Source: a virus
Taxonomy: Duplodnaviria; Caudoviricetes
DNA: 41,771 nucleotides
IMG/VR virus record: IMGVR_UViG_3300014656_000047
Coordinates: 1-41,771 of that record
Reading direction: 5' to 3' (one strand)
Below the pieces are notes generated by a model, which saw only the letters and a list, made by a program, of their open reading frames with translations, searched no databases and was not told where the DNA came from. Below, piece after piece: positions 1 through 41,771 of this stretch. A program made the position numbers and the translations under genes. How positions within the stretch are numbered: the first letter of the stretch is position 1; each line of letters begins with the position of its first letter.

Positions 1-1
1 A

Positions 2-163
2 AACGGTATAAGGGCAGAATTGAGAGCGCAGGGGTGCATTGATAGCAATAAGAATACTTTAGGTATCGGCTTAGATTCGGGAGGCTCAACAACGTTTTAT
101 TTAGGCGGTAAGCCTGTGATAAATACAACAAGGGAACAACGTAATATATTAATTTTTAGTTGA
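2..163 (+). CDS. C-terminal fragment of a phosphodiester glycosidase (NAGPA-like) family protein, in the endolysin position
   Basis: Frame 2 is open from the window start: ...NTLGIGLDSGGSTTFYLGG..., resembling the LDGGGST family motif; it lies just upstream of the holin region. 5' end is outside the window. Confidence 0.55.
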   Translation, partial: NGIRAELRAQGCIDSNKNTLGIGLDSGGSTTFYLGGKPVINTTREQRNILIFS

Positions 164-176
164 AAGGAGAATACAT

Positions 177-206
177 ATGACGCAGAATAGGTTTAAAAGT
201 CCATAA
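177..206 (+). pseudogene. Orphan 5' stub of the original holin gene (MTQNRFKSP*)
   Basis: SD AAGGAG, then ATG177; peptide aligns with the downstream holin N-terminus MEQSRWQSP and both DNA copies end in AGTCCA. Confidence 0.65.
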
Positions 207-210
207 GATA

Positions 211-239
211 TAGACTTAAATCTCCTTCTATGGTATAAT
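211..239 (+). promoter_or_regulatory. sigma-A-type promoter for the HNH endonuclease
   Basis: TAGACT-17 nt-TATAAT with an extended -10 TG. Confidence 0.6.
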
Positions 240-256
240 GGTATTGAGGTGATTTT

Positions 257-937
257 ATGAGCAATACAACTAAATATATCGGAGAAACAAGTATAAACAA
301 ACAAGGTCTTACTGGTAAAATAATAAAGAAAACTTCTGTAAAACAGAACACTAGATATTTGTACGAAGTATTGATACTAGAAACTGGCACCGTGTTACTG
401 ATGCAACGAAGTAATTTTGTGCGCGGAAATTACAAAGACTATTCTTTACCATCAGTATATGGAGTTGGTTATTCCGATAGCTTTTCCAATAAATCAGACA
501 AGATATACCATCTTTGGGCGCATATATTAGAGCGTTGTTATGTCTCGAGGGCAAAGAGCTATAAAACATACGGAGCAAGAGGAGTAAAAATTTCAGATGA
601 ATGGTTGCACTATTCCGTTTTTGAAAAAGATGTAAAGGAACTAAAGAATTACGATTTATGGTTAGAAGATTCTATGGAATATACGTTAGATAAAGATGTA
701 ATGGGTAATGGCTTATTGTATTCTAAGGAATATTGCTCTTTTATTAACAGGCTCGAACAAGCGCAAGCCACAAGAAGAGTCAAAAAAGTCAAGGTTACAT
801 TTAATGACGGTACAGAAAAGATTTTTAACTCAATTAATCAATGTTCAAAGGCAATTGGATATGATTTTTCGTTAATAGCAAAAAACTTAAAAGGAACAGT
901 TAAAACAAAAAAATATAAATTTGAGGAGGTCATATAA
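257..937 (+). CDS. Free-standing HNH-type homing endonuclease with NUMOD1-like C-terminal domain
   Basis: Motifs YHLWAHILERCY, YGARGVKISDEW, YTLDKD...YSKEYCSF, and C-terminal FNSINQCSKAIG. Confidence 0.75.
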   Translation: MSNTTKYIGETSINKQGLTGKIIKKTSVKQNTRYLYEVLILETGTVLLMQRSNFVRGNYKDYSLPSVYGVGYSDSFSNKSDKIYHLWAHILERCYVSRAKSYKTYGARGVKISDEWLHYSVFEKDVKELKNYDLWLEDSMEYTLDKDVMGNGLLYSKEYCSFINRLEQAQATRRVKKVKVTFNDGTEKIFNSINQCSKAIGYDFSLIAKNLKGTVKTKKYKFEEVI

Positions 938-938
938 A

Positions 939-1136
939 ATGGAACAATCAAGATGGCAGAGTCCAATATTTTGGAGTGCTGTAGTAGCACAAATTATATC
1001 ATTAGGTCAGGTATCAGGCTTATGGGCAAAGTATGGTGTTGATACTGGAATGATAGGAGATATAGTAGCAGGAGCATTGCAACTAGGTGTATTGTTCGGC
1101 TTGCTAAATAATCCAACCTCAAAAGACAGCTTCTAG
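939..1136 (+). CDS. Holin
   Basis: SD GAGGAGG then ATG939; two hydrophobic helices; C-terminal GLLNNPT motif typical of Firmicutes phage holins. Confidence 0.8.
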   Translation: MEQSRWQSPIFWSAVVAQIISLGQVSGLWAKYGVDTGMIGDIVAGALQLGVLFGLLNNPTSKDSF

Positions 1137-1166
1137 TATCATTTCGCTTATATGGGAGATATGATA

Positions 1167-1192
1167 AAAGCCACTCTTTATTGGGTGGCTTA
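1167..1192. terminator. Hairpin between convergent genes
   Basis: AAGCCACTC-loop-GGGTGGCTT inverted repeat between the holin and ORF 1198..1404(-). Confidence 0.6.
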
Positions 1193-1197
1193 AAGCT

Positions 1198-1404
1198 TTA
1201 TTTATTAATAAGATTCAATTTATGTTTAAATGTAATTATTGCCCTTATGTGATCCCAATCAGAAAAAATACCAGAATCATATCTTTCTATTTCATTTTGG
1301 TATTCTTCTAATTCTTCATCTGTCATAAGTTCAAACCTTGCCACATCACTTGCAGAATACGTACGTAAATTTTTGGTGTATTTTTTAAATACGTTTATAT
1401 CCAT
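1198..1404 (-). CDS. Hypothetical protein (68 aa)
   Basis: ORF track; SD AGGAGG upstream on the minus strand. Confidence 0.65.
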   Translation of the reverse strand: MDINVFKKYTKNLRTYSASDVARFELMTDEELEEYQNEIERYDSGIFSDWDHIRAIITFKHKLNLINK

Positions 1405-1493
1405 TCTTCTTACCTCCTATAGTTATACTAAGCTATATTTAAAGTAGTTCGCACTCTATTTTAGGCTCACAGGCGATACATCTATTTACTTTA

Positions 1494-1605
1494 CATATAA
1501 GGCAGTAAGCAAGGCCAGTCTTAGTCATGAACACTTTGCAAGTCGCTGTTGAAATTCGCGTCGCCACGATCTGACCTATCTTCCTATCGGTTACTGCCTT
1601 ACATA
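1494..1605 (-). ncRNA. Candidate structured RNA (ncRNA or cis-regulatory leader)
   Basis: 15-bp closing stem (1591-1605 with 1494-1508), inner stem AGGUCAG/CUGGCCU, GNRA-capped hairpin UCGUG-GCGA-CGCGA; wobble pairs are G-U only on the minus strand; begins at the predicted start site of a consensus promoter. Confidence 0.55.
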
Positions 1606-1609
1606 TATA

Positions 1610-1638
1610 AGTATACTCTTATTATTCCACAATGTCAA
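1610..1638 (-). promoter_or_regulatory. Leftward sigma-A promoter
   Basis: TTGACA-17 nt-TATACT on the minus strand. Confidence 0.75.
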
Positions 1639-1653
1639 CAAAAACATATAATT

Positions 1654-1694
1654 AGTATAACAAACTTGACAATAGGTTATACTTCCTATATAAT
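1654..1694 (+). promoter_or_regulatory. Rightward consensus sigma-A promoter with overlapping palindromic operator
   Basis: TTGACA(1666)-17 nt-TATAAT(1689); AGTATAAC...GTTATACT inverted repeat brackets the -35. Confidence 0.8.
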
Positions 1695-1713
1695 GTAATT
1701 AGGAGGTGGAATA

Positions 1714-1875
1714 ATGAAATTTACAATAACTATTCACAATAAATCAGCAATTACAAAACTGGAATCAATGAAAAATAAGAAGGGTGAATATGTCAGTAGA
1801 CTAATCGAAGAAAACATTAAATATGAAGAATTGCAAAAACGTATTGAAAAATTGGAGGGGAAGAAAAATGATTAA
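1714..1875 (+). CDS. Small ribbon-helix-helix-like regulator (53 aa, not in ORF track)
   Basis: SD AGGAGG; MKFTITIHNKSAITKLESMKNKKGEYVSRLIEENIK fits a beta-alpha-alpha pattern. Confidence 0.55.
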   Translation: MKFTITIHNKSAITKLESMKNKKGEYVSRLIEENIKYEELQKRIEKLEGKKND

Positions 1876-2143
1876 ATGGACAGATGGCACAAGTTACAGT
1901 AAAAGTGAAAAAGAAAGAATACCTAGAGTGTGGAGGGCCAAAATAAAAACTATGGATATAATTATTCATAGAATACATGGTATTCCGGGATGGTACTTAA
2001 CGTCAAGATACTTAAATATAAAAGACTATGCTTTGACATATGAAGATATTGAACAATGCAAAACTCGTGTTGAAGATATAGTCAAAAAATCTTTATATTC
2101 AAACATACGAGAAATGCAGGATATACTTGCAGAAATAGGTTAA
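1868..2143 (+). CDS. Hypothetical phage protein
   Basis: ORF track (1823); start moved to ATG1868 after SD GGAGGG. Confidence 0.65.
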   Translation: MIKWTDGTSYSKSEKERIPRVWRAKIKTMDIIIHRIHGIPGWYLTSRYLNIKDYALTYEDIEQCKTRVEDIVKKSLYSNIREMQDILAEIG

Positions 2144-2151
2144 CAAACTAC

Positions 2152-2475
2152 ATGAGTAAAGGAGTGGAAAGAATGAGTGAACACCTAATACACATAAACC
2201 CACAAACTAAAGCAGTTGATATGATAGATATAAGAATGTACGAAGAGCTACAAACTCAATACGATAGGCTTAGCATAGCAAATAAACAAGACGAGCAAAC
2301 ACATAGAGAAATGTGGCAAGAACAAGAAGCCAAAATCGAAGCACTAAAGCAGGAAAACGATAAGTTGAAAGAAGCATTAAATGAATGTCTCAATGATTTA
2401 CGTTTAGAATTAGGAGATAGACTTTATAAGCATCATTATAAAAGATATAACGAATTAATAAAAGATCCGGATTAA
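2152..2475 (+). CDS. Hypothetical coiled-coil protein
   Basis: ORF track; heptad-like charged sequence. Confidence 0.6.
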   Translation: MSKGVERMSEHLIHINPQTKAVDMIDIRMYEELQTQYDRLSIANKQDEQTHREMWQEQEAKIEALKQENDKLKEALNECLNDLRLELGDRLYKHHYKRYNELIKDPD

Positions 2476-2525
2476 ACCGTCTCTTTTCCCTTCTCTAAAT
2501 AATACGACTGCTCCGCTTCATCAAT

Positions 2526-2711
2526 CTACAACCTTATACCAATCTGCTCATAAGCCGGGCACAAATCCACCTGGCTAATTTGCCTATCTGTTTTAATCAT
2601 TCCCCGATACCCAAATAATGTTACTATGTATGTGTGGTTTTCTGCATAAGCAAATCTTACGCGGCCTAGATATTTTTTATATTGGACTAAATCACCATTG
2701 TTATAAAACAT
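2526..2711 (-). CDS. Small hypothetical protein downstream of the integrase
   Basis: ORF track; likely start MFYNNG after SD AGGAGG. Confidence 0.55.
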   Translation of the reverse strand: MFYNNGDLVQYKKYLGRVRFAYAENHTYIVTLFGYRGMIKTDRQISQVDLCPAYEQIGIRL

Positions 2712-2764
2712 ATTCCCTCCTACTTGTAAATTACGATAATGGCGGTCTCTATAATACAAATATA

Positions 2765-4144
2765 CTAATCATTCCACAATATAGACACATCTTCTCCATC
2801 TACGTATATATTATGTATGAACTCTTTTAGTATACTTTTCCTCTCTGGTATGGCTTTACAATTTATAAACCTATCCCATGCATTAACAGCTTTTTGCATA
2901 AATAATTGTTTTGATTGGCTAGTATCTTTTGATTTAGATAGTGCGATTTGTTCTAGTTGACACTCTAGTTTATTCTTAATTTCTGCATATTCTTCAAGCG
3001 TAAACACTTTAGCAAGATAAGCAGCCTTAGACCGCTCTAATTCCTCCTTGGCTGCCTTGTGTTGTTGCTCTAATACATTGGATATGTCCACAAAATTAAA
3101 CTGTCCTTTACCGTTTTTAATCTGTTTTATGTGGTATCTTATTATTTCTAATATTTTCTTTTCTAGTCTTGCTACGGAATAAAATTTATAATGGCCACAC
3201 CTATTTTTAGAGTCTGAATGTGCGGCATTGTTACACACATAATAATACAGACTACTTTTCCTTTTACCTGTAAAACAAGTTTGCAGCCTAAACACTTTTT
3301 GACACCTTCCACATCTAAGAATACCGAGAAGTAAAAACTTTGCGTGGTTGGATCCACGATAACTTGTTTTCCATGTGCGATCTTTCATAAAATTATTTAC
3401 AGAATCAAATGTATCCGTGTCAATTATAGGCTCATGTATCCCTGAATAGACTTGTTTATCGTATTCAATCTTGCCTATATATTTTATATTTCTAAGGATC
3501 CTGTTAACTGTAAAGTGCGCCCATTGTCCATTGACGGCAGATGGAATTTTATTGTCGTTTAACCATTGTGCAATTTTAGTAGAGCCCATACCTTCCTTGA
3601 CATACATTTCAAATATTTTCTTTACTATTACAGCCTGATCTTTATTAACTACCATATCACCATTAACCAACTTATACCCATAAGGCACGCTGCCATTGTG
3701 CAAGCCTTGTTTTGCCCTCTCAATGTGTCCTTTTTTAGTCTCCTGGGATAAGTTGCGAATAAAGTATTCAGCCATCAATTCATGGAGTCCGGATACAAAG
3801 AATCCCATAGGACTATTTTCAACAGGCTCTGTTATAGAAATGACATTTACGCCGCATTTTCTTAATTGGTTTTTAACCCTCTGGGATAGTTCAACCTTGC
3901 GTGCAAATCTGTCGTATTTGTGGACTAAAATAAGATTAAAAAGTTTCTTTTCAGCATCCTTTATCATTTGCTGAAATGCTGGCCTATTTTCACTTCCCCC
4001 ACTTATGCCCTCGTCAACATATTGGTCATATATTTGTATGTCGTTTTTATTGCAATATTCTGTTATTGCTCTAGTTTGAGCGGATATTGAAAAATTATCT
4101 TCCTGCATTTCTGAACTTATTCTGGCATATGCCGCAGCTATCAT
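2765..4144 (-). CDS. int: Large serine recombinase (phage integrase)
   Basis: N-terminal YARISS catalytic Ser motif, DRFAR, recombinase domain, zinc ribbon (CGRC...YYVC...C) and coiled coil. Confidence 0.95.
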   Translation of the reverse strand: MIAAAYARISSEMQEDNFSISAQTRAITEYCNKNDIQIYDQYVDEGISGGSENRPAFQQMIKDAEKKLFNLILVHKYDRFARKVELSQRVKNQLRKCGVNVISITEPVENSPMGFFVSGLHELMAEYFIRNLSQETKKGHIERAKQGLHNGSVPYGYKLVNGDMVVNKDQAVIVKKIFEMYVKEGMGSTKIAQWLNDNKIPSAVNGQWAHFTVNRILRNIKYIGKIEYDKQVYSGIHEPIIDTDTFDSVNNFMKDRTWKTSYRGSNHAKFLLLGILRCGRCQKVFRLQTCFTGKRKSSLYYYVCNNAAHSDSKNRCGHYKFYSVARLEKKILEIIRYHIKQIKNGKGQFNFVDISNVLEQQHKAAKEELERSKAAYLAKVFTLEEYAEIKNKLECQLEQIALSKSKDTSQSKQLFMQKAVNAWDRFINCKAIPERKSILKEFIHNIYVDGEDVSILWND

Positions 4145-4253
4145 ATATACCTCCCAATTTTACATTTATATTACAGTTTTAGCAATCAAATCAAACTTTT
4201 CCTCCTTATTCGACAAAATACTACTAAAAAAACATATACACCTGTATGCATGT

Positions 4254-4288
4254 CCTATAGTAATTAAGACTAATTACTTATGTATAGG
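4254..4288. other. Imperfect inverted repeat; candidate attP core or operator
   Basis: AGTAATTA-AGAC-TAATTACT flanked by CCTATA/TATAGG, in non-coding DNA upstream of the integrase. Confidence 0.3.
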
Positions 4289-4513
4289 TCTTTTGGCACG
4301 TTTGCGGTAGTTTATAAAAAGTGATATTATATAAATTATTACAGGTTCTAAGGCTGACTAAACAATTGTATTTAAAAAAATATAAGTGTTCGTGCTTTGG
4401 AGGTATAAAATGCGTAAGGTATATATCAAACTACCAAAAAAATATAAGTATATTTACGCAATAGAACGTTTCAAAATTATGTACATAAATTTAAATTATA
4501 TGGTATAATATAT

Positions 4514-4540
4514 AGAGAAGGGGATTACTCCCCCTCTTTT
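4514..4540. terminator. Hairpin terminator
   Basis: AGAGAAGGGA-TTAC-TCCCCCTCT followed by TTT. Confidence 0.5.
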
Positions 4541-4781
4541 AAGTGGACGAACCACTTGTTGAACTTGCTGTTGAACTTGCTGTCGAGTTGCTAATCCAAA
4601 CGGTGCCTTTGCGGCAAACTTTTGTCAAAGCATATGCTGATAAAGCTATGTTCAAAGTTTGTTCAACAAGGTCCAGGATTTCATAATCCTGCATAATATC
4701 ACCTTCTTTCTTGGCTGTAAGCCATTGCCAAAACTTACGCCTGAGGTTGGTGATATTTTGTTCTATCCACAAAGTTAATCT

Positions 4782-5312
4782 TTATTTCTGTATTATTTGT
4801 TCTGTGATTGGCAAGTACCCAATAATAGTGAATTCATATACTGGTTTATCAAAAGTATCATTTCCGTCAGTAACAGTGTCTTCTGTAATTATTTTCCCCG
4901 TCCCGTTTATTATAGGTAAATATTTAATATATTCTGTATTTGTGTTTTTCCCGTTTCCTCCGCTTTTGCGAATAAATTTAATAATAACTACATATGGTTT
5001 ACTTACTAGTTCTGCATCTCCTGATGCAACAATAATTCCATTACCAAAATATTTTTCATTTCTGAATTTATAATCGCTTATATTTCTAGAGTTGTCCTCG
5101 TAAGATAATTCAAAATTTTGAACTTCAAATTTTATATTATTATCTTTTTTAATTATGTTTTCTGAAATAACATTTTCTTGCTTTGCTTTGTCAAATTGCG
5201 AAATAACATTTTCCTGCTTTGCTTTGTCAAATTGCGAATATATAATTGCTGCTGACACAATACAGGATGATAACAAAATACATAAACACAAAAATAAAAA
5301 TTGTTTTTTCAT
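4782..5312 (-). CDS. Putative lipoprotein or membrane-anchored protein co-transcribed with the repressor
   Basis: Basic N-terminus, hydrophobic stretch, LSSC lipobox-like motif; internal 36-bp duplication (SQFDKAKQENVI x2). Confidence 0.6.
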   Translation of the reverse strand: MKKQFLFLCLCILLSSCIVSAAIIYSQFDKAKQENVISQFDKAKQENVISENIIKKDNNIKFEVQNFELSYEDNSRNISDYKFRNEKYFGNGIIVASGDAELVSKPYVVIIKFIRKSGGNGKNTNTEYIKYLPIINGTGKIITEDTVTDGNDTFDKPVYEFTIIGYLPITEQIIQK

Positions 5313-5321
5313 TAAGACACC

Positions 5322-5648
5322 TCACTTTTTTTCTTTTTTCATCATATCTATTATTTTTAATGCCATTTCTAGATCTTCTTCCGAATAATCGTTTTCATGC
5401 CCTTTTTTAATATGGTATTTTACATTATTATCTTCTCTTAAGATTAAGTCTGGTTTGTCTGTTCTATATAAAATATAATCTATGCTTACATTAAATAAGT
5501 CAGAAAGCTTGGCTAGTGTTTCTGTGTCTGGATCGCGCTCGCCTGATTCATAAAATCCTACAGACCTATATGTAACATTTAATTTTTTAGCTACATCCGT
5601 TTGAGTTAACCTAAGATTTTTCCTTAATTCTTTTATTCTGTTTTTCAT
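5322..5648 (-). CDS. CI-like XRE-family repressor
   Basis: HTH_3 pattern RIKELRKNLRLTQTDVAKKLNVTYRSVGFYESGERDP; divergent from a Cro-like gene. Confidence 0.9.
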   Translation of the reverse strand: MKNRIKELRKNLRLTQTDVAKKLNVTYRSVGFYESGERDPDTETLAKLSDLFNVSIDYILYRTDKPDLILREDNNVKYHIKKGHENDYSEEDLEMALKIIDMMKKEKK

Positions 5649-5668
5649 ATTAATCCCCCTAATGAATT

Positions 5669-5811
5669 ATAACTTATTGTTCTACTAATTTGTATTTAAA
5701 GTTTCATTTTAGAACAAATTGAAGCAAATATATAAAAAATAGGACTATAGACCTATGGAAATGGAACAAATAGTACTATATAATAAAAACATGGTTGGAA
5801 CAATAAGTACC
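5669..5811. promoter_or_regulatory. Lysis/lysogeny switch with repeated RGAAC-N5-GTWCY-like operators
   Basis: Imperfect copies at 5669-5684, 5711-5725, 5763-5777 and 5797-5811; a perfect TGGAAC-N5-GTTCCA at 6024-6040. Confidence 0.6.
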
Positions 5812-5832
5812 ATAGATTGGAGGGTAAACACA

Positions 5833-6054
5833 ATGAATGATGATTTAAAAACTCTAAGGTATAAAGCGGGTTTAAAACAGTACGAAGCCGCAGAACTCAT
5901 TGGAATATCGAACGATTATCTATGTTCTATTGAGAATGGCAAAAAAAGTCCTAGTAGAAAAATAATGTCCAAGATGGCTGATTTGTATAATAAGCCAGTT
6001 GAAGAAATTTTTTTACTCTCTTATGGAACAGAAAGTTCCAAAAATGCATCTTAA
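5833..6054 (+). CDS. Cro-like XRE HTH protein
   Basis: LKTLRYKAGLKQYEAAELIGISNDYLCSIENGKKSP; SD GGAGGG before ATG5833. Confidence 0.85.
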   Translation: MNDDLKTLRYKAGLKQYEAAELIGISNDYLCSIENGKKSPSRKIMSKMADLYNKPVEEIFLLSYGTESSKNAS

Positions 6055-6073
6055 TAAAAGGAGGGTCAAAAGT

Positions 6074-6796
6074 ATGGGTAATTTAATTTCAATCAATTAC
6101 AACAACGATAGACAGACAACAAGCTTAAGGTCATTACATGAATTTTTAGAAGTTGGTACCAGATACAACGATTGGTTTTCAAGAATGTCTGAATATGGGT
6201 TCATTGAAAATTTAGATTACAGAGCTATTACTCAAAAAAGAGTAACAGATCAAGGCAATGAAACAACCTACACAGATCACGAAATATCAATAGACATGGC
6301 AAAAGAAATTGCAATGCTGCAGAGAACGGAAAAAGGTAAACAGGCTAGGCAATATTTCATAGAACTCGAAAAGAAATGGAATAGTCCTGAGTTAGTAATG
6401 GCAAGAGCATTAAAGCTTGCAAATAACAAGATAGTGCAACTTGAAGAGGCAAGAGAGAAGGACAAGGGGAAAGTTCTATTTGCGGATTCCGTAGCAGCAT
6501 CTTATACAACAATTCTTATCGGAGAACTTGCAAAGATAATAAAGCAAAATGGCGTTGATATTGGAGAAAAAAGGCTTTTTAAATGGATGAGAGAAAACGG
6601 CTATCTTATAAATAGAAAAGGTATAGACCATAATTCTCCTACTCAAAAGTCTATGGAATTAGAACTGTTTGAGATAAAAGAAACAGCTATTAATCATAAT
6701 TCGGGGTATGTTTCTATTAATAAGACTCCAAGAGTTACAGGGAAAGGTCAGAACTATTTTGTAAACAAATTTTTATCAAAGGCAGGTTCGCAATGA
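6074..6796 (+). CDS. Phage antirepressor (AntA/AntB N-terminus plus KilAC/ANT C-terminus)
   Basis: LRSLHEFLEVGTRYNDWF, DMAKEIAMLQRTEKGKQARQYFI, GEKRLFKWMR, TPRVTGKGQNYF. Confidence 0.9.
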   Translation: MGNLISINYNNDRQTTSLRSLHEFLEVGTRYNDWFSRMSEYGFIENLDYRAITQKRVTDQGNETTYTDHEISIDMAKEIAMLQRTEKGKQARQYFIELEKKWNSPELVMARALKLANNKIVQLEEAREKDKGKVLFADSVAASYTTILIGELAKIIKQNGVDIGEKRLFKWMRENGYLINRKGIDHNSPTQKSMELELFEIKETAINHNSGYVSINKTPRVTGKGQNYFVNKFLSKAGSQ

Positions 6797-7206
6797 AAAT
6801 TATAGATTTTCCAAATCCTAATACTAAAGATACTTTTGACAAGGCTATCTCGTTTCTTGAATCACTTGATAATGAAGGATATGAGAAAGAAGACATCTAT
6901 GAGGTTATTATAAGGATGTGGCTTGAGTCTGGCGGTGAAGACCTTCATATATATGGAGATGCAAGACCTGATATGGTTTTAAATTCTTTAAGAAGCGCAA
7001 TATATGCATTTAACAATAAGTTACACAATATGAGCTACACGATTGAAAATGGCAACGTAGTTCACCATGATGAAGTAACACCCAATTTACCTATCATAGA
7101 AACTTCAAAGATAGAATCGGTAGAAGTTTATGCAGATTTTATAGTATTAAATTCCAACGATAATTCAGAGTCAATTCATTTAACGGTACATGGTCCGGAA
7201 TGTTAA
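6793..7206 (+). CDS. Hypothetical protein
   Basis: ORF track; ATGA overlap with the antirepressor. Confidence 0.65.
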   Translation: MKIIDFPNPNTKDTFDKAISFLESLDNEGYEKEDIYEVIIRMWLESGGEDLHIYGDARPDMVLNSLRSAIYAFNNKLHNMSYTIENGNVVHHDEVTPNLPIIETSKIESVEVYADFIVLNSNDNSESIHLTVHGPEC

Positions 7207-7223
7207 GTTAGGAGGTGGCATAA

Positions 7224-7388
7224 ATGGCTAAACGTACAAAGATAGACTACGACAACATGAGGTTTACACATATACAAGGTGGAGTAGTAAAGACCTCACA
7301 AGAGATAATTGACTACTTTAACAATAAAATCGACCAACAGTTGAAAGAGGAAGTAGAAGCTTCCAAGCGTATCAAGTCTGCTAGATAA
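7224..7388 (+). CDS. Small hypothetical protein (54 aa, not in ORF track)
   Basis: SD AGGAGG; MAKRTKIDYDNMRF... open to TAA7388. Confidence 0.55.
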   Translation: MAKRTKIDYDNMRFTHIQGGVVKTSQEIIDYFNNKIDQQLKEEVEASKRIKSAR

Positions 7389-7418
7389 ATCTTAAATATT
7401 TAGGTAGGAGGTTATATT

Positions 7419-7673
7419 ATGACGGACGGATTGAGCAAAGCAATCTCATACATTATGGAGAATCTCGATAAACCTACAGAAGAATTAAAGAAAGCACTAA
7501 AGCCTTACACAAATGAAATATGCGGATACTGGGACGGATACAACAACGCTTGCACGAAAGAAAGAGTTGAAACAATAGTACAAGGATATAGGGATACAGC
7601 TCCTGCATGGAATGCGTTAGTGGGGGAAGAATCCCCGGACATGACAAGTCATATGATAAAAAAGAAAGCCTGA
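7419..7673 (+). CDS. Hypothetical protein
   Basis: ORF track; SD AGGAGG. Confidence 0.65.
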   Translation: MTDGLSKAISYIMENLDKPTEELKKALKPYTNEICGYWDGYNNACTKERVETIVQGYRDTAPAWNALVGEESPDMTSHMIKKKA

Positions 7674-7800
7674 CTTAACAGGCTATAGTTTGTGAGGTGC
7701 AAGTGCTACCTTGCATAATCATTATATAACCTACAGAGAAATGCATCAAATACACTTTGGAATATATATTCCAAAAACGAATAAAGGAGGTGGGAAAGTT

Positions 7801-8049
7801 GTGGGGTACATTGGAAGGCATCTTAGACAACTTCAAGGCAAGCTTAACATATCTCAGGATGAAATGGCTGATTCGCTTTGCATAACACAAGGAACGCTTA
7901 GCAAGTACATGACAAACAAGATAGAGCCATCGTTCAATTTTATAATAAATATTCCAAAATTGATTAATGACATAAGAGCAAAAGAAACTGTATTGGAATG
8001 GAAAAAAGACTTTGAAGAAGAATTTTATAAAGCCATAGTAATGGCGTAG
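7801..8049 (+). CDS. XRE-family HTH protein
   Basis: GTG start after AAGGAGG; ISQDEMADSLCITQGTLSKYMTNKIEP. Confidence 0.75.
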   Translation: MGYIGRHLRQLQGKLNISQDEMADSLCITQGTLSKYMTNKIEPSFNFIINIPKLINDIRAKETVLEWKKDFEEEFYKAIVMA

Positions 8050-8058
8050 GAGGATTAA

Positions 8059-8979
8059 ATGTGTAAGTTTAAAAGCGCAATAGTTTTAAAAAGCAAAATA
8101 GTGTGTCCATTAGACAAAGATAGTCATAGCGAAATCTTGAATGACTTGGGAATAAAAGACGATAATAGTTTCCCTAATTTTGTAAGAATTGAAATGATAC
8201 CAATTGACGGTGATGTTTTTAATCATGATTTGAGTAACTGGAAACTTAATGTAGATCAGGATTTTAGGCCAGAATGGTTTGACCATGAAACAACCGAGAG
8301 ACAATTTAAAGAGTTTAATCTTCCAGAAATATTTGAAAAATGTTTTACAATTAATGACCAATCTTGGAGGGAATACAAAAATACAAAAATTTATGTAAAA
8401 AACTCAAAAGTAAGAATCTTTCATTGTTCAGTTGTAGCTTGGGAAAACAGTTCAGTTGTAGCTTGGGAAAACAGTTCAGTTGTAGCTTGGGGAAACAGTT
8501 CAGTTGTAGCTAAGGAAAACAGTTCAGTTGTAGCTAGGGAAAACAGTTCAGTTGTAGCTTGGGGAAACAGTTCAGTTGTAGCTAGGGAAAACAGTTCAGT
8601 TGTAGCTTGGGGAAACAGTTCAGTTGTAGCTTGGGAAAACAGTTCAGTTGAAGCTTGGGGAAACAGTTCAGTTGTAGCTAGGGAAAACAGTTCAGTTGTA
8701 GCTTGGGGAAACAGTTCAGTTGTAGCTAAGGGAAACAGTTCAGTTGTAGCTAGGGAAAACAGTTCAGTTGTAGCTTGGGAAAACAGTTCAGTTGAAGCTT
8801 GGGGAAACAGTTCAGTTGTAGCTAAGGGAAACAGTTCAGTTGTTATACCATACAGCGCAAGCGTTAAAATAAAAGACGTAAGCGGAAACGCTACCGTTAA
8901 AGATCTATCTGGAATTAAACCCAAAATAATAATTGCAAACGATTTTGAAATAGTTAAATTTGGGAGCGGCAAGTCCTGA
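8059..8979 (+). CDS. Octapeptide-repeat (NSSVVAWE) probable beta-solenoid protein
   Basis: ORF track; about 17 in-frame 8-aa repeats. Confidence 0.8.
   Translation: MCKFKSAIVLKSKIVCPLDKDSHSEILNDLGIKDDNSFPNFVRIEMIPIDGDVFNHDLSNWKLNVDQDFRPEWFDHETTERQFKEFNLPEIFEKCFTINDQSWREYKNTKIYVKNSKVRIFHCSVVAWENSSVVAWENSSVVAWGNSSVVAKENSSVVARENSSVVAWGNSSVVARENSSVVAWGNSSVVAWENSSVEAWGNSSVVARENSSVVAWGNSSVVAKGNSSVVARENSSVVAWENSSVEAWGNSSVVAKGNSSVVIPYSASVKIKDVSGNATVKDLSGIKPKIIIANDFEIVKFGSGKS
8426..8843 (+). repeat. 24-bp coding tandem repeat, about 17 copies
   Basis: Unit AGTTCAGTTGTAGCTTGGGAAAAC with variation limited to three codons. Confidence 0.95.
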
Positions 8980-9030
8980 TATTTGAAATTATTGATAATG
9001 CCTTAATAATGGCATAGGGAGGAAAAACAC

Positions 9031-9351
9031 ATGTTAGGAGCAAGCTATCAACTAGAAAAGGAACTAAAAATCAAACTAGTACAAAGCCAACTAGACACAT
9101 CTAATACATGGCTAACTATCGGGGAATTAAATATCACATTGAATAAAGAGCAGCTAGAGGAATTGACAGAAAAACTTAATGCGGTAACAGCAAATAAATA
9201 TATCTTATCTGTAGCCACAAGAAACACATCAGACTTAAACGAGGAAGAATTGGAAGATTACCGCTACGAATTACGGGATGAACTTAATGAAGTCAGTGAC
9301 ACGATAAACTCAAGGCTATGCAACACATACAACGAACCACAAGCTATATAA
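9031..9351 (+). CDS. Hypothetical protein
   Basis: ORF track; SD GGGAGG. Confidence 0.65.
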   Translation: MLGASYQLEKELKIKLVQSQLDTSNTWLTIGELNITLNKEQLEELTEKLNAVTANKYILSVATRNTSDLNEEELEDYRYELRDELNEVSDTINSRLCNTYNEPQAI

Positions 9352-9376
9352 AAATAAATTTATGGAGGGTTAATTA

Positions 9377-9907
9377 ATGAATGAATTAGCATTAGAACTA
9401 AACACAGAGGAAATTCAAGAAGTTGGTTTCAGCATCAAAGATGATAACTTGGCAGAATGGGCGCTAATAAAAATCAGGGAAGAAAAAAACGATATGGAAA
9501 GGCTTATATCTGTATGTGAGCAGAAAATATCAGACTATGAAGAAAAAATCAGCCAGTTTAAAAAACAGTATGAAAGCCACACAAATTTCTTAAAGTCGCA
9601 GCTTAACCAGTACTTTGAATCTGTACCGCATAAGACAACTAAAACGCAGGAAACTTACAAACTACCATCAGGCACTCTTAAACTAAAATATCAAAAGCCA
9701 GAATTTATCAGAGTTGAAGAAACGTTTTTAAAGTCCCTCAAGGCCCTGGGGTGGGATAGTGATATTAAGACAGTTGAAAAGCCTGATTGGGCGAGTGTAA
9801 AAGAAAAAGTAACAATTTCCGGTGACAAGGTTGTTACCGCTGATGGTGAAATAATCGATGGTGTAACAGTGCAAGAAAGACCTAACATATTCGATATTGA
9901 ATTGTGA
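9377..9907 (+). CDS. Mu Gam-like host-nuclease inhibitor family protein
   Basis: FSIKDDNLAEWALIKI, coiled coil, YKLPSGTLKLK, KPDWASVK; lies upstream of ERF. Confidence 0.7.
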   Translation: MNELALELNTEEIQEVGFSIKDDNLAEWALIKIREEKNDMERLISVCEQKISDYEEKISQFKKQYESHTNFLKSQLNQYFESVPHKTTKTQETYKLPSGTLKLKYQKPEFIRVEETFLKSLKALGWDSDIKTVEKPDWASVKEKVTISGDKVVTADGEIIDGVTVQERPNIFDIEL

Positions 9908-10010
9908 TCTCAACAGAAGAACCCCCAAGAGGATAAAGCTGAGCAACTAATACAACAATGCAATATTTTACTAGCAGAAGATAGGCATATATTAGATAAA
10001 TTAGGAGGGA

Positions 10011-10445
10011 ATGTACATGAGCCAAATACAATGGAAAGAAGTAAGTTGTCAGTATGAAAATATGAATTTGTGTTGGGAATGTGTTAGCCATAAATCAGAT
10101 GTAAAAGGTTATCCCAGGCATAGTAAAAATGGAATTAACACAAAAGTTTGTAGAACAATGTATGAAAACTCATATGGAATGATTCCTATAGGACTTGTTA
10201 TGAGACACAAATGTGATAACCCAAAATGTATAAATCCTGAACATTTAGAACCAGGTACGAGTAAAGAAAATGCTCACGATAGAGATATTAGAGGTCGTTC
10301 TAAACGAACCAACTTAAACGCGGAATTAATTTTAGCAATTAGAAATGACAGAAGACCATATAAGCATATTACCCAAGATTATAAAATTGCAGCTAGTACG
10401 ATTAGTAACATAAAATCAAAATTTAGATGGGGGTGGGTTGTTTGA
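10011..10445 (+). CDS. HNH homing endonuclease
   Basis: CWE...GYP...VMRHKCDNPKCINPEHLEPGTSKENAHD; sits between the gam-like and erf genes. Confidence 0.85.
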   Translation: MYMSQIQWKEVSCQYENMNLCWECVSHKSDVKGYPRHSKNGINTKVCRTMYENSYGMIPIGLVMRHKCDNPKCINPEHLEPGTSKENAHDRDIRGRSKRTNLNAELILAIRNDRRPYKHITQDYKIAASTISNIKSKFRWGWVV

Positions 10446-11038
10446 ATATATTCGAAAAGCTGATGAAAATACAAAGTGAATTAAAGGCACCAAAAAATCA
10501 ATATAACTCTTTTGGAAAATATAATTACCGCAGTTGTGAAGATATTTTAGAAGGTCTTAAACCGCATTTATTAGAAGTCAAAGCAGCTGTTATCGTAACT
10601 GATGAAATAGTTTTAATAGGTGATCGGTACTATGTAAAAGCAACCGCAGACATTATGGACACAGAAAAGCCAGAAGATATGCTTTCAGCTAGTGCATATG
10701 CCAGAGAAGATGAAACAAAAAAAGGAATGGATTTAGCACAAGTAACAGGTAGTGTGTCCTCGTATGCGAGAAAGTACGCTTTAAACGGTCTATTCTGTAT
10801 TGATGATACAAAAGACAGTGACGGAATAGATAAGCACGGGAACGAAGAAAAAGAGCCTAAGAAATGGGTAATGTCACAGACACAGCAAAACAAAATTACC
10901 GTACTAGCACAAAAAAAAGACGTATCACTTAAAGTAAAAGGTCAGGACTGGACTAGCAAAAAGTCTAGCGTAGAATGGGTAGAAGCTGACTATATGAAAG
11001 TATTAGCGGAGTTGATGAAGCTAGAAGATAAGAAGTAG
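10442..11038 (+). CDS. ERF-family single-strand annealing protein
   Basis: IQSELKAPKNQYNSFGKYNYRSCEDILE and GSVSSYARKYALNGLFCIDD..D.D motifs; TTG start overlaps the HNH stop. Confidence 0.9.
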   Translation: MNIFEKLMKIQSELKAPKNQYNSFGKYNYRSCEDILEGLKPHLLEVKAAVIVTDEIVLIGDRYYVKATADIMDTEKPEDMLSASAYAREDETKKGMDLAQVTGSVSSYARKYALNGLFCIDDTKDSDGIDKHGNEEKEPKKWVMSQTQQNKITVLAQKKDVSLKVKGQDWTSKKSSVEWVEADYMKVLAELMKLEDKK

Positions 11039-11049
11039 GAGGGAATAGT

Positions 11050-11406
11050 ATGAAAAGAATAGTAGACGAATATGGAAATGTAATTATACAAATGGAAGAA
11101 TTAAAAAAGATGCCTTTAACAGACGGTAGGTTTGTGTTTTATGCAAAAGATGTAAATTATAATACCGTACATAAACTTGTTGTTATGGATGGTAGAAAGC
11201 CACATTATATTATAAACGAAACTGACCCTATGGTTGTATGTGTAGAACAAGGGAATTATGCTGTTGTGCCCGGAATACTAAGCATTGTTGAATGTCCTAA
11301 ATGTAAGTCTTATGAAATTTTATTTCCAACAAAGGCCTATAAAAAATTCACATGTGATACGTGCGCTCATGATTTTGTATTGGAGAGTACGCCACCAAAT
11401 AGTTAG
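11050..11406 (+). CDS. Hypothetical protein with C-terminal zinc ribbon
   Basis: CPKC...CDTC. Confidence 0.6.
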   Translation: MKRIVDEYGNVIIQMEELKKMPLTDGRFVFYAKDVNYNTVHKLVVMDGRKPHYIINETDPMVVCVEQGNYAVVPGILSIVECPKCKSYEILFPTKAYKKFTCDTCAHDFVLESTPPNS

Positions 11407-11652
11407 AGGACAAGAAGTAGGAGGGGGTAACATGACACGCAAAAGATTTATAAAATTATGCATGGCTAGAGTAAGTAAAAACACAGCAATAACTTTAGCT
11501 GATATAGCTAGAAAATTCGACAGCTACAAACACGCTTATCAATATATATCAGTTGTAGGTGAAAGAATGTTTTGTGTATCGTTTAAAAACAGTGTAGCTA
11601 GAGGATAAGAAGTAACACGGTATAAGGATAAAATGCGAAATAGAGGGGTGGT

Positions 11653-12612
11653 GTGTTTTTGTTATCGGAGTATGTTATAAACGATAATAGTCAAATTGTA
11701 GAGAGGTATAAACCTGATGTGTCGATTGCTTTGTTAAGAGAATTTGAACCAATGGCAATAGCACTTCATCCAGATGGTTATTATCTTACTTATTCGGGTG
11801 GGAAAGACAGCGATACTGATTTAGATATAGCACAAGAAGCAGGTGTTAAGTTCTCGGTACATTACAATATTACGACTGTCGATGCTGCACAATGTTTAAT
11901 TCATATAAAGCAAACAAGGGAGAGGTTATCTAAGAAAGGTATTCAACTTTACTTGGAGCCGCCGGGTAAGTTTAGAGACGGAACACAAAAAACAATGTGG
12001 TCTTTGATTGAAAGAAAAGGAATGCCACCAACAAGGATATGTCGTTATTGTTGTGACCATCTAAAAGAGCGTGGAGGTAAAGGGAGATTAGCAATAACAG
12101 GAGTAAGGTGGGCGGAAAGCACAGCAAGAAAAAGCCGCAAACCATTAGAAATAGTTACTTCTCAAAAGAAAGACAGAAAACTCTTTAATGACAATGATAA
12201 AGATAGACGATTATTTGAAAATTGCATGCAGAAAGGAAAAAGAGTTGTTAATCCCATAATTAACTGGCTCGATGAAGATGTTTGGCAGTACCTTGTTGAT
12301 AGAAAAATTCCATATTGTAGCTTATATGATTTGGGTGAAAAAAGAATAGGGTGCATAGGGTGCCCAATGGGTGGAACTAAAGGACAGGAAGAAGATTTTG
12401 AAAAGTATCCTCACTATAAAAAACTTTATATAAAGGCATTTGACAAAATGTTAATAAGAATGGATTCAAGGGGTATAAAGCACAATTGGAAAACCGGAAA
12501 TGATGTATTTGAATGGTGGTTATATTCAACAGATTCTGAACAAAAAAAGATTTTAGAAGGACAAATATCTATGTATTACAACGAGGATGAAGAATTATGG
12601 GAAATTGAGTAG
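11653..12612 (+). CDS. PAPS-reductase-family (PP-loop) protein
   Basis: YSGGKDS, RYCCDHLKE, GVRWAES, RIGCIGCP. Confidence 0.85.
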   Translation: MFLLSEYVINDNSQIVERYKPDVSIALLREFEPMAIALHPDGYYLTYSGGKDSDTDLDIAQEAGVKFSVHYNITTVDAAQCLIHIKQTRERLSKKGIQLYLEPPGKFRDGTQKTMWSLIERKGMPPTRICRYCCDHLKERGGKGRLAITGVRWAESTARKSRKPLEIVTSQKKDRKLFNDNDKDRRLFENCMQKGKRVVNPIINWLDEDVWQYLVDRKIPYCSLYDLGEKRIGCIGCPMGGTKGQEEDFEKYPHYKKLYIKAFDKMLIRMDSRGIKHNWKTGNDVFEWWLYSTDSEQKKILEGQISMYYNEDEELWEIE

Positions 12613-12826
12613 TTCGTATTATAAAGAAAATACGGAGGTAAACATGAACATAAACGAAATCAGCTTCACAGAAATAGCAGCCTATGCCTTATTCCTTTTA
12701 GTTGCAATACTAGGACTTATAATCGTAGGCTCATACATCACATACTGTGCTACTAAGCAGCGGATGAAAGCAAAGGCTAAGCCGGTAGTAAAACATATTA
12801 ATATTAAAGTATAGGAGGAAAAAAGA

Positions 12827-13840
12827 ATGAAAGGTTATAAAGTTTTTAATTCAGATTGGACGTGTCGGGGTTTTAAATTTGAAGTAGGTAAGGTTTTTGA
12901 AACTGAATTACCGACAAGAATATGCGACAATGGATTCCATTATTGTACTAAAGCTAGTGATTGCTTTAATTATTATGGTTTTGATAGTAAAAACAAAGTT
13001 GCAGAGATTGAAGCTATTGGAGTAATAGACAGCAAAGAATGCGAAGATACAAAGCATTGCACTAGTAAAATTCATATTATAAGAGAAATAACATGGCAGG
13101 AACTTCTTACAATTGTGAATGAAGGTAAAGACAATACTGGACTTTGTAACACAGGGGACTGGAACACAGGGGACCGTAACACAGGGAACGGTAACACAGG
13201 GAACCTTAACACAGGGAACTGTAACACAGGGAACTGGAACACAGGGGACCGGAACACAGGGAACTGGAACACAGGGGACTGGAACACAGGGAACGGTAAC
13301 ACAGGGGACTGTAACACAGGGAACTGTAACACAGGGAACTGTAACACAGAGAACTGGAACACAGGGGACTGGAACACAGGGGACCGTAACACAGGGAACG
13401 GTAACACAGGGAACCTTAACACAGGGAACGGTAACACAGGGGACCGGAACACAGGGAACCGTAACACAGGGGACCGGAACACAGGGGACTGGAACACAGT
13501 AAATTATTCTTCTGGCGTATTTTGCACAGAGCCACAAAAAGCAATTATTTTTGATAAGCCATCAAATTTAAGCTTACAAAATTGGTGGAATTCTGATGCT
13601 AGATATTTACTTAACCGAATTCAAACAATATCTTGGGTATACACCAAAAACATGACAGATCAAGAAAAAACACTCCATCCAGAGCATGAAATTACAGGCG
13701 GATTCCTTAAAGTTATACATATTGTAGAAGCTGCTGAAAAGTGGTGGAGTAAATTGTCTAATTGTGATAAAGACACAGTAAAATCTATTCCCAATTTTGA
13801 TTCAGATAAGTTTTATAAAATTACAGGTATTAAAGTATAA
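12827..13840 (+). CDS. Pentapeptide-repeat (NTG[D/N]x) phage protein
   Basis: Conserved N-terminus MKGYKVF..DWTCRGF..GFHYC followed by about 23 NTGxx repeats. Confidence 0.85.
   Translation: MKGYKVFNSDWTCRGFKFEVGKVFETELPTRICDNGFHYCTKASDCFNYYGFDSKNKVAEIEAIGVIDSKECEDTKHCTSKIHIIREITWQELLTIVNEGKDNTGLCNTGDWNTGDRNTGNGNTGNLNTGNCNTGNWNTGDRNTGNWNTGDWNTGNGNTGDCNTGNCNTGNCNTENWNTGDWNTGDRNTGNGNTGNLNTGNGNTGDRNTGNRNTGDRNTGDWNTVNYSSGVFCTEPQKAIIFDKPSNLSLQNWWNSDARYLLNRIQTISWVYTKNMTDQEKTLHPEHEITGGFLKVIHIVEAAEKWWSKLSNCDKDTVKSIPNFDSDKFYKITGIKV
13148..13498 (+). repeat. 15-bp coding tandem repeat, about 23 copies
   Basis: Unit AACACAGGG(G/A)AC-NNN. Confidence 0.95.
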
Positions 13841-13942
13841 AGGGTGATACACCGCATACCACCCCAAGCCACTACAGTATTATTATACTTTATTATTATA
13901 CACTATTTTACCAAGGATTATACATAAAAGTGAGGTGAGACA

Positions 13943-14605
13943 ATGATTCAACCAGTAGGGTACTTTAAGTTATGGCGTGAATTGATTATAAAACCTATAT
14001 GGCTTAACAGTATGCCAGAACAAAAAGCAATTCTTATTACTTTACTGGCAATGGCAAACTTCAACGATAAGGAATGGGAATGGAAGGGTGAAAAATTTAA
14101 AGCTGAAAAGGGTCAATTTGTTACAAGTTTAGAATCAATAGCAAAAAATAGTGGTAAGGGTGTTTCAATTCGTAATGTTAGAACAGCTTTAGAAAGATTT
14201 GAAAAACTTGAATTTTTGACAAATGAATCGACAAAGACGGGAAGGCTTATAACCATAGTAAATTGGCTACTTTACCAACAAGACGAAAAGGAAAACGACA
14301 AACCACCTGACAAAGACCTGACAAAGACCCGACAAAGACCTGACAAAGACCTGACAACTAGAGAAGAAAGAAAGAAAGATAAGAAAGATAAAGAAGATAT
14401 ATTTATAACAGTTCAACATCTTTCCATAACAGAATCGGAATACAAAAAACTAGAATTGGAATACACGAAAGAATTGCTTGATAACAAAATAGAGTATGCC
14501 TTGAATTATGCAAGGTTAAAAAATTATAAGTCATTATATCTAACGTTAAATAATTGGTTAAAAGCTGATAAGAAAAAAGCTACTGATGATTGGAAGAATT
14601 TTTAA
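13943..14605 (+). CDS. Phage replication initiator (replisome organiser)
   Basis: GYFKLWR..., GQFVTSL, SIRNVRTAL, ITIVNW..YQ; internal iterons. Confidence 0.85.
   Translation: MIQPVGYFKLWRELIIKPIWLNSMPEQKAILITLLAMANFNDKEWEWKGEKFKAEKGQFVTSLESIAKNSGKGVSIRNVRTALERFEKLEFLTNESTKTGRLITIVNWLLYQQDEKENDKPPDKDLTKTRQRPDKDLTTREERKKDKKDKEDIFITVQHLSITESEYKKLELEYTKELLDNKIEYALNYARLKNYKSLYLTLNNWLKADKKKATDDWKNF
14295..14360 (+). repeat. Iterons / probable replication origin
   Basis: Five tandem 11-bp CCTGACAAAGA-like copies (14306-14360) plus one degenerate copy upstream, inside the initiator gene and followed by a purine/AT-rich tract. Confidence 0.75.
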
Positions 14606-14614
14606 GGAGGTATC

Positions 14615-15169
14615 ATGAATAAACAACAATCAATGGGATTTTTGAGAACTATATCAAACATCTTTGTTGATATAGAAAAGAAAATGAATATTGAAGAAAC
14701 CAGAGAGCAATATTTAAAAGTATTAGTGAATTATGAGGAATTAATAGCACAAAAAGCAATAGACAATCTAATAATGACAACTAAGTATTTGCCCTCAATA
14801 CCGGAATTAATCGAAATGCTTAGAAATGTTGAAAAGCTGCAGAGGGTTACAAGAGTAGAAAATAATTTATGCCTTGTATGTTTAGGTGAAGGATTTATAT
14901 TACATAACAGTTATCCTCTTTACTGTACAGAGTGTGAAAAAGGAAAAGAATACATGTACAACAGTCAAGAAAACGGAACGGATAAAGCTGGGAAACCTTC
15001 AAACAACCCTAAGAGTGGCTACTATATAGAACCAGTAACTAAGTACTATAACATACAAGAATTAAAGGGCAAAAACGCATACAGGAACGAAAGACGAGTA
15101 GTGCCGATGCCTGATAATGTAAGAAAATTATTAAAGGAATGTACAAGGAAGATGGGGGCGAGTGTGTGA
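14615..15169 (+). CDS. Putative helicase loader/inhibitor-like protein with zinc-binding motif
   Basis: Directly after the initiator; KYLPSIPEL motif; CLVC...CTEC. Confidence 0.55.
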   Translation: MNKQQSMGFLRTISNIFVDIEKKMNIEETREQYLKVLVNYEELIAQKAIDNLIMTTKYLPSIPELIEMLRNVEKLQRVTRVENNLCLVCLGEGFILHNSYPLYCTECEKGKEYMYNSQENGTDKAGKPSNNPKSGYYIEPVTKYYNIQELKGKNAYRNERRVVPMPDNVRKLLKECTRKMGASV

Positions 15170-15987
15170 GATTTTTAGACTTCTTCTCTGGTATTGGTGG
15201 CTTTCGATTGGGAATGGAAATGGCAGGACACGAATGTGTAGGACATTGTGAAATAGATAAATACGCAGATAAAAGCTACAGAGCAATGCACAATGTAAAG
15301 GAGGACGAATGGTATGCAAATGACATTACAGGAGTTGAACCCGGAGATTTACCCGAAACAGACTGTTACTGTGGAGGATTTCCTTGCCAACCTTTCTCCA
15401 TTGTTGGAAAGCGTGGAGGTTTCGAAGATACACGAGGCACTTTATTCTTTGAAGTCATGCGGTTGGTGGCAGTACGAAAACCTAAATATCTTTTCTTGGA
15501 AAATGTCGCAGGACTTCTTTCCCATGATGGAGGAAAAACTTTCGGAACTATCCTCGACACTTTGGGGGAATTGGGGTACTGGTACGAATACCAGGTGCTT
15601 AACAGCAAAAATTTCGGAGTCCCACAAAACAGAGAAAGGGTGTTCATTATCGGACATCTTGGAGAGTACGACGGAAAGCAAGCGTTTCCTATCCTTAGAA
15701 CAAGTCAAAAAAATGGTGAAGAGATTAAAAAGAAGAGGGAAAAAATTAGATATTCTCAATGTCTCACAACAAGAGGAGCAAAATCAAGGCTTGGAGCAGA
15801 TTATACTTGGATTATTCAAGATGGAAAATTAAGAGAAATGTCACCCAAAGAATGGTTTAGATTACAAGGGTTTACTGATGAATACTTCGAAAAGGCAAGG
15901 CAAGTAAATTCAGATTTACAGCTTTACAAACAAGCCGGGAATTCAGTTACCGTAAATGTAATACATGAGATAGCACAAAGACTTTAA
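15166..15987 (+). CDS. dcm: DNA (cytosine-5)-methyltransferase
   Basis: Motifs I FSGIGG, IV GGFPCQ, VI ENV, VIII PQNRERV, IX RLQGF, X QAGNSV; GTGA overlap start. Confidence 0.95.
   Translation: MRFLDFFSGIGGFRLGMEMAGHECVGHCEIDKYADKSYRAMHNVKEDEWYANDITGVEPGDLPETDCYCGGFPCQPFSIVGKRGGFEDTRGTLFFEVMRLVAVRKPKYLFLENVAGLLSHDGGKTFGTILDTLGELGYWYEYQVLNSKNFGVPQNRERVFIIGHLGEYDGKQAFPILRTSQKNGEEIKKKREKIRYSQCLTTRGAKSRLGADYTWIIQDGKLREMSPKEWFRLQGFTDEYFEKARQVNSDLQLYKQAGNSVTVNVIHEIAQRL
15314..15832 (+). CDS. Nested out-of-frame ORF inside dcm; putative second methyltransferase polypeptide
   Basis: 172 open codons; strong SD AAGGAGG 9 nt before ATG15314; CSLSDILE...KRFLS segment. Confidence 0.65.
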   Translation: MQMTLQELNPEIYPKQTVTVEDFLANLSPLLESVEVSKIHEALYSLKSCGWWQYENLNIFSWKMSQDFFPMMEEKLSELSSTLWGNWGTGTNTRCLTAKISESHKTEKGCSLSDILESTTESKRFLSLEQVKKMVKRLKRRGKKLDILNVSQQEEQNQGLEQIILGLFKMEN

Positions 15988-15998
15988 GGGGGGTACAT

Positions 15999-16139
15999 AT
16001 GAAACCTAAAGCACTAGAAGATAAATACATAAAAGCAATACTAGCTATATGGAATACTGGCTTATTTACAAAGACAGAGTTAGGCAAAATGTTTTATGTA
16101 GATAGAACAACGGTAGCAAACTATATAAGAAAGGCGTGA
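15999..16139 (+). CDS. Small HTH protein (46 aa, not in ORF track)
   Basis: SD GGGGGG; TKTELGKMFYVDRTTVANYI. Confidence 0.5.
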   Translation: MKPKALEDKYIKAILAIWNTGLFTKTELGKMFYVDRTTVANYIRKA

Positions 16140-16143
16140 GGTT

Positions 16144-16389
16144 ATGAAAAAATGTCCAGTATGTAATGGAATAGTACCAAGAGGGCATGGAAGAAAACCT
16201 AATCAGATATATTGCAGTAAAGCATGTTTCCATAATAGAAATTTAAAACTTGATAAAACAGAAGTGTTGGAACTGCTAAATAAAACTAACAACGTAGTTG
16301 CAACAGCAGAGTTATTAGGGAGTTACAAAGAAAGATTGCATAATTTTATTAAGCGTGAAGGAATAAAAAGACAAGTGATATGGGGGTAA
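16144..16389 (+). CDS. Small zinc-finger/HTH protein
   Basis: CPVC...YCSKAC and NVVATAELLG. Confidence 0.6.
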   Translation: MKKCPVCNGIVPRGHGRKPNQIYCSKACFHNRNLKLDKTEVLELLNKTNNVVATAELLGSYKERLHNFIKREGIKRQVIWG

Positions 16390-16392
16390 CAC

Positions 16393-17913
16393 ATGAATTT
16401 ATGCAGAGATCATTTTCAAAACTACAAACGCTATAATATACCAAAAGCACAACTAATAATAGCAGATATACCGTTCAATATTGGTATAAATGCCTATGCT
16501 TCAAATCCAAGTTGGTATAAAAACGGCGACAATAAAAATGGTGAAAGCGAACTAGCTGGAAAAACTTTTTTCGATACCGACAAAGATTTTAGAATAGCTG
16601 AGTTTATGCACTTCGTAAGCACTATGTTAAAAAAAGAACCAAAAGAAAAAAGCCAAGCAGGCTGCATGATAGTGTTTTGTGAGTTTGAACAGCAATTTAT
16701 GCTTATTGAGAAGGGCAAAGAGTATGGGTTTAATCATTATATAAATCTTGTTTTTAGAAAGAATTATTCCGCACAGGTCTTAAAAGCAAACATGAAAGTT
16801 GTGGGTAATTGCGAATATGCGGTTCTTTTGTATAGAGATAAATTGCCGAAATTCCGTAACGAGGGGAAAATGATATTCAACTGCATGGACTATGTAAGAG
16901 ATACAGAAACACCGAAGATCCACCCATGTCTACCAACTGGAGAAAAAGTATTTGCAAACAATAAGTGGATTAACATTGAAGATGTAAAAAAAGGAGATTG
17001 CACAAATTACGGAGTTGTTATTGAAACTTCAACGCATGAAGCAGAAAAGATTATCGCAATAAAAAGCGGTGGGAAAATATCGAGAGCAACATACAACCAC
17101 CCATTTCTAGTAAAGAGAGGGGACAATATTTTATGGTTAGAGGCGGAGAATGTCAGGAAAGAAGATTACCTGTTGACAAACTTAAAACTACAAACAAGGG
17201 ATATATTAGAATCCGAAGAAATAGAAAAACAAAAATGCTACACGTTCTTGTTTGGGAAGAAAATTTTGGAGAAATTCCCGAGGGTTATCAGGTCCATCAT
17301 AAAAATGATGACAAAACGGACAATAGAACTGAAAACCTCATCACTGTTGACACCCTTACACATAAGCGGTTGCACAGTGGTTGCGAGTTGCGAGATGGAG
17401 TATGGCACAAGCCTTGTAAAACTTGCGGGGAGTTTAAGGAGTGTAATCAAGAAAATTGGTATTTTAGCCGAGGTTGGATTAATGGGAAAGAATGTAGACT
17501 GTGCTATATCAAAAGAAAAAACAAAGAGTATATTATGCGGAATGCAAAAAGTAGAAAACACGGAGGCACAGGTAGAAAAAACAACAGTCCACAATTTATC
17601 AATAAAAGGCGTTCCAGCATTTGATGCACGAATAGGAATATCCCATAATACACAAAAAAGCATACATGTTATTAAAAATTTGATTAATATTTTTACGGAC
17701 GTTGGTGATGTTGTGATAGATCCTTGTGCAGGGAGTGGAGTATCTTTGTTAGCAGCAGAAATGATGGGTAGAAAATCATACGGCTTTGAAATCAAAAAAG
17801 AATTTGTTGATGGCTTTAACTCAAAATTAGCGCAAAACATACAAGTTAGTATGTATCAACAAGAATTAGCGCAAAAGAAATATAGCCCATACGCGGAACA
17901 GGTAAGCATATAA
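16393..17913 (+). CDS. Beta-class N4-cytosine/N6-adenine DNA methyltransferase containing an intein
   Basis: Catalytic motif IV DIPF near the N-terminus; motif I DPCAGSG near the C-terminus; the conserved HP|TQK motif is split by the intein. Confidence 0.9.
   Translation: MNLCRDHFQNYKRYNIPKAQLIIADIPFNIGINAYASNPSWYKNGDNKNGESELAGKTFFDTDKDFRIAEFMHFVSTMLKKEPKEKSQAGCMIVFCEFEQQFMLIEKGKEYGFNHYINLVFRKNYSAQVLKANMKVVGNCEYAVLLYRDKLPKFRNEGKMIFNCMDYVRDTETPKIHPCLPTGEKVFANNKWINIEDVKKGDCTNYGVVIETSTHEAEKIIAIKSGGKISRATYNHPFLVKRGDNILWLEAENVRKEDYLLTNLKLQTRDILESEEIEKQKCYTFLFGKKILEKFPRVIRSIIKMMTKRTIELKTSSLLTPLHISGCTVVASCEMEYGTSLVKLAGSLRSVIKKIGILAEVGLMGKNVDCAISKEKTKSILCGMQKVENTEAQVEKTTVHNLSIKGVPAFDARIGISHNTQKSIHVIKNLINIFTDVGDVVIDPCAGSGVSLLAAEMMGRKSYGFEIKKEFVDGFNSKLAQNIQVSMYQQELAQKKYSPYAEQVSI
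16927..17649 (+). mobile_element. Intein (241 aa)
   Basis: Block A CLPTGEKV, block B ATYNHPFLV, block F VHNLSI, block G ISHN followed by +1 Thr; removal restores KIHPTQKS. Confidence 0.9.
17133..17624 (+). CDS. HNH endonuclease nested out of frame inside the intein
   Basis: KGYIR...LHVLVWEENFGEIPEGYQVHHKNDDKTDNRTENL..H...H, then CKTC...CRLC; own SD-like GAGAGGGG about 10 nt before ATG17133. Confidence 0.85.
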   Translation: MVRGGECQERRLPVDKLKTTNKGYIRIRRNRKTKMLHVLVWEENFGEIPEGYQVHHKNDDKTDNRTENLITVDTLTHKRLHSGCELRDGVWHKPCKTCGEFKECNQENWYFSRGWINGKECRLCYIKRKNKEYIMRNAKSRKHGGTGRKNNSPQFINKRRSSI

Positions 17914-17929
17914 AATAAGGGGTGAGAGT

Positions 17930-18265
17930 ATGAAAGCAATACAAGGATTTACAATAATATTAATAACATTATTTTCATTATTATTTGAGACATACGTTAC
18001 AGAGATAAAACAAGATTTAAAAGCAGTACAAGACAACCAAAACGCCATATTACAAGCAATAAAAAACGAAAGTAGTATAAACACCTTATCGGAAATACAA
18101 ACGCTCCTAGAGGACAATAAAAGCCTTGAATCGGATAACGCAACACTAACACTGGACAACGAATATAAGGCAACGTATATCAAGGAATTTAACGAGATAC
18201 TACACGAGCAAGTTAATTTTGATGGTATGCAAAGTTATTATATTAAACGAAACGGAGGGGATTAA
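17930..18265 (+). CDS. Hypothetical membrane-anchored coiled-coil protein
   Basis: N-terminal hydrophobic helix; SD GGGGTG. Confidence 0.6.
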   Translation: MKAIQGFTIILITLFSLLFETYVTEIKQDLKAVQDNQNAILQAIKNESSINTLSEIQTLLEDNKSLESDNATLTLDNEYKATYIKEFNEILHEQVNFDGMQSYYIKRNGGD

Positions 18266-18862
18266 AATGTTAGATATATTAGAACATGAAAATTGTGCAA
18301 GGGAAATTAAAAGATATAAAGAAAAATTAGAAAATAGCAAAGAAATAATTTCAAAATTAATCCAAGTAATGCAAGGGTGGGACTACAGATCAAATAATAA
18401 TTTTAGCCTTATGGATTGTGTAGAAGTTGAAACCGATGCGAGGGTATGCATTGCGCTAAGTGATGAATTATTAAAAGGAGATGATAAACAAAATGAAAGT
18501 GCTGGTTAATGGCAAATATTTTACGTGGACTGATGAACCAGTGCAAGCGTTCAACGTATACGGCAATTTGCAAGTAATAAAGCCAATTGATTACTTTGAG
18601 TATAATTTTACAAATTTTAAAAAGTTGATAATAAACGGATTAATGGTGATGGCAACTAACTGAATTCGCTTACAAGAAGGCTGTAATTGAAAATAAAACA
18701 AGGCTAATCATCAGTAGTAATTTTTATTGGATAGAGTGGAGCCTTCACACTCTAATATATAGTTTGGATAAATTATGAACCGCGAAAAAGCAACCAACTA
18801 AGCTTATTTGAGGAAATATAAACGCACACTGGTAAAAATTCGAATAAGGAGGAGGGTCACTT

Positions 18863-19303
18863 ATGAAAGCTATTACACTTTGGCAGCCTTGGGCTTCACT
18901 AGTAGCTACTAGAGAAAAGAAGATTGAAACTCGGAGTTGGTCAACAAATTATCGGGGTAAGTTGGCAATACATGCAGCTATGCTTAATCCTTACAAGGCA
19001 ATTAAGTCGATTCCGGATAGTATTATTACTAAGATGCGGAAAGCTCTCAAAGAAAAGGGTATTCTTACTCCGAGTACAGATTTTAGAGTACTGCCTGTAG
19101 GCTGCATCATAGCTACGGCTAATTTGGTTGACTGCCACGAGATTACATACTCATTCCGGTGCTCGAAAATAAATTTTACCGATGAAGAATATTTTGGCGA
19201 CTATACTCCTGGACGCTATGCTTGGATTTTGGAAGACATTCAGCCTTTAGAAGAGCCAATACCAGCGAAGGGAATGCAAAAATTATGGAACTGGGAGGGT
19301 TGA
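18863..19303 (+). CDS. ASCH-domain protein
   Basis: MKAITLWQPWASLV..KKIETRSW..YRGKLAIHA, GRYAW, PIPAKGMQKLW. Confidence 0.9.
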   Translation: MKAITLWQPWASLVATREKKIETRSWSTNYRGKLAIHAAMLNPYKAIKSIPDSIITKMRKALKEKGILTPSTDFRVLPVGCIIATANLVDCHEITYSFRCSKINFTDEEYFGDYTPGRYAWILEDIQPLEEPIPAKGMQKLWNWEG

Positions 19304-19304
19304 A

Positions 19305-19673
19305 ATGAAGCTACAAAGATTCTTTAATGCATTAATCATAACACTAATCGTTTTAATAATGCTATGTGCTACAGAGGAATTTAGACGCTATGATTTAAAG
19401 ATAGTTTTACTCGAGCAAATTGCAATCGAGCAGCATAACGAACTTGCTGACATCAATCAAAACTACCTGAGTAGATATGACGTTGTTCAACCGTTGGACG
19501 ATCTTACAATACTTCAGGATAAGGTCGAAAGTCTTGAGGTTGAAGTGGATGAGTATAGGCAGGACGTTTTATTCTGGAATGATCAGACAGGCAATTATTT
19601 TGGAAAGTATAATACTGGTTATTTCAAGGAAGCGGTAGCAAGTATAAATTTTGTTGCGGAAAGTGAGGTATAA
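19305..19673 (+). CDS. Hypothetical membrane-anchored protein
   Basis: N-terminal hydrophobic helix then coiled coil. Confidence 0.6.
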   Translation: MKLQRFFNALIITLIVLIMLCATEEFRRYDLKIVLLEQIAIEQHNELADINQNYLSRYDVVQPLDDLTILQDKVESLEVEVDEYRQDVLFWNDQTGNYFGKYNTGYFKEAVASINFVAESEV

Positions 19674-19674
19674 A

Positions 19675-20115
19675 ATGTATTGTGAGCCACTACAGAAACC
19701 CAAAAAGAAACCAAACTACAGATATAAGCCAGTAAACACCAAAGTAATGGCAATAGTAAAAGAAAGGAGCGGCGGTATATGCGAATACTGCCACTCCAAC
19801 ACAGCAACAGCACCACACCATATAAAGTTGAAAAGCCAGGGTGGATTAGATATACCAATTAATATTTTACATGTATGCAATAGCTGCCATAACCATTCTA
19901 ACACCGAATTCCTGCACGAAGCAAAGGAAATATTAAGGGATAGAGTACAGGATATATTTACAGGGGACAAGGCTTATACAATTGGAGAGGTAGCATATTA
20001 CTTAAACATGCAGAGAGATGAAGTATTAAGACAATGTATAAAGGATTTTTTGAAAGTAGAAGAAGCATGGCCGACAGGGGAAGAAATTAAATTATGGGTG
20101 GGGGTAGCAAAGTGA
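19675..20115 (+). CDS. HNH-motif nuclease
   Basis: CEYC...HHIKLKSQGG...N...CNSCH. Confidence 0.8.
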   Translation: MYCEPLQKPKKKPNYRYKPVNTKVMAIVKERSGGICEYCHSNTATAPHHIKLKSQGGLDIPINILHVCNSCHNHSNTEFLHEAKEILRDRVQDIFTGDKAYTIGEVAYYLNMQRDEVLRQCIKDFLKVEEAWPTGEEIKLWVGVAK

Positions 20116-20531
20116 ATTGGACAGAGGAAGAATACCAAGCCTATACACAAAAGAAAAGCTTAGACGTGAAACTCGAACAGGTCAAACAAAAAGCCAATAA
20201 ATACAATGTATCTGCAAAAGAGGATAGAATATATAATGGGATAGTATTTGACAGTAAAGCGGAAATGAAGCGGTATATTGAGTTGAAAGCTTTAGAAATG
20301 GCAGGAGAGATAAAACAACTAAGCCTACAACCAGAATATATTCTACAAGAGAGTTTTGAACATAAGAAGAAAAAGTATAGAGAGATAAAATACCAGGCTG
20401 ATTTTGTATATATAAAGGGAAAAGATGTAATAGTTGAAGATGTAAAAGGAAAATGCACTAGAGAGTACTTAATTAAGAAAAAGCTATTGCTTAAGCGATA
20501 TCCAACTATAAACTTTGTGGAGGTGAGTTAA
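20112..20531 (+). CDS. DUF1064-family putative nuclease
   Basis: GIVFDSKAE, LQPEYILQ, YQADFVY, VEDVKG. Confidence 0.85.
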   Translation: MNWTEEEYQAYTQKKSLDVKLEQVKQKANKYNVSAKEDRIYNGIVFDSKAEMKRYIELKALEMAGEIKQLSLQPEYILQESFEHKKKKYREIKYQADFVYIKGKDVIVEDVKGKCTREYLIKKKLLLKRYPTINFVEVS

Positions 20532-21070
20532 TGAAAGCCACAGCAACCAAAATACGCCTACAGACTAACGAAGATAATCAAGTTGAATTAGTACTCACGC
20601 TAAAAGAAAATAGGCTACAAGTGCAAAAGGAAGCGGTAGAACTGAAGGGAATAATAGAGAGCGGTAAACAGTTGGTGGTCGAGATAAAACAATATAGGCA
20701 AAAGCGGAGCCTTGACGCGAATTCATACATGTGGCTGCTGCTTTCTGAAATGGCTGCAGTAATGAAAACTACAAAAGATGAACTTTATTTGATTATGCTC
20801 GAAAGATACGGAATATTTACACATGTAGTAGTAAAGCCGAATGTAGTAGATAAAGTAAAGCAAGAATGGCGTACAGTTAGGGAGTTGGGAGAGGTAAATA
20901 TTAATGGCAAGACAGGGATACAGTTGCAATGTTTTTTCGGAAGTCACCTATATGACACAAAAGAATTTAGTGTACTGCTAGAAGGAATTATATCAGAAGC
21001 TAAGGATTTAGGAATTGAAGTTATAAGCGAAAATGAAAAACATCTATTATTAGTAGAATGGGGGAAATGA
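20531..21070 (+). CDS. NinB-like recombination protein
   Basis: KRSLDANSYMW and GSHLYDTKEFSVLLE..ISEAKDLGI. Confidence 0.65.
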   Translation: MKATATKIRLQTNEDNQVELVLTLKENRLQVQKEAVELKGIIESGKQLVVEIKQYRQKRSLDANSYMWLLLSEMAAVMKTTKDELYLIMLERYGIFTHVVVKPNVVDKVKQEWRTVRELGEVNINGKTGIQLQCFFGSHLYDTKEFSVLLEGIISEAKDLGIEVISENEKHLLLVEWGK

Positions 21071-21714
21071 TGAATATATTTCAAGATATGACAGGACAAC
21101 GATTTGGGAGATTAATTGTAGTAAAAAGAATTCCTAACTTACCTAATTCAAAAGTAACTAGATGGGAATGTAAATGTGATTGTGGAAATATCACATTTAC
21201 CGGAAGACCTAATTTGATGCATGGTAAATCTACTAGTTGTGGTTGTTATGCAGCAGAATCGAAAAGAAAAAGAAAAACTAGAACAACACACAATGAATCC
21301 AGGACAAGACTATATTCCATTTGGCAAAGCATGAAGCAAAGATGTTATGACAAAAATACAAACGGATATGAACAATATGGAGCCAAAGGAATAAAGATTT
21401 GTGAAGAATGGATGGATTATAACAACTTTTCAAAATGGTCTACAGAAAACGGGTATTCGGAATTATTGACAATAGATAGAAAAGAAAATAGTAAAGGGTA
21501 TAATCCTGAAAATTGTAGATGGTTAACAATGAAAGAACAGAATAGAAACAAAATAAAAAATAGGATAATAGAATTAGATGGGGATAAAAAATGTGTTAGC
21601 TATTGGAGTGAAACACTCAATATACCAATAAATACAATAGTAAATAGATTAAATAGAGGGTGTTCTCCAGAAGAAGCGTTAAATCAAAACTACCACAAAA
21701 GAACAGAAAAATAA
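21067..21714 (+). CDS. HNH-type homing endonuclease
   Basis: DMTGQRFGRL, WECKCDCG, SCGC, RLYSIWQSMKQRC, YGAKGIKICEEW, TIDR..NSKGYNPENCRW. Confidence 0.85.
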   Translation: MMNIFQDMTGQRFGRLIVVKRIPNLPNSKVTRWECKCDCGNITFTGRPNLMHGKSTSCGCYAAESKRKRKTRTTHNESRTRLYSIWQSMKQRCYDKNTNGYEQYGAKGIKICEEWMDYNNFSKWSTENGYSELLTIDRKENSKGYNPENCRWLTMKEQNRNKIKNRIIELDGDKKCVSYWSETLNIPINTIVNRLNRGCSPEEALNQNYHKRTEK

Positions 21715-21781
21715 AAATAAGACATTAAGGCTAAACTTAAAAAGCGGTTGGAGTGCATGAGATAAAATAAAATCGTGAGGG

Positions 21782-22258
21782 GTGCTACATATGAACAACA
21801 ATGAGATACGGTTTTACTTACATAATTACGACAACTTGAAGAGAGAAATTAAACATCTACAAAAAGCACTTGAAGAATATAGAAAAATGAACATATCTGG
21901 CATTAAAGCGCAAGTAATAACGGGCATGCCATTAACGCACAGCAACACATCTAAAACGGAATCAATGGCACTAACGAGAATTGACTACATACAAGAATTA
22001 GAAGATGAAATAGACAGCAAAATGAGGTTAATAAGGGCGGTAGATGCAGTTTACTTCTACCTCAAAGAACCTAAGCGGACTATATTTGAAATGAGATATT
22101 TTATAACACCAATGGAAAATGACATAAGAAAACCGAAATATAGTTGGAAAGTAATAGCCGATGAAGTAGAGCAGACAGAGGAACAATGCAGACAAATTGA
22201 TTGCAGGACAATACGAGGTATACTAGAAAAATATGTCACATTCAGCACACATAAATAA
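21782..22258 (+). CDS. ArpU/RinA-like late transcriptional activator (copy 1)
   Basis: End of the early region; ITGMP motif, IFEMRYF...SWKVIA HTH. Confidence 0.75.
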   Translation: MLHMNNNEIRFYLHNYDNLKREIKHLQKALEEYRKMNISGIKAQVITGMPLTHSNTSKTESMALTRIDYIQELEDEIDSKMRLIRAVDAVYFYLKEPKRTIFEMRYFITPMENDIRKPKYSWKVIADEVEQTEEQCRQIDCRTIRGILEKYVTFSTHK

Positions 22259-22325
22259 TTTAACACATGTGAGATAATATACTTAACAAACCTTACAAAA
22301 GACAAAACATTTTGACCTTCTAAGC

Positions 22326-22428
22326 TTATAGCCCTGCTGCAATAAAGCACCAGGGCTATAATACTTTAAAATATTCCTCCTTAATATATAATACTAAAGG
22401 CTTCGCTAATCCGGAGCCTTAAATTTTT
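22326..22428 (+). terminator. Two hairpins after the late activator
   Basis: TTATAGCCCTG...CAGGGCTATAA, and AAGGCTTC...GGAGCCTT followed by a T-tract. Confidence 0.5.
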
Positions 22429-22646
22429 GAGGTGATACTATGATGCCAGAAAGCACATACACATATCGAAAACAATGGCTACAAAAGAATTGCCCTGATA
22501 CACTATGCAAGGACTGCGACAGGTTTAAACGCAATTGTCCGTTGCATATGTACCCTACAGAGAAGGGCAGCGTAGAAATGAGGAAAACGCAAGCGGAAAT
22601 TTTGTATAGTGGAGTGAAGGAAATATAAATAAATTTAAAATAAGCG

Positions 22647-22675
22647 TTGACAACGTCATGACGGTGTGATATTAT
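22647..22675 (+). promoter_or_regulatory. sigma-A promoter with palindromic operator in the spacer
   Basis: TTGACA-17 nt-TATTAT; perfect palindrome CGTCATGACG at 22654-22663. Confidence 0.75.
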
Positions 22676-22697
22676 TAGGGTATCAAATAAAAGGACG

Positions 22698-22895
22698 GTG
22701 TCGATTATGTTAGAGAAAGCTTATATCTACAATATGGCAATGTATGAATTAATGAGAAAGATTGAAAAAGAAGAAAATCACTTAAAGGAATATCCAGAAA
22801 GCACGATATCACAGGCAAGACTAGGAAGATTTTATTCAGAAGAAAAAGAATTACATGCCATGATATTAGAAGCAGAAAAAGTGGGGGTGGTGTAA
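22698..22895 (+). CDS. Hypothetical protein (moron gene 1)
   Basis: ORF track; SD AAGGA. Confidence 0.6.
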   Translation: MSIMLEKAYIYNMAMYELMRKIEKEENHLKEYPESTISQARLGRFYSEEKELHAMILEAEKVGVV

Positions 22896-23167
22896 TGCTC
22901 CCACCTAAAAAAGAAAACCGTAGAACATTCAGACTTACTGATGAAGAATACGAATCATTACGCCAACAAGCTGAAAAGCTAGGCACAGATCGTGCAGGGT
23001 ATATAAAGCTTATAATAGCATTAGATGTGGCAAGTGGGATAATAAACAGACTACAAGTAAAATCTTGTAAAACTTGTAACCACGAGCATAACGGGGAATG
23101 TGACATACCGATGAAAAAGTGTAGATGTGATGATGAATTAGAATTATATGATTGGGAGCCTAGATAA
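22895..23167 (+). CDS. RHH (CopG/MobC-like) regulator with Cys-rich tail
   Basis: RTFRLTDEEYESLRQQAEKLGTDRAGYIKLII. Confidence 0.7.
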   Translation: MLPPKKENRRTFRLTDEEYESLRQQAEKLGTDRAGYIKLIIALDVASGIINRLQVKSCKTCNHEHNGECDIPMKKCRCDDELELYDWEPR

Positions 23168-23181
23168 TAGGCTCTTTTTTT
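23155..23181 (+). terminator. Rho-independent terminator
   Basis: GAGCCTA-loop-TAGGCTC then TTTTTTT. Confidence 0.75.
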
Positions 23182-23686
23182 GTGAGGTAAACATGAAACC
23201 AATAACAACACTACCAGAAACACTACTAACAATATTTATACTCTTATTTATACTACCTATAACACTAATAGAAATGGCTATATGCTGTTTAAGCAACCAA
23301 TACACGGGGATAGACAGGGAGGTAAGGTAAAGATGAAATGTGTATTATGGTTTAAACACAAAGTAAGATATAGCAAGAAGTTTAAAGGATATTTCTGCAC
23401 AAGGTGCGGTAAAACAGCATTAGGTTGTGCTGTAGATAGGAGATAGATAACATGAGAAATATATTAACAAATGTAATTAAAGAATTAATAAATTGGCAAG
23501 TAGATATGGAGTTAATAGGTAATTACAAGAGAGCAAAAGCTATTGATAGGACAATACATAGAATGATAAATCGTAAACATGGTAGATAAACACGCAGGCG
23601 GTAGACCGTTGGATTGACGGTATGGGGTGAGTTGGTGAAGTTGTATGAAAGTAAAATAAGGTAATGATAAATAGGTTAAATAACAC

Positions 23687-23715
23687 TTGCAATAATATGA
23701 TATACATAGTATAAT
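23687..23715 (+). promoter_or_regulatory. sigma-A promoter
   Basis: TTGCAA-17 nt-TATAAT. Confidence 0.7.
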
Positions 23716-23766
23716 TATAGGAGAAAGCTAAGAAATAACTATAATAATACTAAGGAGGTCATATTA

Positions 23767-23934
23767 TTGGCAGAGAGAAGAGTAACAAGAAAAGGGTTTA
23801 AGCAGTTGAATGTCGAAGTTCCTGCTTATATCAAAGATAAAATACTTCCAGAGATCTGCGAGATTGATAAACGAAGTCAAGCAAATATGTTGACATGGTT
23901 AATCGAACAAAGATATCAGGAGGTAAAGAAATGA
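23767..23934 (+). CDS. RHH-like protein (55 aa, not in ORF track)
   Basis: SD AAGGAGG, TTG start; KQLNVEVPAYIK...DKRSQANMLTWLIE; ATGA overlap with the next gene. Confidence 0.6.
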   Translation: MAERRVTRKGFKQLNVEVPAYIKDKILPEICEIDKRSQANMLTWLIEQRYQEVKK

Positions 23935-24608
23935 GCAATGACGATAAATCAGGTATTTATAAAATAGTGTTGAATGGAAAAATGTATGTAGGTAGTACGA
24001 CTGGGAGTTTCAAGAAAAGATGGCAGACGCACTTATCAAGTTTGAAGAATGGCAACCATCATAACCCTAAATTACAAAAATCCTTTAATGAAAACAAAAC
24101 AGAAGAAGTTATATTTAGTATATTGGAAATCATTGAAAACAAACTAGAAGTGATACCAACAGAGCAAAAATATATTGATATGCTTAAGCCTGAATATAAC
24201 GGTTCGCAAAAAGCATCTAACCCGTTGAATGTTTATAAAACCAAGAAATTTAAAAACGGTAAGCCAATAACATACAAGCCAACTAAAGCACATAGAGAAA
24301 CAACAGAAGCTATCGCTGACAGGCTAAATAAGTCTCTCAGCGATTACGTGCGTGAAGCAGTAGAACATTACAACAAGGTTCAACTAGATTCGGTTTGCTC
24401 TGTATGTGGAAAAATTACGGATATAAAATACGTATTCAGTAATAAAAAAGTATGCTATCAATGTGACAGAGACAAGCAAAACGAAGGGATAGAACATTAC
24501 AACACACATCACCAACAAGAGACATATCCGGATTTTAACGCTAAAATGAAAGCTGTAACAGAGAAGATAAACAGCAAGCCAACTATGGTACAACAGTTTG
24601 GGAAGTGA
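23931..24608 (+). CDS. GIY-YIG endonuclease with RHH-like and Cys-motif C-terminal region
   Basis: SGIYKI...MYVGS, RWQTH, HHNPKLQ, EQKYID..PEYN; then IADRLNKSLSDYVREAV and CSVC...CYQC. Confidence 0.8.
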   Translation: MSNDDKSGIYKIVLNGKMYVGSTTGSFKKRWQTHLSSLKNGNHHNPKLQKSFNENKTEEVIFSILEIIENKLEVIPTEQKYIDMLKPEYNGSQKASNPLNVYKTKKFKNGKPITYKPTKAHRETTEAIADRLNKSLSDYVREAVEHYNKVQLDSVCSVCGKITDIKYVFSNKKVCYQCDRDKQNEGIEHYNTHHQQETYPDFNAKMKAVTEKINSKPTMVQQFGK

Positions 24609-24761
24609 GTATGAGTACAACTAGAACATGTTATAACTGTAAACATAAAAATGTAGATATATTTGTAGAGCCTTGTCGGGAATGTTGTTATGACGGAACT
24701 TGCCCAAACTTTGAACCCGCCGAAAAAAGAGCCATAGAACATAAGAAGGGGATAAGGATAT

Positions 24762-24953
24762 ATGAAACTATATTTAGTTACTAGAAACGATGAAACAGAT
24801 TATGACGAATATGATTCTTTTGTAGTAAGAGCAGAAAACGAAGAGGAAGCAATTGAGTTATGCAAATATAGTTACATGAAAAATTCAACTGTAACAGAGA
24901 TAACGCAAGAAGGGGAAAGAGGACAAATATTAGGAAGTTACAATGCAGGTTGA
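24762..24953 (+). CDS. Small hypothetical phage protein
   Basis: ORF track; YDEYDSFVVRAENEEEA...ILGSYNAG. Confidence 0.65.
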   Translation: MKLYLVTRNDETDYDEYDSFVVRAENEEEAIELCKYSYMKNSTVTEITQEGERGQILGSYNAG

Positions 24954-25223
24954 GTCTATATAAGCAATACAGTAAGGAGCAGCCGAGGAATGGTTGGGAC
25001 TAAGTAGTACAAACTACAAAAGGTGCGCAAACTAAGCGCGTGTAGGCTGATTTATACAGTAAGGAGTGAGTGAAATATGCCCTGTGAAAAATGTATACAC
25101 TATAAAATGCACCATGTACAACGGCAATTGTATAGAACGTGGTGTGATATCAACGAAAAGGCTATTGAATATTTAGATGGCTGCAATAAATTTGAGCCAT
25201 AGAACACAAGAAGGAGTGATGAA

Positions 25224-25526
25224 ATGGATAGTTATGGAATTTCAGCAATATCAGAAGACAAGGAAACGGGGCTACCTTTTGTAGATGGAAAAACAATTTC
25301 AGAAAAATTTGTTTTGTTAAAAAAGCAAAACCAACAAATAGGCGGATTTGAATTTAAAGCTGATATTTTAATCAGAAAAGATATAAGGAATTTTTTAGAA
25401 AGATGTAAGTTTGAAGGACTTGATTTTAAGTATCATGAGTCAAAATATTTACTTGCCAGCAAATATATAATTAAAGGTAATGCGGACGATGTAAGGAAAA
25501 TATATAATTATTTGTGCAATGATTAA
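25224..25526 (+). CDS. Hypothetical protein
   Basis: ORF track; SD AAGGAG. Confidence 0.6.
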   Translation: MDSYGISAISEDKETGLPFVDGKTISEKFVLLKKQNQQIGGFEFKADILIRKDIRNFLERCKFEGLDFKYHESKYLLASKYIIKGNADDVRKIYNYLCND

Positions 25527-25732
25527 AACAAGAAACGTAAAATTCGGTAGAACAGGGGTGATGGGATGAAAGATATTTTACATTGGAATGAATTGTCTAA
25601 AGATACAAAAAGATTTTTGTTGATAATTGCAGGAATAAATATATTTGCTCTGGGATTTATAATAGGATACATAAATTAGGTGAATTTATGAACATATATA
25701 ACAGGATTTTACATATAAAGGAAGTGGATAAA

Positions 25733-26275
25733 ATGGCAAGACAGGGGCTAACAGTTAAGCAAGAAAAGTTTGCTCAAAACTTATTTACAGGCATGAGTCA
25801 AAGGGAAGCATACACTGACGCATATAACGCTCAAAACATGCTTGATAAGACGATAGATGAAGAAGCATGCAGACTAGCTAACGACTGCAAGATAACTGCA
25901 AAAATTGAACAGTTAACCGAAGAATTAAAGCTTCGCAACATGGTTACGGTCGAAAGAGTAGTGGCTGAGTATGCCAAGTTAGGTTTCTTTGACCCTCGCA
26001 ACCTGTTTCGCGCTGACGGTACACCTAAACCCATAGCAGAGTTAGACGATGATACAGCTGCAGCCTTGACCGGGCTTGATGTGCAAGAAGTGTACGAAGG
26101 ATCCGGCGAGGATAGGAAGTTTGTGGGCTATACAAAGAAATACAAGCTAACAGATAAAAAGTCCGCTCTAGACAGCATGGCAAAGTACCTGGGTATGTTC
26201 ACCGAAAAAATCGAACACACCGGCAAGGATGGCGGGCCGATAGAGTTTGAGCAGATACTGAGGGATATAGAATAA
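25733..26275 (+). CDS. terS: Terminase small subunit
   Basis: LTVKQEKFAQ...SQREAY..AY, ERVVAEYAKLGFFD, KKSALDSMAKYLGMF, HTGKDGGPI. Confidence 0.9.
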   Translation: MARQGLTVKQEKFAQNLFTGMSQREAYTDAYNAQNMLDKTIDEEACRLANDCKITAKIEQLTEELKLRNMVTVERVVAEYAKLGFFDPRNLFRADGTPKPIAELDDDTAAALTGLDVQEVYEGSGEDRKFVGYTKKYKLTDKKSALDSMAKYLGMFTEKIEHTGKDGGPIEFEQILRDIE

Positions 26276-26375
26276 ATGGAAGCTAAATGGAAAATACTTT
26301 TTATCCAGACGATTAAGCAATGTCACTTGGGCTTAGAGTAATCTACATGTGCATATGGAAGCAAAATGGAAATTT

Positions 26376-26400
26376 AAGACGTGAACAGCGTCTTTTTTTT
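26376..26400 (+). terminator. Rho-independent terminator after terS
   Basis: AAGACG-loop-CGTCTT then a long T-tract. Confidence 0.6.
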
Positions 26401-26576
26401 ATTTAGGAGGTAAAAATGAAATACATAATAGCCTATATAATAATAATTGCCTTAGTCTTACTATTCAATTACGCTGCACGCAAAGATGATCCACCAGACG
26501 GTATGGCATAATGTTGTATTTTTACGCTAATCCACCGTGGAAAATATATGTAATAATGTTGTAAAGGAGAAATAAA

Positions 26577-27659
26577 ATGTACAAAATACCATTATCACGC
26601 CCATCTATCACCACAGCCGAAGGGCAGGCGGCATACGACACTGTTATGTCCTATCAACTGGCCCAGGGTGCAAAAGTCGAAGAATTCGAGCAAAGAATAG
26701 CTGAATACGTTGGCACAAAATACACCATAGCAGTATCAAGCGGGACGGACGGGCTATTTTTATGCCTGAAAGCCTGTGGCATAGGCCAAGGTGACGAGGT
26801 TATTACTACACCTTATACGTTTATTGCTACATTATTTGCCATAGAACAGGCAGGGGCAAGGCCGGTACTGGTGGACATAGACGGGGATACGTATAACATT
26901 AATCTTGCAACAATGCACAGAAACACGCTTGACGGTATTAAGGCATATATGCCGGTTGACGTATTCGGAAATCCGTATGATACTTCAAACAATAATACTG
27001 CCTTACCTATTATAATTGACTCGTGCGAAAGCCTAGGCAGTCGCATAGACCGTCCATTCGATGCATGTGTATACGCTTTTTATCCTAACAAACAGATCAC
27101 CACCGGCGAAGGTGGCATGATCTGCACCAACAACAAAGATATAGCCGACTATTGCCGTGCATACCGCAACCAGGGCAGAGCACCTGGGGATAAGTGGCTG
27201 CAGCATAGCCAAAAAGGTGGAAATTACCGGATGACGGACATACAAGCGGCTATAGGTGTAGAGCAGATGAGGCGTATAGACGAGATTAAGCAGAAAAGAC
27301 AATTAGTTGCCCTGACATATCACGAGATGTTATCAGACTTATATATTTCCAAAATAATTAATTGGCAGGAGTTTACAAGCCACGATATAAACCCGTTTGC
27401 TTTTGTAATAGAAGTACCAAACCGTGATAAGGTAATGCAGTACCTGATAGACAAGGGTATAGAATGCAAGCCTTATTTCCCGTGCGTACACTTACAACCG
27501 GCCATGGCTCATTTGGGATACAAGTCCGGAGATTTCCCTATAGCAGAAGAGGTAAGCAGTAGGACACTAGCACTACCGTTTTACACAGACATGACTGAAG
27601 AGGAAGTGAATTATGTGTGTGAGAAACTGCAGGAGGCACTAAACGATGGCTATTATTAA
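26577..27659 (+). CDS. DegT/DnrJ/EryC1/StrS PLP-dependent sugar aminotransferase (PseC/LegC-like)
   Basis: VSSGTDGL, GDEVIT..YTFIAT, DSCESLG, FYPNKQITTGEGG, NYRMTDIQAAIG. Confidence 0.92.
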   Translation: MYKIPLSRPSITTAEGQAAYDTVMSYQLAQGAKVEEFEQRIAEYVGTKYTIAVSSGTDGLFLCLKACGIGQGDEVITTPYTFIATLFAIEQAGARPVLVDIDGDTYNINLATMHRNTLDGIKAYMPVDVFGNPYDTSNNNTALPIIIDSCESLGSRIDRPFDACVYAFYPNKQITTGEGGMICTNNKDIADYCRAYRNQGRAPGDKWLQHSQKGGNYRMTDIQAAIGVEQMRRIDEIKQKRQLVALTYHEMLSDLYISKIINWQEFTSHDINPFAFVIEVPNRDKVMQYLIDKGIECKPYFPCVHLQPAMAHLGYKSGDFPIAEEVSSRTLALPFYTDMTEEEVNYVCEKLQEALNDGYY

Positions 27660-27862
27660 AATGCATTGCCAAAAGTGCGGTAAAGAAATTCCATTTTGCT
27701 ACACAATACAAAGAATGGGCTGTTTTTGTGCTGAATGCGCTGGAATAGACGAAACAAAAAGTACTTGCAAATCCTTTGAAGGAATAAAAATAAAAGACTA
27801 TGCGTGGAGTTCGGCAAGTTGCCAAGTGCTAGTAGATTATATGGAAAAATAAAGGAGGAACT

Positions 27863-28108
27863 ATGTTAGACGATAAAACGGTTAACAGCGTAACCGAACT
27901 TATTAAAAGGTCTGAAAAAGCCAGCAAGCTACTGTCGTTATGCTTTGAGTTAGATAATTTATGGCAAAACAGTTACTTTTCCGTAAAAATTTCAAACAGA
28001 ACAGCAGAAGCTTATGTTGAAGTTTCGGAAGAAACTGCAAAGATGATACAGCACGATATTTTGACGCAAATAGGAAAAGTTGAAAAGGAATTAAAGGAGG
28101 CACTATGA
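27863..28108 (+). CDS. Hypothetical protein
   Basis: ORF track; SD AAGGAGG. Confidence 0.6.
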   Translation: MLDDKTVNSVTELIKRSEKASKLLSLCFELDNLWQNSYFSVKISNRTAEAYVEVSEETAKMIQHDILTQIGKVEKELKEAL

Positions 28109-28233
28109 TAACTATAAATTTTGATAGCCCTATACTTGCCATCGCATGCATAGTAACAATTATTGCAATAGGCATATATTTTTTTACCGAACACACAAAA
28201 TCCAAGCGAGATAATGTGTAAAAAGGAGGTACT

Positions 28234-28473
28234 ATGATAGTTATAGGCAGGGTAACTGAGGAAGAAAGAGAGCAATACTATATGCTCAAAGCACAGCTTA
28301 CAACTATAAAGCAAAATCAATGTGAACTGCTGAATAGGGAAATGTCAATAGTGTACCAAATAAATAAATTCTGGCAAAGCATAGGACACAAATACAACAT
28401 AGACACCGAACATATACCCTATTCTATCAAGGAAAACGGTGATTTAACTATATGGGAGGGTAACAATGCGTAA
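28234..28473 (+). CDS. Hypothetical protein
   Basis: ORF track; SD AAGGAGG. Confidence 0.6.
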   Translation: MIVIGRVTEEEREQYYMLKAQLTTIKQNQCELLNREMSIVYQINKFWQSIGHKYNIDTEHIPYSIKENGDLTIWEGNNA

Positions 28474-29659
28474 AATATGTGTAATAACATCAGGTCGACA
28501 AGATTACGGACATTTATATTTCATTCTAAAAGATATAGAAGCAAGCAACAAACTTGAACTTGTCGTATTTGCACCTGGAAACCATCACTGTATACGAGAA
28601 ATAATGCAGGAATTCAAAACTGTTCAAATGACACCATGCATTAGGGGAATACAGGATTACGGCAATTTCTATTCTTTTGTGCTTGATGCCTTGAAAGCCT
28701 ATAATCCTGACATGGTTATGGTTTTAGGAGATAGATTTGAAACACACGCAGCAGCTACAGCAGCTTTACTGCTTAATGTGCCCATAGTCCATGCTCATGG
28801 AGGGGAAATCACAAAAGGAGCGTTTGACGATAAATTGCGTAATGGCATAACCATGATGTCTGATATTCATTTTACAGCACATGAAGAATATGCTAAAAAT
28901 GTATCTTATATGGCCCGAATTGGCGAATACAGGGATTGCATAACAAATGAATATTGCTGGAACATGAACGAAGATGGCTTTGGTTATGAAAGATTCGACA
29001 CGCAAGACGAAAAAACCAAAAAACACGTTAAAATATTCAACGTCGGTAGCCCTGGAATTGACTGGTTAACTCGTGCCAAACTAAAAACCAAAGCAGAACT
29101 ACAACAAGGCTTGTCGATTGACTTGAATCAGCCGTTTTATGTGTGCTGTTTCCATCCTGAAACAAAAAACCTTGCAAATACAGAACGGCACATCAAGGAA
29201 TTTTGTACCGCATTGGATAAAACAGGTATGCAGATACTTTTTGTCATGCCTAATTGCGATCCCTGCAACAACATAATCCGCCAAGTAGTCCAAAGCTATG
29301 ACGATGCAGGAAGATATTCAGACTGTAAACCGCATTTATGGCATTGTGTAGACAACATTGACCACCTGACATACTTATCCCTGCTTCAATGCGCCGAAAT
29401 GATAGTAGGTAACAGTTCAAGTGGAATAATAGAAGCGGCAAGCTTTAATCTACCCGCTGTCAATATAGGTACACGTCAGGAAGGGCGAATTAAACCGGAT
29501 AATGTATTCTCGTGCCTGTGTGAAACAGAAGCCATTTTGGCCGCTATAGACCGTGCTAGGGAATGGAACGCACTAGTAGGGAAATGCGGCAACCCTTATG
29601 GGGATGGAAGGTCCAGTCAAAGAATAGTAAAGGTATTGGAGGAAGTGAAGGAATTATGA
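28466..29659 (+). CDS. neuC: Hydrolysing UDP-N-acetylglucosamine 2-epimerase (NeuC/LegG family)
   Basis: RKICVITSGRQDYG, VLGDRFE, HAHGGE...D..R..IT, FHPET, GNSSSGIIEA, NIGTRQEGR, NPYGDG. Confidence 0.9.
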   Translation: MRKICVITSGRQDYGHLYFILKDIEASNKLELVVFAPGNHHCIREIMQEFKTVQMTPCIRGIQDYGNFYSFVLDALKAYNPDMVMVLGDRFETHAAATAALLLNVPIVHAHGGEITKGAFDDKLRNGITMMSDIHFTAHEEYAKNVSYMARIGEYRDCITNEYCWNMNEDGFGYERFDTQDEKTKKHVKIFNVGSPGIDWLTRAKLKTKAELQQGLSIDLNQPFYVCCFHPETKNLANTERHIKEFCTALDKTGMQILFVMPNCDPCNNIIRQVVQSYDDAGRYSDCKPHLWHCVDNIDHLTYLSLLQCAEMIVGNSSSGIIEAASFNLPAVNIGTRQEGRIKPDNVFSCLCETEAILAAIDRAREWNALVGKCGNPYGDGRSSQRIVKVLEEVKEL

Positions 29660-30351
29660 ACACAGCAATTTTTTTAACAACCCGCTATAGTAGCACAAGA
29701 CTACCCGGGAAATCGCTACTTAAAATAAACAGTCAAACAGTAACAGATATACTAATAGGCAGGCTAAAGAAAACAGGCTTGCCTATAATTATTTGTTGTC
29801 CTGATACAATAGACGATGTACTTCACATGCAGCCTATTGCCGAAAGAAACGCAGTAGGCTTTTATGCCGGTGAGCCAACTAATATAATAAAACGGCATTA
29901 TGATTGTGCTATAGAAAACAATGTTAATACTATCATAAACGTGGATGGTGACGATATACTTGCCTGTCCAGAAGTCATAAACGCAGTAAATTACGAATTA
30001 TCATCGCACCAACGCGCCAATGTAGTTAAGACAGTTGGTTTGCCTTTAGGTCTTAATATATTAGGCTACAGGGCAAAGATACTCAAAGACATTGACTATA
30101 ATTCAGACACCAATTGGGGAGCACAAATCAAAAATACCTATACCTCAATGTTGCGGTTTGACTATAACACGCCTTACAGATTAACACTAGATTACGAAAA
30201 TGATCTTAGTGTAATAGAGGACGTCTTAACCAACTGCAAGCGTAATATTTTAGTAGGCGGTATATGCAATTACCTTAGAAAACATACGCATATAGCACAA
30301 TTAAATATAGGAAGGAACAAGGAATATTGGGAAAGGATAGGTACCGCATGA
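29656..30351 (+). CDS. Acylneuraminate/Kdo cytidylyltransferase family (SpsF/PseF/KdsB-like)
   Basis: R..STRLPGKSL N-terminal motif, VDGDD, RLTLDY..DL; ATGA coupling to neuC. Confidence 0.85.
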   Translation: MNTAIFLTTRYSSTRLPGKSLLKINSQTVTDILIGRLKKTGLPIIICCPDTIDDVLHMQPIAERNAVGFYAGEPTNIIKRHYDCAIENNVNTIINVDGDDILACPEVINAVNYELSSHQRANVVKTVGLPLGLNILGYRAKILKDIDYNSDTNWGAQIKNTYTSMLRFDYNTPYRLTLDYENDLSVIEDVLTNCKRNILVGGICNYLRKHTHIAQLNIGRNKEYWERIGTA

Positions 30352-30839
30352 TAGAAGTATACAAGAATCTATACGTAGGCAATGAACAAGACTACGAACA
30401 GACAGTCAAGGGTAGTGAAGAATGGGCTGTCTTGCATGTATGCAAAGAACCGTATCACAGACAGATGCTAGGGTATACAAGCCGTGGTGCACCCAAAGAC
30501 CATAAAGAGTATTTGTTTGCCGAAAGAGACAATAGACTTGCTCTCAACATTGTAGATGCAGATAATCCGGAATATTTTGGTCCGGGTATGATTAATTACG
30601 CAATGTGCTTTATCCTTAACAAGCTTGAAAAGAACCTAAAAGTACTTGTACATTGCAACCAAGGGGAAAGCCGCAGCCCATCTATAGCAATGCTGTATAT
30701 GGCTATATGCGGATACATACCCAACGATACAATAGAAGATGCAGAAAAAGCATTTATGCAATTGTATCCAAAATATAACCCTAAACAGGGTATAAGAGGA
30801 CACATGGAAAAGTTTTGGGATGAATATATAGGGAGGTAA
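30348..30839 (+). CDS. Dual-specificity (CX5R) phosphatase family protein
   Basis: VLVHCNQGESRS P-loop; ATGA coupling. Confidence 0.85.
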   Translation: MIEVYKNLYVGNEQDYEQTVKGSEEWAVLHVCKEPYHRQMLGYTSRGAPKDHKEYLFAERDNRLALNIVDADNPEYFGPGMINYAMCFILNKLEKNLKVLVHCNQGESRSPSIAMLYMAICGYIPNDTIEDAEKAFMQLYPKYNPKQGIRGHMEKFWDEYIGR

Positions 30840-30854
30840 ATATGAAATATTATA

Positions 30855-30977
30855 CAATGGTCGGTGGAATTGGGAATAAATTACGACACTTTAAAGGCAA
30901 GATTAGGCAAAAATTGGTCTATTGAAAAAGCATTTACTGAACCAATAAGTATGTTAAGGAGGAAGAAAACAGTATGA
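30855..30977 (+). pseudogene. C-terminal relic of a deleted HNH homing endonuclease
   Basis: QWSVELGINYDTLKARLGKNWSIEKAFTEP resembles the tail of 21067..21714; out of frame with the upstream SD-ATG at 30842. Confidence 0.6.
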
Positions 30978-32005
30978 AGTACTTAATAATTTCTAGAGGC
31001 TCGATGTCTAAACGCCGCCAACGTTGTTTAAAGACACTAGGCTATAACGACTATATAACATGGGATATAACCGATAAAGAACCAATACAAGAACTTGTTG
31101 AACAATACAAACCCAACACAATGATTATATCAAGTCCACCTTTGACTAAGCAACCTTATATTACACTTGCAAATAATTTTAGCCTAATTCCATTTTGCGA
31201 AGCCGACATACAAACATATTCAGGCGACTATTATCCGAGTAGCACTATGCGCTTTCACCCTGCTATAACTAAAATAAAAGAACTGATTGACAATGGTACA
31301 CTAGGCAACGTCTATACATTCACACATCATTGTGGAAATCACATTGCAGACTGGCACCCTGGGGCAGACATGAAAACTTATTACGCAGCACAAAAGGAAA
31401 CGGGTGGCTGTAAGGAAATTTTTCCTTTTGAATTATCATGGCTATCATGGTTATTCGGTGAGCCTAAAAATGCCGTAGGAATGATAAACAAGACATTGAA
31501 TGATAAAGATATTACCGCAGACGATGTTTATACAACTGCTTGTAAGCTTGGCAATATAACTGGTACTATCCTAATAGACATAGTATCTCGTCCCGCCATT
31601 CGCGAACTGCGTATTGTAGGCGAGAAAGGTATTATTGAATGGAATTGGAACGAAGATTTTGTTTATCATAAGTTTGCAGACGGGTTAAATCAATATCAAC
31701 ATTATGTGCCAAAAGGGCAAGCTGCAGAGGGATATCATTCAGCGATTTGCGAGCAAATGTACATTGACGAAATTAAGGCATTTATAAATAGCATAACGCC
31801 GACTTGTGGAAATTGTGAATACATTAATCCAAAAGAAAAACAGCCCCACACGACAAGTCATTGTTGCACAAAATACAACAAGCAATTATTACACAGGGGC
31901 TATCACCCTGATTTATGCAAGCTTGATGAATGTAAATCTTATTTTTACACTAAGGCAGAGGAAGAACATGTAATAAAAATGTTAAGGAGAGTGGAGGGAA
32001 AATGA
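30974..32005 (+). CDS. Gfo/Idh/MocA-family oxidoreductase
   Basis: Degenerate Rossmann start (IISRGSMSKRR), FCEA, MRFHPAI..IKELI..G.LG, DWHP...YYAA...GG; extra Cys-rich C-terminal insert. Confidence 0.8.
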   Translation: MKYLIISRGSMSKRRQRCLKTLGYNDYITWDITDKEPIQELVEQYKPNTMIISSPPLTKQPYITLANNFSLIPFCEADIQTYSGDYYPSSTMRFHPAITKIKELIDNGTLGNVYTFTHHCGNHIADWHPGADMKTYYAAQKETGGCKEIFPFELSWLSWLFGEPKNAVGMINKTLNDKDITADDVYTTACKLGNITGTILIDIVSRPAIRELRIVGEKGIIEWNWNEDFVYHKFADGLNQYQHYVPKGQAAEGYHSAICEQMYIDEIKAFINSITPTCGNCEYINPKEKQPHTTSHCCTKYNKQLLHRGYHPDLCKLDECKSYFYTKAEEEHVIKMLRRVEGK

Positions 32006-32542
32006 ATGTATGATAGTAAAGAGGATACTTTAAAGCATATAGACCATGTTGTTAATTACTTGGGCCGCATTTATTCACAACTGATAATAAGAGGGCAAAA
32101 ACACGACCAAACAAAGCTTTTCGAACCTGAAAAATCTGTATTCGATGAGCACACGCCAAAGCTCGCACAATCAACTTACGGAAGCGATGAATATAAGGAA
32201 CATCTAAAGGAAATGAAAGTTGCTCTTGACCATCATTACTCAGAGAACAGACATCATCCGGAACACTTCAAAAAGTATGCTTGTAACGGCTGTTTCAAAG
32301 AGTTCAAAGAAATGCCAAATACTTGCGATGTATGCGGTTATTCTCAATTTCAGGAGGAATCAGACATATCTCAAATGACACTTATTGACCTATGTGAAAT
32401 GATAGCAGATTGGAAAGCAGCAACTTTAAGACACAATAACGGAGACATAATGAAAAGTATCGAAATTAATCAAAAGAGGTTTAAGTATAGCGATGAATTG
32501 AAACAAATTTTTATAAAAACAGTAAAGGAATATTTTGAATAA
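32006..32542 (+). CDS. DUF5662-like HD-type protein
   Basis: H...V, HDQTK, HHYSENRHHPEH, EMIADWKAA. Confidence 0.7.
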   Translation: MYDSKEDTLKHIDHVVNYLGRIYSQLIIRGQKHDQTKLFEPEKSVFDEHTPKLAQSTYGSDEYKEHLKEMKVALDHHYSENRHHPEHFKKYACNGCFKEFKEMPNTCDVCGYSQFQEESDISQMTLIDLCEMIADWKAATLRHNNGDIMKSIEINQKRFKYSDELKQIFIKTVKEYFE

Positions 32543-32666
32543 ACCGATTTTAGTAAACTAAAAGGCTACTTTTTAACAGGAGGTCTTATGTACTACAATC
32601 ACATAGAATGCATACTAACCAAACAGCAGCTTAAGTAGCTGCTATTTTATTTCAAGGAGGTTTAAT

Positions 32667-33098
32667 GTGAAAAATAAAATAGAATTTAAAGTCTGTGGTC
32701 AAGGAAATAACCCCGAAGCCTATAAAGAATGTGAGGAATTTATTGAGAAGTGGAAAAAAATTCTGAGAATTCAGGACTGGGAAACAAAACTTTCGTTTAT
32801 TAGCGGAGAAGAAATTTATGAACAAATGAAAAGCTTTGATTATGTGGCTTCTTGCGACAGAGATTTAGTTAACAAAACTGCATATATAAGTGTAAATGTC
32901 GAGCATTCAAGGATAAATGAGTGTATAGAAAAAACATTGCTGCATGAACTTTTGCACATTGTAACCTATGAATGGCAAAACATAGTTGAGAATTCTATCG
33001 AAGACGAAGAATTACAAGAATATAGCCGTGTAAAAATGGAGCAGACTGTTGAAAGTTTGGCAAAATCATTTGCTTATTTTGCGGAGGTGAAAGTCTGA
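32667..33098 (+). CDS. Putative zinc metallopeptidase-like protein
   Basis: LLHELLH (HExxH); last codon and stop are supplied by the IS110 end. Confidence 0.6.
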   Translation: MKNKIEFKVCGQGNNPEAYKECEEFIEKWKKILRIQDWETKLSFISGEEIYEQMKSFDYVASCDRDLVNKTAYISVNVEHSRINECIEKTLLHELLHIVTYEWQNIVENSIEDEELQEYSRVKMEQTVESLAKSFAYFAEVKV

Positions 33099-33198
33099 AA
33101 CCATAGTCGTGACTGGCAGAAACTAAAAAAAGGCACCACAAATAAAGCTCCAAATTGGCGCTCTTTGAAAAATTAATAGCTACAGTATTAAACCGATA

Positions 33199-34437
33199 TC
33201 AATCCTTAACTACTGAGAAACCGTGGCTTTTGGCATAAAAAACAGCCTGTTGTACTGTGATTACTTTTGAAGTTGGAATAGTTTCTGTTTTTTTATAAAG
33301 CTCAGCATTGTAAGGTTCTCTTTTCTTAAGGATGTGATATATAGCAGTAAGCATCATTCGTGCAATGGCAATGACTGCACGTTTGTGACCACGTCGCTTC
33401 TTGATAGACAAATAGCGACCACGGATTTCAGGGTGTTTTTCACTTATTACAACGGCATTAGCACATTGTACTAAAAGTGGTTTAATATAAACACCAGCAC
33501 GAGAAATGCGAACAGATTTTTTCTTGCCAGCACTCTCGTCATTTTGTGGAGTTAAGCCAGCCCACGAGCATAAGTGTTTAGCTGTAGGAAACACAGACAT
33601 ATCAGCACCTATTTCTGAAATTATTGAGATAGCAGAGAAAGGATTTTTGATACCTGGTACAGTTGACACTAGACTACATTCTTGGGCATATAACTCCGAA
33701 AGCGAAAGAATCAAGGATTCGAGATTGAGCTTACACTTTTCCAGTTCGTCATAATGCTGAAGTATGATATTCATTTTTTGCAATTGCTCAGGAGTGAAGT
33801 TCCCGTCAATAGCAAGTCGTATATCATCAACCTTATTAAGCATAGAAGCGTGAAGAAAAGGAACAAAATCGAAATCCTTATCATTAGGATTTTCAAGTAA
33901 GTGATCAATGATTTTCATTGAACTCTTACCGAAAGTATCAGATACCACATTTGAAAGCTGTATATTTGATACAGTAAGACAATTTTGAAGCCTATTCTTT
34001 TCGCTTGATTTAAAATTTGTTAGTTTGAAGCGGTAACGCATCAAATCCCGCAATTGACGAATTGCAAGCGGAGGCATAAAGCTTCCGGCAACAAGGTCGT
34101 GCTTAAAGAGATCAGCAATCCATTTAGCATCCTTCTTGTCAGTTTTCTTGCCACGGATAGCCTTGACGTACTTTGGGTGAGCCAGTGTTATTTTGCAAGT
34201 TACTTCTAGCACATTAAACACAGGTATCCAGTACTTGCCAGTGGATTCCATACAAATTTCGGTGCAGGAATTGGAGTAAAGCCACTCCGACAGCTTTCTC
34301 AAACCACTTGTAAAGGTTGAAAAGCGACTGGACTTGTAAGATGTAATACCCTTGTTGTCCGTTGCGGCAATACAAGCAACAATAAACTTTTTGTGGACAT
34401 CGATTCCACAGCAGATGGGGTAAACGATTTTTAACAT
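33199..34437 (-). CDS. IS110-family transposase/recombinase
   Basis: GIDVHK, MESTGKYW, KTDKKDA, SWAGLTP...SAGK. Confidence 0.95.
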   Translation of the reverse strand: MLKIVYPICCGIDVHKKFIVACIAATDNKGITSYKSSRFSTFTSGLRKLSEWLYSNSCTEICMESTGKYWIPVFNVLEVTCKITLAHPKYVKAIRGKKTDKKDAKWIADLFKHDLVAGSFMPPLAIRQLRDLMRYRFKLTNFKSSEKNRLQNCLTVSNIQLSNVVSDTFGKSSMKIIDHLLENPNDKDFDFVPFLHASMLNKVDDIRLAIDGNFTPEQLQKMNIILQHYDELEKCKLNLESLILSLSELYAQECSLVSTVPGIKNPFSAISIISEIGADMSVFPTAKHLCSWAGLTPQNDESAGKKKSVRISRAGVYIKPLLVQCANAVVISEKHPEIRGRYLSIKKRRGHKRAVIAIARMMLTAIYHILKKREPYNAELYKKTETIPTSKVITVQQAVFYAKSHGFSVVKD

Positions 34438-34479
34438 AGATATCCCTTCTTAAATAGATTATAGGGATTACAGACATTA

Positions 34480-34730
34480 ACTGATTGTTCAGCAATAAAC
34501 GAGTATTGTTTATACAAAGATAAGTCTTCGTGATCTATGTCACACTTATTTGTGCTTGAAAGAACAATCTACACATATAAACATGCGGTCAACTCCCAAA
34601 GGAGCAGCACACTCACCTCCCCGTGATTTGTAGTTGCCTGCAATCTCTATACTATAGTTGTAAAATAAAATAAGCTCAAAGGCAACGGTTTCATTCCGTT
34701 TTGTGCCTTGAGCGAAGCGAAAGGAATGGT
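34480..34730 (-). ncRNA. Putative IS110 bridge RNA
   Basis: Non-coding end with stems; internal-loop segments GGAGGUGA (34613-34620) and CAUGUUU (34579-34585) match the two target flanks; AGACUUAU (34520-34527) matches the predicted circle junction. Boundaries approximate. Confidence 0.7.
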
Positions 34731-34737
34731 TATAAAC

Positions 34738-36024
34738 ATGAAACACTTTGCAACCTACAGCCGTTCAAATGATTGTTTCCCTGCGAATTGCCCGTCAGTA
34801 TTTACTAGTGCAAAAGACTGTCACGTCACAGCACAAGACGGACGAGAGTTCATTGACTGGGGAATGAGCCTGAGGTCTGTTATTCTTGGATATTGCAATG
34901 AAAATGTTGACAATGCGGTAATAAAAGCCATACAAAAAGGTATAAGCTTTACACGGTCCAATCCATACGAGGAAGAACTGCGGGAGTTAATACGTTCAAT
35001 TATACCGTGCGCTGAAGAGGTCAAGTTTGGCAAAAATGGCTCAGATGCTACAAGCGCAGCAATAAAACTAGCAAGGGCATTTACGGGCAGGGATATCGTG
35101 CTAATAGCCGAGGAAAACCCATTCTATAGTCAGCACGATTGGTTTATTGGCACAACGTCATTTAATGATGGTATACCTTACTGCCGTGAGTGTAATGGAA
35201 CTATAACGAAATACAGTTACAACGACTTACTCATAAAAACTTCTGACATATGGGGAAGAGAAGATACAAAAGTAACACGGCTTGAATGGCTATGTGAAGC
35301 ATTTAGACCAGCTGCAATTATTCTTGATGCTTCAACTGTAGACATAACCAAAGAAAAACTACAGTATATCCGTGACCTCTGTACAAAGCATGGGGTAATT
35401 ATGATACTCGACGAGGTAATTTCCGGATTTCGTTACGGCATAAGCGGTGTACAAGGCTTATACGGTGTTACGCCTGACCTTGCAACATTCGGTAAGGCTA
35501 TGGCAAATGGCTATTCAATCTCTGCACTGTGCGGCAAGCGTGACCTTATGCAGTTGGGAGATAGGGAACATGGCAATACATTTCTCATGAGCGGAACTTA
35601 TTTTTCCAACACACCGGATTTGGCTGCAGGCATAGCAACTATACACGAAATTCGACAAAAAGGCGTAATAGACCACATAAATAATATTGGCTCAAACCTA
35701 TGCGAAGGCCTACAACAAGCTATTGACCTTCATAATATGGGCGAACACGTTAAATTTTCTCCTGCGTCAAGACATTGCAATCCACAATTGACGTTTTCAA
35801 GTATGGAATTAAAGACGTTGTGGGATCAATGTATGATTGAACGCGGTATTCTTATACCATATATAAGCCCTTCCTACAGCCATACAATAAACGAAGTTGA
35901 GCAAACTTTAGAAGCCGCCGATTATGCCCTAAGCGTGTGTAGGAAAGCTATAAATGAAAGAAACGTCAAAGAACTGCTATTGAACGGACATTGCGAACGC
36001 TCGGTATTCCGTAAAAAGGGGTGA
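34738..36024 (+). CDS. Class-III PLP aminotransferase (glutamate-1-semialdehyde aminomutase-like, sugar-pathway type)
   Basis: DGREFIDWGM, KNGSDATSAAIKLARA, LDEVISGFR, PDLATFGKAMANG; true start ATG34738. Confidence 0.88.
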   Translation: MKHFATYSRSNDCFPANCPSVFTSAKDCHVTAQDGREFIDWGMSLRSVILGYCNENVDNAVIKAIQKGISFTRSNPYEEELRELIRSIIPCAEEVKFGKNGSDATSAAIKLARAFTGRDIVLIAEENPFYSQHDWFIGTTSFNDGIPYCRECNGTITKYSYNDLLIKTSDIWGREDTKVTRLEWLCEAFRPAAIILDASTVDITKEKLQYIRDLCTKHGVIMILDEVISGFRYGISGVQGLYGVTPDLATFGKAMANGYSISALCGKRDLMQLGDREHGNTFLMSGTYFSNTPDLAAGIATIHEIRQKGVIDHINNIGSNLCEGLQQAIDLHNMGEHVKFSPASRHCNPQLTFSSMELKTLWDQCMIERGILIPYISPSYSHTINEVEQTLEAADYALSVCRKAINERNVKELLLNGHCERSVFRKKG

Positions 36025-36030
36025 TACCTA

Positions 36031-36483
36031 TTGAACCCATCTCAAATAGAACGACTACTAATCGAATACTCCAATATCCCCGAACGCAAAAAGGAGCTTG
36101 AAATAAAAACGCGTGAAGCCCAACTGCTTATACAAAACGCAGAGGATACGCTAAGAGTGCCAAGCTATGACGGTTTACCCCATGGTAATCTTTTGCAAGA
36201 TGCTGTCTATAAAGCAGTACAGAAGATACTAGACGAATATCAGATTCACCTCGACTATTACCAAGGACAGTTGAAACTGTTAAACGAAAAAGAAAGGGCT
36301 GTGTATGAGGCTTTAAAGTGTCTTGAACCTCATGAGTATAAAATAATCGAACTAAGGTACATAAGGGGCTATATGTGGAAAACAGTATCAATAAAGGTAA
36401 ATTATCACCGTGTACAGTGTATAAGGATAAGGGATAAGGCCATTGAGAAGATAAAACAAAGCTATAGGGATGAGTCCAATTGA
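36031..36483 (+). CDS. ArpU/RinA-like late transcriptional activator (copy 2)
   Basis: YDGLPHG, IIELRYI.G..WKTV...NY...C.RIRDKAI. Confidence 0.75.
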   Translation: MNPSQIERLLIEYSNIPERKKELEIKTREAQLLIQNAEDTLRVPSYDGLPHGNLLQDAVYKAVQKILDEYQIHLDYYQGQLKLLNEKERAVYEALKCLEPHEYKIIELRYIRGYMWKTVSIKVNYHRVQCIRIRDKAIEKIKQSYRDESN

Positions 36484-36596
36484 TACCAAAAATACTGTCA
36501 CTAAAATAAGGAGGCTATTTGCTCGAAACACGCTACTAAATGTTACATTTTGCATGGTACAATGGTATTGTACATTTTTACTTCCTTTTCGTAGTC

Positions 36597-36619
36597 GGGG
36601 CTATTATAGCCCCTTTTTT
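36597..36619 (+). terminator. Hairpin plus T-tract immediately before terL
   Basis: GGGGCTA-TTA-TAGCCCC-TTTTTT. Confidence 0.55.
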
Positions 36620-36620
36620 A

Positions 36621-38414
36621 ATGGGGGTGATACCAGTAGAAGATTATAAGAAGATTCTTAGTATATTAAAACACCAAACGGTCAAATATTTTGCAAAATG
36701 CCTTAAAATACGTGACAAAAACGGTAACATAATAGCCTTTGTGCCCAACGAACACCAAGAAAACATTATAAACATAGTCGAGGAATGGAAAAAGCAGTAC
36801 CCGGACGAGAACACGCGTCCAACACTGTTTATTATCATTCACAAAGCCAGACAGATTGGCTTTAGCACAGTGGTAGAAGGTATATTTTTTCACGAATTGA
36901 ACTTCAACAGCAATAAAGTTGCTATGGTAGTCAGTTTTGACGAAGATTCAGCACAAAACATAAATGATATGTCGGACAGGTTTTACCAGTACTTACCTAA
37001 ATGGATTAAGCCCATGAGAAGGCCGGCAAGAGGAAAGGGTATTTTGTTTGAAAACCCCGTAAATAAACAATCAGAATTTGAGAAAAACCCTGGATTACAA
37101 TGTAAATTCCTTATTGATACCGCAAGAAACATATATGCAGGTTCGTCATTTACCATAAATTACCTTCATTTATCGGAATTGGCAAAATGGCCTGATGCAA
37201 AGTCAACTTTAACGTCACTCATGCAAGCTGTCCCTCAAACAGGGGCTATTGTTGTTATAGAATCCACCGCAAATGGCATAGAGTACTTCCACAAATTATG
37301 GATGCAAGCTAAACGCGGGGAATTAAGCTATAAGTGTATATTCGTCGGTTGGCACATGCACGCCGAGTACACAAAAAAGTTTGAAAATGACATAGAAAAA
37401 GCTGATTTTATAAAAACCTTGTCAGAAAAAGAACTAAAACTGAAAAAGATATACAATTTGACATATGAACAGCTATACTGGCGCAGGGAAATGATGCGAA
37501 GTCCAAAGATAAACGGTGATGAAAACATATTTTTTCAGGAATACCCTGCAAGTGATGATGAAGCTTTCCTCACGTCCGGTAGGCCTGTATTTGACAGGCT
37601 GAAAATTAACGAAAGAATCAAATTCCTTGAAGAAAAATACAAGGACAATCCTCCTGATGTTGGATATATCGAATTTGTAGACGGTAAATATAAGTTTATT
37701 CCCGATGAATACGGCACCGTAATAATTTATGAGCACCCTAAAAAAGACTATCCATATGTATTCGGTGGTGATATAGCAGAAGGGCTTATAAATGGCGATT
37801 GGAGCGTAACACAGGTATGTGACAACACAACAGGTATACAAGTCGCAAAACAAAGACTGCATATACACCCTGACTTATTTGCATTGGAACAAATAAAACT
37901 GGCACATTATTACAACGAAGCCTTAATTGCAGATGAAGTAAACAACCACGGTATGACAACAATAACGTCATTGCAGCGTGAAAACTACTGGAAACAGTAT
38001 AAGCGTGAGATATTCGATAGGATTTCAAAATCTACCCAACAGAAATTCGGCTTTGATACCAAAGACCAGTCAAGGCAACGAATAATTGACAGGTTGAGGG
38101 CTATAGCGAGAGAAGAAATTGATTTGATAAACGACATTGAAACACTTAACGAAATGCTTACCTTTATTTACAACGACCAAGGCAAGGAAGAAGCGGAAAG
38201 CGATTGTTTCGACGATTGTGTTTTAAGTCTTGCAATCATGTACGAAGCAAGAAGCCAGCAAAGCGCAAACCCACCCAAGCCACATGAAAACATATTCAAA
38301 GGCAAGGAAGTACATTACAGCGTATTGCAGGACATGACAAAAAACACAAAGCTTAAAGAAAAGTTTAAACAAAAATATGGAATAAATACGATTAAGGTTG
38401 GAGGTAACAAATGA
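36621..38414 (+). CDS. terL: Terminase large subunit
   Basis: Walker A HKARQIGFST, Walker B LHLSE, ESTANG, FQEYP, nuclease GGDIAEG and DDCVLS; exact start uncertain. Confidence 0.93.
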   Translation: MGVIPVEDYKKILSILKHQTVKYFAKCLKIRDKNGNIIAFVPNEHQENIINIVEEWKKQYPDENTRPTLFIIIHKARQIGFSTVVEGIFFHELNFNSNKVAMVVSFDEDSAQNINDMSDRFYQYLPKWIKPMRRPARGKGILFENPVNKQSEFEKNPGLQCKFLIDTARNIYAGSSFTINYLHLSELAKWPDAKSTLTSLMQAVPQTGAIVVIESTANGIEYFHKLWMQAKRGELSYKCIFVGWHMHAEYTKKFENDIEKADFIKTLSEKELKLKKIYNLTYEQLYWRREMMRSPKINGDENIFFQEYPASDDEAFLTSGRPVFDRLKINERIKFLEEKYKDNPPDVGYIEFVDGKYKFIPDEYGTVIIYEHPKKDYPYVFGGDIAEGLINGDWSVTQVCDNTTGIQVAKQRLHIHPDLFALEQIKLAHYYNEALIADEVNNHGMTTITSLQRENYWKQYKREIFDRISKSTQQKFGFDTKDQSRQRIIDRLRAIAREEIDLINDIETLNEMLTFIYNDQGKEEAESDCFDDCVLSLAIMYEARSQQSANPPKPHENIFKGKEVHYSVLQDMTKNTKLKEKFKQKYGINTIKVGGNK

Positions 38415-38737
38415 ACTTTGAAGAAAAAAACACCCCACAAATCCACATTGCACCAGAACACAAGGCAATAAGCCCTGACAAAATACCAAAACGCAAGGAA
38501 GAAAAGCAGCCAGACTTTTACGAAATGAGCATAGATGAACTGCTTGCGTATGCAGTAGCGCACTTATCAATGAAAGTTAACATGCAACACTATATGGACC
38601 CTTACGACGTAAGGAATACAAAAGCAAAAGTGCAAAAACTTGACATGGTAGCCCTTCGTACACTCGAAAGGGCTTTTTTAATGCATTTGGTAAAGGACCA
38701 TGGTTATGGAGAAATTTTGTTAAAGACAGGTGATTAA
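38411..38737 (+). CDS. Hypothetical protein between terL and portal
   Basis: ORF track; ATGA overlap. Confidence 0.7.
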   Translation: MNFEEKNTPQIHIAPEHKAISPDKIPKRKEEKQPDFYEMSIDELLAYAVAHLSMKVNMQHYMDPYDVRNTKAKVQKLDMVALRTLERAFLMHLVKDHGYGEILLKTGD

Positions 38738-38739
38738 AA

Positions 38740-40797
38740 ATGGACCTGATTAAACCTATAAAAGCCCTTATGCAAAGGGGGAAAAAACGAATGGAAGAAA
38801 AGAACACAGAACTCGAAATGATAGCAGAAGCACAAAAACTGCGTACAGAGTTTGGCAATGCCAAGAACGAAAAAACACAGTGGAATGATAAATTTGACCG
38901 TGAAGAACAGGTCTACATGGGTGACAGGGAGTTTGGCAACATATATTCGGATTCCACAAAGGACGACATCCGTACCACTGTTAGAATATCTCAGACCTTT
39001 ATTGAATCGCAGATAGACTTATCTATACCTGATGCTGTTTTTAAGCCTGTAGCACAGGACGATGAGGCACCGGTAAAGAAATTACAGGCTGAGGTAGATT
39101 ATGCCCTTAGAAGTAGTAATTTGGACGAAATAAACGCACTTGCAGAGCGTGAAGTAAAGAAATACGGTATGGTAGCATATAAGGTCATAGAAGACAATAA
39201 CTACAAGGGTTATGGATACCGTGGAAAGCCAAAAATAATTTGTATCCACCCTAAAAACATTTTATGGGCTGTAGGGACAACCGACAAGAACAAATGCAGG
39301 TGTTGGTATCATGTAGAAAATGAAACCCTGGCAGAATGTAAAAAAAGATATGGTGATGCCGCAAAACAACTTCCCAATCATGGTGAACGCGCAGACGTTG
39401 AATATGACAGGGTAGGCACATTTTATGAGGGTAATGTTAATAAGACAAACGATGTTAATATATCTCCTGACGTGTATAAACATTCGGCAGACAGTCCGGA
39501 AGCAAAGTATGTAATTATAGAAAAATGGTACCTGGATGATAAGGATGAATGTGGACTAGTAGTATTCTCGAATGAATGTATTCTGCTTAAAATTCCAAAG
39601 TTCTACCACAGGAGAAAATATAACCCTGATGAAGATGAGTATGAGAAAGACGAAGAAGAAAACGAGATATACGACGATACGGAAGTCGTAAAAGACGATT
39701 ACATGGAAGAGGTAGAAACAGAAAAAGGTAAAGAAAAGCGCAAAGAAAAGCGCAAAGAAAAGCGGGTAAGGTTAGAATCAGGAACAGAGGTTGAAAGATT
39801 TCACCCTAAAGGCCCTGAGTCATTGCCAATCGTAATACAAAACAATATCCCGAGGTCAAAATCTATTGTTGGAATATCTGACATAGAAAGAACTTACGAC
39901 TTTGAACAGGCAATGAAGAAAATGCTTAACAAGCATGAAGAACGCATATTAAAAGGCAATACCAAGATACTCTATAACAAGAACGTCGAAGAAGAAGCAG
40001 CACAGCTTATTGACAATGACGACCTTAACATAATAGGCGTAAATGACGTCAATAACTTTAAAGACTTTGAGTTCAAGGACAAAGGCCGTGAAGCGTTAGA
40101 ATTTTACGGTTTCCTCACTGAACAACTACAATATCAAATGGGCATAAATCAGGTATGGCAGGGACAGGCGCAAGGTGAAGCCAAGTCGGGTAAAGCCATA
40201 AACGCACTTATAGGCCAAACGCAGGAAAAAATAGGCATAAAGGTAAATGAAAAAAATATCGCTTTTAAAAGGCTTTACAGGCTGATGTGCAACTTTATAT
40301 TATGTTTTAGTGACGGCAACCTCCCATATAGGCTTGACAATACCCTACAGCCTGAATATGGCGTATTTAACCGTTATGACATGGTTAAAAAAGACGATAG
40401 CGGAAATCCAATATACATAGACTTTGACATAGAAGTAAGCGCAGAACAAGGATTCCCCAAGACCAAGACTGGATTAATGGAGATTATCCTTGAACTTGCA
40501 GGCGGTGGCTACATGGAAGCTGTTCCCCGTAACATACTTGTATGGCAAACATTGGCGAAATTGGGATTCCCTAACTCAGAAGCAATACTCCAAACACTGC
40601 AAAATGAACTCGATAATCAGATGATGCAACAACAGGCTTTACAGCAAAATGAAGGGCAGGGAATGGAACAGGGAGTAGAACAAAGCGACAATATGGACCA
40701 AATAATTCAGCAGCTTCCGGAGGATATGCGTGAGGAATTTTTAGCAATGAAACCAGAAGAACAGCAAGCTTTAATTAATGGAGGACAAAATGTTTAA
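38740..40797 (+). CDS. Portal protein
   Basis: Position after terL, 685 aa, SGKAI motif, Gln-rich C-terminal tail as in P22-like portals. Confidence 0.8.
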   Translation: MDLIKPIKALMQRGKKRMEEKNTELEMIAEAQKLRTEFGNAKNEKTQWNDKFDREEQVYMGDREFGNIYSDSTKDDIRTTVRISQTFIESQIDLSIPDAVFKPVAQDDEAPVKKLQAEVDYALRSSNLDEINALAEREVKKYGMVAYKVIEDNNYKGYGYRGKPKIICIHPKNILWAVGTTDKNKCRCWYHVENETLAECKKRYGDAAKQLPNHGERADVEYDRVGTFYEGNVNKTNDVNISPDVYKHSADSPEAKYVIIEKWYLDDKDECGLVVFSNECILLKIPKFYHRRKYNPDEDEYEKDEEENEIYDDTEVVKDDYMEEVETEKGKEKRKEKRKEKRVRLESGTEVERFHPKGPESLPIVIQNNIPRSKSIVGISDIERTYDFEQAMKKMLNKHEERILKGNTKILYNKNVEEEAAQLIDNDDLNIIGVNDVNNFKDFEFKDKGREALEFYGFLTEQLQYQMGINQVWQGQAQGEAKSGKAINALIGQTQEKIGIKVNEKNIAFKRLYRLMCNFILCFSDGNLPYRLDNTLQPEYGVFNRYDMVKKDDSGNPIYIDFDIEVSAEQGFPKTKTGLMEIILELAGGGYMEAVPRNILVWQTLAKLGFPNSEAILQTLQNELDNQMMQQQALQQNEGQGMEQGVEQSDNMDQIIQQLPEDMREEFLAMKPEEQQALINGGQNV
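39730..39764 (+). repeat. 12-bp in-frame tandem repeat (KEKR x3) in the portal gene
   Basis: AAAGAAAAGCGC repeated about three times. Confidence 0.8.
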
Positions 40798-41605
40798 AGG
40801 TAAAAAAATACTTATTATCGGTGCGAGTGGCACATTAGGGCAGGTGTTAATTGACGAATTTTTAAGATATGACATACACTCCATAAGGGTATTTAGCAGA
40901 AATGAACACAAACAATTCCTGCTAAGGCAAAAATACGGAGAGCCTACAGACAGGATAAGGTATTTTTTAGGTGATATAAGAGATAAAGAACGCCTTGATA
41001 TGGCTTTTAACGGTGTCGACGTTGTAGTGAATTGTGCAGCTTTAAAACACGTATCATTGTGCAACGAAAACCCTATGGAAACACTCAAAACTAACGTTAT
41101 AGGTGTACAAAATGCCCTTGAATGTGCAGTTAAGAACAATATTGAGTTATTTGTCCAGATATCAACAGATAAGGCTGTAAACCCAACTAATATATATGGA
41201 TGCAGCAAGGCAATGGCAGAGTATCTTGTCCTGGATGTTCCAAATTGGCAAGGTAGAAACCGCACTAAGTTTGTAGTTGTGCGCTCAGGTAATATTATTG
41301 GGAGTTCGGGAAGCGTTTTACAAATATGGCAGAAGCAATATGAAGAAGGTAAGCCATTGACGGTTACGGATATGGAAGCCGAGAGATACATGGCAGAAAA
41401 AGAAGATATTGCTAAAGCCATAATCGATATATGTTCTGACACTCAAAATGGCTTATACGTGCTTTCAATGCCAAAGGTAAAGGTAAGAGACTTAATCAGC
41501 AAGTATGGCGGCTGTAAAGTTAATATAATAGGTCTACAGCAAGGGGAGAAAGCCTCAGAACAACTCTTCCGTCCTGACGAGAAATTTACATTGGTGGAGG
41601 TGTGA
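40790..41605 (+). CDS. UDP-N-acetylglucosamine 4,6-dehydratase family (PseB/LegB/CapD-like SDR)
   Basis: GASGTLG, GDIRD, AALKHV..C..NP.E..KTN, STDKAVNP, YGCSK, GNIIGSSGSV; overlaps the portal stop. Confidence 0.9.
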   Translation: MFKGKKILIIGASGTLGQVLIDEFLRYDIHSIRVFSRNEHKQFLLRQKYGEPTDRIRYFLGDIRDKERLDMAFNGVDVVVNCAALKHVSLCNENPMETLKTNVIGVQNALECAVKNNIELFVQISTDKAVNPTNIYGCSKAMAEYLVLDVPNWQGRNRTKFVVVRSGNIIGSSGSVLQIWQKQYEEGKPLTVTDMEAERYMAEKEDIAKAIIDICSDTQNGLYVLSMPKVKVRDLISKYGGCKVNIIGLQQGEKASEQLFRPDEKFTLVEV

Positions 41606-41606
41606 C

Positions 41607-41747
41607 ATGCCATATGTTAGCAAAAAGCAACAAGCTTACATGAATGCCAATAAAGACAAGATAGGCAAAAAGATAGTAGAGGAATTCAATAAGGCAAGTA
41701 AGAAAAAGAAAGGTGGTGATACACATGAGAAGCAAATCAATAGGTAA
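41607..41747 (+). CDS. Small basic phage protein (46 aa, not in ORF track)
   Basis: SD GGAGG; MPYVSKKQQAYMNAN... Confidence 0.55.
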   Translation: MPYVSKKQQAYMNANKDKIGKKIVEEFNKASKKKKGGDTHEKQINR

Positions 41748-41771
41748 GACACAGGCAAGAGGTACCTTTAT

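Follow-up and report, generated by a model that had tools for sequence, protein, structure and literature searches.

To our knowledge, the virions of phages are generally regarded as free of glycans, and the mycobacteriophages are the exception cited. As Freeman et al. (2023) is cited in PMC10877033 and PMC12619734, glycosyltransferases of these phages modify capsid and tail-tube proteins. Characterised Maf transferases act on flagellin (PMC11339370, bioRxiv 2023.12.03.569772), and Clostridium frequently carries Maf loci (PMC13317340). The Maf flagellin O-glycosylation islands of Magnetospirillum (5MU5), Clostridium botulinum, Geobacillus and Shewanella combine nonulosonate genes with a three-domain Maf (PF01973/PF20157), as does the uncultured phage family described here, and for both a cytoplasmic transfer of CMP-sugar to Ser/Thr is predicted. 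Unlike the islands, however, the present genes are phage-encoded, dispersed in a virion operon and without a flagellin gene, and the phage Mafs share only 21-29% identity with other members of the Maf family. No description of a phage family with such a sugar pathway was found in the literature searched. Judging from sequence, we consider it fairly probable that this family glycosylates its own virion proteins on Ser/Thr through Maf, using a CMP-nonulosonate of its own making.

Gene layout and residence in the phage genome

The window, by which we mean the whole stretch of 41,771 nucleotides analysed, is a fragment (62% complete by CheckV) of a temperate, podovirus-like phage, whose host is probably one of the Bacillota; integrases are present in this phage and in its relatives. 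An earlier note on this DNA had placed sugar genes among the packaging genes on the late-gene plus strand, several of them ATGA-coupled, with a dehydratase gene overlapping the portal stop codon. All the genes it named lie there in open frames (Table 1). ATGA overlaps join NeuC to the cytidylyltransferase, the latter to the phosphatase-like gene, and terL to the 108-aa gene, while the dehydratase start overlaps the last codons and stop of the portal gene, with a ribosome site before 40790.

Table 1. Features of the window from terS to the dehydratase gene
Feature	Position	Strand	Evidence
terS, terminase small subunit	25688..26275	+	PF03592 E 3e-18; phrog_51
DegT-family sugar 4-aminotransferase (predicted step 2)	26577..27659	+	PF01041 E 9e-91
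NeuC/LegG hydrolysing UDP-sugar 2-epimerase (predicted step 4)	28466..29659	+	TIGR03568; PDB 5XVS
SpsF-like CMP-nonulosonate synthetase (predicted step 6)	29656..30351	+	PF02348; PDB 6OEW
Dual-specificity phosphatase-like gene	30348..30839	+	PF00782, under cut-off
Gfo/Idh/MocA NAD-dependent oxidoreductase (predicted tailoring oxidation)	30974..32005	+	PF22725 E 4e-12
143-aa protein	32667..33098	+	28-35% matches in many related loci
IS110 transposase	33199..34437	-	NF033542 over cut-off; strand checked
Class-III (GSA-like) aminotransferase (predicted tailoring transamination)	34738..36024	+	PF00202 E 3e-36; PRK06209
Sigma-70-region-4-like transcriptional activator	36031..36483	+	phrog_36, phrog_248
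terL, terminase large subunit	36540..38414	+	phrog_2 E 6e-27
Conserved 108-aa gene between terL and portal	38411..38737	+	found in most relatives
Portal, P22/podovirus-type	38740..40797	+	phrog_156 E 4e-28; PF16510 in G018 copy
PseB-like UDP-GlcNAc 4,6-dehydratase (predicted step 1)	40790..41605 (alternative start 40778)	+	PF02719 E 5e-73

The IS110 transposase, on the minus strand inside this interval, was absent from the earlier note; its insertion separates the 143-aa gene from the class-III aminotransferase gene, and it is not part of the sugar system. The phosphatase-like gene, with no tblastn match in 25 related loci, probably lies outside the pathway. The 143-aa gene often stands directly upstream of the class-III aminotransferase gene in relatives, and one copy (G001) has a weak metallopeptidase match. 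The activator is presumably ArpU-like. Since terL of relatives aligns mostly from residue 31-50, its true start is probably about 30 codons in. The Bacillus podophage Page likewise has a small gene in the terL-portal slot.

The relatives comprise 20 viral loci or records (four metagenome ids; about 16 distinct, near-duplicates included), among them a complete one, G018, in which 76 ORFs of at least 100 aa were searched. The order DegT, NeuC, CMP-transferase, Gfo, class-III aminotransferase, terL, portal, dehydratase, scaffold and capsid, for which a synteny search had been suggested, is identical in every relative with enough DNA, more than chance would give. The dehydratase gene lies directly 3' of the portal gene in 18 of the 20 loci (in G001 it is across a contig break, and L020 ends inside the portal gene), and Gfo and the class-III aminotransferase lie 5' of terL in all 13 loci having more than 6 kb upstream.

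The earlier note saw no synthase, acyltransferase or glycosyltransferase. This stands for the window only because its sequence ends shortly beyond the dehydratase gene, and does not hold for the family: a PglD/NeuD acetyltransferase, NeuB and Maf are present in 6 of the 20 relatives, including both complete records. The other 14 end before this region, and all six that reach it carry all three. The acetyltransferase gene is located before the ejection genes (in five relatives its end is 1-15 nt from the next ejection gene), and NeuB and Maf lie before the holin gene. Maf always follows NeuB and falls between ejection and lysis genes in 6/6 records (G003 is cut inside Maf). The relatives' sugar genes are 44-68% identical to the window copies, and the window's own missing ~26 kb would be expected to hold NeuD, NeuB and Maf. 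The sugar genes of the family number nine, at four fixed places in the late gene block.

The codon use of the sugar genes tracks that of the packaging genes (r 0.86), whereas that of IS110 is unlike the phage's (0.38). Selection is purifying, not relaxed, wherever it could be tested, with dN/dS of 0.07-0.34 across seven sugar genes (for DegT and the CMP-transferase, every pair was saturated) and the lowest value, 0.07, for Maf (two pairs sharing one comparison). In gene trees, covering the aminotransferase and Maf, the phage sequences form one branch each (SH-aLRT 100 and 99), and aminotransferases outside the phage branch are at most 44% identical. Divergence of DegT, NeuB and Maf did not significantly track that of the portal (Mantel p 0.23, 0.23 and 0.11). 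That the genes are a host operon in decay or of recent capture might be suspected from the IS110 in front of the window's class-III aminotransferase gene, the short dehydratase and a NeuB (236 aa) without its usual C-terminal domain. That explanation is largely refuted and deserves next to no credence in view of the frames, open in all copies used, the fixed positions, the low dN/dS and the phage-associated branches with their distant outside neighbours. These results bear out the earlier view that no host operon was freshly captured, and support the idea that the phage has an established pathway of its own, linked to assembly, for making an activated sialic-acid-like sugar.

Predicted route to a CMP-nonulosonate

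NeuC/LegG scores above the TIGR03568 cut-off (309.5 bits against 235.9), its best PDB match is the diNAc-bacillosamine hydrolysing 2-epimerase 5XVS (E 1e-54), and its motifs are invariant across four phage copies. The dehydratase had been called PseB/LegB-like; by score it is PseB-like (243 bits to TIGR03589, cut-off 408) rather than LegB-like (49 bits), neither model being above cut-off. It matches 6BWC, 4J2O and 2GN4 in the PDB, and its Thr-Asp-Lys and Tyr-x3-Lys are invariant across five phage copies, the latter aligning where SpsM carries Met146/Lys150. The enzyme is short. DegT family membership is certain, the sequence aligning to PDB sugar aminotransferases, and PseC (233 bits) and LegC (205 bits) are each below cut-off. 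The cytidylyltransferase matches PF02348 weakly in the window (26.4 bits, cut-off 22.6; 43.1 in G018) and 6OEW at E 1.5e-9, and the middle gene of a Gfo-cytidylyltransferase-aminotransferase trio of Halorussus is its homologue (E 2e-10). The class-III aminotransferase reaches 370 bits to PRK06209, below the cut-off of 486, with its PLP-site stretch aligned to GSA aminomutase; the window Gfo had no match in the PDB search. The relatives' acetyltransferase has PglD_N and Hexapep domains, below the TIGR03570 cut-off, and their NeuB-type synthase (236-240 aa; PF03102 above cut-off in 6/20) may be a NeuB or a PseI. Neither the PseG hydrolase nor the PseH GNAT acetyltransferase family was found in the 76 ORFs of G018; NeuC and the hexapeptide enzyme occupy these steps.

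Given the conserved order and the NeuD, NeuB and Maf of relatives, the family is predicted to encode a complete route from UDP-GlcNAc through CMP-nonulosonate to protein Ser/Thr. The dehydratase encoded 3' of portal would convert UDP-GlcNAc to a 4-keto-6-deoxy sugar, DegT would aminate it and the PglD/NeuD enzyme acetylate it, after which NeuC/LegG would remove UDP and invert C2, NeuB add pyruvate and the cytidylyltransferase activate the nonulosonate as CMP-sugar. Gfo would oxidise a remaining hydroxyl, probably the one at C8, the position proposed for ElaA; the class-III aminotransferase would turn the resulting ketone into an amine, and a third amino group is the likely outcome. Maf would then move single sugars onto Ser/Thr in the cytoplasm during assembly. 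A 5,7-diamino nonulosonic acid, activated with CMP and likely bearing one further amino group, is the predicted product. Its precise identity is less secure than the name legionaminic acid would suggest: because the dehydratase has a PseB-type Tyr where SpsM has Met, the configuration at C8 (and C7) could go either way. We infer late expression, as we do the chemistry, stereochemistry and acceptor.

Candidate acceptors

Maf is the only glycosyltransferase among the 76 ORFs of complete G018. In relatives it carries PF20157 (Maf_flag10_N) and PF01973 (MptE-like), and its predicted model (pLDDT 90.8) has the three-domain Maf fold, with 5MU5 the only Foldseek match at E <0.001 (E 1e-22, TM 0.61). 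The model keeps a C-terminal helical bundle resembling the acceptor-binding modules of bacterial Mafs. Maf had no match in 50,697 GenBank phage records. Three uses of the sugar had been suggested earlier; protein glycosylation is favoured among them because the sole transferase found is Maf, whereas DNA modification gained no support. As an anti-restriction mark placed on phage DNA at packaging, the sugar would fit the closeness of its genes to terminase and portal, and DNA modification by phage glycosyltransferases is established (PMC12619734). We judge this highly improbable, however, since the transferase has the three-domain Maf fold, the replication block has no sugar gene, and the 76 ORFs of G018 include no hydroxymethylase, TET/JBP or thymidylate-synthase family, ordinary DNA methyltransferases being found in place of hypermodification genes.

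It is very unlikely, too, that host transferases pass the activated sugar to a glycan of the host (a cell-wall polymer, the S-layer or the spore crust), with Maf secondary. The legionaminic acid that covers B. subtilis spores comes from a UDP-linked route that includes SpsF (PMC7439481), the Gfo-cytidylyltransferase-aminotransferase trio occurs within an archaeal surface-glycan cluster, and the host is probably one of the Bacillota; but no flippase, polymerase or membrane glycosyltransferase was found in the 76 ORFs of G018, and the strong constraint on Maf and its fixed place after NeuB argue against a secondary role.

With a full sugar gene set at fixed sites among particle-building genes, the phage likely coats its own particle, and we would moderately favour the virion tail and decoration proteins as acceptors. 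In five relatives, pooled head and tail proteins have 18.3-20.9% Ser+Thr against 15.2% in Page, and 13.8-16.2% charged residues against 21.5%. The neck adaptor has 18-21% Ser+Thr against 7.8% and 12.6% in two controls, whereas the major capsid protein (14.4-16.6% vs 14.7% and 14.4%) and the small pre-capsid protein (17-22% vs 23.8%) have no clear shift. The shift is modest, in a family that is one clade: 22 of 117 distant tail-hub homologues, taken irrespective of Maf carriage, reach the family's lowest Ser/Thr value, and 7 match it on both measures.

We think it rather unlikely that Maf instead modifies the host's flagellin or a different protein of the host surface, with effects on motility, on receptor status or on superinfection by phages that bind flagella. 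Such an acceptor would agree with the flagellin specificity of characterised Mafs, the retained helical bundle, the integrases of these temperate phages, the Maf loci of Clostridium and the precedent of prophage epaAB genes altering host nonulosonates (PMC12053666). A terminator-like hairpin just 5' of NeuB in G019 is also in its favour. The genes are, however, spread among lytic genes at four sites, where some of them overlap virion genes, and no relative that extends far enough lacks them. A conversion cassette like that of P22, whose gtr genes lie on the opposite strand, is organised differently. The low identity of phage Mafs to others also speaks against it, and altering flagella shortly before lysis would have little obvious value. 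Flagellin (PF00669) was found in none of five phage records, while a control search of 14 genomes detected it in four. In the window, terminator-like hairpins follow terS and precede terL, their total being at chance level (13 vs 12.4), and one RNA library, which may contain DNA, covers scattered early and late patches.

Returning to virion glycosylation, we tentatively suggest a fuller scenario, in which a podophage family took over a flagellin sialylation machine and retargeted Maf, so that tail and decoration proteins, having gained Ser/Thr acceptor sites at the expense of charged residues, would bear a coat of self-made triamino (8-amino) nonulosonic acid, which some members may edit or recycle with a cytoplasmic sialidase-like enzyme. 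Glycosylation of the virion through Maf, if true of this family, would take the trait to another host group and sugar class, and this would be the first Maf with a non-flagellin acceptor, useful for glyco-engineering. The structure of an 8-amino nonulosonic acid is known from Flexibacter maritimus (PMC3210612); a limited literature search found no paper on the enzymes for such a sugar, and the compact six-plus-two-enzyme set allows the uncharacterised oxidoreductase/class-III aminotransferase module to be tested. Because each gene is small and its product soluble and expressible, the question can be tested directly.

Comparison with known systems

The phage set shares with the CMP-legionaminic routes (PglF/PglE/PglD with LegG/NeuC, LegI and LegF; B. 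subtilis Sps, PMC7439481) a six-step logic, a hydrolysing 2-epimerase, a hexapeptide acetyltransferase and an SpsF-like CMP-transferase, but differs from them in the Tyr of its dehydratase, its truncated NeuB and its extra oxidoreductase/aminotransferase pair. ElaABC of Acinetobacter baumannii, for 8-epi-legionaminic acid (PMC13656337), likewise has a Gfo/Idh/MocA enzyme (ElaA, likened by description) and a CMP-transferase in a nonulosonate cluster. In the phage, a class-III aminotransferase takes the place of the SDR reductase, which points to amination rather than epimerisation; no separate SDR reductase was found in G018, where the only SDR is the dehydratase.

Among viruses, prophage EpaAB is also a case of phage-borne nonulosonate genes, but as a two-gene add-on editing the host capsule, whereas this family has a full pathway. 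The compact, set-apart cassette of P22 gtr or EpaAB is replaced by four separate late-gene sites in all long-enough relatives. Megavirinae fibril clusters (PMC10117803) likewise supply virus-encoded amino-sugar pathways (including bacillosamine) and transferases for the particle, but these are giant eukaryotic viruses making polysaccharides from clustered genes, and the words nonulosonic and legionaminic are absent from that main text. Page (Pagevirus) has the same virion gene layout and a tail hub ~30% identical; in contrast, it has no annotated sugar genes, and its neck and tail proteins are poorer in Ser/Thr and richer in charge. Compared with the mycobacteriophages, as far as the two citing papers describe them, this family uses another transferase family and is predicted to make its own rare sugar, and its tail and neck proteins, not the capsid, look like the acceptors.

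Gene order in the window and its relatives

All six sugar genes named in the earlier note were found in the window with open frames, and the order it had pointed out, with the sugar genes between terS and terL and the dehydratase behind the portal, is kept in the relatives long enough to show it. The window is a single virus contig of 41,771 nt (62% complete by CheckV). It opens with an HNH gene and a weakly matched holin; a serine integrase, repressors and genes for replication follow, and then terS, terL and the portal, with the dehydratase near the contig end. NeuC scores above the curated cut-off, its best solved relative being a diNAc-bacillosamine hydrolysing 2-epimerase, and the match of the SpsF-like cytidylyltransferase (CT) is weak but real. 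From the description "PseB/LegB-like" the dehydratase kept the first half and lost the second. A minus-strand IS110 sits between a 143-aa gene and the class-III aminotransferase, two genes that abut in several relatives; the element is present in DNA contigs of two runs, at a depth near that of its flanks.

A portal profile recovered 20 viral loci (about 16 distinct after near-duplicates; four metagenome ids), and a metagenome scan yielded the window again, together with short fragments and contigs that were largely those already recovered. The family order is terS, DegT, NeuC, CT, the Gfo/Idh/MocA oxidoreductase (Gfo), aminotransferase, terL, portal, dehydratase, scaffold and capsid, followed by neck and tail genes, the acetyltransferase NeuD, ejection proteins, NeuB, the flagellin-type O-glycosyltransferase Maf and lysis genes. 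The dehydratase lies 3' of the portal in 18 of 20 loci, the copy of G001 lying across its contig break and locus L020 stopping within the portal. Gfo and the aminotransferase are found 5' of terL in all 13 loci whose upstream DNA exceeds 6 kb; the remaining seven have less than 2.4 kb. Window sugar genes are 44-68% identical to those of the relatives, similar to the portal (56-67%), and in the stretches between the sugar genes the sole differences are small variable genes.

Beyond the window, where NeuB, an acyltransferase and a Maf-type transferase had been proposed for checking, all three (the acyltransferase as NeuD/PglD) are present in 6 of the 20 records, both complete ones (G001 and G018) included. 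NeuD is positioned at least 15 kb beyond the portal start; among the 14 records without it, 12 end before that position, G017 stops close to it and G013 breaks off inside a radical-SAM block, of the kind that precedes NeuD in G003. A search for a viral contig that overlaps the window at its left end found none and did not reveal a NeuB or Maf of its own; we infer that the NeuD-to-Maf part belongs to its gene order as well. Entries with a contig size of 66,884 nt, linked by this equal size, comprise a member of the window's integrase cluster (90% level), an aminotransferase at 75%, Gfo and Maf. Among GenBank phages, the portal had one weak match, NeuC one match (a bacterial record), NeuB three distant matches and Maf none; thus, this search found no cultured family member.

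Promoter and terminator scans of the window stayed at chance level, and no clear plus-strand promoter was found directly 5' of NeuB in two relatives. RNA library X6, which may contain DNA, showed patches in 7 of 30 late-region and 9 of 30 early-region bins.

Coordinates of individual features in the window and in loci of related records
Sequence	Position	Feature	Observation
Window	2765-4144	Serine integrase	Tyrosine type in G001 and G018
Window	11653-12612	PAPS-reductase-like gene	Near the N6/N4 methyltransferase
Window	15139-15987	C5 methyltransferase	Near the N6/N4 methyltransferase
Window	16393-17913	N6/N4 DNA methyltransferase	Intein match weak
Window	30348-30839	Dual-specificity phosphatase-like gene	Coupled to CT through ATGA; no match in relatives
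Window	33099-34737	Interval that holds IS110 (33199-34437)	IS110 seems to part the aminotransferase from a strong ribosome site at the 143-aa gene's end
L001	13379-14398	BNR-repeat sialidase-like gene	Directly 3' of Gfo
L032	4333-5358	BNR-repeat sialidase-like gene	Directly 3' of Gfo
L036	3939-4967	BNR-repeat sialidase-like gene	Directly 3' of Gfo
L067 (G018)	9427-9948	Carbon-nitrogen hydrolase (amidase) gene	Between CT and Gfo
L008 (G001)	739-4407	Large ejection-type protein	ART-PolyVal ADP-ribosyltransferase-like domain
L013 (G003)	1536-2441	Neck adaptor (and homologues)	About 110 aa longer than in Bacillus phage Page; Thr/Ser runs; predicted model pLDDT 43, discarded
L013 (G003)	6833-10562	Two small Ser/Thr/Asp-rich proteins, few cysteines	Tail region; radical-SAM-like gene pair close behind
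L071 (G013)	6503-10732	Two small Ser/Thr/Asp-rich proteins, few cysteines	Tail region; radical-SAM-like gene pair close behind

Residence of the sugar genes in the phage family

The suggestion that this is not a freshly captured host operon was borne out by phage-associated branches, dN/dS well below 1 where testable, and sugar-gene codon use that agrees with the packaging genes. In the aminotransferase tree, all 15 phage copies and 41 top matches fall on one side of a branch with an SH-aLRT of 100, the tree also holding 26 lower matches, of which every third was sampled; in the Maf tree, the 6 phage Mafs and 31 top matches do so with an SH-aLRT of 99. Both trees come from quick searches, have SH-aLRT as their sole support measure and contain flagged long branches, and most of their top and low rows come without known genomic context. 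Maf homologues form 33 clusters at 36-99%, the next 21 standing at 21-29%, and about 43 top-ranked aminotransferase clusters reach at least 45%, followed mostly by 39-44%. For unsaturated pairs, dN/dS was 0.07-0.34 in seven sugar genes (DegT and CT, which lacked a usable pair, were left out) and 0.02-0.15 in virion genes. Judged by these sequence comparisons, the sugar genes are real, conserved and selected. Pairwise divergence tracks the portal for six of nine sugar genes (p <0.05, some weakly) but not for DegT, NeuB and Maf, so the sugar genes also reassort among family members, like terL. The terL types diverge (39-72% to the window), with the sugar genes around them unchanged.

The tail hub shares about 30% identity with its counterpart in Pagevirus phages of Bacillus megaterium, and Page has an identical layout of virion genes without sugar genes; a gut-phage fragment likewise has a portal-to-scaffold interval without the dehydratase. 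These layouts suggest that the sugar genes entered a podovirus late operon at its seams. The host is probably a member of the Bacillota, since IS110 is 68% identical to a copy on a Clostridium plasmid. Babeliales, Nanoarchaeia and Paceibacterota were rejected as hosts: of five genome-contig matches, four have the size of known viral contigs and were treated as mis-binned.

Predicted sugar chemistry

The order of steps in the UDP-linked legionaminic-type route is established. The six core enzymes fit this route as outlined in the available parts of PMC13317340 and PMC7439481. PseG and PseH are absent among the 76 ORFs of G018, and their absence, together with the presence of NeuC/LegG and a hexapeptide acetyltransferase, argues against pseudaminic acid. 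With its PseB-type tyrosine, the dehydratase may perform a C5-inverting first step, which would lead to a C8 or C7/C8 epimer. SpsM has Met at this position, according to the accessible text of PMC7439481.

The site and role that we infer for the Gfo/aminotransferase pair follow ElaA, a Gfo/Idh/MocA protein proposed, in the portion available of PMC13656337, to act on CMP-legionaminic acid by oxidising C8, which an SDR then reduces. Unlike that system, the phage family has the aminotransferase in the SDR's place, so by analogy the product is likely an 8-amino sugar; an 8-amino nonulosonic structure is reported from Flexibacter maritimus (PMC3210612). On a Halorussus plasmid, homologues of Gfo, CT and aminotransferase lie side by side as three consecutive genes, with NeuB, DegT and a polysialyltransferase gene in the vicinity. 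The pair may instead supply a precursor. The aminotransferase's closest plasmid match among those examined is in a non-nonulosonate polysaccharide cluster, which shows that enzymes of this family are not confined to nonulosonates. A PDB search with the Gfo protein gave no match.

The amidase of G018 might remove the by-product that a glutamine-using aminotransferase releases. The three BNR-repeat proteins are 74% identical mutually, show no obvious signal peptide and conserve Arg, Glu and Tyr at positions that are catalytic in sialidases.

The Maf acceptor and comparison with known systems

Maf is the sole transferase found in the relatives, including the complete G018, and its structural model resembles a Magnetospirillum Maf. 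Mafs add nonulosonates to exposed flagellin Ser/Thr without a sequon (PMC11339370), and their helical-bundle modules determine the acceptor (bioRxiv 2023.12.03.569772), as far as the available parts of both sources go. No flagellin gene was found in any of the five phage genomes searched. We favour, with moderate confidence, virion proteins as the acceptor because of the gene placement, the fixed presence and the Ser/Thr-rich, charge-poor neck, tail and decoration proteins, which in hand-picked protein sets have higher Ser/Thr and lower charge than those of Page. Counting against a virion acceptor, the capsid shows no clear shift, the family Ser/Thr level is attained by 22 of 117 distant hubs of full length (from 150 matches, of which 27 were removed on length and 6 close ones kept separate), a hairpin lies 5' of NeuB in G019, and the modelled phage Maf retains the helical bundle. 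Host flagellin or another host protein would then be the acceptor, which we consider rather unlikely; modification of DNA by the sugar found no support. The small Ser/Thr/Asp-rich tail-region proteins and their radical-SAM-like pair are possibly a second virion-modifying system.

Membership of the Pse pathway and of conversion cassettes was rejected on the features tested. In the parts available of literature on phage or viral nonulosonate, Maf and virion glycosylation, covered outside subscription journals, no phage was described as having both a Maf and the entire nonulosonate pathway, and no GenBank phage carried a phage-family Maf. The nearest precedents found are prophage epaAB, which edits the host capsule (PMC12053666), mycobacteriophage virion glycosylation and the sugar clusters of Megavirinae (PMC10117803). 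The phage family goes beyond these in that its core genes include a predicted de novo route in full, that a phage of matching virion layout serves as a sugar-free control, and that the composition of its tail proteins is measurably shifted. By analogy, the predicted sugar system resembles in its workings a flagellin glycosylation island that has been transferred to the late operon of a phage.

Follow-up and report, generated by a model that had tools for sequence, protein, structure and literature searches.

A predicted bridge RNA encoded upstream of the transposase gene very probably directs an IS110-family element in a viral genome, and a clade of its relatives, to sites of the form SD-AA-NN-ATG (SD, Shine–Dalgarno sequence; NN, two variable bases), with the transposase gene antisense to the host gene. 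This reading draws on sequence evidence of five kinds: a site consensus, a fixed orientation, a 2-nt core that an empty allele of a relative carries a single time, agreement of the right target guide and the donor guide with their partners, and covarying helices in the RNA. The window, by which we mean the whole stretch of DNA that was analysed, is a viral record 41,771 bases long, and the element lies in it between the Shine–Dalgarno sequence GGAGGTGA and the ACATG of a phage aminotransferase gene.

The first-pass annotation had assigned the element to 33081–34745. We correct this to a body of 1641 bp at 33093–34733, with an AA dinucleotide on either side. Its neighbourhood consists of sugar-modification-type genes (epimerase, cytidylyltransferase, oxidoreductase and aminotransferase). 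The sequencing runs that contain most of the stretch are groundwater metagenomes. The element and its flanks are laid out as follows.

32667..33098, plus strand: upstream host open reading frame (ORF), 143 aa, no Pfam match
33083..33090, plus strand: left target, the host Shine–Dalgarno GGAGGTGA, read from the sequence
33091..33092, plus strand: core AA, copy 1, register from the empty allele L119
33093..33198, minus strand: short end downstream of the transposase gene, 106 bp, with GTCTG (33093-33097) as donor half and a TGA at 33096-33098
33199..34437, minus strand: IS110 DEDD transposase, 412 aa, PF01548 and PF02371
34438..34733, minus strand: long non-coding end upstream of the transposase gene, 296 bp
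34719..34728, plus strand: substitute Shine–Dalgarno GAAAGGA (34719-34725) and in-frame ATG (34726-34728) from the element end, read from the sequence
34734..34735, plus strand: core AA, copy 2
34736..34740, plus strand: right target ACATG, which includes the host start codon
34738..36024, plus strand: downstream host gene, class III aminotransferase (PF00202)

A search for viral relatives of the upstream ORF found none. Two viral relatives of the aminotransferase (57-60%) also begin ATGAAACA behind a Shine–Dalgarno sequence, and the gene upstream of them differs from that in the window.

Taken alone, the window permits a core of two or three A residues. The 2-A register is supported because the donor guide AGACUUAU fits this register only, because a 2-nt core restores an ATGA stop/start overlap between ORF 32667..33098 and the aminotransferase gene, and because L119, the empty allele of the occupied locus L083, carries the core once. 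On the same three grounds, a three-A core was ruled out and the empty site with a 2-nt AA core, as originally proposed for this DNA, stands. L119 is a true empty allele for a relative of the window element: it consists of the two flanks of L083 joined with a single core, and comparison of the two revealed no target duplication beyond these 2 nt. Terminal inverted repeats were absent when the ends were compared by eye. In the 2-nt reconstruction, the upstream ORF stops at the same codon with the element present, its terminal codons GTC TGA being supplied by the element in place of the ACA TGA of the empty site, with the length unchanged. For the window's own element, contigs of 4/4 runs, two of them possible sources of the window, contained no joint that would mark an empty allele or circle, a search for the empty allele of another relative, L086, found the occupied contig alone, and the only identical copy among the best 80 of at least 522 metagenome matches was the window's own contig.

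The transposase belongs to the IS110 family, with a PF01548 DEDD RuvC-like domain and a PF02371 Tnp domain that retain the catalytic DEDD and serine residues. D13, E64, D100, D103 and S302 align with IS621, the DEDD and serine motifs are present in 63-68 of 68 relatives, and the protein matches the IS621 and ISCro4 bridge recombinases as a DEDD plus Tnp-serine recombinase (E 8e-12 and 3e-10).

A survey of 115 loci combined the window with 80 genome loci (the best of 344), 11 loci from viruses and a further 23 drawn from five genomes; the relatives are 46-88% identical and nearly all from Bacillota. Sixty-eight of the loci are distinct sites for which both ends and flanks of 30 nt were available, and these form the survey set; the other 47 were duplicates, truncated or without a recognised end. 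A hold-out set of 51 sites came from metagenomes (best 80 of at least 522); the window's own contig was excluded, as were 21 loci in which an end or guide was not recognised, 3 whose flanks were short and 4 that were duplicates. The sites share a purine-rich Shine–Dalgarno sequence, AA, two variable bases and ATG. The ATG stands at +3, 2 nt past the core, in 65/68 survey sites; L091 and L108 also fit once the register is shifted by one base, and L104 narrowly misses. In the hold-out set the figure is 49/51, the remaining two being one-base shifts. At every survey site with this ATG, the transposase is antisense to the host gene.

An ORF of at least 50 codons opens at 52/59 of the targeted ATGs in the survey, and pairing of -6 kcal/mol or better, scored with the generally known anti-Shine–Dalgarno motif, was found at 59/65 sites. 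Both properties together mark 48/59 sites, against 64/803 other AA-NN-ATG sequences in the flanks and 37/362 intergenic AA-NN-ATG sequences from two host genomes, of which 400 kb were examined (p 3e-29 for this last comparison). Among the hold-out sites, a Shine–Dalgarno sequence is present in 45/49 and an ORF of at least 50 codons follows the targeted ATG in just 28/41. Shine–Dalgarno spacing spans gaps of 1-5. At L123 the annotated start is the ATG adjoining the element, and at L122 it lies downstream of the targeted ATG. The suggestion that the element inserts in translation-initiation regions, originally made from one copy, was borne out in 68 + 51 independent sites, from which the proposed check, a target consensus built from other copies, returned SD-AA-NN-ATG. 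Window-type ends and guides are absent from relatives at 35-40% identity (L125-L127), which therefore provide no test of the Shine–Dalgarno guide.

All four motifs that the first-pass annotation had read as guides were found where it placed them. On the minus strand, the long end carries GGAGGTGA at 34613-34620, CATGTTT at 34579-34585, ATAAGT at 34544-34549 and AGACTTAT at 34520-34527, and GGAGGTGA also occurs on the plus strand at 33083. When the bases of the 296-nt non-coding end were shuffled 20,000 times and both strands were searched, the left-target motif appeared in 0.3%, the right-target motif in 6.0% and the donor motif in 2.0%, and all three together in 0. The predicted RNA and its parts are these.

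34651..34679, minus strand: predicted internal promoter of sigma-70 type, TTGAGC-17-TATAGT, immediately preceding the predicted RNA
34462..34646, minus strand: predicted bridge RNA of about 185 nt with putative ends, comprising a closing stem, target loop, donor loop and extra hairpin
34613..34620, minus strand: putative left target guide GGAGGUGA, which hardly varies among relatives
34577..34585, minus strand: right target guide plus core CAUGUUU (34579-34585), then a handshake-like AU (34577-34578)
34545..34549, minus strand: putative left donor guide AUAAG, short
34520..34527, minus strand: right donor guide, core and handshake AGACUUAU, covarying with the element end

Automatic folding with RNAalifold missed the target-loop stems, and a hand-written structure (closing stem, target-loop stem, donor-loop stems and hairpin) was counted instead. 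Across 41 aligned ends, 93.9% of its cells are paired and 16/32 pairs show double changes; slid versions reached 36-42%, and no shuffle attained the observed pairing, a control that mere relatedness of the sequences could beat. The inner target-loop stem was left unscored because the alignment is out of register there. These covarying helices agree with the earlier proposal that the guides sit in stem-enclosed loops, but the minimum-energy fold of the naked RNA (z -2.72) leaves the guides partly paired. The predicted RNA has no Rfam match at E 1. An internal sigma-70-like site scores at least 9/12 in 35/72 ends compared with 160/1440 shuffles, and in 38/72 ends its -10 box lies 23-24 nt before a conserved CTAC. 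At the circle junction, promoter matches in the transposase direction most commonly score 7-8/12 and differ among elements, with no consistent consensus for an IS621-type junction promoter.

In the start-codon-side guide, CAU-NN-UU, the two variable bases agree with those of the site at 54/68 survey sites (permutation mean 13.1, maximum 26), at 43/54 when one site is kept per distinct non-coding end (mean 10.5, maximum 20) and at 40/51 hold-out sites (mean 13.8, maximum 25), in keeping with the start-codon guide first proposed from the window; 12-14 of 68 survey and 11/51 hold-out sites are mismatched at NN. On a FastTree phylogeny of the transposases (68 rows), the guide NN changed at least 25 times. 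Across independent pairs, guide and site change in the same direction in a ratio of 8.1:0.1 at guide position 5 (median p 0.008); the ratio is 5.8:0 at position 6 (p 0.03), and position 4 is less clear (5.4:0.1, p 0.06). The first base of the guide is frequently U or A, not C, the U cases being accounted for by U:G wobble. Agreement reaches even the second core base, in 7/8 and then 4/4 cases, and in 68/73 the dinucleotide that follows the guide is identical to the long end's first two bases. In IS621, the right guide pairs with positions 10-14 together with the core and a handshake dinucleotide (PMC13626964); read on the host-sense strand, the window element fits the same layout, with CAUGU, UU and then AU, the adjoining donor bases.

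The right donor guide equals the element end in 68/68 survey loci and in 37/38 scored of the 51 hold-out loci. It follows the end through AGAC, AATC, AACC, AAAC and AGAT, five states reached by 5 changes, so that independent donor-guide events are few. On the other side, the last U of AUAAGU stays unchanged when the element end goes from GTC to GAT or GGT, and therefore AUAAG alone can be the guide. The donor loop described in the first-pass annotation is thus upheld in its AGACUUAU guide, which tracks the element end, but is shortened by one base in the other. Covariation with target and donor is seen for the right target guide and the right donor guide; the left guides vary too little.

By analogy with IS621, the RNA of about 185 nt, probably transcribed from the internal promoter, would bind the recombinase. 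In its target loop, CAU-NN-UU would pair strictly with AA-NN-ATG, and GGAGGUGA would pair loosely, with G:T wobble allowed, with the opposite strand of the Shine–Dalgarno region; the donor loop would pair with the joined ends, and strand exchange at the core would insert the element. Mutational drift of the two free guide bases could leave each variant with a subset of gene starts of its own, and purifying selection likely removes some insertions elsewhere.

The role of GGAGGUGA as a Shine–Dalgarno guide is one that we infer from enrichment. A GGAGG match of at least 3/5, in register with the guide, occurs at 42/65 sites compared with 139/1748 background AA-NN-ATG sequences, and the modal Shine–Dalgarno register at the sites, 22-25 of them at gap 3, is that of the guide. 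The match to the guide averages 3.83 of 8 at the sites and 3.50 for 40 natural AA-NN-ATG starts (p 0.17). The Shine–Dalgarno-directed guide proposed earlier thus sets the sites apart from random AA-NN-ATG, but has no usable covariation and fits the sites no better than natural starts. A score from the guide alone predicts 46-48% ORF starts against the 52/59 (88%) observed, so pairing does not explain all. These observations would also suit an RNA that recognises the AA-NN-ATG half only, the Shine–Dalgarno link arising from selection or from open transcribed DNA and GGAGGUGA being a structural or protein-binding motif, and GGAGGUGA can indeed pair locally with UCAC. We consider this unlikely: intergenic AA-NN-ATG sequences that lack a Shine–Dalgarno and would be harmless targets are 9 times commoner than Shine–Dalgarno starts (325 vs 37), yet are rarely used, and GGAGGUGA sits exactly at the left-guide position of a symmetric 11x11 loop. 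Because GGAGGUGA separates sites from random AA-NN-ATG and not from natural starts, and under-predicts ORF starts, we favour a loose guide aided by selection.

That the protein itself encodes the choice of target, with the RNA matches as relics or copies of flanking DNA, strikes us as extremely improbable. Guide and site co-change many times on the tree among transposases that are 95-100% identical, RNA guidance is established in the IS110 family (PMC11208160, PMC11187229), and identical copies in one genome share a guide and mostly also NN (6/7 in G002, 4/4 in G003 and 3/3 in G001). Identical copies also bear on a variant of the guided reading, in which start-codon guide bases are occasionally copied from the target during transposition, so that the element would reprogramme itself and the family walk across gene starts. 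The many guide changes on the tree and the tracking of the second core base would suit such copying, but identical copies retain their guide at the mismatched sites L019, L056 and L096, and neutral drift acting on two bases that are unpaired accounts for the pattern; we give the copying variant very little credence. An RNA-guided element whose free bases drift remains our preferred reading.

The ends of the element would limit damage to both neighbours through the substitute Shine–Dalgarno sequence and the TGA. Median predicted anti-Shine–Dalgarno pairing is -11.5 kcal/mol for the element end and -10.7 kcal/mol for native sites, and the TGA of the short end, in ATGA-overlap register, keeps the length of the upstream ORF in 6/7 overlap cases. 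The substitute Shine–Dalgarno, in-frame ATG and TGA each occur in 68/68 relatives, counts that are circular because these motifs were used to find the ends; by eye, the Shine–Dalgarno and TGA are also present in the 53-64% relatives, the 53%-identity group being without the in-frame ATG. The CCUUU that gives rise to the substitute Shine–Dalgarno may instead be kept as an RNA hairpin, and more generally RNA structure or protein binding may be what preserves the end motifs. A conserved outward promoter for the downstream gene was not detected, the best matches being scattered at 8-10/12.

Among characterized systems, IS621 and ISCro4 (IS622; PDB 8wt6, 9t56) resemble the window element in having a DEDD plus Tnp-serine recombinase and two guide loops (PMC11208160, PMC13626964), a long non-coding end upstream of the transposase gene (here 296 vs 106 bp; PMC11208160) and a core present once in the empty site; IS621 also shares the right guide of 5 nt, 2-nt core and handshake dinucleotide (PMC13626964). 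The window transposase is nevertheless distant from both in sequence, and the core is AA rather than CT. In contrast to IS621, the predicted promoter lies within the end and not at the circle junction, insertion is at a gene start, and the canonical left-then-right order of the guides appears only when the strand opposite the transposase is read, which makes the element inverted relative to its guides. The first-pass annotation had already pointed to this reversed order relative to IS621, correctly as it turned out (PMC13626964, PMC11187229). ISEc21, of the IS110 group, likewise differs, with its bottom-strand match before the top-strand one, the reverse of the window element (PMC11187229). 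The seekRNA elements of the IS1111 group (ISEc11 and others) agree in placing the top-strand complement first relative to the transposase, but their non-coding region is downstream where that of the window element is upstream (PMC11187229). They also have sub-terminal inverted repeats of 7-17 bp, of which none is conserved here, an AACCAT match in the window being offset and not conserved. This architecture of upstream RNA, IS1111-type guide order and AA core is not predicted by the IS110/IS1111 split.

By the title of a 1997 paper by Doran et al., IS900 is said to target translation initiation signals. This IS110-family element of Mycobacterium avium subsp. paratuberculosis has the target motif CATGNNNNNNTCTCCTT, rarely disrupts genes and carries an antisense ORF, hed, that needs a host ribosome-binding site (PMC8141618). 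It is thus like the window element in inserting at translation-initiation signals, in a motif with the geometry of the window's CATG-TTTTCA-CCTCC, and in a transposase antisense to the host ribosome-binding site, with hed on the complementary strand (PMC8141618); in transposase orientation, the window site has the IS900-type form CATG-N6-(T/C)CTCC. IS900 differs in belonging to Actinomycetota, in its 1451 bp and in its full-length antisense hed that borrows the host site (PMC8141618). A hed-like ORF is absent from the present elements: an antisense frame starting at the equivalent position reaches a stop after 2-38 codons, and the longest antisense stop-free stretch is 87 codons in the window and at most 146 in 6 elements examined. 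The IS900 row of the Durrant table is unlike the window transposase by eye, and in the searchable part of that supplement three rows with the MESTGKYW clade motif have no ISfinder name. CazIS110-1 of Caloranaerobacter azorensis, compared by description only, is another Bacillota IS110 element, with a 170-nt bridge RNA (10.1101/2025.10.25.684509).

The literature examined on IS900 contained no guide-RNA analysis (PMC8141618), and that searched, with most subscription papers outside its scope, no bridge RNA tied to Shine–Dalgarno or start-codon targeting. The same link is absent from the examined text of 10.64898/2026.10.21.760802, 10.1101/2025.05.14.653916 and 10.1101/2025.10.25.684509, whose supplements could hold the clade. 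Our reading would supply a base-level RNA explanation for the old observation, made with IS900, that IS110 elements land between ribosome-binding site and start codon. The clade is widespread in Bacillota and offers more than 100 natural guide/site pairs that display strict, wobble and free positions; such an element might be used to direct insertions to gene starts and to ask whether the ends of IS elements evolve so as to restore translation signals. Insertion at gene starts is not in itself new, with IS900 as precedent and a mechanism known in kind; what appears new here is that gene-start targeting can be read base by base in the predicted guide RNA of a Bacillota clade.

At some loci carrying related elements, the second base of the core departs from A (L005, L013, L015, L025, L030, L079 and L089; L150, L168, L171 and L177). 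In each of these the deviation is confined to the junction on the ATG side, with AA retained at the opposite junction, and the deviating base is the one present in the predicted target guide. The crossover, read on the host-sense strand, seems to be positioned before or inside the core.

At the short end, the exact place formerly held by the host ATG behind the host Shine–Dalgarno sequence is occupied by an element-derived CTG or TTG, both in the window (33095-33097, plus strand) and in related elements. The two codons are almost equally represented at this position (CTG in 32 and TTG in 33 of 65), and the frame that they open stops after 2-38 codons. At one locus (L028), the final ~37 bases of the short end are present as a tandem duplication.

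The long end carries a promoter-like motif that faces outward and terminates on the core:

34708-34736, plus strand, promoter-like motif TTGAGC-17-TATAAN

Among antisense-direction matches at the predicted circle junction, this motif is the most frequent. A transcript starting from it would begin within the host ORF, and the motif is therefore unable to serve the host gene. Over its initial 60 bases (window 34670-34733), the long end matches the guide loops in level of conservation, which exceeds what a short donor half needs; this stretch possibly folds into a hairpin at the 5′ side of a longer RNA, or is bound by a protein.

In a genome with several copies of the element (G003), three of the four copies (L065, L066 and L072) are interrupted by a 1.95-kb group II intron with RVT_1 and GIIM domains, located at 412-2360 in L065. 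All three introns lie in antisense orientation in the predicted bridge-RNA linker, with the target loop on one side and the donor loop on the other.

Two sequencing runs compared with the window (X1 and X2) contain a second variant of the genes flanking the element, ~93% identical across 32744-33050 and 34771-34838. The surrounding region of this virus record includes the following run:

28466-36024, genes of sugar-modification type (UDP-GlcNAc 2-epimerase, cytidylyltransferase, oxidoreductase and class III aminotransferase)

A phosphatase-like gene and DUF5662 accompany these genes in the same interval. The large ORFs that follow, at 36540 and 38740, gave no Pfam match; they are candidate terminase and portal genes.
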